A DNA stretch of 64,000 nucleotides from positions 36,581 through 100,580 of the forward strand of contig JABDGV010000002.1 in assembly GCA_013285825.1 (NCBI GenBank), in the 5' to 3' direction. This document shows positions 1 to 64,000 of this stretch, in pieces. The notes beneath the pieces are model-generated. The model saw only the letters and a list, made by a program, of their open reading frames with translations. It ran no database searches and was not told the DNA's origin. The position numbers and the translations under genes are program-made. The DNA comes from Bacteroidota bacterium (GTDB lineage: Bacteria; Chlamydiota; Chlamydiia; Chlamydiales; FEN-1388). Each line of letters starts with the position of its first letter. Position 1 is the stretch's first letter.

Positions 1-2
1 TT

Positions 3-428
3 ACAAAAATTCGACGACTTGTGGCAAGTAGTGTGCAGGGGCTTAAATTTGAAAACGTGACAGTTATTCCCGACAGGGCTCGATTTGCTGAATCAACTGC
101 GCAAAAAGCAGCGGCCAACCAGGGCAATGTTGATCTTGCCCGTGTGTGGACTATTGTACTTGCTCAAGAATCGATCTCAAGATTTCAGTTCATTTTCTTT
201 AGTTTGACGATTCTTTGTTGTATTTTTGTTTTTACTACGGCATGGCTCGCTTGGAAGCTCGTTCCCTTAGCTGCACACCACGGCGGAGTTTCCAAAATTT
301 TTTCTATACATCCTATCGAAGAGATGGAGAAAGAATCTGAAGAAAAGCCTGTCGCAACTGAGAAGACAGAAGAGAAAAAGGAAGAAGATAAGGGTCCTAA
401 AGTTCAAGAGAATATTGAGTCGATGTAA
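3..428 (+). CDS. sctJ: Type III secretion inner-ring lipoprotein SctJ/CdsJ, C-terminal part (5' truncated by window)
   Basis: Frame open from the window edge (TKIRRLVASSVQGLKFENVTVI, typical SctJ RBM2 end), then a C-terminal TM helix; first gene of the sctJ-K-L-R-S-T order. Confidence 0.85.
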   Translation, partial: TKIRRLVASSVQGLKFENVTVIPDRARFAESTAQKAAANQGNVDLARVWTIVLAQESISRFQFIFFSLTILCCIFVFTTAWLAWKLVPLAAHHGGVSKIFSIHPIEEMEKESEEKPVATEKTEEKKEEDKGPKVQENIESM

Positions 429-433
429 TACGT

Positions 434-1243
434 ATGAACCATCTTCGTGAAGTTACAAACTCTTTTGGTCTGTTGAATAACGATTCCTTTCTCGCGTTTT
501 TGTCTGAAGTAGATCTAAACAACCTTGGATCAACGGATGAAAATAAATCTGCCTCTATACTAGATCCAAGAACCCCATTAGAAGTTCTTCATCCCTCCTG
601 GGTTAAGTGGAAAATTGTTCAATTGCCAAACAAAGAGCGGTCATTTTTTGAACCCTTGCATGAGAAAATAATGACCTCGGGGGCAATTCCAGAGGAAATG
701 AGAGTACTGCTTCTATCGCATCTATTTAATACTCAAGAAGATTATGCGCTCCCGGATAAATCGCATGTCACAGATTCTCCTTTAGCAGTTCTTCTTGATA
801 AGCCTCGCGGCTTCTTTGATTCACTCTTCATGTGTATGGGGTGCCATTTTTTAGCTCAAGGGTTGCGTAAGGTAATCGGTAAAAAAGAGATCGACAAGGT
901 TTTAAATAGCCTCGACATAACTTCACAGCGCTATTTGCGAAAACTTCTCTTTGCACCAAAGAAAATGGCTGTAGCGACGATAGAAGTTAAATCCTTGGAA
1001 GATCAGCCTGAAGCGCTTAAAATCCAAGTTTTTGAGTCTGGGAAACAAGTTTTTGAACAGCTTTTAAAGGCACAAAGCGATGAATTTCGTTGGTATTTTT
1101 TTAGGCGTTATGAAGTTGAATTTGCCCAAGAGCTATCCTATCAAAAAATGGATACGATAGAAGGTCTCGACCCTAAGTCGGTTGATGCCTGGAATACTAA
1201 TGTATGCATGATTGTGAAGTATCTTGAAACTGTAGGAGAGTAA
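434..1243 (+). CDS. Chlamydial T3SS-associated protein between sctJ and sctL (CT560-like, probable SctK/CdsK)
   Basis: 269-aa ORF tightly coupled between sctJ and sctL; assignment is positional. Confidence 0.6.
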   Translation: MNHLREVTNSFGLLNNDSFLAFLSEVDLNNLGSTDENKSASILDPRTPLEVLHPSWVKWKIVQLPNKERSFFEPLHEKIMTSGAIPEEMRVLLLSHLFNTQEDYALPDKSHVTDSPLAVLLDKPRGFFDSLFMCMGCHFLAQGLRKVIGKKEIDKVLNSLDITSQRYLRKLLFAPKKMAVATIEVKSLEDQPEALKIQVFESGKQVFEQLLKAQSDEFRWYFFRRYEVEFAQELSYQKMDTIEGLDPKSVDAWNTNVCMIVKYLETVGE

Positions 1244-1249
1244 ACAGTA

Positions 1250-1921
1250 GTGGAAACTAAAAAACGCTATTTTGCCTTATTACGAGAGCCTGGCAAGCCC
1301 ACTGAAGTGGCAACAGCTCCCTACAGCCATGTTATTCCCGCTAAAGAATTTTCTGAGCTTGTCTCTGGCCAGGAGCTTCTCGCAATCGTTCAAAAAGATG
1401 CCTTGGATTATAGACAAAAAGTCACAGAAGAATGTGAAAAAATCAAGGAAGAGGCCCATCGCGATGGATTTGCAGCCGGATTTCAAGCATGGGGAGAGAT
1501 GATTGCGCTTTTAGAAAAAGAGATTGCACGAGTTCGCGATGAGATGCAGAAGAGCATTATGCCAATTTCTGTGAGGGCTGCTAAGAAGATTGTAGGCGCT
1601 GAAATTAAACAAAGACCGGAAGCTATTGAAGAAATTGTGATGGCAACCGCCAAGGTTGTTGCGCAACATAAAAAAATTGTTATCTACGTCTGCCATCAAG
1701 ATTTTGCGCAGCTTGAGAGTGGAAAGAATAAGCTTAAGAATGTCTTTGAAGAGCTTGAGTCGCTTTCTATTCGTGAACGGGATGATTTGACCCCTGGTGA
1801 TTGTATTATTGAGACTGAAGGGGGTATTATAAATGCCCGACTGCAGGATCGTTGGCTGACGCTAGAAGCAGCCCTACAGTCCATGCAGGAGTCTATTGGT
1901 GTAAAAGGTGGTTCAAAGTGA
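1250..1921 (+). CDS. sctL: T3SS stator SctL (FliH/YscL family)
   Basis: AHRDGFAAGF repeat and C-terminal GDCIIETEGGIINARL motif. Confidence 0.92.
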   Translation: METKKRYFALLREPGKPTEVATAPYSHVIPAKEFSELVSGQELLAIVQKDALDYRQKVTEECEKIKEEAHRDGFAAGFQAWGEMIALLEKEIARVRDEMQKSIMPISVRAAKKIVGAEIKQRPEAIEEIVMATAKVVAQHKKIVIYVCHQDFAQLESGKNKLKNVFEELESLSIRERDDLTPGDCIIETEGGIINARLQDRWLTLEAALQSMQESIGVKGGSK

Positions 1922-2829
1922 AAAATGCACTGCTGAAATATGCGTTTTTGAAAAAAGCACTGATTGCAATTTTGTTTGTGATGTTTTCAACTTTTTCTCT
2001 CTATGGGGCTGATGACGAGCCTGAGCTCGGGGCGCCAAAACAAGAAATGACTCCTCAGTTAGTTGTTCCTAAGGCCAATATCATGACACGGGCTCCTGTT
2101 AAGGTGGAAAAAACCGAAGAGGCTTCAAAGGCAGGAAATTTATTGAACTTTGAGGGGCTTCAGCGACCATCTCTAGTAATTCAGGGTACAGCGATTGTCT
2201 TTATGTCGCTCCTTCCGTTCATCATTATGATTTTGTCCTCTTTTGTGAAGATCGTTGTCGTTTTGTCTCTTTTACGAAATGCCTTGGGCGTTCAGCAAGC
2301 ACCTCCAAACCAGGTTATCAACGGTATTGCCTTTCTTTTGAGTTTATATGTCATGTTCCCAACAGGCGTGAAAATGTATGATGCGGCTCAAGAGACAATA
2401 GCAAAAGATATACCCAAGGAGCTTTTTTCATCAGACTCAGCAGCCTATGTTGTAGCAGTAGTTGATAAAGCCAAAGAACCTTTCCGAGAATTTTTAAAGA
2501 ATAATTCACTTGTTAAGCACCAGAGGCTTTTTTATAAAATTGTCTATAAGCTCTTGCCTGAAAACTATCGGGATCAGCTCAGACCTGACGATTTTATGCT
2601 TTTGGTTCCCGCCTTTATAACTACGCAGTTGAAGAATGCTTTTGAAATCGGGGTTTTGATCTATATTCCCTTCTTTGTTATTGACTTAGTTGTATCCAAT
2701 ATTTTGCTCGCGATGGGTATGATGATGCTTTCGCCTGTGACTATTTCCATGCCATTGAAGCTGTTCTTATTGGTTATGCTCGATGGCTGGACATTGCTTA
2801 TTGAAGGCCTTGTTTCAACATTTAGATAA
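1918..2829 (+). CDS. sctR: T3SS export apparatus protein SctR (FliP family)
   Basis: SFVKIVVVLSLLRNALGVQQAPPNQV and FEIGVLIYIPFFVIDLVVSNILLAMGMMMLSP motifs; GTG at 1918 overlaps the sctL stop. Confidence 0.96.
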   Translation: MKNALLKYAFLKKALIAILFVMFSTFSLYGADDEPELGAPKQEMTPQLVVPKANIMTRAPVKVEKTEEASKAGNLLNFEGLQRPSLVIQGTAIVFMSLLPFIIMILSSFVKIVVVLSLLRNALGVQQAPPNQVINGIAFLLSLYVMFPTGVKMYDAAQETIAKDIPKELFSSDSAAYVVAVVDKAKEPFREFLKNNSLVKHQRLFYKIVYKLLPENYRDQLRPDDFMLLVPAFITTQLKNAFEIGVLIYIPFFVIDLVVSNILLAMGMMMLSPVTISMPLKLFLLVMLDGWTLLIEGLVSTFR

Positions 2830-2842
2830 GGACTTTTAAGGT

Positions 2843-3121
2843 ATGTTTCAAACACAGATTGTTCAGCTGTCATATCAGGGGCTTCTCTTGATTCTTATCC
2901 TTTCTGCGCCGCCAGTTCTTATTTCCATGTTTTTAGGAACTGTGGTTGCCATTTTCCAGGCTGCAACCCAAATCCAAGAGCAGACGCTTTCATTTGTTGT
3001 TAAGCTTGTCTCTGTAACTCTTACACTGATGTTTTTAGGAGGCTGGCTCGGGCAGCAGATTTTTAGCTTTTCAGCAAATATATTTACAAACTTCGCTGTC
3101 TGGAGTTTGGGAGCAGGATAA
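2843..3121 (+). CDS. sctS: T3SS export apparatus protein SctS (FliQ family)
   Basis: FQAATQIQEQTLSFVVKL motif, 92 aa, two TM helices. Confidence 0.96.
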   Translation: MFQTQIVQLSYQGLLLILILSAPPVLISMFLGTVVAIFQAATQIQEQTLSFVVKLVSVTLTLMFLGGWLGQQIFSFSANIFTNFAVWSLGAG

Positions 3122-3198
3122 TCATTACCTTTGTAATCTTTCTTTCGATGTAAATTCCCTTTTTTCGTTATACTCGTCCCAATAACTATTTTGTGAGC

Positions 3199-4134
3199 AT
3201 GAAACAATTTTTTAAATTTCAGAATCTTGTCTTGTTGGCCATCCTGGGAGTCCTCTCCTTTGCTGTTGGAAGGTTTATTCATTTTGATAAGAAGATCTCC
3301 GAGCTTGCACGGCCTGCAAAGCTGTTTGCAATCAGCAATGTGCAATCAAATTTTCCAAACGATCCGAGATGGGATGTAAAGCTCTCAGATGAGCGTGACA
3401 CCTTTTTTTATGTTGTCAGCCAGCAGCAATTTAACTGGCTTGGCCGTGGAGCACAAGCCGTTGTATTTGAAAGCCAAGATGGCCGTTATGTCCTCAAGTT
3501 ATTCCAACTTGGACGCCTTCGTTCAGTTCAAAAGCCAAGGCCATTTTGGAAGAGGTGGTTTTCAAAAGAAGAAGCTTCCCAGCAGCAAAGACGTATTGAC
3601 CATCGTGAAGAGATCTTTTCCAGCTCAAAGCTCTGTTTTGAAGAGGTTCCTGAAGAGACTGGGATTGTTTATGTTCACTTGAACAGAACAAGAAACAAGA
3701 TTAAGGGTGTTAAGCTTGTCGATCGCTTTGGGCAGTCGCACCGTATTCGAGGCGACGATGCCTGTTTTGTTCTCCAGAAAAAAGCAGTCTATTTAATTCC
3801 GACCATCACCAAGCTTATGGACGATGGAGAAATAGACCAGGCTCAAGAGCGCGTTGACCAAGTTATTGACCTTCTCCTCACAATGGCTCAAAAAGGCTTT
3901 ACTGATAATGACGACGCTCTTATCCGCAACAACAACCTCGGATTTACTCATGATCGAGCGGTCTATATTGATACGGGCCACTTGAGCAAAAATCCTGATT
4001 TGAATGTCTTAAGCCGAATGAACTATGAATTTGATGTTCGCTTATACCCATTCGAAATGTGGTTGAATCAGACCTATCCTGAGCTTGCCGATCACTATCG
4101 CACTAAAAGAGATGAGGTGCTCGCCTCGCTTTAG
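3199..4134 (+). CDS. Membrane-anchored or exported protein kinase-like hypothetical protein
   Basis: N-terminal hydrophobic segment; LGRGAQAVV Gly-loop, YVLK lysine, D...N loop and YIDTG (DxG) in kinase order. Confidence 0.6.
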   Translation: MKQFFKFQNLVLLAILGVLSFAVGRFIHFDKKISELARPAKLFAISNVQSNFPNDPRWDVKLSDERDTFFYVVSQQQFNWLGRGAQAVVFESQDGRYVLKLFQLGRLRSVQKPRPFWKRWFSKEEASQQQRRIDHREEIFSSSKLCFEEVPEETGIVYVHLNRTRNKIKGVKLVDRFGQSHRIRGDDACFVLQKKAVYLIPTITKLMDDGEIDQAQERVDQVIDLLLTMAQKGFTDNDDALIRNNNLGFTHDRAVYIDTGHLSKNPDLNVLSRMNYEFDVRLYPFEMWLNQTYPELADHYRTKRDEVLASL

Positions 4135-4300
4135 CTGATATCTCACCTTTAGATTGGTCTTTAGCCATCTTGTTTACCTCGTCTTCCAAAGAGGATGTAG
4201 ATGGCTATTGTATTCCAGTTAGAAAGATCATCTATCTTTTTTGACTATTGTTGACTTAAGATTTAGGTGGAGTGATCTTTTTTCACTAAGGTAAATTAAA

Positions 4301-5185
4301 ATGCAGATGGGGCTCGATTACGTTCGGCTATTTATGGAGGGTTCAGAACGCACAGGTTCTCCTCTGTCTGTACTTTCTGTCTGTTTTCTTGGAATTGCTC
4401 GAATTGCCCCCATAATCACACTCTCTCCCTTCTTTGGGGCGAGGATCATGCCAACGGCTGCTAAAATTGGGCTTGCTATCTGCTTTTTATCTATGATCTT
4501 GCCCAAGATGGTCTTTACTATGACCACGGCAATTCCTTTTAATGAAACGATGCTGCTTCTCTTTTGTAAAGAGATCTTGATTGGCGCAGTTTTAGGATTT
4601 TTTTCAGGCCTTCCCTTTTTAATCGTTTCATCTTCTGGGGTATTAATTGACCACCAGAGGGGCGCTGCAAGCCTTATGACGAATGACCCAACTATTCAGA
4701 ACCAGTCTTCGCCTATAGGTACTCTATATAATTTTCTGCTGATTACTATCTTCTACGCGATGGACGGCCCTTTTTATATTATTCAAGCGCTCTTTGAATC
4801 TTATGATATACTTCCCTACGATAAGTTTGCATGGCCTGCCTTCTTGTACGAACAGAGTTTTATTCACGATAAGATTGTTAAATGCCTTCAGATCTTTGTG
4901 GCCCTTACCTTGCAACTATGCGCCCCTCCCATTATCGCCATTTTGATGACGGATACCTTCCTAGGTGTTATCAACCGATTAGCACCCCAGGTGCAGATTA
5001 CCTTCTTAGGTATGGGGTTGAAGTCTTGGCTTGCTATCTTAATGGTGTGCATCGGCCTTTATCCTTTTGTCGATCAGCTTCATAAGCAGATTATCAAGTG
5101 GCTTATCGAGTTTCATGATATAGTCCTTGCGCTGGGGCAGAAGGGCCCCGGAGATATTGTGCCCTCAGTCTTACCCGAACTTTAG
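4301..5185 (+). CDS. sctT: T3SS export apparatus protein SctT (FliR family)
   Basis: KEILIGAVLG, GVLIDHQRGA and LGVINRLAPQVQI motifs; multiple TM helices. Confidence 0.95.
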   Translation: MQMGLDYVRLFMEGSERTGSPLSVLSVCFLGIARIAPIITLSPFFGARIMPTAAKIGLAICFLSMILPKMVFTMTTAIPFNETMLLLFCKEILIGAVLGFFSGLPFLIVSSSGVLIDHQRGAASLMTNDPTIQNQSSPIGTLYNFLLITIFYAMDGPFYIIQALFESYDILPYDKFAWPAFLYEQSFIHDKIVKCLQIFVALTLQLCAPPIIAILMTDTFLGVINRLAPQVQITFLGMGLKSWLAILMVCIGLYPFVDQLHKQIIKWLIEFHDIVLALGQKGPGDIVPSVLPEL

Positions 5186-5192
5186 AGGTTGA

Positions 5193-5933
5193 ATGAAACC
5201 CTCATCTACTTTTTCTTTCAAAAGCCAAACATTTGTTGATTTAACCCACCCTCTCAATGCTCAAGTGGCTACCTGGGTTGGTTCTTGTGGCTTTCAGCAT
5301 ATCCTAAAACGCGATCATGATGATTGTTCAACACAAACAAAATTCCGATCTTTTAGGGTTGAAATGAATGCAGGCATTGGAACGCATATGGATGCGCCCA
5401 CTCACTGCTTTCCCAATGGCATAAGCATTGCTGAAATCCCCTTAAAGGAGCTTGTGCTGCCCATTGTGGTTCTTAATGTTGCTGAAAAGGCAGATGTCGA
5501 TTACCAAATCACCGTCCAAGACGTTCTGGATTTTGAATCAAAGCATGGGCTTATTCCTTCCCGCTCTCTCGTGATTGGGTATACGGGCTGGAGCCGTTTC
5601 TGGAATGCTCCTGAGAAGTACAGAAATGCAGATTCGTCCGGACAGGTTCATTTCCCAACTTTTAGCAAAGAGGCAGCTCAAATACTGTTTGAGAGGAAGA
5701 TTTCTGGTATAGGAATAGATACATTATCACCTGATACAGGTACCCTTGGCTACTTTCCTACCCATGAAATTTTTTTAGGCGCTGGCAAATACATTATCGA
5801 AAATGTTGCTAACGCAGATCTTCTTCCTCCTGTTGGCGCTTGGGCTATTGCCCTTCCTTTAAAGATTGAGAATGGATCTGAAGCGCCTGTTCGTTTAATT
5901 GGATTTTATGAGGAGTTTACTGATGAGCATTAA
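5193..5933 (+). CDS. Cyclase-family metal hydrolase (kynurenine formamidase-like)
   Basis: DLTHPL, GTHMDAPTH, GIDTLSPD, IIENV and GSEAPVR motifs. Confidence 0.88.
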   Translation: MKPSSTFSFKSQTFVDLTHPLNAQVATWVGSCGFQHILKRDHDDCSTQTKFRSFRVEMNAGIGTHMDAPTHCFPNGISIAEIPLKELVLPIVVLNVAEKADVDYQITVQDVLDFESKHGLIPSRSLVIGYTGWSRFWNAPEKYRNADSSGQVHFPTFSKEAAQILFERKISGIGIDTLSPDTGTLGYFPTHEIFLGAGKYIIENVANADLLPPVGAWAIALPLKIENGSEAPVRLIGFYEEFTDEH

Positions 5934-6321
5934 AAAAGTTGATACTGAACAGGCGCCTGCTGCTATTGGGCCCTATTCTCAAGCAATTGTGGTTAAGTCT
6001 TTCCAGTCATTAGTGTTTGTATCTGGGCAGCTCCCAATTAATCCTCAAACGGGAGAGCTTCTTGAAGGCGATATTAGGGCATTAACAAAACAGGTTCTTA
6101 ATAATATAGAGGCTATTTTAAAAGCTTCAGGATCAAGCATGAGCCAAGTGGTTCGAACAGATGTATTCTTGAAGGAATTAATGAGGGATTTTGTCGGCAT
6201 GAACGAAGAATATGCCAACCGCTTCAACACTTTAACACCTCCTGCCCGTCAAACTATTCAGGCGGCAGAGCTGCCTAAAGGGTCATTAATCGAAATTTCC
6301 TGCATAGCGGTTTGCAATTGA
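5923..6321 (+). CDS. ridA: RidA/YjgF/UK114 enamine-imine deaminase
   Basis: APAAIGPYSQA, VSGQLP, PARQTI and LIEISCIA motifs. Confidence 0.92.
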   Translation: MSIKKVDTEQAPAAIGPYSQAIVVKSFQSLVFVSGQLPINPQTGELLEGDIRALTKQVLNNIEAILKASGSSMSQVVRTDVFLKELMRDFVGMNEEYANRFNTLTPPARQTIQAAELPKGSLIEISCIAVCN

Positions 6322-6333
6322 GACATCTATAGC

Positions 6334-6496
6334 GAGCCTTTTGCAAAACTCCATTCGATTGTTAAAACCGATCTTTTGTTGCGGCTGCTCTTCCCTCTTC
6401 CTCGTCTACCCAACAGGGTATGTCATCGTAAGAGGGAAGAGCAGCCGCAATAAAATCTTCGATTTTTCCAAACAAAGCGAGGTTTGCAAAAGGCTC
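6334..6496. mobile_element. ~163-bp palindromic MITE-like element
   Basis: Terminal arms gagccttttgcaaa/tttgcaaaaggctc and inner arms ttgcggctgctcttccctctt/aagagggaagagcagccgcaa. Confidence 0.7.
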
Positions 6497-6548
6497 TTTC
6501 CATTAATATTTCTTTTCCGTAACTAGAAAACTTTACGGAAGGTGTTCT

Positions 6549-7592
6549 ATGAGAAAGAGAGTATTACTTGCTTTAAGCATACTGTTGGCTTGTTCGGGCA
6601 GTATCATGAAAGGCAGCGAAACTATCGAGACGCTTTCTCTGGATATCATTTCTTATGAGGCTTTTCAAAAAGAAGATCCTCAATCTCTGATCGTACTGAA
6701 ATCTGCTTTATATGAAAAAGGCATCGTAGGGATTAAAGCTGTTCCAGGATACAAAGAAAAGCTTTTGAAGTTTATTGAAACAGCTCGTGAATTTTCAGCG
6801 CTTCCAGAAGAGATAAAAGAGTCGTATGCCCCTAATCATGCTCTAGGCGAGACATTCCTCGGTTATGAAAAAGGCAAAGAGAAATTTAAGCGTCCCGATG
6901 GCAGATGGGTTGTAGATGATCTCAAAGTCTCCTACTACGGATTTGTTCCAGATAGCTTACTCAACAAATGGCCTTTGGAAGTTGATTTAAGAACTCCCTT
7001 TCAAGATTTGGGATTCTTGATGTCTGAGATGGGAGAGGCTGTCATGAAGAAAATTGGGCTTTTAGGGCCTGATACGGGAATTTCTTTAGATGGCGTTCCC
7101 CGATTAGGACGCATGCTCTACTATCGCAAAAGTGGAAATAGCGCAGTTGAGAACCCTTTTTGGTGCGGGGCTCATTTAGACCATGGAATGTTTACGACAC
7201 TCCTTCCAGCCTTTTATTTTGCAAACGGGGAGGCAATTCCTGAACCAGAGGAGGCAGGACTCTTTGTTAGAACATCTCAAGACAAGGGCTTTAAGAAAGT
7301 TATAGCTGATGACATAGATGTCATGATGTTTCAGGTGGGAGAGTTTGGCCAGCTTGCTACGAACGACGGTATCAGAGCAACTGAACATAGAGTGCATAAG
7401 GCTTTTGGTTGTGTTGAACGCTATACAATGGCTCTCTTTTTTGATGCCCCGATGGAGAGTGTCATCCATTCATATTCAGAGTTAACTCAAGATATTCGCT
7501 ATGGTGGGGGCCCCGGTGATCCTTGTTCTTATCGGCAGTGGAATGAGGAATCATTCAAACGCTATGTAGTGAAAGATGAGAGTAAAAACTAG
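6549..7592 (+). CDS. 2OG-Fe(II) dioxygenase (isopenicillin N synthase-like) with N-terminal signal peptide
   Basis: HxD (AHLDHG), distal His (ATEHRV) and ERYT 2OG-binding motif; MRKRVLLALSILLAC leader. Confidence 0.85.
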   Translation: MRKRVLLALSILLACSGSIMKGSETIETLSLDIISYEAFQKEDPQSLIVLKSALYEKGIVGIKAVPGYKEKLLKFIETAREFSALPEEIKESYAPNHALGETFLGYEKGKEKFKRPDGRWVVDDLKVSYYGFVPDSLLNKWPLEVDLRTPFQDLGFLMSEMGEAVMKKIGLLGPDTGISLDGVPRLGRMLYYRKSGNSAVENPFWCGAHLDHGMFTTLLPAFYFANGEAIPEPEEAGLFVRTSQDKGFKKVIADDIDVMMFQVGEFGQLATNDGIRATEHRVHKAFGCVERYTMALFFDAPMESVIHSYSELTQDIRYGGGPGDPCSYRQWNEESFKRYVVKDESKN

Positions 7593-7616
7593 AGTTTCAC
7601 CGATCTACAAAACAAA

Positions 7617-7714
7617 AATAACAGGATATTAGGATAGTCAGGATAAAAAGTTAACTAATTAATAGTTTAATGAAATTTGTTATCTTATCCTGACCATCAT
7701 AATATCCCGTTATT
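7617..7714. repeat. Inverted repeat with 30-bp arms built of AGGAT units
   Basis: aataacaggatattaggatagtcaggataa (7617-7646) vs ttatcctgaccatcataatatcccgttatt (7685-7714), 3 mismatches. Confidence 0.75.
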
Positions 7715-7771
7715 TTCTTTCTAAAATTTTATTAAATGGTTTAGGCTTTCATTAATATTGGAGAAAATATC

Positions 7772-8155
7772 ATGCGTCAATTTTTAACAGCTTTTATTGC
7801 AGCTACTGCACTTCTCGTTGCACCTATATCTGCACAAGAACAGTGTGTACAAGAACAGTGCGCGCATATTGAAGCTATGCTCCAAATGAAGCAAGCCAAT
7901 GTAGCGCAAGGGACTATAATCTATTCGATAACCTTTCAAGGAAATAGCGCGATCCAAACAAGCACTTTGCAACAGCAGCTTAAGATAAACCCTAATACCG
8001 AATACAGTTTTCATGGGTTTACTAAAGCTGTCCGCAGGGTACAAATCTATTATATGAACAACAATTTTCCGCAGGCAAAGGCGACCTACCAAGTGTTTCC
8101 TTCAGCTGTTGATGGGCAAATTGCTATTGTGATCACGATTCAGGAAGGTGCTTAG
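7772..8155 (+). CDS. Small secreted single POTRA-domain protein
   Basis: Signal peptide; IYSITFQGN...YMNNNFPQAKA...IVITIQEG fits the POTRA pattern. Confidence 0.7.
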   Translation: MRQFLTAFIAATALLVAPISAQEQCVQEQCAHIEAMLQMKQANVAQGTIIYSITFQGNSAIQTSTLQQQLKINPNTEYSFHGFTKAVRRVQIYYMNNNFPQAKATYQVFPSAVDGQIAIVITIQEGA

Positions 8156-8168
8156 ATCGATCCGGTAT

Positions 8169-9407
8169 TTAAGGATTGAGTTGCTTGAGGACCATCTTTA
8201 GTGCTGCAAAAAATCGATCGAGATCTTCTTCATTATTATAGAAGGCAAGGGATGCTCGAAGAGCTGAATCGCAGCCAAAACGGCGCAATATTGGCTGTCC
8301 GCAAAGATGTCCCGAACGGATGGCAACTCCTTGAAGATCGAGTAGAGTGGCAGCATCGAGGGGATGGACGCCCTCAATTGTAAAAGTTGCAAGCGCACCT
8401 CGCATCTTCGCCTTTCCAATAAGCTTCAACCCTTTTATTTGGCTTAAACCTGAAAGCAGCTTTTCCAAGAGATGATGCTCCCAAGCCTTAATTGCTTGAA
8501 GATCCAAGCTCGTAAGGTAATCAAGAGCTGCTCCAAGACCAATTGCTTCAGCAATGATGGGAGTGCCCGGTTCAAATTTGACTGGCGTAGTATTGTAGGT
8601 TGTTTTTTCAAACGTTACTCGATCGATCATATCGCCGCCGCCTCGCGAGGGAGCTAGCTTTTCAAGCAGTTCAAGACGGCCCCAAAGCACACCTATACCA
8701 GTTGGTCCCACCATTTTATGGCCTGAGCAGGCAAAAAAGTCGCAGCCAAGGGTCTGTAGATCTATTGGTTCATGCGAGGCGCTCTGTGCCCCATCAAGAA
8801 CGACAAGCGCTCCATGTCTATGGGCGAGGGCTGCAATTTGTTCTACAGGATTGCAGGTGCCTAAGATATTGGCGATATGGGGAAAGCTGACGACAGCGAC
8901 CGACTGAGAGTTAAGGATTTTTTCAAAGGCATCCATATCAATTTCGCCCGAATCAAGAACAGGACAGACTGCAAGTTTGAGCGAATACTGCTCAGAGATC
9001 ATCTGCCATGGGACGATATTTGAGTGGTGCTCCATCTCGGTTATGAGGATTGTTTGGCCAGGTTTTAAATAGCTTTGAGCAAGGCTAAAGGCCAAAATAT
9101 TTAAGCTATCGGTTGTTCCACGGGTAAAGATTATTTCTCGCGAAGAAAAGGCATTAAAGAAAGATGCAACCTTTTCACGTGCACTTTGGTAAAGGCCGCT
9201 TGCCTCTTGGGCAGTGGAATAGACTGCTCGATGGACGGTTCCATACTGTTCACGGTAAAAGGTGCTGATTGTGTCGATGACTGAGTTGGGCTTATGTGTC
9301 GTTGCAGCGCTATCGAGATAGGTGAAGGGCTTTCCATGGATCTTCTTTGCGAGCATGGGGAAGTCGACCCTTGCATCTTTAATACGCTGAATTTGTTGAG
9401 TACTCAT
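8169..9407 (-). CDS. sufS: Cysteine desulfurase SufS
   Basis: YLDSAATTHKP, SGHKM (PLP lysine) and RSGHLC motifs; last gene of the suf operon. Confidence 0.96.
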   Translation of the reverse strand: MSTQQIQRIKDARVDFPMLAKKIHGKPFTYLDSAATTHKPNSVIDTISTFYREQYGTVHRAVYSTAQEASGLYQSAREKVASFFNAFSSREIIFTRGTTDSLNILAFSLAQSYLKPGQTILITEMEHHSNIVPWQMISEQYSLKLAVCPVLDSGEIDMDAFEKILNSQSVAVVSFPHIANILGTCNPVEQIAALAHRHGALVVLDGAQSASHEPIDLQTLGCDFFACSGHKMVGPTGIGVLWGRLELLEKLAPSRGGGDMIDRVTFEKTTYNTTPVKFEPGTPIIAEAIGLGAALDYLTSLDLQAIKAWEHHLLEKLLSGLSQIKGLKLIGKAKMRGALATFTIEGVHPLDAATLLDLQGVAIRSGHLCGQPILRRFGCDSALRASLAFYNNEEDLDRFFAALKMVLKQLNP

Positions 9408-9429
9408 AAGTAAGACAATCTTTAAAAGT

Positions 9430-9559
9430 TTAAACGCAAAGACGCAAAGATGCGAAGACGCAGAGAAAGAAAAGAGAACATGTCCTGAAGGTTCATCGTG
9501 GACTAATCATTTTTGTTGCCTTCTCTCTCGCCTTAGCGTCTTTGTGCCTTTGCGTTTAA
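9430..9559. repeat. Inverted repeat with arms of four 8-bp ACGCAAAG-like units
   Basis: ttaaacgcaaagacgcaaagatgcgaagacgcagag ... ctctcgccttagcgtctttgtgcctttgcgtttaa between sufD and sufS. Confidence 0.75.
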
Positions 9560-10881
9560 TTTATTTTGTTCGAGAGCCTAGTAGTTCCATATAAGCTGAT
9601 GACGAGTTCATGTGCTCTTTCTCGCATGGTCTGATTTGGCATTAAGTTTACAACCTCCTGGCAAAAACCCTGGATTAAGCAGGCGCGGGCGACATCTTCA
9701 CTAAGCCCTCGAGTACGTAAATAGAAGAGCTGCTCTTTATCGAGCTGTCCTGAAGTTGCTCCGTGCGACGCTTTTACGTCATCAGCAAAAATTTCAAGGT
9801 TTGGCTTCGAGAGCGCCTCAGCGCTGCTATTCAAGATAAGGTTGTTGTTGAGCTGGTACGCCTCTGTTTTTTGCGCTTTTTGCCGAACCCAGATTTTACC
9901 CTCAAAGCTTGAGCGGCTCGAGTCATGGAGCACATTTTTAAAAAGCTGCATGGAAGAGCAGTGCGGCTCTTGATGATCGACAACAACGTGGATATGGCCC
10001 TCTTTCGTTCCTGAAAGCATGTTCACGCCATTTAAGGAAGCGTGGCCATTTTCTCCTGCCATCTGCACTCGGATTGATTTTCGAGAAAAGGCAGCATCTA
10101 CGACCGAAGTCATTGTAAATTTAGCATCTCTCTTAAGATTTGCTCTGAGTGCTGAAAAGTGATGTGCTTCAGAGTTATGAAGATATTGCGAATAAGCACA
10201 AGTAGCGTTGTCTTCAAGTATGAAATCGATATATCGGTTGTCAAACAAGTTTACATATGCGCCTGAAGAAGTATCGACAAAAACAGCTTCGGATGATTTT
10301 CCAAGGGCAATTTGAGCTCGAGGCATTGTCCATGATGGGTGGTCGATATCGTATATGTGGTGGAATTGGATATGCGATTCAAGCTTTTTATTGGGCGGGA
10401 TACAGAGTAAGAGCCCTTCATGATGGCAGGCGTTATTGAGCGAAACAAATGGATCTACCTCTTCTTTTAAGCTCTTGGCCCATGTACCTTGAAGAAGAGA
10501 AGAGTACGCTCGAGATGCCTGCGTAAGAGGCATTATAACAATATCTTTAAGTCCAGAGATATCTGAAAGTTCAGGTCTAAAAGCGCCATTGGCAAAGACT
10601 AAAAAGGAGCCTTTCGCTTCTGGAAGAATATGGGGGTAGAGCGATTCTCTTTTGATCTCACACGCTTCTGCTTTTTCAAGATTGAGTGTAAAAAGAGGAT
10701 CGAGCCGCACATATCGAAAAGCTTCATCATTTGCATCTGGAAGGCCGATTTCGAGAAGGTGGTCCCACGCTTTAAGCCGCTTTTTTCGGAGCATGTCCGG
10801 TTCATAGGGAGAGTCGCAATGCTCTTCAAACTGGCTAAAGAACTGCTCGGCTAAAGTGCATTCTTGAGTAGATTCTGTCAT
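9556..10881 (-). CDS. sufD: Fe-S cluster assembly protein SufD
   Basis: KPNLEIFADDVKASHGAT and LFYLRTRG motifs. Confidence 0.95.
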   Translation of the reverse strand: MTESTQECTLAEQFFSQFEEHCDSPYEPDMLRKKRLKAWDHLLEIGLPDANDEAFRYVRLDPLFTLNLEKAEACEIKRESLYPHILPEAKGSFLVFANGAFRPELSDISGLKDIVIMPLTQASRAYSSLLQGTWAKSLKEEVDPFVSLNNACHHEGLLLCIPPNKKLESHIQFHHIYDIDHPSWTMPRAQIALGKSSEAVFVDTSSGAYVNLFDNRYIDFILEDNATCAYSQYLHNSEAHHFSALRANLKRDAKFTMTSVVDAAFSRKSIRVQMAGENGHASLNGVNMLSGTKEGHIHVVVDHQEPHCSSMQLFKNVLHDSSRSSFEGKIWVRQKAQKTEAYQLNNNLILNSSAEALSKPNLEIFADDVKASHGATSGQLDKEQLFYLRTRGLSEDVARACLIQGFCQEVVNLMPNQTMRERAHELVISLYGTTRLSNKIN

Positions 10882-11651
10882 GGAGTCGCACCTACTTCAG
10901 GCGTTATCCAATCATACCCCTTCTCTTCAAGCTTGAGAGCAAGCTCAGCTCCGCCGGAAAGAACAATTTTGCCATCAATCATCACATGGACAAAGTCTGG
11001 TTTGATGTAGTCTAAAAGGCGCTGGTAGTGGGTAATGAGAAGCAGCCCCTTTTCAGGAGTCATAAGGGTTGTAACGCCTTTCGCTACGATTCGCATCGCA
11101 TCGATATCAAGGCCAGAGTCCGTTTCATCGAGAATCGAGACTTTGGGATCTAAAACGGCCATCTGGAGAATTTCATTTCGTTTTTTCTCGCCGCCTGAAA
11201 AGCCTTCATTGACCGATCGCTCGGAAAACTCATCTCGAACGTCCATCATTTTCATCTTTTCTCTAAGAAGCTTATTAAATGAAGCATCATCAAGAGGCTC
11301 TAATTTCTGCGCTTTTCGATTGGCATTAAGAGCAAGCTGGAGGAACTGACGATTGGAGACTCCAGCCACCTCAACAGGGTATTGGAAACTCATGAACAGG
11401 CCGAGATGAGCGCGCTCTTCTGGGTCGAGCTCTAAAATCTCTTTGCCTTCTAGTCGAACTGTACCGCTAGTAATGTCGTAGGCAGGGTCTCCTGCGAGGA
11501 TCTTAGCAAGAGTTGATTTTCCAGCTCCGTTTGGGCCCATGATAGCATGGATTTGGCCTGGAAGGATCGAGAGGCTGATGCCGTTTAAAATTGGTTTATC
11601 AGCAATGGTAGCTGAGAGATTTTCAATCTCTAAAATAGGGTTTTTGGGCAT
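10878..11651 (-). CDS. sufC: Fe-S cluster assembly ATPase SufC
   Basis: GPNGAGKST, FSGGEKKRNEI and LDETDSGLDID motifs. Confidence 0.97.
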   Translation of the reverse strand: MPKNPILEIENLSATIADKPILNGISLSILPGQIHAIMGPNGAGKSTLAKILAGDPAYDITSGTVRLEGKEILELDPEERAHLGLFMSFQYPVEVAGVSNRQFLQLALNANRKAQKLEPLDDASFNKLLREKMKMMDVRDEFSERSVNEGFSGGEKKRNEILQMAVLDPKVSILDETDSGLDIDAMRIVAKGVTTLMTPEKGLLLITHYQRLLDYIKPDFVHVMIDGKIVLSGGAELALKLEEKGYDWITPEVGATP

Positions 11652-11656
11652 AAATA

Positions 11657-13129
11657 TTATCCGACTGAATGCTCAAGCTTGAGTGTTAATAGATTTTTAG
11701 CTTCCTGAGCGAACTCGAAAGGAAGCTCATCGAGAACTTTTTTGCAGAAACCGTTGACAATTAGGTTTACGGCATCTTCAAAAGAAATTCCGCGTGATCT
11801 GAAGTAAAAAAGCTGCTCTTCATTGAGTTTTGAAGTAGAAGCTTCATGCTCCAGCTGGCTGGAAGCGTTGTGGTTTTCGATATAGGGAAAGGTGTTGGCG
11901 GAGCAGCGATCGCCCACTAGCATCGAGTCGCACTGAGTATAATTTCTCGCCCCTTCAGCTTTGCCTACAATCTTAACAAGGCCTCGATAGGTGTTGTGGG
12001 ACTGCTCGGCAGCAATTCCCTTTGAAACTATCGTCGAAGTAGTGTTTTTGCCGATGTGGACCATTTTGGTTCCAGTATCGGCCTGCATAAAACCGTTGGT
12101 GAGGGCGACAGAGTAAAATTCACCGACAGAGTTATCCCCTTTCAAGATGCAGCCTGGGTATTTCCAGGTGATTGCAGCACCAGCTTCAACTTGTGTCCAG
12201 GAGATTTTTGAGGACTCTCCAGCGCAAAGCCCTCGCTTGGTCACGAAGTTATAGACACCGCCCTCTCCAGTCTTGGGATTGCCGGCATACCAGTTTTGAA
12301 TCGTCGAGTATTTAATTTCAGCTCGGTTGTGGGCGACAAGTTCAACGACTGCTGCGTGGAGCTGGTTATTATCAAAGGCGGGCGCTGTGCAGCCCTCTAA
12401 GTAGCTGACGTGGGAGTCATCTTCGGCAATGATGAGCGTTCTCTCAAACTGGCCGCTCTCTTTATCGTTGATGCGGAAATAGGTCGAAAGCTCCATTGGG
12501 CAGCGAACGCCTTTGGGAATGTAGACGAAGGAGCCGTCGGTGAAGACGGCTGAGTTGAGAGCGGCAAAAAAGTTGTCATGAATAGGCACAACCGAAGCCA
12601 TGTATTTTTTAACGAGGTCTGGGTAGGTTTGGATAGCTTCCGAGATGGAGCAGAGAATGACTCCTGCCTCTTTGAGCTTGCTTTGGAATGTGGTGCCTAA
12701 AGAGACCGAGTCAAAAACAACGTCGACTGCGACGTTGACGAGCCGCTTTTGCTCATCGACTGGAATGCCGAGACGCTCGAAGGTTTTCAAAAGTTCAGGT
12801 TCAGCATCTGAGAGCTTATTGAGTAGAGGCTTGTGCTTGGGAGCAGAGTAGTAGGTGATGTTCTGATAGTCGATAGGCCCATAGCGAAGGTTTGCCCAGC
12901 GAGGCTCTTTCATCTCCTTCCACTTGTTAAAAGCTTTGAGACGAAAGTCGAGCATCCAATCGGGTTCATTTTTCTTCTTAGAAAGCGCACGAACGATCTC
13001 TTCGTTTAACCCTTTGGGGAAGGATTCTGTCTCGATATCCGTGACGAATCCATACTTATAGTCGCCGCGGCTATAGTCCTGCCCTTTTGCTTCTGCCAAA
13101 TCTGTAGTATCTGTTAAATCTGCTGCCAC
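11657..13129 (-). CDS. sufB: Fe-S cluster assembly protein SufB
   Basis: [16 protein letters not shown] and QADTGTKM motifs. Confidence 0.97.
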
Positions 13130-13246
13130 AAAAATTCATTAAATTAAAATTGGTACTTATAATAAACGGAATTTGTGTTTGTGACCAGAGATTTAAGTTC
13201 CTTCATAAGATCGACTTTAACAATCCAATGGAGTTTTGCAGAAAGC

Positions 13247-14062
13247 TCATGTGTTTCGATAAAACAGGGCTCGAAGAAACGGTGCGTCCATAGTATATGT
13301 GGGGCCTGAGACAGTGTTGGTAGTGAGGTTGATTTTGGTAATATTAGTTGAGCCTTCATAGGCTATAAGTGCGTATAGTCCATCTGCCGTGATGGAAATT
13401 GCAGTCGGGTTGCTGTTTACAGAAATGGTCGTGCTAACGGTATTGCTGCTTAAGTCGATGACTGAGATGTTGCTTGATCCCATGTTGGGGATATACGCAT
13501 AATTTCCATTGGGGGTAATATCGATGTCCATCGGATTTGTTCCGACAGAAATAGTGGAGCCTGTTACGGTATTTGTGCTCAAATCAATGACTGAGACGTT
13601 ATTATCATCTGCATTAACCACATAGGCATAATCACCGTTCGGTGTAATACGAATACCTTGAGGGTTAGTTCCGACAGAAATGGGAGAGCCCGTTACGGTA
13701 TTTGTGCTCAAATCAATAATTGAGATGTTGTTGTCGCCTGAATTTACCACGTAGCCAGTCGAACTATCAGAAGTAATAGCCATATCTATAGGAGTTGAGC
13801 CGACAGCTATCGACACATTGGTGAGTGTATTGATAGTGAGGTCATAGACGGTGACATCATTTGATCCCGAAGTGAGGATATAGGCCCAATGTCTATTAGG
13901 TGTGTAGGAGATGAGCATGGGGTTAATAGCAGTCTTCTCGAGTAGAGTAGAAACTTGTAAATCCCCTGCTTCAATGTCAGGTGTATTTGTAAGAAGCGCG
14001 CTGGAAACGAGGATGACCGCACTTGCAAAAAGTACATACAGCATTGGTTTAAACAGGTTCAT
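13247..14062 (-). CDS. Short secreted YVTN beta-propeller protein (class A)
   Basis: MNLFKP leader, about five YVTN repeats, ends LFYRNT; lacks the C-terminal domain. Confidence 0.88.
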   Translation of the reverse strand: MNLFKPMLYVLFASAVILVSSALLTNTPDIEAGDLQVSTLLEKTAINPMLISYTPNRHWAYILTSGSNDVTVYDLTINTLTNVSIAVGSTPIDMAITSDSSTGYVVNSGDNNISIIDLSTNTVTGSPISVGTNPQGIRITPNGDYAYVVNADDNNVSVIDLSTNTVTGSTISVGTNPMDIDITPNGNYAYIPNMGSSNISVIDLSSNTVSTTISVNSNPTAISITADGLYALIAYEGSTNITKINLTTNTVSGPTYTMDAPFLRALFYRNT

Positions 14063-14096
14063 ATAAAAGCACCTTCATTAATTTTGCATTCCCTAT

Positions 14097-14125
14097 CCTA
14101 TACTGGGGATAGGGGTTTGTAACAA
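14097..14125 (-). promoter_or_regulatory. Array promoter-like motif TTGTTA-N17-TATAGG
   Basis: One of seven conserved copies, 35 bp upstream of the 14062 start. Confidence 0.6.
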
Positions 14126-14142
14126 TTTTTTTTACTCCAACG

Positions 14143-20610
<6,468 letters not shown>

Positions 20611-20653
20611 CTAAATCGGTTGGTATAAAAACCTTAAAAGATTTTGGCTCTTA

Positions 20654-20682
20654 CCTATAAAGAAGCTGAGTGATTGTAACAA
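20654..20682 (-). promoter_or_regulatory. Array promoter-like motif TTGTTA-N17-TATAGG
   Basis: Conserved copy upstream of the 2144-aa gene. Confidence 0.6.
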
Positions 20683-20759
20683 GTTTTTTTAAATTCTAAC
20701 TCTTGAAATAGGATTCAATGGGAAGGATATTCAAATAGGTCACTCACAATATTGGTCGA

Positions 20760-20835
20760 AAGATCCATGCAAGATCCATGAAAGATCCATGAAAGATCCA
20801 TGAGAGATCAAGGACTGCTCCATCACTGCTCCATT
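20760..20835. repeat. 11-bp tandem repeats: (aagatccatgM)x4 plus one degenerate copy, then (actgctccatY)x2
   Basis: Read directly from the sequence. Confidence 0.85.
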
Positions 20836-20838
20836 AAT

Positions 20839-20877
20839 TAGAAACCCCATTTGCCTTGATGACAAATGGAGTTTCTA
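20839..20877 (-). terminator. Stem-loop downstream of the 20904..21701 gene, probable terminator
   Basis: tagaaaccccatttg ... caaatggagtttcta inverted repeat about 26 bp past the stop codon. Confidence 0.5.
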
Positions 20878-20903
20878 TAAGAGCATGAGCAGTTAAAAAT
20901 TCT

Positions 20904-21701
20904 TTAAGGGTTTCTCATAAAAAGACTTTGTAGCTGTAATCCCACATCAAATGAAGGACCTGACACGCTGTTGTTGGATAGAATGATTTTTGTGGCCATA
21001 GTGGAGCCTTCATAGCCAACAAGTGCATATTTTCCATCTTTTGTGATGAAAATTCTATCAGGGTTAGTGTCTACAGAAATTGAGGAGCCCACAGTATTGT
21101 TGCTAAGTGTGATGATTGAGATATTGTTAGAACCTGTGTTCGTGACATAGGCATAGTTCCCGTTTGGAGTAATCGAAATGTCTGAAGGGGAAGTTCCTAG
21201 AGCGATAGGAGAGCCGGTTACGACATTTGTTCCCAGGTTAATTATAGAGGCAGTGTTGTCGCCTTCATTTACCACATAGGCTAATAGACCGTTAGGAGCA
21301 ATAGCAATACCTTGAGGATTATGTCCTACAGATATGGTTCCTGTGACGGTATTTGTAGCGACATCAATAACTGAGACGTTGTTTGAACCGGAGTTGACTG
21401 TATACACAGTTGTTCCATTTGGGGTGACAGCAATATCTACTGGGGTTGTGCCGACGGCTATGGATACATTTGTGAGAGTGTTTGTGGTGAGGTCATAGAC
21501 AGTGACATTATTCGAGCCGGAAGTGAGGATATAGGCCCAATGACCATCAGGGGTGTAGGTGATAACCATTGGGTTGATGGTTGGCCCTTTAGAGATTAAA
21601 GAGGAAGTTTTTACGGCCTCCTGCCAATTGGTTGGTCCAGCTGCAAAAAGTGAATGCGAGCATGCAACTGCTACAAAAAACATTGGCTTCAATAGGTTCA
21701 T
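20904..21701 (-). CDS. Short secreted YVTN beta-propeller protein (class A)
   Basis: MNLLKP leader, about five YVTN repeats, ends FMRNP. Confidence 0.88.
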   Translation of the reverse strand: MNLLKPMFFVAVACSHSLFAAGPTNWQEAVKTSSLISKGPTINPMVITYTPDGHWAYILTSGSNNVTVYDLTTNTLTNVSIAVGTTPVDIAVTPNGTTVYTVNSGSNNVSVIDVATNTVTGTISVGHNPQGIAIAPNGLLAYVVNEGDNTASIINLGTNVVTGSPIALGTSPSDISITPNGNYAYVTNTGSNNISIITLSNNTVGSSISVDTNPDRIFITKDGKYALVGYEGSTMATKIILSNNSVSGPSFDVGLQLQSLFMRNP

Positions 21702-21730
21702 ATAAAAACACCTTATTTGAGTTATCTCAA

Positions 21731-21759
21731 TCTATATTGATAACAGCGGATTGAGACAA
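21731..21759 (-). promoter_or_regulatory. Array promoter-like motif variant TTGTCT-N17-TATAGA
   Basis: Same spacing and relative position as the other copies. Confidence 0.5.
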
Positions 21760-21765
21760 GTTTTT

Positions 21766-23073
21766 TTAATTTTGCAAGCTCTGCACATCCAGTGGGGTAA
21801 ATGGACTGCGTAGGTTGTTTGAATTGACGGCGCGAACCTTATATTTTGCATGGAGATATCGTCGGTACTTCTTTGACCAGTCATGATCATGAGTATCTTG
21901 TGGATGAAGAGTGTGGATAAAGACAAGGGGGGCGTTGCTCGGAACAATAGCGAGAAGCTGGTCAAATGCAAAAATCTCATAGGCGATGATATTGGAAGAA
22001 ATGCTTGCAAGCCATTCAGCTTTCAATGTGAATTTGCCCTTATGCTGTATGACATTTCCGTTAAATGAAAAAGGTTGAAACAGGGATGAGGATGCAGGAT
22101 GGAAAGGGGGAGCGATAGCCACTCCTACAGGTATCGATCCTACGGGGATAGGGGATCCTGTCACACTGTTCGTGCTGAGGTCAATCACCCCTACTTCATC
22201 TAGGCCTGTATAGGTGACATAAGCAAAAGCTCCATCAGCAGTGATAGCAATTCCGTGAGGCTCACTAAAGAGGGGAAGCAAGATGATTGCTGTTACCATG
22301 TTGGTAGCTGTACTAATAACCTCAACATCATCAGAGTTAAAGTCTGCCACGTACACAAACAGCCCATTAGGAGTGATGGCAAGAGCCAGTGGGTTAATTC
22401 CAACAGTAATCGGCGATCCTACCACCATATTGGTCGTGGTATCTATGACGGACACCGTTCCAGACACATTATTGGCTACATAGGCAAACAGTCCGTTTGG
22501 AGTGATGGCAACAGCCGCTGGGTTAAGCCCAACTGAAATGGGTGATCCTACAACAGTGTTGGTAGCTGTATTTATAACTGTCACATTGTGTGAGCTTGTA
22601 TTAGTTACGTAGGCGTATACCCCATTCGGAGTTGAGCCAATGGCGATACCAACAGGAATAGATCCAACAGGAATGGGCGATCCTACAATAGTATTTGAAG
22701 CTATATCTATGACCGACACGGTATCAGAGAGTTCATTAACTACATAGGCAAACAATCCATCAGGAGTAATGGCTACAGCCGTTGGGACATGTCCAACTGG
22801 GATGGTTGCAATAACCATATCGGAAGCGGTATCTATGACGGATACAGTATTATCACCCCTATTTGGTACGTATACAAATTCCCCATTAGGGGTAATGGCA
22901 AGATACGCTGGGGCTGTTCCTACTGGAATGGGAGATCCCACAACAGTATTGGTGCTGATATCAATGACGCTTACTGTATCATCGCCTTGATTACCCACAT
23001 AAGCAAACGGGGCGGCAAAGAGAGTGTGAGCAGATAATAAAAGTGTGAAGAGAAGAGAGGGTAAAAATTTCAT
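21766..23073 (-). CDS. Secreted YVTN beta-propeller protein with FN3-like C-terminal domain (class B)
   Basis: MKFL signal peptide (ATG 23073), seven YVTN repeats, conserved C-terminal domain. Confidence 0.9.
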   Translation of the reverse strand: MKFLPSLLFTLLLSAHTLFAAPFAYVGNQGDDTVSVIDISTNTVVGSPIPVGTAPAYLAITPNGEFVYVPNRGDNTVSVIDTASDMVIATIPVGHVPTAVAITPDGLFAYVVNELSDTVSVIDIASNTIVGSPIPVGSIPVGIAIGSTPNGVYAYVTNTSSHNVTVINTATNTVVGSPISVGLNPAAVAITPNGLFAYVANNVSGTVSVIDTTTNMVVGSPITVGINPLALAITPNGLFVYVADFNSDDVEVISTATNMVTAIILLPLFSEPHGIAITADGAFAYVTYTGLDEVGVIDLSTNSVTGSPIPVGSIPVGVAIAPPFHPASSSLFQPFSFNGNVIQHKGKFTLKAEWLASISSNIIAYEIFAFDQLLAIVPSNAPLVFIHTLHPQDTHDHDWSKKYRRYLHAKYKVRAVNSNNLRSPFTPLDVQSLQN

Positions 23074-23124
23074 CTGCACACACTCTTTAATCGAATTGAT
23101 AAACGTCGCCACTGAATAAAATTC

Positions 23125-23925
23125 CTATGGGTTTCGTTGGAAAAGGATTTGTAGGACCTCGCTTGATATCATACTCACTGCTGGATTCGACACGCTGTTG
23201 TTTGAGAGGTCTATCTCAGAAGTTGTATTTGAGTTTGCATAAGCTACAAAGGCGGTTTTCCCATTTCTTAGGATGGCAATGGCATTCGGACTGCTGCTTA
23301 CCGCAATCGTGGAAGTAACTGTATTGGTATTGAGGTTGATTATAGAGATGCTATTTGAACCCTTATTTACCACATAGGCAAACGCTCCATTCGGGGTGAT
23401 AGCGATATCGTAGGGAGATGTCCCGACAGGTATGGTTGAAGTGATGGTATTTGAGAGCAAATGGATGACGCAGACGCTGCTGTCGCCGGCATTAACCACA
23501 TAAGCATATTGTCCATCGGGAGTGATAGCAATACCTTGAGGGTTTGTGCCGACAGATATGGTTGAGGTAACTGTATTTGTGGTGAGGTTGATGATTGAGA
23601 GGTTGTTCGAACCAGAATTTACGACATAAGCATACAAGCCATCAGGGGTTATGGCAATATCTACAGGGGTTGTACCAACCGGTATTGTCACATCTGTGAG
23701 TACTGGGATGGAAAGGTCATAGACATAAACACTATTTGATCCTGAAGCGAGTATATAGGCCCATTTTCCCCCAGGGCAGAAGGCAAACATAGTGGGAGTG
23801 ATCGTTCCCCCCTTCTCAAGCAGGTAAGAAACTTGAACATCAAATATTTCACTGTTGGGTGAAGCTGCAAAAAGTGCAGTACCGATTGCAAGAGCTGAAT
23901 AGAGTATTGGCTTCAATAGGTTCAT
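23125..23925 (-). CDS. Short secreted YVTN beta-propeller protein (class A)
   Basis: MNLLKP leader, about five YVTN repeats, ends FQRNP. Confidence 0.88.
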   Translation of the reverse strand: MNLLKPILYSALAIGTALFAASPNSEIFDVQVSYLLEKGGTITPTMFAFCPGGKWAYILASGSNSVYVYDLSIPVLTDVTIPVGTTPVDIAITPDGLYAYVVNSGSNNLSIINLTTNTVTSTISVGTNPQGIAITPDGQYAYVVNAGDSSVCVIHLLSNTITSTIPVGTSPYDIAITPNGAFAYVVNKGSNSISIINLNTNTVTSTIAVSSSPNAIAILRNGKTAFVAYANSNTTSEIDLSNNSVSNPAVSMISSEVLQILFQRNP

Positions 23926-23958
23926 CTAAAAAACCTTGAGTAGAGACTTTGACTCTTA

Positions 23959-23987
23959 CCTATAAAGAAGATGAGTCATTGTAACAA
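23959..23987 (-). promoter_or_regulatory. Array promoter-like motif TTGTTA-N17-TATAGG
   Basis: Conserved copy upstream of the 23925 start. Confidence 0.6.
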
Positions 23988-24030
23988 TATTATTTAATTG
24001 TACAACTTTTGCACTTCCAATAGAGCTTAT

Positions 24031-25938
<1,908 letters not shown>

Positions 25939-26769
25939 CTATGGGTTTCGTTGAAAAAGGGTTTGCAGGACTGATTTTGCATTTTGCAAGGTATGATTTG
26001 ATACTGTGCTGCTCGTCAGGTCAATTTTAGAGTTATGACTCGTAAGGTCTATTTTAGTGGCCATATTTGAGTTTGCATAGCCAACATAAGCATAGAGGCC
26101 ATCTTTCGTGACTAATATAGTATTCGGACTCGTTTCGACAGCAATAGTGGACTCAACGGTATTGTTGCTGAGGTCGATGATTGAGACATTGTTTGAACCC
26201 ATGTTCGCAACGTACGCAGCTGTTCCATCCGAAGTAATCGATAGGTCGTAGGGAGTTGTGCCGACAGGTATGGTCGAGGTAATAGTATTGCTGCTTAAAT
26301 CAATGACTGAAACGGTATTATCGCCCGCATTGGCCACATAGGCAAAATTCCCATTGGGAGTAATGCCAATAGCTTGAGGGTTTGTGCCGACAGCAAAGGT
26401 TGAAATGACGGTATTAGTGCTGATATCGATGATTGAGACCGTGTTATCCCCTGAATTTACCACATAGACAGATGTTCCATCGGGAGTAACTGCGAGGTCC
26501 ACAGGAGTTGTGCCCACGGGTATTGGTACATTAATGAGTACAGGGATAGAGAGTTCATAGATGTAGACACTATTCGATCCGGAAGCAAGTATATAGGCGG
26601 ATCTTTTTCCCGGTGTGAAGGCAAACATAATGGGAGTGATAGTTGGGCCTTTCTCAAATACGTAAGAAGCTTGTAGTTCCGATGGCTGAAGGAGCTCTAT
26701 TTCACTTTTTGCTAAAAGTGTTTGTGCAATTGCAAGAGCTGCATAGAGCGTTGGCTTAACTAGGTTCAT
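25939..26769 (-). CDS. Short secreted YVTN beta-propeller protein (class A)
   Basis: MNLVKP leader, about five YVTN repeats, ends FQRNP. Confidence 0.88.
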   Translation of the reverse strand: MNLVKPTLYAALAIAQTLLAKSEIELLQPSELQASYVFEKGPTITPIMFAFTPGKRSAYILASGSNSVYIYELSIPVLINVPIPVGTTPVDLAVTPDGTSVYVVNSGDNTVSIIDISTNTVISTFAVGTNPQAIGITPNGNFAYVANAGDNTVSVIDLSSNTITSTIPVGTTPYDLSITSDGTAAYVANMGSNNVSIIDLSNNTVESTIAVETSPNTILVTKDGLYAYVGYANSNMATKIDLTSHNSKIDLTSSTVSNHTLQNAKSVLQTLFQRNP

Positions 26770-26803
26770 CTACAAAAACCTTAAATAGAGACTATATCTT
26801 CTA

Positions 26804-26833
26804 CCTATAGTGAAGAAACACTTTTGTAAACAA
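26804..26833 (-). promoter_or_regulatory. Array promoter-like motif variant TTGTTT-N18-TATAGG
   Basis: Conserved copy upstream of the 26769 start. Confidence 0.5.
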
Positions 26834-26839
26834 GGTTTT

Positions 26840-28680
<1,841 letters not shown>

Positions 28681-28684
<4 letters not shown>

Positions 28685-28719
28685 ATGCACACACTCTTTG
28701 TTGGTTTAAACAGGTTCAT
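28681..28719 (-). pseudogene. 12-codon remnant of a deleted class A gene ([12 protein letters not shown])
   Basis: Starts with the class A leader MNLFKP and joins directly to the aaagagtgtgtgca sequence that precedes class B starts; its TGA overlaps the next ATG. Confidence 0.7.
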
Positions 28720-28751
28720 CTACAAAACCTCAAAACAGACTTTGACTTTTA

Positions 28752-28780
28752 CCCATACGGAAGATGAGTATTGATAACAA
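28752..28780 (-). promoter_or_regulatory. Array promoter-like motif TTGTTA-N17-TATGGG
   Basis: Conserved copy upstream of the class A remnant. Confidence 0.55.
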
Positions 28781-28786
28781 TATTTT

Positions 28787-30073
28787 TTAATTTAGAAAGC
28801 TCTGTATACCTAATTGGGTAAATTCACTTCGTGCGTTGTTTGAATCGACCGCCCGTACTTTGTATTTCGTGTTGAGATACTTTTTGAACTTCTTTTCCCA
28901 ATGGCTTCTGTTGGTATGGCGGGTATGAAGGGTTTTTTTAAAGACTAGCGGTTTTGAACTGGGGATGGTTGCAAGAAGCTTGTCAAATGCAAAAATTTCA
29001 TAGGCAACGATATTTGGGGAATTGCTTGGAAGCCATTCTGCTTTTAATTTGTACTTGCCATGATGCTTGATGACTTTGCCGTGAAATTGGAGGGGTTGAA
29101 ACAGGAAAGGAGCGATGGCAATGCCGAAAGGCGAGCTTCCGACAAGGATAGGCGAGCCTGAAGCACTGTTTGATGTCAGATCAATTATTCCCACTTCATT
29201 GAGGCTAAAATAGGAGACATAAGCAATTTTTCCATTTGCTGTGATGGCGATCTCAATGGGAAAACTGCCAGCAGGAAGGAGAATAGGAGAGCCTACTATC
29301 ATATTGGTCGAAAGATCAATAATAGATAAATCGTCCGATGCGCCATTGGTCACGTAGGCAAATTTGCCATCAGGAGTGATTGCCATATCATGAGATCCGG
29401 CCCCGAGTAATATAGGCGATCCTGTAACCATATTGGTTGAAAGATCAATAACCGAAATAGTGGCTGCATTAGTATTGATTACATAGGCAAACAGTCCGTT
29501 GGGAGTTATAGCGATATCATCGGGACCTGCTCCAACTGAGATTGGAGATCCAGTCACACTATTGCTGGAGAGATCTATAACGGATACCGTATTGGCTCCA
29601 AAATTCGTTACATAGGCAAAACTGCCATTAGGTATTATGGCGATGCTAAAGGGTAGAAGTCCTACAGAAATAGGCGACCCAGTAACAGTATTTGTCGAAA
29701 GATCAATAACCGAGACAGTGCTCGAATCACTATTTACAACATAGGCAAACTTTCCGTTGGGAGTAATAGCAATACTTTGCGGAAATACCCCAACTCCAAT
29801 GGGAGAGCCTAAGGTAGTATTGGTCGCAAGGTCAATGACGGAAACGTTGTTGGACACAGCATTTACCACATAAGCAAACTGCCCATCAGGAGTGATCGCG
29901 ATCGATAGAGGATCCGTTCCAACGGGAATGGGAGAGCCAACTACCGTATTAGTGCTGGTATCGATGACCGAGACAGTATTATCTCCAGAATTGGCAACAT
30001 AGGCAAATGGGGCTGCAGAGAGGGTTTGTGCAGAAAAGAGGATTGCACAAATGAGAGAGGATAAAAATTTCAT
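28787..30073 (-). CDS. Secreted YVTN beta-propeller protein with FN3-like C-terminal domain (class B)
   Basis: MKFL leader, seven YVTN repeats, conserved tail. Confidence 0.9.
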   Translation of the reverse strand: MKFLSSLICAILFSAQTLSAAPFAYVANSGDNTVSVIDTSTNTVVGSPIPVGTDPLSIAITPDGQFAYVVNAVSNNVSVIDLATNTTLGSPIGVGVFPQSIAITPNGKFAYVVNSDSSTVSVIDLSTNTVTGSPISVGLLPFSIAIIPNGSFAYVTNFGANTVSVIDLSSNSVTGSPISVGAGPDDIAITPNGLFAYVINTNAATISVIDLSTNMVTGSPILLGAGSHDMAITPDGKFAYVTNGASDDLSIIDLSTNMIVGSPILLPAGSFPIEIAITANGKIAYVSYFSLNEVGIIDLTSNSASGSPILVGSSPFGIAIAPFLFQPLQFHGKVIKHHGKYKLKAEWLPSNSPNIVAYEIFAFDKLLATIPSSKPLVFKKTLHTRHTNRSHWEKKFKKYLNTKYKVRAVDSNNARSEFTQLGIQSFLN

Positions 30074-31350
30074 ATTTGCACATCCAATTTGGTAAATTCA
30101 CTTCGAGTATTGTTTGAGTTCACCGCCCGCACCTTATATTTTGAGTTGAGATATTGCTGATACTTTTCGCGCCAATGATGAGAATGGGTGTTGTGGGGAT
30201 GAAGGGTTTTCTCAAATGCAAGCGGTGCGTTGCTTGGAACAATCGCAATCAGCTGGTCAAAGGCGAAAATTTCATAGGCGATGATGTTTGAGGAGATGCT
30301 TTGAAGCCATTGTGCTTTGAGTTTGAATTTGCCCTGCTGGCTGACGATTTTCCCGCTGAATGAAAAGGGTTGAAAGACTGGAGAGACAGAAGGGGGGATA
30401 AAGGTGGTGGCAATTCCAGTAGGTAAATTTCCGACAAGGATGGTTGTTCCTGACACTGTATTGGTGCTGAGATCGATTATTCCCACTTCATTCAAGTTAC
30501 CATACGTTACATAGCCATAGTTTCCATCTGCTGTGATGGCGATGTTTTCAGGAGTGCTGCTGGCTGGAAGCGGGATGGTTGCTGCTACACTGTTGGTGGC
30601 AGTATCAATGACCGATACGGTGGTTGAAGACTGATTGAGTACATAGGCAAATTGCCCGTTAGGGGTAATGGCAATACCATACGGCTGGAGTTCAACTGGA
30701 ATGGTTGCAGTAACTGTGTTGGTATTGAGGTTGATGACAGAGACATTATTTGAGCCAATATTTGTCACGTAGGCGAAATTTCCATTCGGCGTGATGGCAA
30801 GCTGGTTTGGTTGATTTCCAACGGGGATGGTGGCGGTAATAGTGTTGGTAGAGGTGTCAATAACTGATACTGTGCTTGTTGAAACATTTGTCACGTAGGC
30901 GAATTGTCCATTCGGTGTGATGGCGATGCCTGTAGGATATCCCCCAAATCCCGTTATGGTTGTAGTGACTGTGTTGGTATTGAGATTAATGACAGTAACC
31001 GTGTTGGGAGTTTGATTTACCACATATGCAAACTGTCCATTGGGAGTAATGGCAATAGACAATGCATCAAATACGCCTGTTATGGTTGCAGTAACAGTGT
31101 TGGTAGCCGTATCAATAGCCATGACAGAGCCGTTAAATAAATTTGTTACATACACATAATTTCCATCTGGCGTCAAGGCAACGTCTTGCGGACTATGGCC
31201 AACGGGAATGGTTGCGACAACCATATTTGTGCTGATATCAATGACACTGACGGTATTATCTACCGTATTTGTTACATAAGCAAATGGCGCTGCAAAGAGG
31301 GTTTGAGCAGCCAAAAGAGTTGCACAAAGGAGCGATGCTATGAATTTCAT
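30070..31350 (-). CDS. Secreted YVTN beta-propeller protein with FN3-like C-terminal domain (class B)
   Basis: MKFI leader, seven YVTN repeats, conserved tail. Confidence 0.9.
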   Translation of the reverse strand: MKFIASLLCATLLAAQTLFAAPFAYVTNTVDNTVSVIDISTNMVVATIPVGHSPQDVALTPDGNYVYVTNLFNGSVMAIDTATNTVTATITGVFDALSIAITPNGQFAYVVNQTPNTVTVINLNTNTVTTTITGFGGYPTGIAITPNGQFAYVTNVSTSTVSVIDTSTNTITATIPVGNQPNQLAITPNGNFAYVTNIGSNNVSVINLNTNTVTATIPVELQPYGIAITPNGQFAYVLNQSSTTVSVIDTATNSVAATIPLPASSTPENIAITADGNYGYVTYGNLNEVGIIDLSTNTVSGTTILVGNLPTGIATTFIPPSVSPVFQPFSFSGKIVSQQGKFKLKAQWLQSISSNIIAYEIFAFDQLIAIVPSNAPLAFEKTLHPHNTHSHHWREKYQQYLNSKYKVRAVNSNNTRSEFTKLDVQI

Positions 31351-31358
31351 AAAAACGC

Positions 31359-32639
31359 CTAAAACAGTTGTACGTTTAAATTGGTAAATTCACTTCGGCT
31401 GTTGTTTGAGTTTACTGCCCGAACTTTATATTTTCCGTTGAGATAGCTCTGATACATTTCTCGCCAATGATGTGAATGAGTGTTGTGGGGATGAAGGGTT
31501 TTCACAAATGCAAGCGGTGCGTTGCTTGGGACAATGGCAAGCAGCTGGTCGAATGCGAAAATTTCATAGGCGATGATATTGGAGGAGATGCTTGCAAGCC
31601 ACTCTGCTTTCAACTGGAATTTGCCCTTCTGGTTGACGATTTTGCCGCTGAATGAAAAGGGTTGAAGCACTGTAGGGTTTTGAAAGGGAATATAGTTGAT
31701 GCAAATTCCATTAGGTAAATTTCCGACAAGGATGGTTGTCCCTGACACTGTATTGGTGCTGAGATCGATTATTCCCACTTCATTCAAGTTACCATACGTT
31801 ACATAGCCATAGTTACCATCTGCTGTGATGGCGATGTTTTCAGGAGTGCTGCTGGCTGGAAGCGGGATGGTTGCTACTACACTGTTGGTTGCAGTATCAA
31901 TGACCGATACAGTGTTTGAAAACTGATTGAGTATATAGGCAAATTGCCCATTAGGGGTAATGGCAATGCCAAACGGCTGGAGGCCAACTGTAATGGTTGC
32001 AATAACAGTGTTGGTATTGAGGTTGATGACGGAGACATTATTTGAGCCAATATTTGTCACGTAGGCGAAATTTCCATTAGGCGTGATGGCAATCTCGGAT
32101 GGTTGACTTCCAACCGGGATGGAGTCTGTAATAGTGTTAGTAGAGAGGTTAATGACTGATACTGTGTTTGACAAGCCGTTTGCCACGTAGGCGAAATTTC
32201 CATTAGGGGTGATGGCGATCCCTGTGGGATATCCCCCAAATCCCGTTATGGTTGTAGTGATCATATTGCTGTTGATATTAATGACAGATACCGTGTTGCC
32301 AGCGGGATTTGTCACATACGCAAACTCTCCATTGGGCGTGATGGCAATATACGCTGGCTGAGATACATCTGTAATGGTTGCAATAACAGTGTTGGTAGCG
32401 GTATCAATAGCCATGATGGATGTGCCGTAGGTATTTGCTACATACACATATCTTTTATCAGGGGTCAAGGCGATGCCTTGCGGATTAGCTCCAACGGGAA
32501 TGGTTGCCACCACCATATTAGTGCTGATATCAATGACACTTACTGTTTCGCTCAGTGTCGTTACATATGCAAACGGCGCTGCAAAAAGGGTTTGAGCAGC
32601 CAAAAGGGTTGCACAAATGAACGATGCTCTGAATTTCAT
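31359..32639 (-). CDS. Secreted YVTN beta-propeller protein with FN3-like C-terminal domain (class B)
   Basis: Close paralogue of 30070..31350 (both 426 aa). Confidence 0.9.
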   Translation of the reverse strand: MKFRASFICATLLAAQTLFAAPFAYVTTLSETVSVIDISTNMVVATIPVGANPQGIALTPDKRYVYVANTYGTSIMAIDTATNTVIATITDVSQPAYIAITPNGEFAYVTNPAGNTVSVININSNMITTTITGFGGYPTGIAITPNGNFAYVANGLSNTVSVINLSTNTITDSIPVGSQPSEIAITPNGNFAYVTNIGSNNVSVINLNTNTVIATITVGLQPFGIAITPNGQFAYILNQFSNTVSVIDTATNSVVATIPLPASSTPENIAITADGNYGYVTYGNLNEVGIIDLSTNTVSGTTILVGNLPNGICINYIPFQNPTVLQPFSFSGKIVNQKGKFQLKAEWLASISSNIIAYEIFAFDQLLAIVPSNAPLAFVKTLHPHNTHSHHWREMYQSYLNGKYKVRAVNSNNSRSEFTNLNVQLF

Positions 32640-32648
32640 ATAAACTCC

Positions 32649-33935
32649 TCAAAAACCTTGAACATTTAAATTAGTAAATCCGCTTCGGCTGTTGTTTGAG
32701 CTTACGGCCCGCACCTTATATTTTGCGTTGAGATAGCGTTGGTATTTTTCGCGCCAATGGTGCTTGTGTGTATCTGGCCGTGGAAGAGCAATATCAAAGT
32801 TGAGCGGGGCGTTGCTCGGGACAATGGAAATGAGCTGGTCAAACCCAAAAATCTCATAGGCGATGATGTTGGAGGAGGGGCTTGCAGGCCATTGAGCTTT
32901 TAGTTTGAACTTGCCGTGATGTTTGACAATTTTGCCAGTGAATGAAAAGGGTTGAAACAGTGAAGGGTTTGGAAAGGGAATATAGGTGATGGCAATTCCG
33001 AAAGGAGTGTTTCCTACAGGGATAGTAGTACCTGTCAACGTATTGGAGCTTAAGTCGACAATGGCTACTTCAGCAAGATTAGAATAGGTTACATAAGCAT
33101 ATTTCCCATCGGGAGTGATGGCGATTCCTTCAGGGTCGCTTCCGGAGGGAAGCGGGATAGTGGTTGTTATCGTCTGAGAGGTAGTATCAAGTAGGGAAAT
33201 GAAACTAGAGGTAATTGTGCTAACGAGGACATAGGCATATTGTCCGCCGGGACTAACGGCTATAGCTACTGGAAGTCCACCGACTCCAACGTTTGAAGTA
33301 ACCATATTGGTATTGAGATCAAGGACGGAAACGGTAGAGGAGTTGCCATTTCCCACATATGCAAAAAGGCCATTTGGGTTTACGGCAATTGGAGCAGGTC
33401 CAGCTTCTACTGGGATGGTATCAACCACCATGTTGCTGCTGATATTAATTACGCTGACTGTACCATCGCTGAAATTTGTTACGTATGCAAACTGACCATT
33501 GGGCGTGATGGCAACACCCTCAGGAGTTCCTCCAACTGCTATGGGAGGTCCTATAACAGTATTGGTAGAGATATCGATGACGGACACATTATTTGACTCA
33601 CCATTTACCACGTAGGCAAATTGCCCGTTAGGAGTAATGGAAATGCCTGCAGGATTAGTTCCAACTGTAATGGTAGCAACCACCATATCGGTACTCGCAT
33701 CAATGACACTGACGGAATTAGTTCCGTTATTTACCACGTAGGCAAATTGCCCATTAGGAGTGACGGCAATATATTCAGGTGAACTTCCAACTGGAACGGT
33801 GGCGACTACCAGGTTGGTACTGATATCGATGACACTGACGGTATCATCACTCAAATTTGCCACATAGGCAAATGGGGATGCAGAAAGGGTTTGAGCTACG
33901 AAGATAAGACCTATTAGCGAGAGTACAAATTTCAT
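32649..33935 (-). CDS. Secreted YVTN beta-propeller protein with FN3-like C-terminal domain (class B)
   Basis: MKFV leader, seven YVTN repeats, conserved tail. Confidence 0.9.
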   Translation of the reverse strand: MKFVLSLIGLIFVAQTLSASPFAYVANLSDDTVSVIDISTNLVVATVPVGSSPEYIAVTPNGQFAYVVNNGTNSVSVIDASTDMVVATITVGTNPAGISITPNGQFAYVVNGESNNVSVIDISTNTVIGPPIAVGGTPEGVAITPNGQFAYVTNFSDGTVSVINISSNMVVDTIPVEAGPAPIAVNPNGLFAYVGNGNSSTVSVLDLNTNMVTSNVGVGGLPVAIAVSPGGQYAYVLVSTITSSFISLLDTTSQTITTTIPLPSGSDPEGIAITPDGKYAYVTYSNLAEVAIVDLSSNTLTGTTIPVGNTPFGIAITYIPFPNPSLFQPFSFTGKIVKHHGKFKLKAQWPASPSSNIIAYEIFGFDQLISIVPSNAPLNFDIALPRPDTHKHHWREKYQRYLNAKYKVRAVSSNNSRSGFTNLNVQGF

Positions 33936-33944
33936 ATAAACTCC

Positions 33945-35255
33945 TCAAAAATCTTGAACATTTAAATTGGTAAATCCACTTCGGCTGTTGTTTGAGTTCA
34001 CAGCCCGAACCCTATATTTTGTGTTGAGATAGTTCTGATACTTTTCGAGCCAATGATGTGAATGGGTATTGTGCGGATGAAGAGTCCTTTCAAAGACAAG
34101 CGGAGAGCCGCTCGGAACGATTGCAATAAGCTGGTCAAAGGCAAAAATTTCATAGGCAATGATGTTGGAAGAGGGGCTTGCAGGCCACTCTGCTTTGAGG
34201 GTGAATGTGCCATTCCGGTTGACGATTTTTCCGCTAAATGAAAAGGGTTGAAATAGCGGAGGCGGTGGAGGTGGAGGAGGAGAGTAAGGAGGGGCAATGG
34301 CAATGCCGAAAGGAACGGTTCCTACAGTAATGGGTGAACCAGTCACCATATTGGTGCTTAAGTCGATAATGCCTACTTCATTTTGATCAGAATAGGTTAC
34401 ATAAGCATATTTCCCATCGGGAGTGATAGCGATTCCTTCAGGGTCGCTTATGGAGGGGAGCGGGATGGTGGTTGTTACAGTCTGAGATGTTGTATTAATA
34501 ACGGAAATGAATTGAGTGCTAGGAGAGGAAAAAACTGCAATATAGGCATATTGTCCGTTGGGACTTACAGCATTACCTCCAGATTCTGGAAATCCTCCGA
34601 CATCAATGTTTGTAGTAACGAAATTGGTATTGAGATCAATAACTGATACGGTAGTGGTGCCAGAATTTCCCACATACGCAAAAAGGCCATTTGGGGTAAT
34701 GGAAATTGAACTAGGTGCAGCTTCTACTGGAATGGTATCAACCACCGTGTTGCTGCTGGTATCAATGACGCTGACGGTATTATCTGCTGAATTTGTTACG
34801 TATACAAACTGTCCATTGGGGGTTATGGCAATACCCTCAGGAGCTCCTCCAACGCTGATGGGAGGTCCTATAACAGTATTGGTAGAGATGTCAATGACTG
34901 ACACCCTATTTAAGCTAAAACTTGCCACGTAGGCAAATTGCCCATTAGGAGTGATGGCAATGCCTGTGGGACTTGATTCAACTGTAATCGTAGCGACTAC
35001 CATATTGGTAGACGCATCAATGACACTGACGGTATTAGTTCCGTTATTTGTCACGTAGGCAAATTGTCCGTTGGGAGTGACGGCTATAGCTTGTGGTGAA
35101 TTTCCAACTGGAACAGTGGCGACTACCAGGTTGGTACTGATATCGATGACGCTGACGGTATTATCAACCAAATTTGCCACATAGGCAAAGGGAGCGGCAG
35201 TGAGGGTTTGTGTAGCGAACAGGATTGCAAAAACGAGCGATAATAGAAATTTCAT
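33945..35255 (-). CDS. Secreted YVTN beta-propeller protein with poly-Pro linker and FN3-like C-terminal domain (class B)
   Basis: MKFL leader (ATG 35255), seven YVTN repeats, SPPPPPPP linker, conserved tail. Confidence 0.9.
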   Translation of the reverse strand: MKFLLSLVFAILFATQTLTAAPFAYVANLVDNTVSVIDISTNLVVATVPVGNSPQAIAVTPNGQFAYVTNNGTNTVSVIDASTNMVVATITVESSPTGIAITPNGQFAYVASFSLNRVSVIDISTNTVIGPPISVGGAPEGIAITPNGQFVYVTNSADNTVSVIDTSSNTVVDTIPVEAAPSSISITPNGLFAYVGNSGTTTVSVIDLNTNFVTTNIDVGGFPESGGNAVSPNGQYAYIAVFSSPSTQFISVINTTSQTVTTTIPLPSISDPEGIAITPDGKYAYVTYSDQNEVGIIDLSTNMVTGSPITVGTVPFGIAIAPPYSPPPPPPPPLFQPFSFSGKIVNRNGTFTLKAEWPASPSSNIIAYEIFAFDQLIAIVPSGSPLVFERTLHPHNTHSHHWLEKYQNYLNTKYRVRAVNSNNSRSGFTNLNVQDF

Positions 35256-35285
35256 GCACAAGACCCTAGATACTTATGATACTTA

Positions 35286-35314
35286 CCTATAAGCAGGAAA
35301 TGTGTTTGTAACAA
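35286..35314 (-). promoter_or_regulatory. Array promoter-like motif TTGTTA-N17-TATAGG
   Basis: Heads the run of five closely spaced class B genes. Confidence 0.6.
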
Positions 35315-35333
35315 GATTATTTGGATTTCAAAA

Positions 35334-38300
35334 TTATTTGAATTTACTGATCTCAAGCCATTTACTGATGACAGAGGTTGCGATGGGGAGAGCTTCTCTC
35401 CCATAGCCGCCGTAGCGTAAGTAAACGATGACCACGAGGTCGGGAGTTTGCATCATAAAGGGCTTATCTTCCTTATAGTACATGCCGCTGAACCAAATGT
35501 GGTTATAGAGGAAGGGGTTTTTGGGGTGTTCGAGTCCAAATCGGGTGTTTACTTCTGCGGTGCTTGTCTTTCCGATTAAGTTTTGGCAAATGCGGTTGAA
35601 GCTCCTTTCCATTTCCGGGTGGGCGTGCAATTTTTGGCGATAGCGGGAGTGTGTGTCGCTTACAATGCGCTGAACAGCTCCTTGCATACTCTTCATAAGG
35701 CATTTTTGCACCTCGTGCGGCATTATCACTTCTCGCTGGACGATTTCAGGCTTAGTTTCAATTTGGATTTGGTTGACCCTCGATTCGGTTCCCAAGAATA
35801 TCGAGGGAGGAAGATCTAATAGCCGAAGGGCGTCTGCTTTAGGGAGTAGGGCCGCATCTTCTTTTCGGACATCCATAGCGATCGTTCTTTTCATTACTTT
35901 TGGAACCAGAATCTTTCCGCCATTTGCGAGGGCTGACATCATAACGGCAGTTTGAAGAGGTGTGCTTAAGAGTGTATGCTGGCCAATAGCTGTGGTATAA
36001 AGGCCTGTTTTATTCGTTGCAAGGTCATTCGGGAAATTGCCTTTGCCTTCAGCAGGCAGATCGATGCCTGTTTTAGTGCCATAGCCAAATAAATATGCCA
36101 CCTGTTCAAGCATTGCAGGGCTTTCGATATAGTCGGATGCGAGGAGCGAGAAGTAGGGGTTGCTGGAAACTACAATTGCTTGAGAGAGGTTCAAGCGCCC
36201 AAAGTCGGGATGGGAGCTTTTTGGGATTCTGCCGCCTTTATAAATTTGAGGAATGGGCTTTCCATCTAAAAATAGGCCCACATACTGTTTTGATTTGTCT
36301 TTGTAGCTTCTGTCAATAATTTCGAAGAAGTTGACATCGGAGGCACTGAACTTGCCCTTGCACTCCTTATCGCGCTGGAGAAGGGCTGTATAGGCAACAG
36401 CGAGCTTAAAAATAGATCCTTGAGGAGAGGTTGTTTGGAACGCAAAAGAGGATGCAGAGGGCAAGAGGACGGAGTTAATGGAAGAAAGAAGCGAGAGGCC
36501 GGTTTGATTCGAGTCAAATTTGGGCAGGTGCGTATAGGTCCCTAAGAGCTGAAAGTCTATGCTGCTTGATCGGATAAGGAGAGGAATGAGAGCTGAATTG
36601 AGGTCAATTTTCTGCTCTTTAAAACTTAAATATCGGGAAAACCACTCTTCCCAGCTCTCATCCCACTTTTCTTGAAATTGACGCTTGGCCTCACGCCGTA
36701 AAAGAGTAAGATAGGGTTCGGCTCTTTTTTTCTCTTTCTTTTCCTGCTGTCGAATCTGCTTTAAAAATGAGGATTCATTTTCTTTTCGCCAGGAGCGAAA
36801 AGCTGTTTTCCAGAAGCTGTTATAGGCCTCTTTTTTTAATAGCTGATACTGCTGGGAGGCAGTGATTACTAGCTCGCGAAATTGGGAAACAGTTATGTTT
36901 TTGATGGGATCCAAGCTTTGCGGACTTAAGTCCTCAAGACGTACTATGAGCCTCATCAAATCAATCATGAGCATCCGTTCATCATGTGTTTCAACTTTCA
37001 GCATGTAGGCGTCTAAGTCTCGTTTATAGCGTATACAATCAGGCGTGGGCATGGCTTCGGCTGGCGACTCTTGATAGAGATAATAGAGGAGCTCGTCGGG
37101 AGCTATCCCGAAAATGTCGGCAAGTTTGTAGAGCGCTTGCTGCGTTTTGATGAATTCGATAACAGGCTGATTTCCATTGAGGAGTGTATGAAGAGATGAA
37201 TTTCCTGGAAGGATTAAGTTGAGAAAGCGGTTCCAGGAAAGCCATATCTCTTCGTTCTCAATGGTATCGCTCTTTTTGTTGTAGGTTTCGTGGAGATAGG
37301 GAAGGGTTTTATTCCAGAGCTTTTCAACAAAAGAGCTCTGGACAAGCCACTGATGAAGCTGTTTTGTCTCTGTTGTCGAGGGTGAAAAATCATTGGGGTC
37401 GAATCTTGGGAAGCTTGCCAGCGCTCGAATCTCCCCTGTTTTAGGATCGATAGCAATAATTGCCCCTCCACGTTGAAAGGGATTCATTACGGAGGGTTTG
37501 AAGGAGGTCACCTCTTGATCAAAATAGGATCTGCGCTCTATGTCGCTTTCAGCAAGCAGCTTTTCACAGTGCTCTTGAAGTTCGCTTGAGAGGGAAAGAA
37601 CGATTCTATCTCCAGGAAGGAGGGACATTTTTCCAGAGAGTGGCCGTATGAGGTTTCCTTGGGCATTTGCAAAATAGCGGCTCATACCCCGTTTTCCGCG
37701 AAGAGCCTCTTCGTAGCTTCCCTCAATTCCAGTTTTTCCTACCCGATCCAAGAGGGTATACGCTTGTCGATTCAGCTTATCGAGCTTCCGTTTGGTTTCT
37801 GCATAGTCGAAGGGTTCGTAGCCGATACCTGTATCCATGTCATCGGCATGAGCCTGTAAAGCTCGTTCCAGCTCATGTCGTTTATGGAGGAGATTATTGT
37901 ACTCATTTTTTTGAATGGCAGCGGTATATCCGAGTACGTGGCAGGCAACTTTTCCTTGCGGATATACGCGTCGAAAGGTTCGAGCAGCTTCAAGACCTGG
38001 GTAGAGATGTTCAATCCCGCGTAAAGCATAGTATTGCTGCTCCGTCAACCCTTTTTGAAGAACGTATGGAATATGAGGGTTTAGGGCTGCAAAGGAGTAG
38101 AGAGTGTCTTCGATATCGCAGGGGTCACTTTTGAGAATTCGGGCAATTTTATGCGATAGCGCTGTGACATATTTTTTTCGCAATTTTCGGTCGGTGATTT
38201 GCTGAATGTTTGCCCAGAGAACCCGAGCCTCATATTCGGTTGTGTTCGTGGCGAGGAGGACATTTTGACAATCTCGAATGGTTCCTCGAGGAGCTGTTTC

Positions 38301-38474
38301 AAAGAGCGCTCTTTTTCTTCCTCGAAAAGCTTCTCGGGCAGCAGCATCATGACGATTGATAGCCAGATAGACAACACGGCCGCCGAGGGCTAAGATAACC
38401 AATAAAAAAAGCTGGAGGATGGTATTTGCCTTTTTCGGGATATCATGGAGCGCAAGCTCTGGCCGGTTTCGCAT
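35334..38474 (-). CDS. mrdA: Penicillin-binding protein 2, chlamydial long form
   Basis: RGTIRD dimerisation domain, GKTGIE, SxxK (SIFK), SSN and KTS motifs; N-terminal TM helix; ATG 38474. Confidence 0.92.
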   Translation of the reverse strand: MRNRPELALHDIPKKANTILQLFLLVILALGGRVVYLAINRHDAAAREAFRGRKRALFETAPRGTIRDCQNVLLATNTTEYEARVLWANIQQITDRKLRKKYVTALSHKIARILKSDPCDIEDTLYSFAALNPHIPYVLQKGLTEQQYYALRGIEHLYPGLEAARTFRRVYPQGKVACHVLGYTAAIQKNEYNNLLHKRHELERALQAHADDMDTGIGYEPFDYAETKRKLDKLNRQAYTLLDRVGKTGIEGSYEEALRGKRGMSRYFANAQGNLIRPLSGKMSLLPGDRIVLSLSSELQEHCEKLLAESDIERRSYFDQEVTSFKPSVMNPFQRGGAIIAIDPKTGEIRALASFPRFDPNDFSPSTTETKQLHQWLVQSSFVEKLWNKTLPYLHETYNKKSDTIENEEIWLSWNRFLNLILPGNSSLHTLLNGNQPVIEFIKTQQALYKLADIFGIAPDELLYYLYQESPAEAMPTPDCIRYKRDLDAYMLKVETHDERMLMIDLMRLIVRLEDLSPQSLDPIKNITVSQFRELVITASQQYQLLKKEAYNSFWKTAFRSWRKENESSFLKQIRQQEKKEKKRAEPYLTLLRREAKRQFQEKWDESWEEWFSRYLSFKEQKIDLNSALIPLLIRSSSIDFQLLGTYTHLPKFDSNQTGLSLLSSINSVLLPSASSFAFQTTSPQGSIFKLAVAYTALLQRDKECKGKFSASDVNFFEIIDRSYKDKSKQYVGLFLDGKPIPQIYKGGRIPKSSHPDFGRLNLSQAIVVSSNPYFSLLASDYIESPAMLEQVAYLFGYGTKTGIDLPAEGKGNFPNDLATNKTGLYTTAIGQHTLLSTPLQTAVMMSALANGGKILVPKVMKRTIAMDVRKEDAALLPKADALRLLDLPPSIFLGTESRVNQIQIETKPEIVQREVIMPHEVQKCLMKSMQGAVQRIVSDTHSRYRQKLHAHPEMERSFNRICQNLIGKTSTAEVNTRFGLEHPKNPFLYNHIWFSGMYYKEDKPFMMQTPDLVVIVYLRYGGYGREALPIATSVISKWLEISKFK

Positions 38475-38495
38475 TAGGTATGTGTCTTTTTTAAA

Positions 38496-38569
38496 ACCAC
38501 AGAGGGCACAGAGCACACAGAGATTTCAAAGAACAATCCTCTCTCTGTGGGCTCTCTGTTCTCTGTGGT
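38496..38569. repeat. CACAGAG-type palindromic REP-like element, copy 1
   Basis: accacagagggcacagagcacacagag ... ctctgtgggctctctgttctctgtggt. Confidence 0.8.
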
Positions 38570-38686
38570 AAATTTATGATAAGCACGCATATTCAGTACG
38601 ACTTTTAGTTGCATACAACTCATTTTTCTCTTCTTGAGGGAAAAAATCAATCAAGGTAAGCTATTATGGTCATCATTTCTTTTCAT

Positions 38687-38757
38687 GCGCCTGTAGTTCA
38701 ATGGTAGAACTGTAGCCTTCCAAGCTACGAGCGTCAGTTCGATTCTGACCAGGCGCT
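38687..38757 (+). tRNA. tRNA-Gly (anticodon TCC)
   Basis: Acceptor stem gcgcctg/caggcgc, D-arm tagttcaatggtagaac, anticodon arm gtagc-cttccaa-gctac, T-loop gttcgattc; CCA not encoded. Confidence 0.96.
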
Positions 38758-38862
38758 AATTTGACAGATGCTACTTTGCCAACGTTTTTTCTCTATTTAT
38801 AGTCTTTTTTGTTATATGAGTTTATCTCTGTTATATTTTTGAAAATCAATTTTTTGGGTTCT

Positions 38863-39906
38863 ATGAAAGTTAGTAAGGAAGTCTCTGAAATTATCTATTC
38901 TAAAGATTATACAGTTTCTTTGTCAGAAAAGGCTATTGAGCTTCGCTGGAAACCGCAAGATCAAGTTCTGGAGAAATTGAAAAATGCGAAGGATATTCCC
39001 TTTAATAAGGGAGCAAATGATTTTCAAAAGCTTAAAAATCTCCCCATTTCGTTCGTAACTTTGAAGACACAAGTACTCACAGAAGAGATCAATAACATAG
39101 CTATAAAGGGTATTTCGCTCGAAGGATCTAAGAATAAATGTAATCAAGATCGCTTTGGAGCCTCTTCATTCAAAATAAAAAATAAAACATTCACAGGCGA
39201 TGCTACCTGCATCATTTTGATGGATGGTTTTAATGGAACAGGTTTTGTTGAATTTGCGCTGCCTCGATTGCATTCAGATTTTGAAAAGGAGTTTCAAGAG
39301 TCAGATAAAGAGCATGAAGAACATCTCTATAATGGCTTCAAAAGGGTAGTTACCCGATTGCAGAGAGATTGGTTCGACAAACTTCTAAAAGAGAACAATC
39401 TTGATGAGTCGGGATCGACATTGTGCGCCCATCTCATCATTCAAAGGGACAAGTGCGTTGAAATTTGGAATGCGAACGTCGGCGATTCAAGAGGAATGGT
39501 TATCCATAACTCCAAAGAGAATCCTCGGCTCAACTTCATTCAGACAAGCGTCGATGCCTCTATAGATGAAACCAAATTTCACAATTCAGTTGCGAATTGG
39601 GGCGGAGTAATTAAAAATGGTCAGCTTGGTCCTTTGAAGATGCTCCGTGCTCTTGGCGCTGTAACTTGGAATATTTGCCCAAGGCCAAAAATTACCCGCT
39701 TAGTCTTAAATAAAGATGAGCTTGATACCCGCCAAATTATTGTAGCAGCCATGACGGATGGGCTCACCGATGTTTTTGGCACAAGAAAAATCGGCTCGGA
39801 ACTGGGCTTAGGTTCTGTTGGCGAAGATCAGCTTGCTCTGTCAGCCCGAGAGCTGGGAGTCAAGCAGGATGATGTCACCCTCGTAACTGCCAGCTTCAAG
39901 CTGTAG
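38863..39906 (+). CDS. PP2C/PPM-family Ser/Thr phosphatase-like protein with N-terminal extension
   Basis: NQDR, DGFNG, SGST, NVGDSR, RALG, TDGLTD and DDVT motifs in order. Confidence 0.85.
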   Translation: MKVSKEVSEIIYSKDYTVSLSEKAIELRWKPQDQVLEKLKNAKDIPFNKGANDFQKLKNLPISFVTLKTQVLTEEINNIAIKGISLEGSKNKCNQDRFGASSFKIKNKTFTGDATCIILMDGFNGTGFVEFALPRLHSDFEKEFQESDKEHEEHLYNGFKRVVTRLQRDWFDKLLKENNLDESGSTLCAHLIIQRDKCVEIWNANVGDSRGMVIHNSKENPRLNFIQTSVDASIDETKFHNSVANWGGVIKNGQLGPLKMLRALGAVTWNICPRPKITRLVLNKDELDTRQIIVAAMTDGLTDVFGTRKIGSELGLGSVGEDQLALSARELGVKQDDVTLVTASFKL

Positions 39907-40068
39907 GATTTGGCTTTTACCTTTGATGATATCATCCTTGTCTCTGGCAGTTTAAATCTATAAAGTTAGAAATACTTAAACATTCACCTTATGCAGAATA
40001 AGACCGTCTCTTTTGAGATCTGGTCTAAGCATGAAAAATTGCGCGTTATAGTTTTATTTTTTAAATTT

Positions 40069-40133
40069 CACCACAGAGGACACAGAGCTCACAGAGAGAT
40101 AAGCTTTAATAGCTCTCTGTGTCCTCTGTGGTG
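40069..40133. repeat. CACAGAG-type palindromic REP-like element, copy 2
   Basis: caccacagaggacacagagctcacagagag ... ctctctgtgtcctctgtggtg. Confidence 0.8.
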
Positions 40134-40174
40134 GAACTCAAATCTCTGGCCTGTTAAGTATTGCCCATTTTCAC

Positions 40175-41479
40175 TTATTCCGGCACCACATCCAAAAAGA
40201 CAAATTCGCTTCTCTGATTGCTCGAGTTTACTGCGCGAACCTTATACTTTTCGTGTAGATATTTCTGGTATTTGCGGAACCAATGGTGAGAGAAGGGATC
40301 CTGGGGATGGAGAGGTTTTTCAAAAACAAGAGGAGCGTTACTTGGCACAATTGCGAGAAGCTGGTCAAAGGCAAAGATCTCATAGGATATGACATCCGTT
40401 GACACGCTTGGAAGCCATTGGCTTTTTAATTTAAACTTGCCGTGTTGATGAAGAATTTTTCCGCTAAATTGGAAGGGAGGAAACGGGGTTAGATTTGAAT
40501 TTCCCTGATGAGGCGCAAAGGCTATATACTGGGGGGATAATCCAACAAGAATCGAAGGCACGACTACCGTATTGGTGCTGATATCAATAACTGAAACGTT
40601 GTTAGAGTTTTGATTGACAACATAAGCAAATTTGCCATCAGGAGAGATCGCAATGCCTAGCGGAATTACTCCAACAGGAATTGAAGGGACAATGACTGTA
40701 TTCGTACTTGTAGCTATTACGGTAACATCATTAGAGAGGGAATTTGTCACATAGGCAAATTTGCCATCAAAAGTGATCGCTATGCCTAACGGATCTGTTC
40801 CAACAGGAATTGAGGGGACAGTGACTGTATTCGTGCTCGTATCTATTACTGTAACATCATTAGAAACTTCATTTGTCACATAGGCAAATTTGCCATCTGG
40901 GGTAATTGCTATGCCTATCGGAGCTGTTCCAACAGGAATTGAGGGGACAGTGACTGTATTCGTACTTGTATCTATTACTGAAACATCATTAGAGCCGTTA
41001 TTTGTCACATAGGCAAATTTGCCATCAGGAGTGAATGCTATACCTTCTGGGTTGGTTCCGACAAGTATTGAGGGGACAGTGACGGTATTGGTTGTGGTAT
41101 CAATAACTGTAACGTTGTTAGAGACGTCACTTGGCACATAGGCAAATTTGCCATTAGGGGTGATTGCTATGCCCCCATCCGGATCTGTTCCAACAGTAAT
41201 TGAGGGTACAATCACTGTGTTCGTTGTGAGGTCCACAACACACACGCTAGCCAAACCTTCATTTACAACATAGGCAAATTTTCCGCCAGGAGTAATGGCA
41301 ATGCCTATTGGACCGCTTCCAACTGGAAGAGCAATAGGCGAGCCCACAACTGTATTGGTGGCCGTATCAATAATCGATATGGTATCGGATCCGTTATTAG
41401 TCACATACCCAAAAGGGGCAGCGTAAAGTGACCCTGTAATACAGACGAAAGAAAAAAAGATAGATTGTACGAGTCTCAT
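40175..41479 (-). CDS. Orphan secreted YVTN beta-propeller protein with FN3-like C-terminal domain (class B)
   Basis: Signal peptide, seven highly homogeneous YVTN repeats, same tail as the array genes. Confidence 0.9.
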   Translation of the reverse strand: MRLVQSIFFSFVCITGSLYAAPFGYVTNNGSDTISIIDTATNTVVGSPIALPVGSGPIGIAITPGGKFAYVVNEGLASVCVVDLTTNTVIVPSITVGTDPDGGIAITPNGKFAYVPSDVSNNVTVIDTTTNTVTVPSILVGTNPEGIAFTPDGKFAYVTNNGSNDVSVIDTSTNTVTVPSIPVGTAPIGIAITPDGKFAYVTNEVSNDVTVIDTSTNTVTVPSIPVGTDPLGIAITFDGKFAYVTNSLSNDVTVIATSTNTVIVPSIPVGVIPLGIAISPDGKFAYVVNQNSNNVSVIDISTNTVVVPSILVGLSPQYIAFAPHQGNSNLTPFPPFQFSGKILHQHGKFKLKSQWLPSVSTDVISYEIFAFDQLLAIVPSNAPLVFEKPLHPQDPFSHHWFRKYQKYLHEKYKVRAVNSSNQRSEFVFLDVVPE

Positions 41480-41586
41480 GAGCTTTAAAGCCTCCCGAAG
41501 TAAATCTCACAGTAAATTAAAATAAAATACTATGCAATCATGTTCGGGAGATATACGACCTACTGTGCTTATCTATTTCCGCTTGC

Positions 41587-44019
41587 CTATTTCCCCTTGG
41601 CTTTCGTTGCTTTGCTTTTTGCAGTTGGTGATTTGGTAGCTTTGGCTTTGGTAGCTTTTGTTTTCGTAGCTTTTGCCTTGGTCGTCTTTGCTTTGGTCGT
41701 TTTGGCTTTTGTTTTGGCAGGCTTTTCTGAAGCCTGTTTTTTCCCACGCTTAGGCTTTTTGACAGAGGCTGTTTTTGGGTGACCGGCAAATTTAATTTCA
41801 ATATCTTCGATGCTGTTTCCAATGACGTCGCAGTCGGGATATTCACTGCAGGACCAGAAGAGTTTGCCGAAGCGCGACCGTTTTTGAGTCAGCATACCTT
41901 CGCAGCCGACAGCTGGGCATTTTTGGCTCTCTTCAGGAACAAATACCGTCTCCCCTTTCTTCGGGATGTTTACGATCCCTTTACATTCGGGATAGGTTGA
42001 GCAGCCTAAGAAGGGGCCGAACTTGCCAAAGCGCACCTTCATCTCGCTTCCGCACTTAGGGCATTTTTGTTCCCAATCAAAGTTTTCATCATACTCTGAC
42101 TTATCAAATGCTGCCTCTTCTACAGATGAGGTCCAGGAGCAAGTTGGGTAGTTCGTGCAGCCCAAAAAGTACTTATTCTTAAACCAGATTTTTTGGACTA
42201 CGCCGCCGCACAGAGGACAGATCATATCTGTCTGCACTTTGGGGACGAAGGCTGTATCTTCAGCTTTTTGGAGTGTTGGCGAAAACTCATCCCAGAACGT
42301 TTTCAAAAGCTTTTTCCAGGAATACTTTGCAGCTCCAACATCTTCTAAAGCATCTTCCATTTCTGCCGTAAAGCCGACGTTGACGATCTTGTCGAAGTTT
42401 GCTTCCATCATCTCGGTAACTACGCGGCCAAGTTCGGTTGGCTTTAATCGCCCCGCTTCTTTGTGCGTGTAGTCTCGGCTTTGAATCTTATTCATGATGG
42501 TGGCGTAGGTCGATGGACGGCCAATGCCCGATTTTTCAAGCTCTTTAACTAATGTCGCTTCTGTATAGCGAGCGGGTGGACGGGTAAAGGCTTGATCCGC
42601 ATCGACATGGTCCAAGAGAAGCTTTTGATTTTCTTCAAGGTTTGGAAGAAGGGGCTCTTTTTCCTTTTCCTCTTCTTCATCCTCTTTTTCTTCGTAGAGG
42701 GTTAAAAAGCCTGGGAATATGATCTGAGAGCCAGTAGTGCGGAGGAGGAATCGAGGGGTGGCTTCAATATCAACCGATACTGTGTCATAAATTGCTGAAG
42801 CCATTTGAGAGGCAACAAATCTTTTCCAGATAAGCGTGTAGAGCAGATGCTGTTCACGGCTTAAAAAGGGTCGGACGACATCTGGCGTTAAAAGCACATC
42901 GGCTGGACGGATCGCTTCGTGGGCATCTTGCGCAGATTTTTTCGTCATGTATTTGCGAGGAGCTTCTGGCAGAAACTGTTGGTCAAAGCCATTTTTGATA
43001 TAGCTTCTCGCAGCATCAATAGCTTCATCAACAACCCGTACGGAGTCGGTACGCATATAGGTAATGAGACCCTGTGTTCCCTTTTCTCCTAAATCAATAC
43101 CTTCGTAGAGATCTTGGGCGACTTGCATTGTTTTTGCAGGAGAGAAGCGATAGTGGCGGCTTGCTTCCTGTTGGAGCGTTGATGTAATAAAGGGCGCTTC
43201 AGGGTTTCTTTTCTTTTCTTTGCGTTCGATTCGCGTGATGGCATAGGGGCTGTTTTCCAGCTGCTTTTTGATCTCTTCGCCAATGGTTTGGTTGTTTATT
43301 AAGAAGACATCATCAGCCGTTTTGCCCTCTGGGATTTGTTTCTCAACCTTTTTTCCATCAACTTCGATAAGAGCTGCTTTAAAGAGCGGGTCTTGAGGTT
43401 CTCGTTTGAGGTGGGCAATAAGGTTCCAGTACTCTACTGGAACAAAGGCTTCAATTTCTCGTTCTCGATCGACAACAAGCTTTAAAGCGACTGATTGTAC
43501 ACGGCCTGCGGAAACAGGCTCGCTTCTGCCTCGGCGCAGCCGTCGGTTGAGAAGCGGAGAAATAGAATAGCCTACCAAGCGGTCTAATATTCGGCGCGCC
43601 TGCTGGGCATCAACGAGCGCCATATCGATTGCGCGAGGATGCTTGAGGGCGTCTTTAACAGCTTCTTTGGTGATGGAATTGAAGGTTACCCGCTGAATGT
43701 CGCATTTTTCAGGCAGCAGCTGGCTTATGTGCCAGGCGATGGCTTCACCTTCTCTATCCGGGTCGGGAGAGAGATAGACCACATCTACCTCTTTAGCAGC
43801 TTTTTTGAGGCGGTCGATCACATCTTTTTTGCCCGCCATAGGCACATAGGAGGGTTCAAAATCGTGTTCAATATCTACTCCCATGCCTGACTCAGGCAGA
43901 TCTCGGACATGGCCATAGGAGGATTCAAAAATAAAGGATGAGCCTAAAAACTGTTTGAGTGATTTGATTTTAGCTGGAGACTCAACGATTATGAGAGATT
44001 TAACTGAAGTTTTTGCCAT
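41587..44019 (-). CDS. topA: DNA topoisomerase I with three Zn ribbons and a Lys/Ala/Thr-rich tail
   Basis: IVESPAK, DPDREGEAI, SAGRVQS, LITYMRTDS and GIGRPSTY motifs. Confidence 0.97.
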   Translation of the reverse strand: MAKTSVKSLIIVESPAKIKSLKQFLGSSFIFESSYGHVRDLPESGMGVDIEHDFEPSYVPMAGKKDVIDRLKKAAKEVDVVYLSPDPDREGEAIAWHISQLLPEKCDIQRVTFNSITKEAVKDALKHPRAIDMALVDAQQARRILDRLVGYSISPLLNRRLRRGRSEPVSAGRVQSVALKLVVDREREIEAFVPVEYWNLIAHLKREPQDPLFKAALIEVDGKKVEKQIPEGKTADDVFLINNQTIGEEIKKQLENSPYAITRIERKEKKRNPEAPFITSTLQQEASRHYRFSPAKTMQVAQDLYEGIDLGEKGTQGLITYMRTDSVRVVDEAIDAARSYIKNGFDQQFLPEAPRKYMTKKSAQDAHEAIRPADVLLTPDVVRPFLSREQHLLYTLIWKRFVASQMASAIYDTVSVDIEATPRFLLRTTGSQIIFPGFLTLYEEKEDEEEEKEKEPLLPNLEENQKLLLDHVDADQAFTRPPARYTEATLVKELEKSGIGRPSTYATIMNKIQSRDYTHKEAGRLKPTELGRVVTEMMEANFDKIVNVGFTAEMEDALEDVGAAKYSWKKLLKTFWDEFSPTLQKAEDTAFVPKVQTDMICPLCGGVVQKIWFKNKYFLGCTNYPTCSWTSSVEEAAFDKSEYDENFDWEQKCPKCGSEMKVRFGKFGPFLGCSTYPECKGIVNIPKKGETVFVPEESQKCPAVGCEGMLTQKRSRFGKLFWSCSEYPDCDVIGNSIEDIEIKFAGHPKTASVKKPKRGKKQASEKPAKTKAKTTKAKTTKAKATKTKATKAKATKSPTAKSKATKAKGK

Positions 44020-44034
44020 TTATTACTACTCTTA

Positions 44035-44067
44035 ATAAAAAGAAGAGGGGGAGATTTCTCTCCCCCT
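44035..44067 (-). terminator. Intrinsic terminator just upstream of the topA start
   Basis: agggggaga-GAAA-tctccccct 9-bp stem followed by cttcttttatt on the minus strand. Confidence 0.7.
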
Positions 44068-44600
44068 GGATGCTTAGAAGGTGATCGAAACCGATCCTTC
44101 TACCCAGCAAATACTTTCGGAAGAGGCCTTTTCAGCAGTCTCGCCAAAGATTGGCACAATACGGCTGTAGGGCGATCCGCTTTCTGGGAGCAAGCGGAGG
44201 TCGCTTCCTCGACCGAGCTCGACATCTTCAAGCACGGTCATTGATTCTGCAACATACATGTTTGCCTCGAAGTTCGAGGTCCATTCTACAGTGATTAAAA
44301 CCCCTCTGCTCCCAGAACAGTTTTAATTTGGTCACCGTAAATGATCCCATTTGGGATGATCTAAATTTGTTTCATCCTGCGCTTGAAGTCTTAGATCTTC
44401 AACTCTAGCCAGGTTAAATTCTATCTAACAAAACTGTTTTTTACCCTCACAAATCGTAATCGATCTGTGCCATCTGTCCTTTTAAGAACGAATTCTTAAA
44501 AGCGCTATCTGTGTAAATGTCACCTCCTTCACGCCTTTTACAAGGCAGATAGATGGGCAAGTTGGTACCTTTTCAGTCCCAACTAATTCCTTGTGTACCA
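44035..44600 (-). ncRNA. Candidate large structured RNA (~560 nt), family unassigned
   Basis: About a dozen hairpins, UUCG/GUAA/GAAA loops, G-U pairs valid only on the minus strand, 11-nt loop-loop complementarity, 3' terminator; boundaries approximate. Confidence 0.65.
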
Positions 44601-44714
44601 TTCGGGGTGAAATATTAGCAAATAGTTCTAATACAAGATATATTTAAAATTATACTCATCCTAAGCACAGTGTCCGAATTAGGTAGGGTATAGCCTAACT
44701 TAAGGTGTCATCTT

Positions 44715-45437
44715 TTAAGTACCCGCAACATCAAATAGCGATAAAGAGCCGTCTTGGATCAAGGGCATAATCTTTGCCGCTATCTCATCAGGGACTCTAT
44801 TTCCTGCGCTTTTCAACCCTAAGAGTTGCTTGAGTTGACCTGCCGTTTTAGAAAGCTCAATTTTGTTGTCTGTTTTCGAGAAGATGGCAAGTCTAGCCAG
44901 GAGAATATAGCTATAGGTAGTTGGGAATTGATTTTGAAGGTTCGGGGTTGCAAGAAGCGTATCCGTACTTGCCAACGCTTTATCCCATTCCTCACTGCTG
45001 AGAGCTTGGCTCATAGAGTTTATTTGTTCAAAAAGAGAAAGCTCTTGGTTTTTTAAAAATCGGTGTGCTCCATGCAGATAGGGCGTTGATTTTTTTGCTT
45101 CATGGGAGATTAAGAGCTCTTGTCCTATCAGCCCCTGTTGCTGCTGATAAATCGATGTAGATGACTCAGCACATTCTTTGAGTTTAGCAACGAGCTGCAG
45201 GCGCTCATCAGGTTCTATTTTTGAAATATCATCTTTGATGAGTTTTGATGCAATCAAGTCGGCCTCAATTGTCTGATCGATTCGAGAATCAGTTTTATGA
45301 GTGAAAAAGAAGAGGATAAGAAGAAAAATAAATAGGAAAGCAGTAACTCCAAGGGCACACTGCTTGCCATACTGTTGAAACCAAAGCAGGGCATAGTCTA
45401 AAAGAGTTGGTTTTTCAGGTGAGTTTTTTTGTGTCAT
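44715..45437 (-). CDS. Hypothetical single-pass membrane protein (helical, possibly YfgM/TPR-like)
   Basis: 240-aa ORF with one N-terminal TM helix; divergent from parB. Confidence 0.65.
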   Translation of the reverse strand: MTQKNSPEKPTLLDYALLWFQQYGKQCALGVTAFLFIFLLILFFFTHKTDSRIDQTIEADLIASKLIKDDISKIEPDERLQLVAKLKECAESSTSIYQQQQGLIGQELLISHEAKKSTPYLHGAHRFLKNQELSLFEQINSMSQALSSEEWDKALASTDTLLATPNLQNQFPTTYSYILLARLAIFSKTDNKIELSKTAGQLKQLLGLKSAGNRVPDEIAAKIMPLIQDGSLSLFDVAGT

Positions 45438-45485
45438 ATCTTTTTTTCCAGTAGATTACGATATAGTGTACACAGAGGAGGCTTT

Positions 45486-46289
45486 TTGAAAAGACGTTTA
45501 ATAGAAGTAGCGATTGATTCTCTCAAAGCAAATCGCTTCCAGCCCAGAAAAAATTTTTCAGATCAAGAACTTGATGAGCTCAAGCACTCCATTTCCATAA
45601 ACGGCCTTCTTCAGCCTCCAATCATTGCACAATTTGGCGAAATGTACGAAATCATTGCGGGAGAGAGGCGTGTGCAAGCTTGCAGGCGTTTGGGGTTGAA
45701 AAAGATCCCAGCTCTTCTTGTCGAGATGAACGATCAGGAAAGGCTCGAAGCTGCTCTCATTGAAAATGTGCAGCGGGTCGATCTTAATCCTATGGAATTA
45801 GCCTTAGCACTCAAGAGAATGGCTGATGACTTAAAGATGGATCAGGAAACCATTGCTTTAAGGGTGGGGAAAAAAAGATCGACAATTTCCAACTACATGC
45901 GGCTTCTTCAACTTCCTGAAAAAATTCGTAAAGAAATTGCTTCTGGTACTGTCTCGATGGCGCATGCAAAGCTTTTGCTTTCTTGCAAAGAGGACGAATT
46001 GCGAGAAGAGCTCTTCCAAACAATTCTTAAAAGTGGCAGCACTATCAAGAAGAGCCTTTCATTTATCCGTAAATGGAAGAAGCCGAAAACAGGCGATCTT
46101 CATGTTCAAAGCATTGAAGAGAGGCTTATGAGGCAATTGGGAACAAAGGTGGCAATCCAACACAAGGGCGATCAAGGACAAGTTTCGATTACATATTTTT
46201 CCCTTGATGATTTGGATAGACTTTTGATGCTTCTGGGAGTTGAGCAAGAGCAAGAGACAGAGACAGAGCAAGAACAAGAGTACGTATAG
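45486..46289 (+). CDS. parB: Chromosome partitioning protein ParB/Spo0J
   Basis: NRFQPRK, IIAGERR, ENVQRVDLNPME and HTH (GKKRSTISNYMRLL); TTG start after GGAGG. Confidence 0.94.
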   Translation: MKRRLIEVAIDSLKANRFQPRKNFSDQELDELKHSISINGLLQPPIIAQFGEMYEIIAGERRVQACRRLGLKKIPALLVEMNDQERLEAALIENVQRVDLNPMELALALKRMADDLKMDQETIALRVGKKRSTISNYMRLLQLPEKIRKEIASGTVSMAHAKLLLSCKEDELREELFQTILKSGSTIKKSLSFIRKWKKPKTGDLHVQSIEERLMRQLGTKVAIQHKGDQGQVSITYFSLDDLDRLLMLLGVEQEQETETEQEQEYV

Positions 46290-46293
46290 AAAC

Positions 46294-47334
46294 ATGTATA
46301 TAGAAATACTTGGACTTTTACTTGCGGTTTTAATCCTCTTTTGGAGGCGAAAATCTAAAAAGCTTCCTCTTGCAAGGTGGTATATACCCAACCTCTCACT
46401 CATTGAAATCAAAGAGAGCAAAATCCACATCTGGCCAATCCTCTCACACGCCCTTGGATTATCCATTATAGGGCTCCTTGTATTGGCTCTCATCAACCCA
46501 TCGCTCCCGTTAACTCTTTTGATGTTTAATCAAAAACAGCCTTTGCCAAGAGATGGCAGGGTCATAACATTAATAGTCGATGTTTCAGGCTCCATGGTGG
46601 ATCCTTTTGGGACTACAACGGAATCAAAAATCAGCGTGGCAAAAAAAATAGCTACTGATTTGGTGCAGTCCTTATCGGCGCAGTCAGGCAACCGGCAAAA
46701 TATTTTTGGGCTTTCAAGTCTTGCCAGGACCTGTTTCGTTGATTGTCCCTTAACGTATGATAAGAAATTTTTGATTGAGCAAATACAAAAGCTGCAGCCA
46801 ATTACCTACGACTCAATGAATGGCACAGCACTTGGCTACGCGCTTTTTAAAACCACTGAGCAAATACTTGCGACTCAAGCCTATGCAAAAGAGATCAAAG
46901 CTGTCTCAATCCCTATTGACAGCGAAGCTGTAGTCATTATTAGCGATGGTATTAATGATCCTCATCCTCTTGATAAGCAAGATCCCTTTCGCTGGATGTC
47001 CGTTAATGATGCGCTTGGAGCTGCCCGAGAGGCGGGCATTCGGGTCTACTTTATATCTGTAGAGCCCAATGGCGACGCAGAGTATAATCAAGAGCTCAAT
47101 TCGATGGCTGCTCTCATTGAAAATACAAAGGGACGGCTCTTTAAAGCGGGGCCTAACCTATCGATTGAACAGGTCGTTCAATCTATTAACGAATTGGAAG
47201 CGGCACATCTCCCGCCTGTATCCAATGCAGCTCCTGATACTATCTCTGTGCGTTGGTTCTTTGCAGCGATTGCTGCTATTTTAACTGTGCTGAAGCTTTG
47301 GGGCGATTTCCTTGTTTCGAGGGGATGCACATGA
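46294..47334 (+). CDS. Membrane-anchored vWA domain protein (BatA-like)
   Basis: MIDAS DVSGSM, GTALG and IISDG motifs; N- and C-terminal TM helices. Confidence 0.82.
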   Translation: MYIEILGLLLAVLILFWRRKSKKLPLARWYIPNLSLIEIKESKIHIWPILSHALGLSIIGLLVLALINPSLPLTLLMFNQKQPLPRDGRVITLIVDVSGSMVDPFGTTTESKISVAKKIATDLVQSLSAQSGNRQNIFGLSSLARTCFVDCPLTYDKKFLIEQIQKLQPITYDSMNGTALGYALFKTTEQILATQAYAKEIKAVSIPIDSEAVVIISDGINDPHPLDKQDPFRWMSVNDALGAAREAGIRVYFISVEPNGDAEYNQELNSMAALIENTKGRLFKAGPNLSIEQVVQSINELEAAHLPPVSNAAPDTISVRWFFAAIAAILTVLKLWGDFLVSRGCT

Positions 47335-49805
47335 CTGATTTTGCTCTCTATAATATTTTATGGTGTGCGCTCATACTGTTTGCAGTTGCATGGCTCTTTG
47401 TCAAGAGGCGTGATCAATGGCTGTCAAATTTTTTTAGAAAACAGGAGGGCTTCTCTCCCGCTCACCGCTGGATCCTATATCTTTTGGCGTTTGTTTCGAT
47501 TCTTTTGGTTCTGCACACAACGGAAAAAAGTAGGAAGGGCACGGGGCAAAGTGGTGATCAACCCCAAGTATCTTTGCAGGAATGGATTGCGGTTCTTGAT
47601 GTGCAGGGGCCTGAGCTGTTCCAGCGCGCTTTGTATCTTATTCAGGATGAGGCAAATGCCTATCGAGGCATCCCTCTAGCCTTATGCCAGGCGGGAAGTA
47701 CTTCTTTGGAGCTAATAGTGCCTCCGACGTATGATTTGGTCTATTTCAGGCTGATTCTTGAGACCTTAAGCGCCCCAAAAGCACGCCAGTCGGCAGATCT
47801 CGTTCAATCAGAGGCTTTAAGCCTAGCAAAAGATCTTTCAGATACTCCTCTTGTAGCTTTAACTATTTTTACAGACAGGCCGAGAGAATATTCAGGCCGA
47901 GCAGGTGATAAGGACCTCCAGGTAATTGATGTGCACCCACAAGTCTTTCAAAAGGAATCTTCAGAGATTGCGAGGGTTCGAGCAGAGAGGATGAGCATAG
48001 GCCGAACGGACGATGTGAGTGTATCCGAAAAATATGCCTTGCAATATCTCTCCCTTTTGCTTACGGCTCTTGCAACTATTTTGTTTTGCCAGGCATTTAA
48101 GCCAAAAAGCTTGTTTCTGCTGCTCTTCATATTTCCGCTTTATGGACAAGACCCCTCGCCTCTCATCCAATCGGCAGAGGTTTTTTACAGGCAGGGGGAT
48201 TATCAAGAGGCGAGCAAAATTTTACATGGATTTAATAATGAAAATAATCCCTATGTGCTATGGAATATTGCCCTTTGCCAAGCAGTGCTAAAGGACTATG
48301 ATAAAGCCCAAGGCACGCTCGATCAAATTGAGCGATACTCTTCCAGCTTCAAGGATGCGATTTTGCAGCTTCGAGAATTTATTCTTTTTGAACAGCTTCA
48401 AGATACGCTTAAATTTCCTGATGCGGAAAAGCTGCAAAATTTAGTTCAGAATGCTGCAACCCTTTCATCAAGAACGGCTGTTTTCAATAGATGGCTGATG
48501 ATGAGTGCTTGTACGCTTCGCTCGCTCAATCGGCTGGAGGGGTTTACCTTTCCCTCGGCAGCATCTGTACTCCATGCTCGAGTTAAGCAGTCCATTCTTT
48601 CCCTTCGCACGCCTTTAACAAATATGAAAATGGTAACAGATGCTTTGGCTCAAGAAATTAATGCCTATTTGCTCATTTATCAAAAAACGGTCCCTCAGCA
48701 TCTCTTTTTATTACCAGATCTTGTTCAAACATATTGTTTGGGTGTGGAACTGAATAAAATGCCCCTCAATTTTGAAGAGGCTCTCAGCCAGCTGGATCGC
48801 TTCTATCTCTTAGCTCTCTTTTTAGCAGAGAAAAGTTGGGAAAATGGTGTAGAAAACCTATTTTCAGCATGTATCGAAGCATCGCTTTGGAAAAAATTAA
48901 GCCCTTTTGTGCTTAAGAAACGCCGTGAGTTTTTAAAGGGACTTTTAAGCTCCTTTAATTTGCCTGTTACCATTCTCGTATCAAATGAGGAGTCCTATGC
49001 AAAGGCATATGAGGATTTAGAGCTGTTCCGGATTTTATATCCTGAAAATAATCGATTTTATAACGCCATTCTTGCCGTTTTGAACGGCGATTCTATTGAA
49101 GTTACGGCACGAGCGTTTCCTATTTTAGGGCTCAAAGATGTCTCAATAGAAGATAGGCAATCAGCCAAGAATCAGCTTCTCACTCTTTGGGTTGATACAT
49201 CTTCTTATCCTATGACTGCTGTTCGATCGACTTGCGAGAGTTTTCTCGCTCGAGCCGTGCCAATGCCGACCGATCAATTTCAAAACTCAACACTGCTTGA
49301 TTGTTTGCATCTCTTGATTAATTTACCTCCAGATGATGGCCAAAGAGCTTCTGCAAGGGGCTATTTGGAACGTATTGCGCCCTTTTTTACTGTTGCAGTT
49401 GCCAGGCCCTTTGATATCAATGTGGCAGAAGCTCTCAATTCCTGGTTTCGCGCATTTGTTGAGTGCATGAGTTCTATAAAATTTAATGAGGCAGACGCAT
49501 CTCAAGTTAAAGATGCAGAATCTGCCATCCAGGATGCTTTGCAAGTGCTGCAGACGCTTAGTGGAAATAGCAATTTGGTGAGCACTACATGGAATGGTCA
49601 AATCCGAACCATTCTCGAAAAGGTTCAATTGTTATATGAATTACTACAAGAACCCAGTACGAGAGCTGCTTTGCCAAATCAAAATGTTTCAACTATCCAA
49701 ACAACGAGCATGTTGTTTGATCCTCTTCAGCTCTACCGAACACTAGAGCTTCGCGATCGAAAGCTGCGAGAGGATAATCCACCTCCAAAGGGAGGTCAGA
49801 GCTAG
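47331..49805 (+). CDS. Large membrane protein with degenerate vWA-like region and TPR (BatB/BatC-like)
   Basis: TM helices, TPR-like YRQGDYQEA..WNIALCQ segment; position between BatA-like and BatD-like genes. Confidence 0.55.
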   Translation: MTDFALYNILWCALILFAVAWLFVKRRDQWLSNFFRKQEGFSPAHRWILYLLAFVSILLVLHTTEKSRKGTGQSGDQPQVSLQEWIAVLDVQGPELFQRALYLIQDEANAYRGIPLALCQAGSTSLELIVPPTYDLVYFRLILETLSAPKARQSADLVQSEALSLAKDLSDTPLVALTIFTDRPREYSGRAGDKDLQVIDVHPQVFQKESSEIARVRAERMSIGRTDDVSVSEKYALQYLSLLLTALATILFCQAFKPKSLFLLLFIFPLYGQDPSPLIQSAEVFYRQGDYQEASKILHGFNNENNPYVLWNIALCQAVLKDYDKAQGTLDQIERYSSSFKDAILQLREFILFEQLQDTLKFPDAEKLQNLVQNAATLSSRTAVFNRWLMMSACTLRSLNRLEGFTFPSAASVLHARVKQSILSLRTPLTNMKMVTDALAQEINAYLLIYQKTVPQHLFLLPDLVQTYCLGVELNKMPLNFEEALSQLDRFYLLALFLAEKSWENGVENLFSACIEASLWKKLSPFVLKKRREFLKGLLSSFNLPVTILVSNEESYAKAYEDLELFRILYPENNRFYNAILAVLNGDSIEVTARAFPILGLKDVSIEDRQSAKNQLLTLWVDTSSYPMTAVRSTCESFLARAVPMPTDQFQNSTLLDCLHLLINLPPDDGQRASARGYLERIAPFFTVAVARPFDINVAEALNSWFRAFVECMSSIKFNEADASQVKDAESAIQDALQVLQTLSGNSNLVSTTWNGQIRTILEKVQLLYELLQEPSTRAALPNQNVSTIQTTSMLFDPLQLYRTLELRDRKLREDNPPPKGGQS

Positions 49806-51440
49806 ATGTATATTCGTTTTATTTTGCTTTTATGCTCTTTATGCATCTCCTTGATGGCGGACGATTTACATGTCAATGTGCCAGCTACTATTAAGCTAAA
49901 AATAGATCCTCGAGATTCTGTAGCTGGGCGGCCTGTAGTTGCTCAAATCGACGTCATTCGTACTAAATCGCAACAAGTTGATATTTCAAGCTTTCAAGTC
50001 GATGGCAAGCCTGTTGCAGTACAACTAATTCGAGAAGAGATGAAGGCGCCAAAAGAGCTTTTTTCAGTCAACGACCCAAATATGCTTGTGGTGAGCACCT
50101 ATACTACAAATCTTGGCATCTTGCCTCAAGGTGTAAAGACCTTTGGGCCTATCCAGGCCAGTATTGGAGGCGTATCAATCCAATCAAATGTTGCAAGCTT
50201 TGAGGTTGCCAAGGCAGTTGTGTCAGATAGATTTATAATGACTGCGGATGTAAAGCCGAAACGTATTTATCCTGGTCAGTCAATAGAATTTGTCTACAAA
50301 ATCATGTTTAAGGATCCCCTTCAGCTTACAACTGAGACTTTGCCCCTCTTTTCTCTCACTCAGATTCAATATGAGGGCTCTCCCCAAATGAACGCCTATC
50401 TTGAAGGAGATTATAATATTCAAGAGATCTCATTAAAGGGCCGTGCACAGTCTGCAGGATCTATTGATGTTGCGGTATCAGTAGCTGAAGGATTTGTTCG
50501 AAAAGATGATCCTTCAACAGGAGTTGTGCTCTTGCCGCCTCTGCTTCGAGCAGAAACGCCCTCTTTTTCTTTTACTGTGCAGCCCTTTCCTTCCGGAATG
50601 CCCAAAAACTTTTCAGGCGCTCTTGGAGCCTTTGCATTACGCTCACGAGTTGTTACGCCAGGCCAGATACGAGTAGGAGTTCCCTTTGATTTAGAAATTC
50701 TAGTCTCAGGACGAGGAGATTTGACTACGATTTCGCTGACACAGTTAGTTAACAGTCCATCTATCCAGGGTGTTTTTTCGCTTGCTGAGGGGCAGGCGCC
50801 TGTTATGACAGATACAACCAAGCAGTTTCTCTACAAATGCACTTTGCTCAAGTCTGATGTCAATGTGTTTCCAGAGATTCTTCTCTCCTCTTTTGACCCT
50901 GAAACGGGCCAATATCTTTCTATGCGCCTTCCTGCGCTTCCACTAAATGTAAAAAATGAGACTGGAGGCATTCAAGAAGTACAGGAGAAAAATGAGGCGT
51001 TGCCGCCACTAGAAGGCCCTTTAAGTCGAGTAGTCATTCCGCCTCTTTTTTTGATACTGCTGCCAATTATTGCTCTTATACTCTTTGCAATAGAGTGGGT
51101 TCTGCTTAAGAAAAAAAAGGAGGCTAAGCAAGAAGATATTCGATCTGGGTATACACTTATGTTAAATGCTTTAAAGCTTCGATCTCAGCCTTCAAAGAGT
51201 TTGCCGCTTGTCAAACGAGCTCTGATCTTAAGGCTTAAAGAATCGGACTTGATTTCCACTGATATTGATGCATCCGATCAACTCTCGACAAATGGGGTTG
51301 TAGGCGAAGTCAAAGAGATTTTGCGTCAGATCGATGAAACCCTTTATAAAAAAGAGGGGGCAGCTAAACCTGCCTCTGAAGTGTATGATGAAGCATCTCA
51401 ACTCTTTACTAAAATTCGAAAAATGAGGGTTGAGCGATGA
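49806..51440 (+). CDS. BatD-like protein
   Basis: Signal peptide, beta-rich domains with FSGALGAF, VSGRGDL and FDPETGQY, C-terminal TM helix. Confidence 0.78.
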   Translation: MYIRFILLLCSLCISLMADDLHVNVPATIKLKIDPRDSVAGRPVVAQIDVIRTKSQQVDISSFQVDGKPVAVQLIREEMKAPKELFSVNDPNMLVVSTYTTNLGILPQGVKTFGPIQASIGGVSIQSNVASFEVAKAVVSDRFIMTADVKPKRIYPGQSIEFVYKIMFKDPLQLTTETLPLFSLTQIQYEGSPQMNAYLEGDYNIQEISLKGRAQSAGSIDVAVSVAEGFVRKDDPSTGVVLLPPLLRAETPSFSFTVQPFPSGMPKNFSGALGAFALRSRVVTPGQIRVGVPFDLEILVSGRGDLTTISLTQLVNSPSIQGVFSLAEGQAPVMTDTTKQFLYKCTLLKSDVNVFPEILLSSFDPETGQYLSMRLPALPLNVKNETGGIQEVQEKNEALPPLEGPLSRVVIPPLFLILLPIIALILFAIEWVLLKKKKEAKQEDIRSGYTLMLNALKLRSQPSKSLPLVKRALILRLKESDLISTDIDASDQLSTNGVVGEVKEILRQIDETLYKKEGAAKPASEVYDEASQLFTKIRKMRVER

Positions 51441-52174
51441 GGAGCATTCTGATCCTATGCCTATTTTTAAGCTCTCTTTCTGCTGATGATCTCTACATCA
51501 ATAACCCTTTGAATATCTACAGAGATGCAATGGCTGAAAATGCTGTTGAGAAACAGTCGCAAAAATTTAATGAGGCGCTCACTCTTTATCTTACTCAAAA
51601 GCCTGAACATCCCTCAGAGATTTGGCACTATAATGTTGGAGCGTGCATGCTCGCCCTTCACGAACCAGGAGCCGCTGTCTACCACTTTTTAGCAGCTTTG
51701 CGGCTTGATCCATCTTTAACTGCTGCAAGACAGGGTTTACTAGTTGCAAGAGAGAATTGTGATTTGGAGTTGGATGTCTATGATTTTAGGCCCTTTTGGG
51801 TTGTGCCCTCGCTTCCACTTTCAGTTCTTGAAATTAGCTTTTTAATTGCTGTTCTTACCACCTTTTGCATTGCTTCTTTAGGGCTTTTTATTCGCTATTC
51901 GGCCTTAGTTAAGGTGGGTATGGGGTTGAGTATACTGTCTTTGTTGATCGGTTTGATTGTACTTCTTCGGTTTTTTGAGCCGCTTGAAGGCGTTATTGTT
52001 TATCCAGTCAAATTGCAAAGCCATATTACTGGAGGGCCGCTGCCTCGAGCAATGCTGCCCGGAGAGCTAGTCCGTGTCTTAGAAATTCAAGAGAGCATGA
52101 TCCATATTAAGACTTTAGAGGGCAACAGCGGCTGGCTGCCTGAGAAAAACTGCTGGGTGCTTTCTCTGGATTAA
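51437..52174 (+). CDS. BatE-like TPR/TM/SH3 protein
   Basis: YNVG...ALRLDP TPR, two TM helices, C-terminal SH3-like GELVRVL...GWLP. Confidence 0.75.
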   Translation: MRSILILCLFLSSLSADDLYINNPLNIYRDAMAENAVEKQSQKFNEALTLYLTQKPEHPSEIWHYNVGACMLALHEPGAAVYHFLAALRLDPSLTAARQGLLVARENCDLELDVYDFRPFWVVPSLPLSVLEISFLIAVLTTFCIASLGLFIRYSALVKVGMGLSILSLLIGLIVLLRFFEPLEGVIVYPVKLQSHITGGPLPRAMLPGELVRVLEIQESMIHIKTLEGNSGWLPEKNCWVLSLD

Positions 52175-52246
52175 TAACCTCTAGTTTTGGGTTCGTTACC
52201 ACGATCTCCTCTAAATTTCAGGAAACGAACCCAAAACTAGAGGTTA
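52175..52246. repeat. Perfect 23-bp inverted repeat
   Basis: taacctctagttttgggttcgtt (52175-52197) / aacgaacccaaaactagaggtta (52224-52246). Confidence 0.85.
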
Positions 52247-52287
52247 ATGAACTAAATTCAGCCATCAATTTGATCTGAATCAACCTA

Positions 52288-52445
52288 ATACTCATTCAAG
52301 TTCAAGAATTGGTTTTGGCTTCGGTAACATCTCAGCCAGCCTGTTAAAAAATCTTGTCCATAGAAAACACTATGAACGCGATTTTTTAACAGGCTGGCTG
52401 AGCGTTGCCTTTGCCAAATTCCAAATCTTGAACTTGAATGAGTAT
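52288..52445. mobile_element. ~158-bp palindromic MITE-like element
   Basis: atactcattcaagttcaaga/tcttgaacttgaatgagtat outer arms and ctcagccagcctgttaaaaaatc/gattttttaacaggctggctgag inner arms. Confidence 0.7.
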
Positions 52446-52480
52446 ATAACGCATAATACAGGAAAGAGAAAGAAATCTTA

Positions 52481-53506
52481 ATGGAATTAGGCACTAAGGC
52501 GTTATATAACGCACTCAAGTTTCGCACCCTTGAACACAATGAGCCGGCAAAAGTTTTATCCTGGCAAATTGCAGACTTGAGAGAGGTGACCCTCGATGCG
52601 CTGTTTCAAGACTTAAACAAACTTGGCTGCAACCTCGATAAACAGACCTTTTTAGTGTATGCCGAAGAGTGCGATTCTCCTGAAGATATGGTTGAGATTG
52701 TCTCCTCTGCTCAAGAAGAGGAGGAGCCAGAATTGCTTGATCGGATCTACCTTATCCTCTTTGAACTGTGGCGGCGGCTTATTCCAGAGCGCCCCTCGAT
52801 CTCTATTCTCTGCGATGAACTTGACCGCGCCATTTTCTCCTACGACCTTGGACATGAAGATGCCGAGATTGTTTGGGATGCCCTTGAACCTGTTTTAGAG
52901 ATTGTCCAATTGAGTGTTGATCAGGGAATGAATGTCCAAGAGGCATTTGGTGCAATTGAGGCCAATTGCGCCCATGATTTAAGGCGCTTTTTTACTGACT
53001 TTATTCTGGATTTATTGGACAGCAGATCAATTCAAGATGCTGAAGATCTCTTTAATCGACTAAAGCCTTTGTTTGATAAAAACCCATGGACGTGGCTGAT
53101 TGAGGCTCGATTTATCATCAAGCAAAAGCCAATAGAGGCAAAAGCACTCTTTCGTAAAGCTGTAACAGCGGCTAAAGAGGGCTCATATCCAACAGCATTT
53201 TTTGCAGAAGCGGCTCAAGCGCTTCGCTGGATTGAAGATGACACTCTCCTCGTTCCCATTCTCGACAGCGCCTTTCGTTCTATTCAGAGTCATGAAGATG
53301 GCTGCACCTATCTTGAAATTTTATCTGATGCCGTCTCGTTTTATGACTTAGATTCTCTTGAAAATGAAGTTCAAGAACTTGTGAAAAAGGCAGAAAAACC
53401 TTTTAAGCCTGTAGCCAATGATCCTGTGATGGTAAAACTTCATGCGCTTGCTCAGGCAATTAAAGCGGGCGTTGAGCGTAACCAGTCGCAAGAAGCAAGC
53501 ACATAA
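52481..53506 (+). CDS. Hypothetical helical protein, probably Chlamydiae-conserved
   Basis: 341-aa ORF; no motif recognised with confidence. Confidence 0.7.
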   Translation: MELGTKALYNALKFRTLEHNEPAKVLSWQIADLREVTLDALFQDLNKLGCNLDKQTFLVYAEECDSPEDMVEIVSSAQEEEEPELLDRIYLILFELWRRLIPERPSISILCDELDRAIFSYDLGHEDAEIVWDALEPVLEIVQLSVDQGMNVQEAFGAIEANCAHDLRRFFTDFILDLLDSRSIQDAEDLFNRLKPLFDKNPWTWLIEARFIIKQKPIEAKALFRKAVTAAKEGSYPTAFFAEAAQALRWIEDDTLLVPILDSAFRSIQSHEDGCTYLEILSDAVSFYDLDSLENEVQELVKKAEKPFKPVANDPVMVKLHALAQAIKAGVERNQSQEAST

Positions 53507-54198
53507 CGAACACCTCGAGCTTCTCCAAAGAGCGGAGGAGTTCCCTCTCGTATTCCATGAAGATGGCCAAAGACGCATAAAGAAATTCCATACGCTTCCA
53601 AGAGCTGAGACGCTTTAGAGGGAGCAAGATCTAAACCTATTGGTGGGTAATGGGTCATAGCAATTTTATGTTTAGCTCCCTGAGGAATCGCTTTTAAGCT
53701 CGTCTCCAGCCGCTGCAGCTCCCGTTCAAAAAGCTGTTCGTTTTGTTCCGGGGTGGATAGATCTATCTTTTTGCTCGCCTTGTTTTCCTTAAAGTCAATA
53801 ATCGAGGAGAAGCTGTATTCAGAACTATCCCAAAGCCTCGCTCCACCGATGGCAATATCTCCTAGGATAAAAGAATCGTTTTGTATGGCATGTAGCGATT
53901 TTGGGAGGGCTTTACGTACCTTTGATATGGAATCCCACCAGTAGTCGTGGTTGCCGCGGATAATAACTTTGGTGCCGGGCCGTGCATCCACCCAAGCAAA
54001 ATCTAAAATTGCCTGGTCGATTTTCATCGCCCAAGAAATATCTCCTGGGATGAGGACTAAGTCGTCAGGCTTAATGAGTGCATCCCATTTTTCTTCTAAA
54101 GCTTTGGGATGGCCTTTCCACGCCTCTCCAAAAATATCCATGCTTTTACTGGGAACTCCAAAGGAGAGATGGAGATCTGCTATTGTAAAAATTCGCAT
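53452..54198 (-). CDS. Calcineurin-like metallophosphoesterase
   Basis: ADLH, PGD, GNHD, THYPP and GHLH motifs. Confidence 0.92.
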   Translation of the reverse strand: MRIFTIADLHLSFGVPSKSMDIFGEAWKGHPKALEEKWDALIKPDDLVLIPGDISWAMKIDQAILDFAWVDARPGTKVIIRGNHDYWWDSISKVRKALPKSLHAIQNDSFILGDIAIGGARLWDSSEYSFSSIIDFKENKASKKIDLSTPEQNEQLFERELQRLETSLKAIPQGAKHKIAMTHYPPIGLDLAPSKASQLLEAYGISLCVFGHLHGIREGTPPLFGEARGVRYVLASCDWLRSTPALIA

Positions 54199-54223
54199 GA
54201 GCGTCTCGTTATTAAAAATAATT

Positions 54224-54295
54224 TACCACAGAGATCACAGAGCACACAGAGAAATTTGTTTTCAAATCTCTGTGTGCTCTGTGATCTCTGTGGTA
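54224..54295. repeat. CACAGAG-type palindromic REP-like element, copy 3 (perfect 29-bp arms)
   Basis: taccacagagatcacagagcacacagaga / tctctgtgtgctctgtgatctctgtggta. Confidence 0.88.
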
Positions 54296-54306
54296 GAATA
54301 ATCAAC

Positions 54307-55659
54307 TTAGAATGTGAACCCTTCGGGAAGAGTCACTCCTCGGGGCACAACGATGATGCCATCTCTGACATAGATCAAATCACTATCATAATCGGTGAGG
54401 TTTTGCTTATTGATGAGGTGGACCCGATTACGCAGCGTGACCTGTTTATCGATTATTGCTTTTTTGATGAGGCAATCTTCTCCAATTTCAGAGGGGGTGC
54501 CGTGAAGATCATTACCCATGATGTAGGAGTTTTGGATAATAGTACCCTTTCGGATTATTGATCGCTGACCAATGATGCTTCTAGTAATTTCATTTGCTTC
54601 GATTACCGATCCTTCGCAGATGATAGCATGGTTGATATGGCCTCCACGTATTTTAGCTCCCGGAAGTGTGTGAGCTGTTGTGAAGATTGGCATTGATTCA
54701 GCGTAGAGATCAAAAGGAGGTTGAGGTTCAGCCAAGGCTAAGTTTGCTTCATAAAAAGATTCAACAGTGCCGATATCTTCCCAATAGCCATTATGAGCAA
54801 ATGCTCCAATTTTCCCTTTGCCGACTTTTGCAGGAATGATGTGTTTGCCAAAATCTTCTCGTAAATCGGTATCAAGCATTTGGATAAGCGCTTCCCGCTT
54901 GAAGAGATAAATGCCCATCGACCCCAAAAAGGGCTTTTCGCTGCCGGATATAAACCCCATTTTGTGAAGAATTTCTGGAGAGGTTCTTAAGCGATCAAGA
55001 GCTTGAATAGATGAGGGCTTTTCATGGAAATCGATGATATCGTGGTCTTCATTGACCTTCAAGATACCCATGCGGCGCGCCTCTTTTTCATCAACAGCAA
55101 GTGTTGCAACTAAGACATCGACATCAGTTGTTATGGCTGTTTGAAGCATAGAGCAAAAGTCCATGCGATAGAGCTGGTCTCCTGAGAGAACAAGAACGTA
55201 TTCGGCCGAGATTTCTAAAAGGTAGTCAAGGTTTTGCCGTACAGCATCAGCTGTTCCGTTGTACCATCGATTGCAATTAGCACGCTGTTCTGCAGTCAAT
55301 ACTTCAACAAAGCCGCCAGTAAGAGCATTTGGAGGGTATGTGTGGAGAATATGGTGGTGAAGAGATCGGGAGAGAAATTGAGTTAAGACAAAAATAGTGT
55401 CAATCCCGGAGCCTAAGGCATTAGAGATTGGTACATCAATTAAGCGATAGCGTCCGCCAAATTCAATAGCAGGCTTGCAGCGATTTTTTGAAAGAGGAAA
55501 GAGTCTTGTGCCTTGGCCCCCTGCAAGAATAATGCAGGCGACTTTGGACATGTCGACGGTCTGAATCACTTTCTGTTTTTTTATCCCTTTGCTGATCGAG
55601 GACTTTTTTTTCTCTGCCTCTTTCAAGTCATCTAAGGTGATATTTTTCGCTGCAGGCAT
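54307..55659 (-). CDS. glgC: Glucose-1-phosphate adenylyltransferase
   Basis: LAGGQGTRLFPL, KPAIEFGGRYRLID, GTADAV, SMGIY and YWEDIGT motifs. Confidence 0.96.
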   Translation of the reverse strand: MPAAKNITLDDLKEAEKKKSSISKGIKKQKVIQTVDMSKVACIILAGGQGTRLFPLSKNRCKPAIEFGGRYRLIDVPISNALGSGIDTIFVLTQFLSRSLHHHILHTYPPNALTGGFVEVLTAEQRANCNRWYNGTADAVRQNLDYLLEISAEYVLVLSGDQLYRMDFCSMLQTAITTDVDVLVATLAVDEKEARRMGILKVNEDHDIIDFHEKPSSIQALDRLRTSPEILHKMGFISGSEKPFLGSMGIYLFKREALIQMLDTDLREDFGKHIIPAKVGKGKIGAFAHNGYWEDIGTVESFYEANLALAEPQPPFDLYAESMPIFTTAHTLPGAKIRGGHINHAIICEGSVIEANEITRSIIGQRSIIRKGTIIQNSYIMGNDLHGTPSEIGEDCLIKKAIIDKQVTLRNRVHLINKQNLTDYDSDLIYVRDGIIVVPRGVTLPEGFTF

Positions 55660-55742
55660 ACTTCTCCGCGTAAGTTGCTCGTTAATTCATACAGTACTTG
55701 CTCGATTTTTCGATATTAAATACTAAAAATACGGCAGTGTAT

Positions 55743-56126
55743 TTAACTGCTATACTTGTGGCTTAATCTTCCAAGAGCTAAGGCTCCAAGAAGCAAGCCT
55801 AAATCCCGAAGGGCGATGTCGTAAAAGTGTCCAGTCATAAGAAGATTTATAATAATGGCTAAAAGCCAGAGAGCAACGATATAGGCAAAAACTTGCGGTT
55901 TGAAAAACGTGCCGATACCAGCAATAATTTCAACAACGCCAATAGCCATCATAAAGGCTTGTGCATTGCCGTGAACAACTTGCATAACCATAGGAGATAA
56001 ATATCCAGGCCAATAGGCAAGTATATTATAGAATTTATCTATACCTGCAAGAATGGGTGCTACCACAAAGGCAAATTGCAGAATCCTAAATGCCTGATAG
56101 CCATAATCCCCAGGAAATTTAGACAT
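55743..56126 (-). CDS. DoxX-like small membrane protein
   Basis: APILAGIDKF, GVVEIIAG and YDIALRDLGL motifs; four TM helices; ATG 56126. Confidence 0.75.
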   Translation of the reverse strand: MSKFPGDYGYQAFRILQFAFVVAPILAGIDKFYNILAYWPGYLSPMVMQVVHGNAQAFMMAIGVVEIIAGIGTFFKPQVFAYIVALWLLAIIINLLMTGHFYDIALRDLGLLLGALALGRLSHKYSS

Positions 56127-56261
56127 ATAAGTATCTCCTTGTCTTATCCATTTTGAGTACCACAACCTCTAAATAAAAGAAATAATTTTAATTAGATAGC
56201 TAATTGCAAAAAACATTTTTTAATGATAAAATTCATCTCTAAAACATTAATAAATGAATTT

Positions 56262-57470
56262 ATGAACCTCTCATCAAGATCAAGTACACTCTTAATTCTC
56301 GCCTGTGTCGGCCATTTTCTAGTCGATACCATGATTGGCATCTGGCCTCTTTTTAAACTGGAAGCGGGAATTGAAATTGCTTTGGCTGCACTTCTTACTG
56401 GTGTGTGTGTGGTCATTGGCGAGGGTCTTCAGGCCTATTTTGGATCTTTAGCGGATCGCGGCTATGTTTTGGCACTGCTTGCTTTGGGGCCTGTTTTGGC
56501 TGCAGTATCTGCCTTTTTGCCCTATGGAAACGGGCTCTATTTCTATGCCTTTTGCTTGATTTGCACCTATATTGGATCTTCAGCCTTTCACCCAACAGCT
56601 GCAGGTGTTGTCGCCTCGTTAGATCCGAAACGAGCAAATGTGTTGGTAGCTATATTTCACAGCTCAGGACTTGTTGGTCTTGCTTTGAGCCAGACCCTTT
56701 ATTCCCTAACCACCTATGAAAGGGCTTATCCGTCTACCTGGCTTTTAGCTGTTCCTGCACTCCTTGTAGCAATAGCTCTTTTCATTGCAAAGAATAAAGT
56801 TCCCCTCGAAAAAACAATCTCAAAAAAATCTGAGACCCATTTTTTGAAGACTATGCTTGGCTATTTTAAGATTCAGCCTCTAAGACTTCTCTATTTCATT
56901 CTCCTTTTTAACCAGATTGTGATCTGGTCCATCATGTTTCTTATTCCCGACTTTATAGTAAGCAGGACCGATGAGGCGTGGATGATTTTGGGCGGAGGAA
57001 ACCTTGTCTATGTTCTCGGTGCTGCTTGTGCAGCAGTCCCTCTGGGCTTTCTTGCTGATAGGCTTCAGCCTGACAAGGTGATCTTTTCTGTTATGGTTCT
57101 TGCTGCCGGAGTTCTCTATGCTCTTTTGCTGTCTCCTGAGCTGTCCCCTCTCTATATGTCGATCCTCTTGTTTATAGCTGGAGGCTGTTTAGGTGCCGTC
57201 CAGCCTCTCTCTATCGCTTTAGGGATAAAATTTATTCCTACCGAACGAGGGATGATTTCAGCATTTCTTATGGGCTTTGTTTGGATCTTTTCCGAAGGCG
57301 TGGGCATTTCCTTAAGCGGGGTTTTAGCCTCCCTTTTTTCAGAAGATGCACCGGCAAAATCTCTTCTTATCATGTCTATAGGCACTATCATTTCTGCAGC
57401 CCTTGCTTATCGGCTTATACGATTGCAAAAGTCATTGGCAGTTGCTGCGGTGCGAAATTTAAGTTCTTAA
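56262..57470 (+). CDS. MFS transporter (Fsr-like)
   Basis: About 12 TM helices, GSLADR and GFLADR motif A copies, GSSAFHP; alternative start 56223. Confidence 0.88.
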   Translation: MNLSSRSSTLLILACVGHFLVDTMIGIWPLFKLEAGIEIALAALLTGVCVVIGEGLQAYFGSLADRGYVLALLALGPVLAAVSAFLPYGNGLYFYAFCLICTYIGSSAFHPTAAGVVASLDPKRANVLVAIFHSSGLVGLALSQTLYSLTTYERAYPSTWLLAVPALLVAIALFIAKNKVPLEKTISKKSETHFLKTMLGYFKIQPLRLLYFILLFNQIVIWSIMFLIPDFIVSRTDEAWMILGGGNLVYVLGAACAAVPLGFLADRLQPDKVIFSVMVLAAGVLYALLLSPELSPLYMSILLFIAGGCLGAVQPLSIALGIKFIPTERGMISAFLMGFVWIFSEGVGISLSGVLASLFSEDAPAKSLLIMSIGTIISAALAYRLIRLQKSLAVAAVRNLSS

Positions 57471-57477
57471 ATTTTTT

Positions 57478-57555
57478 TCACAACTGAGATCACAGAGCCC
57501 ACGGAGTATTTTAGCTACAGTTTCCTCTCTGTGCACTCACTGTTCTCTGTGGTTA
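57478..57555. repeat. CACAGAG-type palindromic element, degenerate copy 4
   Basis: actgagatcacagagcccacggag ... ctctgtgcactcactgttctctgtggtt. Confidence 0.6.
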
Positions 57556-57643
57556 ATAGTAAAGCTAACCTAGACATCAGTAGATGTTTGTCACTTCCAA
57601 GATTCAGGAGATTTGCTATGATCTCACATAAAATATAATAGGT

Positions 57644-60199
57644 TTGTTTGTGAGATTCATAATTCTTGTTCTCATTCCATTTTCACTGTGTGCTCAAGCA
57701 ACTCTAGATGAGTTTTTAAGAGAGCTTCCCACCTCTTCATCCCAATTACAGCCAGTTCTTCCCTCTTGGCAGGCCGAAGTGATTGAGCGCTATGAAGATG
57801 GAGCATCAAAGCTTGTTGAGTTTCTTGACCCAAATCAAGATATGTGGCCCATGAAGCGTCTTGAGTTCTATCCAAATGGCTACTTAGCTTTGGAAAGTGA
57901 TTTGGCCGCCAAGGGAAAGGGTATTGAGGCTGGGATTGCAGATGGTGTTGCGTGCAGCTTTTTTCAAGATGGATCGCTTGCAGCAATTACACACTACAAA
58001 GCAGGACTTGAGACTGGCCGCTTTATTTCCTATTACCCCTTAGGGACAGTCAATATCGATTGCAACTTTATAAATGCCTCTCTTGATGGCCCTTATAAGG
58101 AATACTATGAGAATGGAAGCCGAAAAATAGAGTGTTGCTATAGCAAGGGGCTGCTTTCTGGTGAGTACACGGAGTGGTTTAAGAATGGAAAAAAGCAGCT
58201 TTCAGCCCATTATGAAGCGGGGCTTTTACAGGGCAAGCGTACAGTTTGGTATGAATCAGGGGCGCTTTTGGAAGTTGGATATTTTACTTTAGGCTCTCCT
58301 ACAGATTCTCAAGGAGCTCCTGGCAAGCAGCGCTGGTATGAGAATGGCCAGATTTTTGAAAGCGAGCATTTTAGGCTTGGCTGTCCCATAGGTGATTGGG
58401 TGCGCCTGCATGAAAATGGCAGAAAGGCAATGACGGTCCGGTTCAAAGATGGGTTTAAGGATGGAGAACAAGCCTATTTCAATAGCTCAGGCGATAAAAT
58501 TGGCTCCAATGGATATAAATCTGGCTTGCTTGTTGGAAAATGCTACCGCCTTCACAGTAATAAAGAGACTGCATTTTCTGCGGTCTTTGATCAATCGGGC
58601 GTGCTTCAAGGAGCGATTCTTGAGTCGGACGCCAAAGGCAAGCCCATTCGGCGCTATCGAGCGAAGAATGTACCAACGGGTTTGCAGTTGGATGGCGAAT
58701 ATTCTGAATGGCTGCCAACAGGAGAGCTTATTCAGACACTGTCCTTTTCTAATGGCCTTTTTCACGGAGAGCAAGCGGCCTATTTTCCAAATGGTCAACA
58801 AATGAAGAGAGCGAACTTTACTCATGGCGTGCGAGAGGGCCAAACGCAAGAGTGGTTTGATAATGGAAAAATTGACTCTGCATGCAGCCTCAATAAGGGT
58901 GAAGTGGAGGGTCTTTATGAGACCTGGTATAAAAATGGTTCTCATAGGTCTCAAGGTACATTTAAAGATGGTAATAGTGTTGGCGAGCACTGCTCTTGGT
59001 TTGAAAATGGTCAAAAAGAGTTTTCGGCTAATTGGAAAGACGATTGTCTTAATGGAAAGGTGTCTGTTTGGTACCCCAGCGGCCAGATTGAAATTCAAGA
59101 AGAGTGGAATGATGGAGCGGAAGATGGCCTTTTTCTTTCGTGGTATGAAAGCGGAGCAAAAAGATCATCAGAGCGATATAAAAATGCTCTTTTGTCCGGG
59201 CTTTGTGAAGAGTGGTATGAGAATGGACGGCCCTGCTTAAAAGCTGTCTATGTTGATGGAGAGACCAATGGAGAGGTTGTCCGCTATTTTGCAGACGGGC
59301 GAATTGAAAGCAGAGGGAGCTATAACTATGGCAAGCCTGAAAAGGTGCATGAATCTTATTCCATACGAGATGGAGCCTACTTCCTTTCATCGAGAATTTG
59401 TTATTCAGGCGGCCTAATCAATGGCCTGGCTGAGAAATGGACCTCCCCCGATCAAAAAGTTTTGGAGATGTCCTATCTTGCAGGGCTTCCAGATGGCAAA
59501 AAGCGCCTCTGGAGCGAGTCGGGAGATTTGCTTTTTGAGGGTGAATTTCTCAAAGGCGCGCCCATTGGCAAACAGCGTCGTATAAGCCTCGATGGCACGG
59601 AAGAGATCGTTCATTATGAAAATGGGCTGCTTGATGGTCTTTCTGTGACCTTTTATCCCCTCCATCCAACTTTTGGACGGATTAAAGCTTTTGAAATGCC
59701 CTACGTTCGAGGCGTGGCTCAAGGAGAGTTCATTGAATATAATCAGGCTGGATCCAGGGTGCGGCTGCTTGAGATGTCTCAAGGCAAAAGAGAGGGGCGT
59801 GCAGTTGTTTATGCCGCTGATGGAAAAGTTGCAGGAACAGCTTTCTTCAAACAAGATCTACTCGATGGGCCTGTTACCCTTTTCTTTCCCAATGGAACAC
59901 TTTTTCGAAAAATTATGTTTAGTAAAGGTGAGCAAACCGGCGAGGAAATTACCTATTTTGATACTGGAAAAATTGCTGCCAAAAACCAGTATCTGGCTGG
60001 AAAGCTCAATGGAATATGTTCTGAGTGGAATGCTCAGGGTGTTTTAGTCTTTGAATCGGAATACAAAAATGGACAGCGCCATGGAAAGTTTAATAAATTT
60101 TTTGATAACGGGCGCCCAAAAGTCTTTATGCAGTTTAAAAACGATCATTTAATCTCTAAGCGTTCGTTTACGGAAGCGGGGATTGAGGTGTCTCAATAA
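57644..60199 (+). CDS. Secreted MORN-variant (YwqK-like) repeat protein
   Basis: Signal peptide followed by many G..xG..xWYxNG repeats. Confidence 0.85.
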   Translation: MFVRFIILVLIPFSLCAQATLDEFLRELPTSSSQLQPVLPSWQAEVIERYEDGASKLVEFLDPNQDMWPMKRLEFYPNGYLALESDLAAKGKGIEAGIADGVACSFFQDGSLAAITHYKAGLETGRFISYYPLGTVNIDCNFINASLDGPYKEYYENGSRKIECCYSKGLLSGEYTEWFKNGKKQLSAHYEAGLLQGKRTVWYESGALLEVGYFTLGSPTDSQGAPGKQRWYENGQIFESEHFRLGCPIGDWVRLHENGRKAMTVRFKDGFKDGEQAYFNSSGDKIGSNGYKSGLLVGKCYRLHSNKETAFSAVFDQSGVLQGAILESDAKGKPIRRYRAKNVPTGLQLDGEYSEWLPTGELIQTLSFSNGLFHGEQAAYFPNGQQMKRANFTHGVREGQTQEWFDNGKIDSACSLNKGEVEGLYETWYKNGSHRSQGTFKDGNSVGEHCSWFENGQKEFSANWKDDCLNGKVSVWYPSGQIEIQEEWNDGAEDGLFLSWYESGAKRSSERYKNALLSGLCEEWYENGRPCLKAVYVDGETNGEVVRYFADGRIESRGSYNYGKPEKVHESYSIRDGAYFLSSRICYSGGLINGLAEKWTSPDQKVLEMSYLAGLPDGKKRLWSESGDLLFEGEFLKGAPIGKQRRISLDGTEEIVHYENGLLDGLSVTFYPLHPTFGRIKAFEMPYVRGVAQGEFIEYNQAGSRVRLLEMSQGKREGRAVVYAADGKVAGTAFFKQDLLDGPVTLFFPNGTLFRKIMFSKGEQTGEEITYFDTGKIAAKNQYLAGKLNGICSEWNAQGVLVFESEYKNGQRHGKFNKFFDNGRPKVFMQFKNDHLISKRSFTEAGIEVSQ

Positions 60200-60770
60200 A
60201 TCGAAACTCTCGAAGACAGGTGCTTCCCGATCTTCGAGCATTCTCAAGTTTGAGGTGGGTAAGCTCGAGCGTGTCGATTTCGCTTTTCAGGCTATCTTCG
60301 ACAAAAACTCTGCAGTTATTCGCTAAGATATTGGCTTCATCTAAAGCAATCAGTGTCTCAACGACAAGTTTCATGTTCTGGGGAGTCGTTTGCGAGTAGG
60401 GAGGATCAGACAGACAGAGTGTAAAGCGCGGAGCCCCCTTTTCCACCCGTTTTTTGAGAAATTCGATACCCCTTCGAGCATCTAAAACGAGAACTTCCGC
60501 ATCTGCATGCCATTCAGAAATAACCTGAGAAATAAGCTCTGCCTGCCTTCGGTCTTTTTCTATAAAGGTGCAGCTTTTAGCTCCGCGGCTTATCGCTTCA
60601 AATCCCAAAGAGCCAGATCCTGCAAATATATCGAGAACTATAGCTTCTTCAACTTCTCCTTGGCAGATATTAAATATCTGTGCGCGTACCTTCTCTTGTG
60701 TCGGCCGTGTTTCACTGCTTTTAGGTGAGGGAAGCCTATAGCCTTTATGAATGCCTGAAATGATCTTCAT
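60168..60770 (-). CDS. rsmD: 16S rRNA m2G966 methyltransferase RsmD
   Basis: MKIISG, RPT, LDIFAGSGSLGFEAISRGA and DPPY motifs. Confidence 0.94.
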   Translation of the reverse strand: MKIISGIHKGYRLPSPKSSETRPTQEKVRAQIFNICQGEVEEAIVLDIFAGSGSLGFEAISRGAKSCTFIEKDRRQAELISQVISEWHADAEVLVLDARRGIEFLKKRVEKGAPRFTLCLSDPPYSQTTPQNMKLVVETLIALDEANILANNCRVFVEDSLKSEIDTLELTHLKLENARRSGSTCLREFRFIETPQSPLP

Positions 60771-61750
60771 CTCAAACATTCCTTGTAGGCATACAAAACT
60801 TCCTCTGCTTGCATTGGAGAGAGCTCTTTTAATCGTAAATATGCTTCAAGACCTGTTTTAGGCTGCTTCAATTCAAACGCTAAAAGGCCTGATCGGACAA
60901 GTGCTTGAACATCATCCGGATCAAGCTTCAAGACTTTTTGCCACGCGTTGAGCTCCTCAATTGGCATGCTGAGCTCTTTGTAGCTTAAGGCAAGCTGCTC
61001 GAATACCCAGACTGTATCTTCAGCGAATTGAGAAACAATCGTCAGCTCTTGAACGGCAAGGTTTGCGTATTGACGATGCTTTTCTTCTACTTCTTGGGTG
61101 TGCTTCGGGAGTGGAAGCTGTACATAGAAGCCATAGCGATTTCTTTGGCGAGAAGCTTCCAAAAAGAGTTGTGAGAGAGCTACAAAGCAGTTGGCAAGTT
61201 CTGCATGAGCCTTTGTATCTAGAGGATTTGTTTCAATAATCTCTATTCGAGCGCGGGCAGAAGCTATTTGCAGAGCCTCTACAATATCGAGTTTTTTCTT
61301 CCAGAAGAAGAAATAAAAGACTTTTTCTAATATGTAGAGACAAGGATTAAGCCATTGGAGATAGGAAGGGAGTGAAAAAAATGAGTTCTGAGGCAGTTTG
61401 AACATCTGCGCTTCTTCAAATAAAAATTGCGCTTTCTTTTCTGCGCCCGCCTGTTTTGGGATATGAGTAGAGATTGAGTCCGTGATGGTTTCCATCCACT
61501 CGCTTTCATACCAGATATGGACCACATATGCGCCCACGAGGGAGAAGAAGAAGATAGAGGTGAGAAGCCCGAGGTTTAAGGTGGAGGTGTGGGAAAGAGC
61601 GCCAATCAATACCAGGAAGAAAAGAGTTACGGAAATGAGCGCGAGGGAAGATTGCAGCCAGATCCGCTTATTGAGAATGTCGAGTAGGCTTTGCCGAAGA
61701 GGCGTACTGCTTTTCGGCTGGTCTATTATTTCACTGAATGCAATTTGCAT
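60767..61750 (-). CDS. Membrane protein with two N-terminal TM helices and C-terminal TPR
   Basis: Bilobed hydrophobic N-terminus; TPR-like repeats; ATGA overlap with rsmD. Confidence 0.75.
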   Translation of the reverse strand: MQIAFSEIIDQPKSSTPLRQSLLDILNKRIWLQSSLALISVTLFFLVLIGALSHTSTLNLGLLTSIFFFSLVGAYVVHIWYESEWMETITDSISTHIPKQAGAEKKAQFLFEEAQMFKLPQNSFFSLPSYLQWLNPCLYILEKVFYFFFWKKKLDIVEALQIASARARIEIIETNPLDTKAHAELANCFVALSQLFLEASRQRNRYGFYVQLPLPKHTQEVEEKHRQYANLAVQELTIVSQFAEDTVWVFEQLALSYKELSMPIEELNAWQKVLKLDPDDVQALVRSGLLAFELKQPKTGLEAYLRLKELSPMQAEEVLYAYKECLR

Positions 61751-61823
61751 AAAAAATAGTATTTTGTATGTGAACGGTAAGCAAAGCAGAGAATCTCTTT
61801 ACCTTCAACTTCAGAATTATTAT

Positions 61824-62303
61824 TTATGCCGAAGGTATTGTTTCAACTCTAAAATAGGTGAATTGGGCTTGAAGAGTTGTGTGATTTCCTACGGGACAGG
61901 TGACACTGTAGGTATTTGTTGTAGGTTCTAAATTATAGGTAAATAGAGGGGTTACGAAGGTGGTACTTGTGAGGTTAAATGATACTTGGCCTAAAATTAT
62001 TGGCGATATAACGACACCAACTTGGTACATACCTTCAAATGGGTTTTCGATAGTAAATGTGAATGTTTCTGTGGATAGAGTTACAGTGGCCGTAGATTGT
62101 GTATAGACTTGCCCTGTTGGGGAAATTACAAAAGGAGTGACTTTAGTAGAGCCTGCTGCAGTGACTGCTAAATTTACAGTTGCCGTTGCTCCCATATCTT
62201 GCTCAAATAAGCCAAAGAGGGGGTGAGTATGGATTAGGGATAGTAGGGCAAAGAGTGCTAGGAGAGAGATATGAGACTTTTGCAAATGGCCTCGCAAACT
62301 CAT
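61824..62303 (-). CDS. Hypothetical secreted Thr-rich beta protein
   Basis: Signal-like N-terminus; 159-aa ORF. Confidence 0.6.
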   Translation of the reverse strand: MSLRGHLQKSHISLLALFALLSLIHTHPLFGLFEQDMGATATVNLAVTAAGSTKVTPFVISPTGQVYTQSTATVTLSTETFTFTIENPFEGMYQVGVVISPIILGQVSFNLTSTTFVTPLFTYNLEPTTNTYSVTCPVGNHTTLQAQFTYFRVETIPSA

Positions 62304-62376
62304 TCAACTTATATTTAAAAAATATATTTGATATCTATTTAAACAAATAAACTATAATTAAATTAATTTCTATTTT

Positions 62377-63309
62377 TTAAGGAGCTGGTGGCGAAGCTTC
62401 GATGGGATGGGCGACATCTTTGAGCTCTTCTCGGTAAAACATCAAGAGTCCAATAAAGACAACGGATAAGGAGAGGAAAAAGACGCCCGTGACCTCTTCT
62501 CTTAAGAATAGCCAGCCGAAAAGAGCGGTAAAGAGGGGCGTCGATAGCCCAGCAAAGGACATAAACGTTGCAGAAAAGCGTTTCAAAAGGTAGCCATAGA
62601 GGTTATAGGCTAAGATATTGGAAATGATAATCAAGAGGAGTGTGCATTGTAGGAAAGCAGGTATATTTGTAACAGGAATCGGATTCCATGATTCAAATAG
62701 ATAAGAGTGGATAAGGGCTAAGAATCCACCAATAAGCATTGACCATCCATTTGCGACGAGCGGATCAGTCTTATGTGTATGCACCAGCTCTTTCAGAACA
62801 ATCCATCCCCAGACAGATGTTACGACAGCGCCGATTATTGCAAGTTCCGGCCATGAAAAGACCCAAAGCTCACCAACGGCTTTCTCAACAGATGTGCTGG
62901 TTAAGAGCATGGGGAAAAATCCTACAAATCCTATAACCAAACCCATAAGCTTGTTGCCTGTCAGTTTTTCTCCCCAAGTTAAGTAGGCAATTAAGGCGGA
63001 GAGAAAGGGAGAGAGCGAGTAGAGAAAGCAGGTTTTGAATGAGGTAAGATACTGAAGGCCCCACAGCTCTAAAACATTAGTAAGATAGATATTGGCAATG
63101 GCAAGAACAGTGATTTCAAAGAGGCCATTTCCTTTTTGCAGTGTCGATAAGATAGGCTTTTTTCGGTAAAGGGAGATGCCGAGGAGGAGAAATCCTGCGA
63201 GCAGCATGCGAGATCCAACTAAAAAAAAGGGAGAGGCGAAAAGGAGCGCCTCTTTTTGAATGGTAAAAACCGACGCAAATAAACCAAAAAGTACAAATAC
63301 TAGTATCAC
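62377..63309 (-). CDS. DMT/EamA-family transporter
   Basis: About 10 TM helices in two EamA-like halves. Confidence 0.88.
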   Translation of the reverse strand: MILVFVLFGLFASVFTIQKEALLFASPFFLVGSRMLLAGFLLLGISLYRKKPILSTLQKGNGLFEITVLAIANIYLTNVLELWGLQYLTSFKTCFLYSLSPFLSALIAYLTWGEKLTGNKLMGLVIGFVGFFPMLLTSTSVEKAVGELWVFSWPELAIIGAVVTSVWGWIVLKELVHTHKTDPLVANGWSMLIGGFLALIHSYLFESWNPIPVTNIPAFLQCTLLLIIISNILAYNLYGYLLKRFSATFMSFAGLSTPLFTALFGWLFLREEVTGVFFLSLSVVFIGLLMFYREELKDVAHPIEASPPAP

Positions 63310-63402
63310 TGTCTTCGAATCATTTTAACATGTAAATACTATACCGAAGATCACCTTTCGTGATATACATAATACAACAAATTGATTACGGCGTGAGCTT
63401 CC

Positions 63403-64000
63403 ATGCAAAAACCGAAGATTGTTTTAATTGAAGATGAAGAAGATATTGCAGCTCTGATCAAGCTTCAGGCTGAGATATCAGGCTACAAACTCTCAGTCGC
63501 TGTTGATGGTTTAAATGGCTACGAACTGATACAGAAAGAAATCCCAGACTTAGTCCTTTTAGACATTATGCTCCCTGGACAAAGCGGCCTTGATGTATGC
63601 AGAAAAATTAAGACAAACCCAGATCTTCGGCATATCCCGATCATCATGCTTTCTGCAAAGAGCGAAGAGACCGATGTGGTTTTAGGTCTTGAGCTTGGCG
63701 CTGACGACTACGTTACTAAACCATTTTCTCCTCGAGTTCTTTTCTCCAGAATAAAAGCAGTAATGAGACGACATAGCGAAGGTGAAAAGCCAATGCATAC
63801 GGTTGCCTTTGGCGATTTTTCCATCGAATTTGAAAAATATATTGTGAAGAAGAAAGAGAAGCTTCTTCAACTTACTCTGTCTGAATTTGGCATCTTGCGC
63901 CGACTTGTTACCAATCGCGGCAAGGTTTTAACTCGTAATCAACTCCTCGATGATCTTCAAAGCGATGATGCTTTCGTCGTTGATCGAAACATCGATGTGC
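63403..64000 (+). CDS. OmpR/PhoB-family response regulator (3' truncated; absent from the ORF track)
   Basis: Manual translation MQKPKIVLIEDEEDI...LLDIMLPG...MLSAK...GADDYVTKPFS...LTLSEF...VLTRNQLL...DRNIDV. Confidence 0.93.
   Translation, partial: MQKPKIVLIEDEEDIAALIKLQAEISGYKLSVAVDGLNGYELIQKEIPDLVLLDIMLPGQSGLDVCRKIKTNPDLRHIPIIMLSAKSEETDVVLGLELGADDYVTKPFSPRVLFSRIKAVMRRHSEGEKPMHTVAFGDFSIEFEKYIVKKKEKLLQLTLSEFGILRRLVTNRGKVLTRNQLLDDLQSDDAFVVDRNIDV

Follow-up and report, generated by a model that had tools for sequence, protein, structure and literature searches.

The window analysed here is a stretch of 64,000 nt of contig JABDGV010000002.1 (assembly GCA_013285825.1), and all positions given below are positions within it. 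Between 13247 and 35314 lies a 22-kb array of 13 intact genes, on the minus strand throughout, with one further gene of the same kind, also on the minus strand, at 40175–41479. These genes fall into two classes. Class A (n = 4) encodes a signal peptide and five blades of a YVTN propeller, without a tail; class B (n = 10, including the detached copy, B10) encodes a signal peptide, a seven-blade YVTN propeller and a C-terminal domain of ~105 aa. An earlier note on this DNA had described co-oriented, secreted YVTN genes of two classes, and gene and domain scans, together with signal-peptide-like N-termini, confirm this for the 13 genes of the array and for B10. The features by which that note had told the classes apart are also borne out: class A proteins (given as ~270 aa) are 265–276 aa long, start with MNLxKP and end in RNP or RNT in all four cases, and have five blade units each by HMM; class B proteins mostly start with MKF (8/10, the others being B1 with MYKKF and B10 with MRLV), have seven-blade propellers and share a tail, and the optional G-X-T stalk is found in B1, B3 and B4.

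Array layout and transcription units

Read in the direction of transcription, the array begins with a promoter-like motif at 35285–35314, 5' of B9 (33945–35261, likely Met at 35255), which leads a run of class B genes formed by B8 (32649–33935, 428 aa), B7 (31359–32639, 426 aa), B6 (30070–31350, 426 aa) and B5 (28787–30073, 428 aa, without collagen). The next motif (28751–28780) precedes a class A remnant at 28681–28719—a mini reading frame of 12 codons, the TGA of which overlaps the ATG of the following gene (ATGA)—and B4 (26840–28690, likely Met at 28684). Two units are intact promoter–A–B bicistrons, and these are the only ones: A4 (25939–26769, 276 aa) followed by B3 (24031–25926, a 631-aa ORF), with a motif at 26803–26833, and A3 (23125–23925, 266 aa) followed by B2 (21766–23112, likely Met [MKF] at 23073, without collagen), with a motif at 23958–23987. 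A2 (20904–21701, 265 aa; motif at 21730–21759) and A1 (13247–14062, 271 aa; motif at 14096–14125, one mismatch to the pattern) have no B gene behind them within their own units, and no B remnants were found in the spacers after either. B1 (14143–20577, 2144 aa) comprises a signal peptide, three seven-blade propellers with G-X-T runs between them, a collagen run of ~930 residues and an FN3-like tail. Its motif (20653–20682) is followed by a degenerate class A start, ACCAACCGATTT, at 20613–20624, itself preceded by an A-type leader, TAAGGTTTTTAT, and probably the remnant of a lost A gene. The four class A genes that the earlier note had counted thus stand, and the single remnant it had listed becomes two (before B4 and before B1). 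B10, between PP2C and topA genes, has no array motif upstream.

The motif, TTGTYWHMA-N10-18-TATRGRT, has six matches in the window versus 0.05 expected, and none of 100 shuffles reaches six; this window statistic is post hoc, because the pattern was drawn up from copies already seen. The seventh copy is the one before A1. A loosened pattern has nine matches in the whole genome, seven of them inside the array; a copy at C1:22576 falls inside coding sequence and has probably arisen by chance. That every unit carries the same upstream motif, as had been claimed, is correct for seven units (A1, B1, A2, A3, A4, remnant plus B4, and B9), not for each gene: B2, B3 and B5–B8 have no motif of their own and lie close behind the preceding gene (gaps of −4 to 96 bases). 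The motif looks like a sigma-70 promoter and agrees with the consensus at only 8/12 positions, which is why a generic sigma-70 and terminator scan of 13000–32900, with counts not above shuffles, did not detect it. Around the −10-like element of A1 and A2, perfect 8-bp inverted repeats of differing sequence were seen by eye; an RNA or DNA hairpin at this element was considered and dropped, as RNAalifold predicted no pair on the seven aligned leaders.

Propellers, stalks and tails

YVTN repeats (TIGR02276, cut-off 27.85 bits) were recognised at 78.5–211 bits in all six proteins scanned (A1, A2, B2, B3, B7 and B10). A blade HMM built from B10, the seven blades of which are unusually similar to one another, counts seven units in each class B propeller, 21 in B1 and five in each class A protein. 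The three B1 propellers are distinct sequences, with 53–54% mutual identity. Taken whole, the mature proteins are acidic (pI 4.1–6.2) and the tails basic (pI 9.1–10.2), and the proteins contain 0–3 cysteines each.

The class A model is an open arc matching five blades of the solved structure 1l0q (Foldseek E 3.6e-20, 33% identity; Z 27.3, rmsd 2.0 over 225 residues), and a ring of seven does not occur in it; it also matches 6r60_A (Z 22.5, rmsd 2.7, 195/199 residues aligned). Class A blades have a mean mutual identity of 37–41%. Of these, the last alone has an identifiable counterpart, B blade 7, the others being generic, and a terminal truncation and an internal deletion therefore look alike. 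With dN/dS of 0.26–0.28 between A pairs, class A genes are under purifying selection.

The tail ends all ten class B proteins. That of B7 (31359–31688), which served as the query, was modelled by AlphaFold with a pLDDT of 93 as seven strands and one helix, the helix lying between the fifth and sixth strands. In a wide structural search, the 50 best rows were mostly FN3 domains (Z 10.5 to 8.2), led by 2w1n (Z 10.5, rmsd 3.2, 91 residues aligned), 2gee (Z 9.3) and 3mpc (Z 9.2); Foldseek gave weak matches (best E 4.6e-4), and a protein language-model atlas returned unnamed or FN3-bearing clusters only, with scores of 0.88–0.91. As modelled, then, the tail is a basic, seven-strand FN3 beta-sandwich. 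Sequence does not place it there: PF00041 matches 1/19 tails, at E 0.22, and the B7 query has no Pfam family at E ≤ 1.

Between head and tail, B1, B3 and B4 carry 337, 60 and 56 Gly-X-Y triplets, respectively, of which 326, 53 and 52 have threonine as the Y residue (G-X-Thr in 431/453 overall). B1 and B3 were scored against PF01391 (gathering cut-off 27.2 bits), giving 425.9 bits (E 1e-130) and 84 bits (E 6e-24), and B4 was assessed by direct triplet count. The tails of the three collagen-bearing genes form a clade of their own (support 100/99). In a search for glycosyltransferase or hydroxylase genes near the collagen genes, the ten ORFs of at least 200 aa scanned between 44.7 and 60.2 kb proved to be ParB, VWA, GlgC-type, MFS, MORN and unknowns.

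Distribution and insertion site

The closest relatives of the TopA protein encoded in the window are from Chlamydiota MAGs (54–63% identity), which supports the chlamydial origin that the earlier note had supposed. In a genome of the same genus (G001), the flanking gene order is kept and the whole array is missing: sufB and a PBP gene are 890 bp apart there, without A or B remnants below E 0.1 in the gap, and PP2C and topA are 82 bp apart. The array is thus a lineage-specific insertion that arose within one genus. Conserved synteny of B10 with topA was ruled out by 57 chlamydial topA loci, of which none has a tail-bearing ORF and three have a YVTN ORF.

The tail is found far more widely. Among 1.84 billion representatives, it has 1356 matches at E ≤ 1e-3 and 292 at E ≤ 1e-10; 98 of the best 150 are single full-length matches, and in 90 of these 98 the match stops no more than 10 residues short of the C-terminus. 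Seventy such tail-bearing proteins are at least 400 aa long and contain PKD (41/70), lactonase/YVTN propeller (30/70) and IPT/TIG (26/70) domains. In the loci fetched from relatives, the tail is C-terminal in 9/9 matches. It is a module confined strictly to the C-terminus, and the larger family that bears it consists mostly of IPT-YVTN-PKD-tail proteins. A tail HMM (E ≤ 1e-5) finds it in 109/400 genomes of the order and in 15/22 of the same family, and in two genomes (G022 and G354) proteins that combine the tail with other heads are encoded in tandem. NCBI names were looked up for ten relatives, and one, the sole organism-labelled member, is a ‘putative surface layer protein [Chlamydiia bacterium]’. 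We did not find this exported chlamydial tail-bearing set, typically IPT-propeller-PKD-tail, described in the literature searched.

A collagen run is absent from all 70 tail-bearing relatives scanned, and the stalk is therefore, among tail-bearing proteins, peculiar to this genome. Collagen-like repeats occur in 63/201 genomes of the order and in all 11 sampled genomes of the family; such widespread chlamydial collagen-like genes were likewise not found described in the literature searched. Two class A-specific peptide patterns have no confirmed relative in a genome collection of 185,579 species, and no full-length A-like protein is among the 120 best matches listed.

Interpretation and comparison with known systems

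We lean towards reading the array as a family of modular binding proteins, exported by Sec, that is specific to this lineage of environmental chlamydia and was amplified in tandem. The N-terminal, acidic, seven-bladed YVTN propeller would be a variable ligand-binding head, and the basic FN3-fold tail would attach the protein to the cell envelope, which is negatively charged, or direct it to that site. In B1, B3 and B4, trimers of the G-X-Thr run between them would form a rigid stalk, ~50 nm long in B3 and B4 and, if the assembled length is right, up to ~270–290 nm in B1, which would keep the heads at a distance from the cell, much as in BclA, Scl or Lcl fibres; the runs could instead be a flexible, perhaps glycosylated linker and not a triple helix. 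The architecture—acidic head, optional G-X-T collagen stalk and common end-domain—supports the head-stalk-base protein that the earlier note had seen in class B. Heads diverge faster than tails (dN/dS in the two youngest pairs 0.50 and 0.63 for heads, and 0.21 and 0.18 for tails), and the array is therefore a repertoire of differing heads on one common base. The ancestral unit may have consisted of promoter, class A gene and class B gene; units would then have been duplicated, with A subsequently lost in some (B4 and B1) and B lost in others (A2 and A1), and plain B genes amplified separately (B9 to B5). Class A would be an offshoot of the same propeller that has five blades, lacks the tail and has been retained by selection.

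A Sec signal brings a protein only as far as the periplasm, and passage across the outer membrane, anchoring of the tail to the envelope, assembly into trimers, binding of ligands and interaction with hosts are all predictions. Two secretin-family genes are present, with scores under the GspD cut-off. Proteins of the chlamydial outer membrane complex are cysteine-rich, unlike those of the array. It is conceivable, if unlikely in our estimate, that the products form no surface fibres and act in soluble form, in the periplasm or after secretion, as binding proteins or lactonase-like enzymes; the FN3 domain would then be a mere spacer and the G-X-T run a flexible linker. Many YVTN/lactonase-type propellers are periplasmic, to judge by their family names (YncE, hydrazine synthase beta, NosZ-type and PQQ-associated), a spacer is the usual role of an FN3 domain, and in the cysteine-poor translations we could see neither a membrane anchor nor a lipobox nor a sorting signal of known type. 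However, all equivalog enzyme models (NCBIfam) score far under their cut-offs, the closest relative of solved structure, 1l0q, belongs to an S-layer, and a collagen run of ~930 residues, or three propellers per chain, would be hard to accommodate in the periplasm; nor would a neutral spacer be expected to be strictly C-terminal, basic and better conserved than the heads. The length of that run itself depends on the assembly, and B1 might be chimeric or wrong in repeat length, its repeats having been mis-joined from a metagenome. One public DNA sequencing run, possibly the source sample, contains this DNA (no public RNA run with it was found). In contigs of that run, 14.9–18.1 kb is covered by short pieces only, such that the exact length of the B1 collagen is without independent support; 26/53 placed contig pieces fit two positions, one contig offers an alternative joint by linking 21800 back to 17303, and loose ends occur at 17346 and 18274. 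Depth differences among the contigs of the run are not interpretable as copy number. We nevertheless regard an artefact as improbable: both collagen-to-propeller junctions within B1 are in frame, with a common YVFP linker and without stop codons, promoters or signal peptides, and its propellers are mutually distinct. Moreover, the remaining 13 genes, 44–81% identical over heads and tails, would be unaffected by it.

The earlier note had further proposed that class A is a partner of class B—a chaperone, cap or co-subunit—in a two-component system. In such a system, the open five-blade arc of A might, for example, dock on B. Several observations are in keeping with this: A lies directly upstream of B in the two intact promoter–A–B units, A is under purifying selection, it is modelled as an open 5-of-7 arc, the edges of which are exposed, and the B heads adjoining A genes form one clade (support 91/97). 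As an obligate partnership, the proposal is not supported. B5–B10 (6/10 B genes) lack an A altogether and have never had one next to them, two units kept B intact after the loss of A, and two A genes stand without a following B. Outside this genome, the class A motifs are missing from the 185,579-species collection, tail-bearing YVTN proteins are common in related genomes without A, and no short propeller gene is present among the ORFs of at least 200 aa in the tail-bearing loci of nine relatives (flanks of ~1.5 kb). B homologues elsewhere are thus unlinked to A, an outcome that the note had said would count against it if predicted and measured interaction were lacking as well, and which therefore tells against it in part. 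A complex prediction for A3 and B2 (mature chains, with alignments) scored 0.00 and 0.00, which is evidence neither way. A dedicated partnership is accordingly doubtful, although the shared transcription unit of A and B in two cases, together with the purifying selection acting on A, leaves room for an interaction that may be facultative. Rather than a two-protein machine, the array proteins most likely form a variable collection of binding fibres that are secreted or displayed on the surface, and class A is most likely a soluble, unanchored relative, which may self-associate.

Environmental chlamydiae live as obligate intracellular bacteria in protists and animals; to our knowledge, host attachment in chlamydiae outside the pathogenic genera is largely unknown. 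As a family of modular binding proteins, the locus is a candidate attachment repertoire of ten differing heads on one base, three of them on collagen-like stalks, with functions that are predicted. A bolder version, on which we would place little weight, makes the tail a C-terminal display signal of the chlamydial lineage that directs proteins to the cell surface by a route not recognised before, B1, B3 and B4 trimeric collagen fibres of 50 to nearly 300 nm, with propeller heads at their tips, on the infectious stage that would promote uptake by protists, and class A oligomeric 5-of-7 propellers. Fibrils of giant amoeba viruses promote uptake by the host; we know of no fibres in the chlamydial phylum, and of incomplete propellers acting as oligomers, so far, only in engineered fragments. 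As a natural five-blade derivative of a seven-blade propeller, class A could serve to test whether incomplete propellers act as oligomers.

Of such engineered fragments, an eLife 2019 report (PDB 6r60; PMC6805158) describes, among its results, five-blade pieces of seven-blade WD40 propellers that are homodimers in solution. According to its model, class A likewise consists of five blades of a seven-blade family and lacks the closing strand; the engineered fragments differ in being designed, with identical WD40 blades, whereas class A is natural, of YVTN type and has diverged blades.

The tail invites comparison with the type IX secretion CTD, a C-terminal sorting or anchor domain of exported proteins. 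Both are folded beta-sandwiches of ~100 residues at the extreme C-terminus of many exported proteins with differing heads. The whole proteins matched no Por secretion-tail model, however (NCBIfam, E ≤ 0.01), and an SprA search had no match in this 75%-complete genome, control genomes having given no signal either. For the propeller, the best structure match, obtained from the class A and not the class B model, is the archaeal S-layer YVTN+PKD protein 1l0q, a likeness extended by the PKD domains of the tail-bearing relatives and by the surface-layer annotation of one of them. In contrast to 1l0q, the seven window proteins scanned have no PKD family and carry collagen and an FN3-like tail instead.

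The closest overall likeness is to BclA of the Bacillus exosporium, Scl1/Scl2 of Streptococcus and Lcl of Legionella, which are exported and possess, besides a globular domain, an end that serves for attachment and a Gly-X-Y stalk that varies in length; BclA has threonine-rich G-X-T repeats, as here. With the models for Scl1, Scl2 and Lcl (NF038330, NF038329 and NF046116), B3 reaches 98.2, 79.2 and 77.3 bits, through its collagen part only and far short of all three family cut-offs (400, 325 and 500 bits). The array proteins differ from these systems in having a YVTN propeller head in place of a C1q-like or V domain, a basic FN3-fold base and no LPXTG, three heads in one chain (in one member) and a chlamydial host.

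Gene classes and transcription units

The array of two classes of YVTN genes described in the earlier note is right in substance because the evidence from open reading frames, domains, blades, and triplets agrees; the observation as a whole is confirmed, with corrections. Positions 13247-35314 contain thirteen open reading frames that are intact and lie on the minus strand throughout; a fourteenth is at 40175-41479 (B10). The four class A genes are A1 (13247-14062), A2 (20904-21701), A3 (23125-23925), and A4 (25939-26769), likewise on the minus strand. Their products (265-276 aa, 54-63% pairwise identity) begin with MNLxKP and a hydrophobic stretch with an A-x-A-like end, and finish in LFxRNP or RNT. 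The ten class B genes (B1-B10, eight with an MKF start) encode a signal-peptide-like N-terminus, followed by FAYV, a propeller, and a C-terminal domain of ~105 residues (the tail), which is common to all ten in copies that are 44-80% identical.

Pfam and NCBIfam both assign the propellers to the YVTN/lactonase-type family: the six window proteins scanned score 78-211 bits against TIGR02276 (cut-off 27.85), and in the NCBIfam scan of window propellers all enzyme-level equivalog models remain far under their cut-offs. A blade profile derived from B10 counts seven units per class B propeller and five per class A protein, with 21 units, i.e. three propellers, in B1 (14143-20577). B10 stands out for the similarity among its blades (63% mean and 86% maximum identity, vs 44-57% mean in other class B propellers), suggesting recent amplification or homogenization of blades inside the gene. 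Gly-X-Y triplets number 337 in B1 (as assembled), 60 in B3, and 56 in B4, and the Y residue is threonine in 326, 53, and 52, respectively; PF01391 matches B1 and B3, the two of these three proteins that were scanned.

Each unit had been said to carry the same upstream motif. In this motif, TTGTTACAA comes after an A-rich tract and is separated by 13 bases from TATAGGT (alternatively parsed as TTGTTA, 17 bases, and TATAGG). The motif lies 29-34 bases upstream of five starts (A1, A2, A3, A4, and a class A remnant preceding B4), 30 bases upstream of B9, and 76 bases upstream of B1. The pattern has six matches within the window vs 0.05 expected, and the seventh copy differs from it by one mismatch; the array holds seven of the nine genome-wide matches to a slightly looser pattern, and one of the other two falls within a coding region. 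These statistics are descriptive only, since the pattern was composed after the copies had been seen. Since a ribosome site of the AAGG type separates the motif from the ATG, a sigma-70-type promoter is the simplest reading, although just 8 of 12 consensus positions are fitted; a generic promoter scan did not pick up the array motif, and no conserved RNA structure was predicted around it.

In transcription order on the minus strand, the motif (P) heads seven units: P-B9-B8-B7-B6-B5, P-(A remnant)-B4, P-A4-B3, P-A3-B2, P-A2, P-(degenerate A start)-B1, and P-A1 followed by sufB. The claim thus holds for units, but several class B genes sit inside units without a motif of their own. The single class A remnant reported before becomes two. 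The one before B4 (28681-28719, minus strand) spans 12 codons, ends in a TGA that overlaps the ATG of B4 (ATGA), and could serve as a coupled leader ORF; upstream of B1, an A-type leader is kept with a mutated start codon, and this degenerate start is probably what is left of a class A gene. Given the unit layout and the two remnants, the ancestral module was probably promoter, A, and B, with A afterwards lost from two modules and B from two others. A2 and B1 are separated by a spacer of 326 bp in which an 11-base CATGGATCTTT-like unit occurs as four tandem copies (20759-20802, minus strand).

The source organism is an environmental chlamydia. The closest relatives of the neighboring TopA are metagenome-assembled genomes at 54-63% identity, most of them labeled Chlamydiae, Chlamydiota, Parachlamydiales, Rhabdochlamydia, Waddliaceae, or Simkania, and the next group, from other phyla, is at 44-48%. 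A same-genus genome (94% complete) has the same flanking gene order as around the array. There, sufB and the penicillin-binding-protein gene are 890 bp apart, around a small membrane-protein frame, and PP2C and topA are 82 bp apart; no traces of A or B are seen, and a class A query returned zero propeller matches in that genome. At the site corresponding to the array (locus L101, 5682-6570), the small frame encodes a hydrophobic, membrane-like protein; the window does not have this frame. As the relative keeps the flanks without A or B, the array and B10 are either gains of the window's lineage or losses in the relative.

All close paralogues in the window's own genome lie inside the window; the rest of the genome has just two further proteins with such parts, a YVTN protein without a tail and an IPT-plus-tail protein, both encoded on contig C1. 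An exported 560-aa protein on that contig (~211428-213100, minus strand) has, by eye, a repeat-rich head and an IPT/TIG-like segment, and its FN3-like tail is without the inserted helix. The window additionally encodes an 851-aa protein (57644-60199, plus strand) that consists for the most part of MORN-variant repeats (PF07661, E 3e-48); at a relative's locus (L005), an ORF rich in MORN-like repeats by eye adjoins a tail-bearing gene.

Class A fold and relation to class B

The AlphaFold model of A2 has five four-stranded blades (pLDDT 79.7 overall and >90 in the core; pTM 0.81). It overlays 1l0q, an archaeal S-layer propeller, along five of the seven blades of that structure (Foldseek: rmsd 1.7, 214 columns; Z 27.3, rmsd 2.0, 225 residues in the wide search), and on this overlay class A is predicted to be an open arc rather than a closed five-blade ring, although the modeling alignment has only four rows and the model may be biased toward the parental geometry. 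The model also matches 6r60 (Z 22.5, 195 of 199 residues), a crystal structure showing two five-blade fragments engineered from a WD40 propeller of seven blades; the paper on it describes such fragments as homodimers in solution with a fold unseen in natural proteins (PMC6805158). Class A proteins have neither a closing strand nor a tail, and their last blade resembles blade 7 of class B, the other blades being generic. The genes are functional, because all four have intact frames at 54-63% identity and dN/dS values of 0.26-0.28. The class A motifs had no confirmed relative in a collection of 185,579 species, and the best 120 of 2780 matches from a search of 5.8 billion proteins include no full-length A-like protein, all being longer proteins with coverage of at most 95%.

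The earlier note cast class A as a partner of class B (chaperone, cap, or co-subunit), a role that we consider unlikely. Two intact A-B bicistrons (A4-B3 and A3-B2) speak for it, as do the selection acting on class A and the modeled open arc, which would invite an interaction. Against obligate partnership, however, stand six class B genes without any A, two that outlived the loss of their A, two class A genes without a following B, and the lack of A throughout the wider tail-bearing family. The interpretation offered at the time is therefore supported in part, for the layout of class B but not for class A as an obligate partner.

Class B architecture and the tail domain

Class B proteins were proposed to be built as head, stalk, and base. 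The order of parts, with the propeller first and the collagen run directly before the tail (in B1, the longest of its runs), suits a C-terminal base with heads outward; part order and domains fit the proposal, and attachment to the envelope by the tail is presumed. A collagen triple helix rises ~0.29 nm per residue. If triple-helical, the B3 and B4 stalks would each measure ~50 nm and the C-terminal run of B1 (residues 1106-2037 as assembled) ~270 nm. In the tail tree, the three genes with collagen runs make up a clade of their own (support 100/99), and the heads of B2, B3, and B4 group with the third B1 propeller (91/97). B2 looks like a head of this clade on the other group's tail because the head and tail trees place it differently. 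In the two youngest gene pairs, dN/dS is 0.50 for heads vs 0.21 for tails and 0.63 vs 0.18, as expected if a repertoire of binding heads shared one constant base.

Contigs from the one public run containing this DNA, which may be the source sample, cover 14.9-18.1 kb in short pieces only, many fitting two places, and one contig joins 21800 back to 17303, a different joint, so that the repeat number of B1 is that of this assembly alone. Loose ends occur at the sufB-A1 boundary (13203-13248) and at 17346; strain variants and repeat-induced assembly branching are both possible sources of these ends and of the joint at 17303. The collagen-to-propeller junctions of B1 are in frame and have a common YVFP linker without a signal peptide, which argues that its multi-head design is real.

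Collagen-like genes (PF01391) are common in this lineage: of the genomes sampled, 63 of 201 from the order have them, as does every one of the 11 from the family. Frames of up to 1919 aa occur in the same-genus genome, and contigs C13 and C7 of the window's own genome have further copies. In a single gene run of a related genome (L106, 9240-12860), a gene for a collagen-like signal-peptide protein (525 aa, 147 G-X-Y residues) precedes two tail-less seven-blade YVTN genes (326 and 332 aa); the propeller-collagen association therefore recurs as separate genes.

Sequence models give the 19 tails no name, with an fn3 match in one of them (E 0.22). The AlphaFold model (pLDDT 93) has seven strands and one inserted helix, and most of its matches in an exhaustive comparison of structures are FN3 domains (Z 8.2 at rank 50), led by 2w1n (Z 10.5, rmsd 3.2, 91 residues), 5jip (9.8), 2gee (9.3), and 3mpc (9.2); Foldseek supports an FN3 fold weakly. 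The tails are basic (pI 9.1-10.2) and the proteins otherwise acidic (pI 4.1-6.2).

A profile of the window tails plus nine from related genomes matched 1356 representatives among 1.84 billion proteins at E<=1e-3 (292 at E<=1e-10). Among the best 150 matches, 98 are single and full-length, ending within 10 residues of the C-terminus in 90 cases and within three in 77; the other 52, multi-stretch matches in very long proteins, are read as generic FN3 arrays. The single-tail proteins of at least 400 aa (n = 70) include PKD (41), lactonase/YVTN propeller (30), and IPT/TIG (26) domains, and collagen in none of the 70 scanned. One of ten tail proteins looked up is named ‘putative surface layer protein [Chlamydiia bacterium]’ at NCBI. 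The tail is matched in 109 of 400 genomes of the order (E<=1e-5), most strongly in the window's own family, and ends a non-propeller protein in the same-genus genome. Elsewhere, tandem ~930-aa beta-helix-like exported proteins (L103-L104; G022 contig C2, 362-396 kb) end in this FN3-like tail, as do three tandem exported proteins of 557-580 aa (L105, G354). The tail is thus a promiscuous module that always sits at the C-terminus of exported proteins in this chlamydial lineage; its position, charge, and conservation suggest a role in anchoring them to the envelope or sorting them there.

Comparison with known systems

Literature searches found no paper on YVTN proteins in chlamydia and no account of the family, though chlamydial pangenome gene-family tables could mention such proteins; searches on collagen-like proteins and chlamydial genera gave incidental hits only. 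All functional statements on the array proteins are predictions: the array is predicted to encode collagen-like surface or secreted fiber proteins with an undescribed head-base combination, in a lineage-specific setting that includes an unusual five-blade side family, class A. By mode of working, class B would be closest to the bacterial collagen-like surface proteins BclA, Scl1/2, and Lcl, from which it differs in head and base; with 98, 79, and 77 bits against cut-offs of 400, 325, and 500 for Scl1, Scl2, and Lcl, it is not a member. By descent, the S-layer-type YVTN+PKD architecture stands closest to the propeller; tail-bearing relatives have kept this architecture and the window genes have lost it.

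What the first reader, a model, noticed from the sequence alone, without database searches (positions are those of the whole stretch)
44035..44660. Unassigned ~560-nt ornate structured RNA upstream of topA, with a kissing-loop signature
Seen (minus strand): nearly continuous pairing. Examples are a 10-bp stem with UUCG loop (44479-44502) and a GUAA-capped stem (44533-44546) inside a multibranch closed by 44468-44475/44551-44559, stems at 44560-44584, 44448-44469, 44413-44429, 44287-44339, 44172-44204 and 44075-44102, and a GAAA-capped terminator (44046-44067). Three stems contain G-U pairs that would be A-C mismatches on the plus strand. The loops of two distant hairpins are exact 11-nt complements (44307-44317 and 44182-44192), suggesting a pseudoknot. 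CTGAAAAGG occurs near both ends, an AAGGAGGTGA has no ATG behind it, and a TATAAT lies at 44649-44654. I see no tmRNA ends, RNase P GAGGAAAGUCC or group II domain V. Inference: a new large ncRNA, or a giant topA leader/attenuator since the terminator ends about 16 nt before the topA start.
Basis: partly seen in the sequence, partly recalled or inferred. Interest (0 to 1): 0.88.

Follow-up and report, generated by a model that had tools for sequence, protein, structure and literature searches.

The report
Small-protein mRNA with orphan ribosome-binding site
The supposed large non-coding RNA upstream of topA is the long, folded messenger of a small conserved protein of unknown function, and its leader carries a perfect ribosome-binding sequence with no gene behind it.

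Summary

The region is not a non-coding RNA. Bases 44259-44074 (minus strand) encode a 61-aa protein. Its frame is kept open in the one congeneric genome and in 20 of 23 genomes of the family, with in-frame indels, dN/dS of 0.25-0.6, and a C-terminal motif ending in F-stop. Databases call its relatives only 'hypothetical protein'.

The shared module is:
- a long leader with an orphan 10-nt complement of the 16S rRNA 3' end, 89-383 nt before the AUG (exact 8-mer core in 15 of 16 loci with enough upstream sequence);
- a hairpin over the true ribosome-binding site;
- the small ORF;
- a strong hairpin after the stop codon, a clear intrinsic terminator in about 14 of 18 loci;
- then (dprA-)topA.

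In this genome only 26 nt separate the terminator from the topA AUG, so topA probably depends on read-through. This is inferred, not shown.

My reading is a small-protein mRNA under translational control of the standby or STAB-SD type, which also serves as the topA leader. A leader-peptide attenuator is the main rival. No transcript data exist.

The parts
44649..44676 (-). Promoter-like site, CGGACA-16-TATAAT. It would start the RNA near 44642.
   Evidence: 10 of 12 matches, and the only minus-strand site between 43900 and 44900. Prediction only. The orphan SD at 44520-44530 requires a start upstream of it.
44260..44642 (-). 5' leader of about 380 nt, folded into several hairpins.
   Evidence: MFE. 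From about 44425 downstream it is 65% identical to the congener. Upstream of that it is 43% identical, which is the neutral level. The architecture around the orphan SD is still shared.
44520..44530 (-). Orphan Shine-Dalgarno sequence GAAGGAGGTGA, 268 nt before the AUG, with no start codon behind it.
   Evidence: The core 8-mer is present once in 15 of 16 related loci with at least 226 nt of upstream sequence. It is the exact complement of the 16S 3' end ...GATCACCTCCTTT read in two family members. The 10-mer occurs 4 times in the 1.68-Mb assembly.
44479..44502 (-). 10-bp hairpin with UUCG loop, directly after AUAGCGC.
   Evidence: I3. The congener has a different 10-bp hairpin at the same place after the same AUAGCGC. 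By eye, 8 of 10 pairs are changed on both sides.
44344..44357 (-). Hairpin AUCCC-AAAU-GGGAU.
   Evidence: It is kept in the congener, with A-U changed to G-U, which works only on the minus strand.
44307..44317 (-). Leader arm of the 11-nt complement (UUCUGGGAGCA).
   Evidence: I2. Invariant in the congener. RNAalifold pairs it with 44182-44192.
44265..44279 (-). Hairpin CCUCGA-ACU-UCGAGG, whose 3' arm holds the true SD (GAGG), 5 nt before the AUG.
   Evidence: The stem is identical in the congener, with a loop change C to G. The -40..+6 window folds at -8.3 kcal/mol, against -4.8 +/- 3.0 for 44 long ORFs of the window.
44074..44259 (-). Small ORF of 61 aa (P0001), including its stop codon.
44182..44192 (-). 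ORF arm of the 11-nt complement (codons 23-26), in the loop of hairpin UCCGCUU/AAGCGGA.
   Evidence: One C-G to U-A exchange in that stem between the two congeners.
44076..44101 (-). Hairpin AGAAGG...CCUUCU over the last 9 codons and the first base of the stop codon.
   Evidence: A hairpin is predicted here in most relatives, but the peptide motif persists where synonymous changes break it.
44036..44067 (-). Intrinsic terminator: 9-bp stem, GAAA loop, then a U-rich tail. The stem starts 6 nt after the stop codon and ends 26 nt before the topA AUG.
41587..44019 (-). topA (810 aa).
   Evidence: Topoisom_bac 1.3e-120, plus Toprim and zinc ribbons.

Best explanation
Bases about 44642-44036 (minus strand) are one transcription unit. 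It is the mRNA of a conserved 61-aa protein of unknown function, with a leader of about 380 nt, ended by an intrinsic terminator directly in front of topA.

**Shown here**
- The ORF is under protein-level selection.
- The ORF belongs to a family found through most of this chlamydial family.

**Shown as a conserved module**
- A leader carrying an orphan, perfect complement of the 16S rRNA 3' end.
- A hairpin over the real, weak ribosome-binding site.
- The ORF, ending in a fixed C-terminal motif.
- A strong hairpin after the stop codon, with a clear U tract in most loci.

**Inferred**
- The orphan site holds a 30S subunit on the leader.
- That subunit either waits for the start-site hairpin to open (ribosome standby) or shields the RNA from decay (as STAB-SD does).
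- The small protein is therefore made under translational control.
- In this genome RNA polymerase must read through the terminator to express topA, so the unit also acts as the topA leader and sets its level.
For: **Coding**
- The same frame, start and stop are kept in the congener, found by DNA search.
- The only indel is one codon. Differences by codon position are 20/12/29, and dN/dS is 0.34 against 0.8 and 2.0 in the shifted frames.
- There are 28 amino-acid differences in 60, against 35.2 +/- 2.6 for randomly placed changes (P 0.005). A frame stays open in only 20% of such randomisations.
- Third-codon positions of topA are 45% identical between the two genomes, so neutral sites are saturated.
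- HMMER against 1.84 billion representatives finds two further relatives at E about 3e-11.
- A profile finds the ORF in 18 of 21 topA loci of the family and in 2 more genomes, making 20 of 23 genomes. It also finds it in 2 of 8 loci of family f31.
- Lengths range from 52 to 84 aa.
- In the 9 genomes of genus g8, whole-ORF dN/dS is about 0.25-0.8, mostly 0.25-0.6. The variable middle gives 0.24-0.31 in the 4 pairs with unsaturated dS that I worked out.
- The C-terminal motif is kept through synonymous and conservative changes.
- 28 database clusters match, all named 'hypothetical protein' or unnamed.
- A partial relative in run X2 is 97% identical over 44154-44304 against 92% over the topA 5' end. 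The one difference listed there is synonymous.

**Module**
- Orphan SD.
- No consistent intramolecular partner for the orphan SD in 16 loci.
- Start-site hairpins with different stems in different genera.
- A strong hairpin starting 2-23 nt after the stop codon in 18 of 18 loci, with stems differing between genera. About 14 carry a clear U tract.
- No promoter-like site between the terminator and topA.

**Conserved structure with the congener**
- Alifold z is -8.4, with 0 of 200 column shuffles as good. The leader favours the minus strand, -27.95 against -19.35 kcal/mol.
Against: - No RNA data. No listed run is on record as RNA. The promoter is only a consensus match.
- The protein has no predicted fold apart from its last 11 or so residues: pLDDT 57.7 overall, 87 for residues 51-60.
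- Pairing of the SD in the MFE is not distinctive. It is at least half paired in 13 of 18 loci, but also in 9 of 15 control genes of the window.
- The orphan SD is not predicted to be more accessible than the rest of the RNA: unpaired probability 0.35 against 0.41.
- Only some helices survive transfer between the two congeners. Of the pairs in which a base changed, 25 are kept and 39 are broken.
- L040 and L046 show no U tract after the hairpin, and L050 and L057 have only poor ones.
- In G003 an opposite-strand gene lies between the module and topA, so the link to topA is not obligatory.
- The congener has 276 nt between the ORF and topA, which leaves room for topA to have its own promoter there.
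Confidence: 0.6

Rival explanations
1. Cis-acting leader peptide. The ORF matters because it is translated, not for its product. Its conserved C-terminal peptide stalls the ribosome at the stop codon, as TnaC does. Alternatively, a ribosome arriving at the stop codon melts the foot of the terminator. Either way, translation sets read-through into (dprA-)topA.
For: - Only the last 12 or so residues and the first 3-4 are conserved. The middle varies in sequence and length, and the motif ends exactly at the stop codon in all 47 aligned members.
- The rest of the protein is predicted to be disordered.
- The terminator stem starts 6 nt after the stop in G000 and G001 and 4 nt after it in L049. From general knowledge, that is within reach of a terminating ribosome.
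- There is no room for a promoter before topA here.
- In genus g8 the dprA frame abuts or runs through the terminator.
Against: - The spacer is 10-12 nt in g8, L053 and L057, and 18-23 nt in L044 and L042. That is probably out of reach of a ribosome at the stop codon.
- The variable middle is still under purifying selection, dN/dS about 0.25-0.3.
- In G003 the complete module is followed by an opposite-strand gene, not by topA.
- I looked by eye, in g8 only, for an alternative antiterminator pairing and found none.
- I read no conserved run of regulatory codons in the alignments.
Confidence: 0.2
2. Dual-function RNA. The folded RNA of about 600 nt acts by itself, for example as a sink for 30S subunits or as a base-pairing regulator, and also encodes the small protein.
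For: - Structure is conserved inside the ORF between the congeners, including compensatory changes where the peptide is variable (alignment columns 273-301).
- The 11-nt leader-ORF complement is invariant.
- The orphan SD is conserved across the family.
Against: - The elaborate leader is specific to the genus. In g8 the leader shows only the orphan SD, the start-site hairpin, the ORF-end hairpin and the terminator as consensus structure.
- No target or partner is known.
- The plus strand folds about as well over the ORF.
Confidence: 0.1
3. Type I toxin-antitoxin-like module. A tightly folded, translationally locked mRNA for a small toxin, opened by processing and controlled by an antisense RNA.
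For: Closed start site, an upstream 30S-binding element and a long-range leader-ORF pairing are the hallmarks of tisB- or hok-type mRNAs (abstracts of PMC6690012 and PMC7708055; the hok comparison is recalled).
Against: - The peptide sequence shows no hydrophobic stretch long enough to span a membrane.
- No PADLOC or Pfam match.
- The one plus-strand promoter-like site, 44615-44644, lies in the leader and reads away from the ORF.
- The locus is single-copy and syntenic with topA across a family, unlike mobile toxin loci.
Confidence: 0.04
4. Pure non-coding structured RNA, or a decaying remnant of the dprA gene that occupies this position in relatives.
For: - No Rfam or Pfam match.
- Strong folding z-scores.
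- dprA lies just upstream of topA in many relatives and was not found anywhere in G000 or G001.
Against: - The frame is conserved across at least 11 genera with in-frame indels and dN/dS below 1.
- A dprA profile finds nothing in the gap in any of six frames; best E is 0.32 with a negative score.
- In relatives that keep dprA, the small ORF sits upstream of it and so is a separate gene.
Confidence: 0.03

Closest known systems
STAB-SD, the Shine-Dalgarno-like stabiliser in the 5' UTR of Bacillus thuringiensis cry3Aa mRNA (passages read in PMC12970973; Agaisse & Lereclus 1996 seen only as a citation there and in PMC7509114)
   Same: An SD-complementary sequence far upstream of the start codon (position -125 there, -89 to -383 here). 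It starts no ORF and sits in a long leader transcribed from a distant promoter.
   Different: That case is in Firmicutes and protects a processed 5' end. Here no processing or stabilisation has been shown, the organism is a chlamydia, and the element is coupled to a small ORF with a hairpin over its start site and to a terminator before topA.
Ribosome standby site of E. coli tisB mRNA (abstracts of PMC6690012, PMC7708055 and PMC5934652)
   Same: A stable inhibitory structure at the real ribosome-binding site, plus a 30S-binding element about 100 nt upstream in a highly structured mRNA for a small protein.
   Different: The tisB standby site is a single-stranded region bound through protein S1, not a perfect anti-SD complement. 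TisB is a membrane toxin under an antisense RNA. Here the peptide is not hydrophobic and no promoter-like site was found opposite the ORF.
tnaC leader peptide of the E. coli tryptophanase operon (abstracts of PMC8450073, PMC8429421 and PMC3902921)
   Same: A small upstream ORF whose conserved residues run up to the stop codon, with a transcription termination point between it and the structural genes.
   Different: TnaC has 24 residues and acts on Rho-dependent termination (recalled). Stalling is unproven here. The peptide is 52-84 aa, and in one genome the module is not followed by a co-directional gene.
B. subtilis hbs mRNA (abstract of PMC5737220)
   Same: Ribosomes bound at a strong SD protect a structured mRNA for a small protein, and pairing between distant parts of the mRNA takes part in the control.
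   Different: There the strong SD is the functional start site. Here the strong SD is an orphan and the functional one is weak (GAGG).

Membership tests
Any Rfam family (tmRNA, RNase P, OLE, GOLLD, ROOL, riboswitches and so on) | Covariance-model score at or above the family's gathering threshold | tested here: not met
   the only hit in the window is a tRNA at 38687-38757; on 43900-44800 at E up to 10 there are four plus-strand rows, best 23.3 bits against a threshold of 59; no tmRNA.
STAB-SD-type orphan SD | A sequence complementary to the 16S rRNA 3' end, located in the 5' UTR far from the start codon | tested here: met
   GAAGGAGGTGA at 44530-44520, 268 nt before the AUG. The 16S 3' end ...GATCACCTCCTTT was read in G022 and G019. 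No 16S was found in G000 or G001.
STAB-SD-type orphan SD | Not used to start translation | tested here: met
   No ATG, GTG or TTG lies 4-12 nt behind it in G000 or in the nine g8 loci. The only GTG lies inside the element itself.
STAB-SD-type orphan SD | Binds 30S and lengthens mRNA half-life | not testable with these tools
   Needs half-life measurements with and without the element.
Ribosome standby (tisB type) | A stable structure over the real ribosome-binding site | tested here: inconclusive
   The hairpin is present and conserved in the genus. The SD is at least half paired in 13 of 18 loci, but also in 9 of 15 control genes.
Ribosome standby (tisB type) | An accessible upstream 30S landing site | tested here: inconclusive
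   Predicted unpaired probability of the orphan SD is 0.35 against 0.41 for the whole RNA across 16 loci. No consistent internal partner was found.
Leader-peptide transcription attenuator | A short ORF followed by a terminator upstream of the regulated gene, with no promoter in between | tested here: met
   G000: the terminator is 6 nt after the stop and 26 nt before the topA AUG, with no promoter-like site. A hairpin follows the ORF in 18 of 18 loci. L040 and L046 lack a U tract and L050 and L057 have poor ones.
Leader-peptide transcription attenuator | An alternative antiterminator pairing, or ribosome position deciding terminator formation | tested here: inconclusive
   The spacer from stop to stem is 4-6 nt in 3 loci but 10-23 nt in most others. 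I looked for an antiterminator by eye in g8 only and found none. In G003 the module is not followed by a co-directional gene.
Type I toxin-antitoxin | A small hydrophobic or otherwise toxic peptide with a cis-antisense RNA | tested here: not met
   No hydrophobic stretch in the peptide sequence. No PADLOC hit. The only plus-strand promoter-like site lies in the leader and reads away from the ORF. Toxicity itself was not tested.
dprA (PF02481) pseudogene | Residual similarity to DprA in any frame | tested here: not met
   best E is 0.32 at -0.7 bits; tblastn E is 0.79 or worse.

The most novel reading that the evidence does not exclude
The unit is a ribosome-sensing attenuator of topoisomerase I. 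A 30S subunit parked on the orphan anti-SD complement licenses translation of a closed small ORF. The ORF's invariant C-terminal peptide, ending at the stop codon, holds the ribosome against the terminator. Read-through into (dprA-)topA would then follow the cell's translational state. This would be a nascent-peptide control of DNA topology not described in any bacterium.
Probability: 0.15. Interest if true: 0.75.

Novelty: new variant of a known kind. Interest (0 to 1): 0.5.

Why it matters
- It replaces a claimed new large ncRNA with something testable: an unnamed small-protein family of 52-84 aa, annotated only as hypothetical.
- The family is tied by position to topA, and to dprA where that gene is present, across environmental chlamydiae.
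- Its mRNA carries a perfectly conserved orphan ribosome-binding sequence.
- Orphan SD elements have been studied in Firmicutes (STAB-SD), and standby sites in E. coli toxin mRNAs. A conserved one in chlamydiae, in front of the gene for topoisomerase I, gives a concrete handle on how these organisms set topoisomerase levels. TopA balance is known to matter for the Chlamydia developmental cycle (abstract of PMC10865786).
- It is also a caution that strong folding z-scores and an absent Rfam hit do not make a region non-coding.

Tried and rejected
**dprA remnant.** Rejected.

**Known protein family.** Nothing in Pfam, NCBIfam, PADLOC or PHROGs (best E 0.17), nor in PDB sequences, where the best row is a designed protein at E 0.0033 over 15 residues with no stretch passing on its own. 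The ESM Atlas gives no family.

**Structure prediction.**
- With the 2-row alignment: pLDDT 52.3.
- With 47 rows: pLDDT 57.7, with only the last block confident.
- No fold search was run because the models are too poor.

**Binding of the small protein to TopA.** One complex-prediction job returned no verdict, score 0.00. This is no evidence either way.

**More DNA homologues.**
- Both metagenome scans found nothing. The genome-contig scan returned only the congener.
- The order search with the single protein and the phylum search with a 4-row profile found only G000 and G001. The wider family was reached only by looking at topA-upstream loci.
- DNA for P0002, P0003 and the 28 clusters could not be fetched. 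This left the 11-nt pairing untestable for covariation.

**Other families.** 0 of 12 loci in f35, 0 of 8 in f7 and 0 of 8 in f4 show the ORF with this profile. The profile sees little beyond a 12-residue motif, so this is not proof of absence.

**Leader-ORF duplex in other genera.** A coarse duplexfold test gave z between -1.9 and +0.9 in 16 loci, so there is no support.

**Expression.** No RNA holder is listed among the 2 runs found.

**Literature.**
- (topA, Chlamydia, promoter, supercoiling, leader): 54 papers held at least 4 of the terms. The 10 listed showed nothing on a topA leader ORF. I did not read them beyond the listing and abstracts.
- Supplementary files were not consulted.

Full report
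**Setting.** The finding lies in the 695-nt gap between topA (41587-44019, minus strand; Topoisom_bac 1.3e-120) and a 240-aa hypothetical gene (44715-45437, minus; no Pfam family). The window is part of a 1.68-Mb, 45-contig assembly that is 75% complete. So does a sister family of 1.0-1.2-Mb genomes.

**Observation.** All listed sequence features are present.
- No Rfam family reaches threshold, and ARAGORN finds nothing.
- The minus strand folds at -205.2 kcal/mol, z -6.1. The plus strand gives z -5.3.
- The 3' 390 nt carry most of the signal, z -5.3. The 5' 290 nt give z -2.4.

**The one close relative.**
- A DNA search of 61 related genomes gave one real match, the congeneric G001: 72% identity over window 44284-44061.
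- That stretch is a 61-codon ORF (44259-44074). G001 keeps it with the same start and stop and one codon fewer.
- Differences fall 20/12/29 by codon position. dN/dS is 0.34 in frame, against 0.8 and 2.0 in the shifted frames, which also contain stop codons.
- Placing the same 61 changes at random gives 35.2 +/- 2.6 amino-acid differences, against 28 observed (P 0.005). The frame stays open in only 20% of trials.
- Third-codon positions of topA are only 45% identical between the two genomes, so neutral sequence is saturated.
- Accordingly the far 5' part of the gap is 43% identical, while the leader from about 44425 is 65% and the ORF 68% identical.

**RNA structure shared with the congener.**
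- RNAalifold on the 3' 400 nt gives -78.1 kcal/mol, z -8.4 against column shuffles (0 of 200 as good).
- The leader is better on the minus strand (-27.95 against -19.35 kcal/mol). The ORF part shows no strand preference.
- Transferring each genome's own MFE to the other is sobering. Of the G000 pairs in which a base changed, 25 are kept and 39 are broken. Only some helices are conserved:
  - a hairpin at alignment columns 33-66, with three double changes;
  - AUCCC/GGGAU;
  - the hairpin over the SD;
  - an ORF hairpin at columns 273-301, with two double changes;
  - the hairpin presenting the ORF arm of the 11-nt complement, with one C-G to U-A exchange;
  - the ORF-end hairpin;
  - the terminator, which has different stems.
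- Further upstream MAFFT misaligns the sequences. Both genomes nevertheless have the orphan SD, then AUAGCGC, then a perfect 10-bp hairpin of unrelated sequence, then GGACAG.
- The 11-nt complement is invariant on both sides and RNAalifold chooses it. Such a repeat arises in 4% of shuffles, and with no variation it cannot be tested.

**The protein family.**
- A single-sequence search of 401 genomes of the order found nothing beyond G001. The word-index search found nothing either.
- HMMER against 1.84 billion representatives found two relatives, P0002 and P0003, at E about 3e-11. It also returned two repeat proteins that I judge spurious.
- The break came from synteny. I fetched the topA 5' region of all 21 family genomes that have topA. 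In many of them dprA lies directly upstream of topA.
- A dprA profile sees no remnant in the G000 or G001 gap. PF02481 was found nowhere in either genome (G000 is 75% and G001 94% complete).
- Scanning all upstream frames with the small-protein profile found the ORF in 18 of 21 loci. It was absent from L039, L041 (the locus is cut off) and L045.
- A 47-row profile then found it 2.3 kb upstream of topA in G003 and on another contig in G009. That makes 20 of 23 family genomes.
- It is also present in 2 of 8 loci of family f31. This profile did not see it in 12 loci of f35, 8 of f7 or 8 of f4.
- Members are 52-84 aa. They begin M-[IYSL]-[AV]-[ST], have a variable middle, and end [IV]-x-[WYT]-[IV]-[EDK]-G-[TS]-x-x-[VI]-[AST]-F-stop. 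G55 and F61 are invariant in 47 sequences.
- In genus g8, whole-ORF dN/dS is about 0.25-0.8 (mostly 0.25-0.6) and about 0.24-0.31 in the middle.
- The C-terminal residues are encoded by varied codons (GGA/GGT/GGG; TTC/TTT; the penultimate A/S/T with all four third bases). They persist where those changes break the local hairpin. Selection therefore acts on the peptide as well as on the RNA.
- 28 database clusters match. They are named 'hypothetical protein' or left unnamed, and none has a Pfam domain.
- AlphaFold gives no fold except for the last decade of residues.

**The conserved module.**
  - GGAGGTGA occurs once, 89-383 nt before the AUG, in 14 of the 15 topA loci with at least 226 nt upstream. 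The fifteenth has AGGAGGTGG. G003 has it as well.
  - It is the exact complement of the 16S 3' end read in two family members.
  - The 9-mer occurs once in the 64-kb window and the 10-mer four times in the assembly.
  - No consistent intramolecular partner is predicted, which points to the ribosome as its partner. It is not predicted to be especially accessible.
- *Start-site hairpin.* A hairpin carries the real, weaker SD in its 3' arm. Its stems differ between genera: CCUCGA/UCGAGG, CACC/GGUG, CUACC/GGUAG, CCUAC/GUAGG and UACCUA/UAGGUA. In G000 this region is more stable than 86% of 44 control start regions. A cruder measure does not separate the family from controls: 13 of 18 against 9 of 15.
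- *Terminator.* A GC-rich hairpin begins 2-23 nt after the stop codon in 18 of 18 loci. Stems differ between genera and covary within g8. Two loci (L040, L046) lack a U tract and two more (L050, L057) have poor ones.

**Relation to topA.**
- In G000 the terminator stem ends 26 nt before the topA AUG, and no promoter-like site lies between them.
- In g8 the dprA frame abuts or runs through the terminator.
- In these genomes the downstream genes therefore seem to depend on read-through. This is an inference.
- Against an obligatory link, G001 has 276 nt between the ORF and topA, and G003 has an opposite-strand gene in between.

**Verdict.**
- The region is the mRNA of an unnamed, conserved small protein with an unusually elaborate leader. 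It is not a new ncRNA.
- The likeliest mechanism is translational control through a 30S subunit held at the orphan SD, either as standby for a closed start site or as protection of the STAB-SD kind. The terminator would make the unit the leader of topA in this genome.
- The main rival is a cis-acting leader peptide whose invariant C-terminus acts at the stop codon.
- Nothing here rests on expression data.
- Literature was seen only as follows: abstracts for PMC6690012, PMC7708055, PMC5934652, PMC8450073, PMC8429421, PMC3902921, PMC5737220 and PMC10865786; passages for PMC12970973; a reference-list entry for PMC7509114. The 1996 STAB-SD paper itself was not read.

Noticed in passing
window 40620-41224 (inside the minus-strand gene 40175-41479): A 129-bp tandem repeat, 4.7 copies at 81% identity, lies inside a 434-aa beta-propeller (lactonase-like) gene. 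It shows up as a ladder of 40-aa ORFs on the opposite strand.
   Followed up: partly
G000 and G001, whole assemblies: dprA (PF02481) was not found in either genome of this genus (75% and 94% complete). In most relatives dprA sits between the small ORF and topA. The genus may have lost the DNA-uptake protein.
   Followed up: partly
L043, L047, L048, L050-L052, L054-L056 (genus g8), just after the small ORF: The dprA reading frame is open through the terminator hairpin. Its first possible start is a TTG inside the last codons of the small ORF, an 11-nt overlap. The apparent N-terminal motif W-D...P-T-F of these DprA proteins is the translation of the hairpin arms.
   Followed up: partly
L095 2019-3188 (G003): A 389-aa gene on the opposite strand lies between the small-ORF module and topA. 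In the sister species G013 the module is 358 nt from topA.
   Followed up: no
window 44715-45437 and the ORFs upstream of the small gene in L002 and L044: The 240-270-aa hypothetical protein upstream of the module, which has no Pfam family, looks conserved in position. The three copies end in a similar short C-terminal segment.
   Followed up: no
run X2, pieces on window 43901-44028 and 44154-44304: A second metagenome holds 151-nt contigs from a close relative. They are 92% identical over the topA 5' end and 97% identical over the start of the small ORF and its leader.
   Followed up: partly
window 38687-38757 (+): A tRNA gene, the only Rfam match in the window.
   Followed up: no
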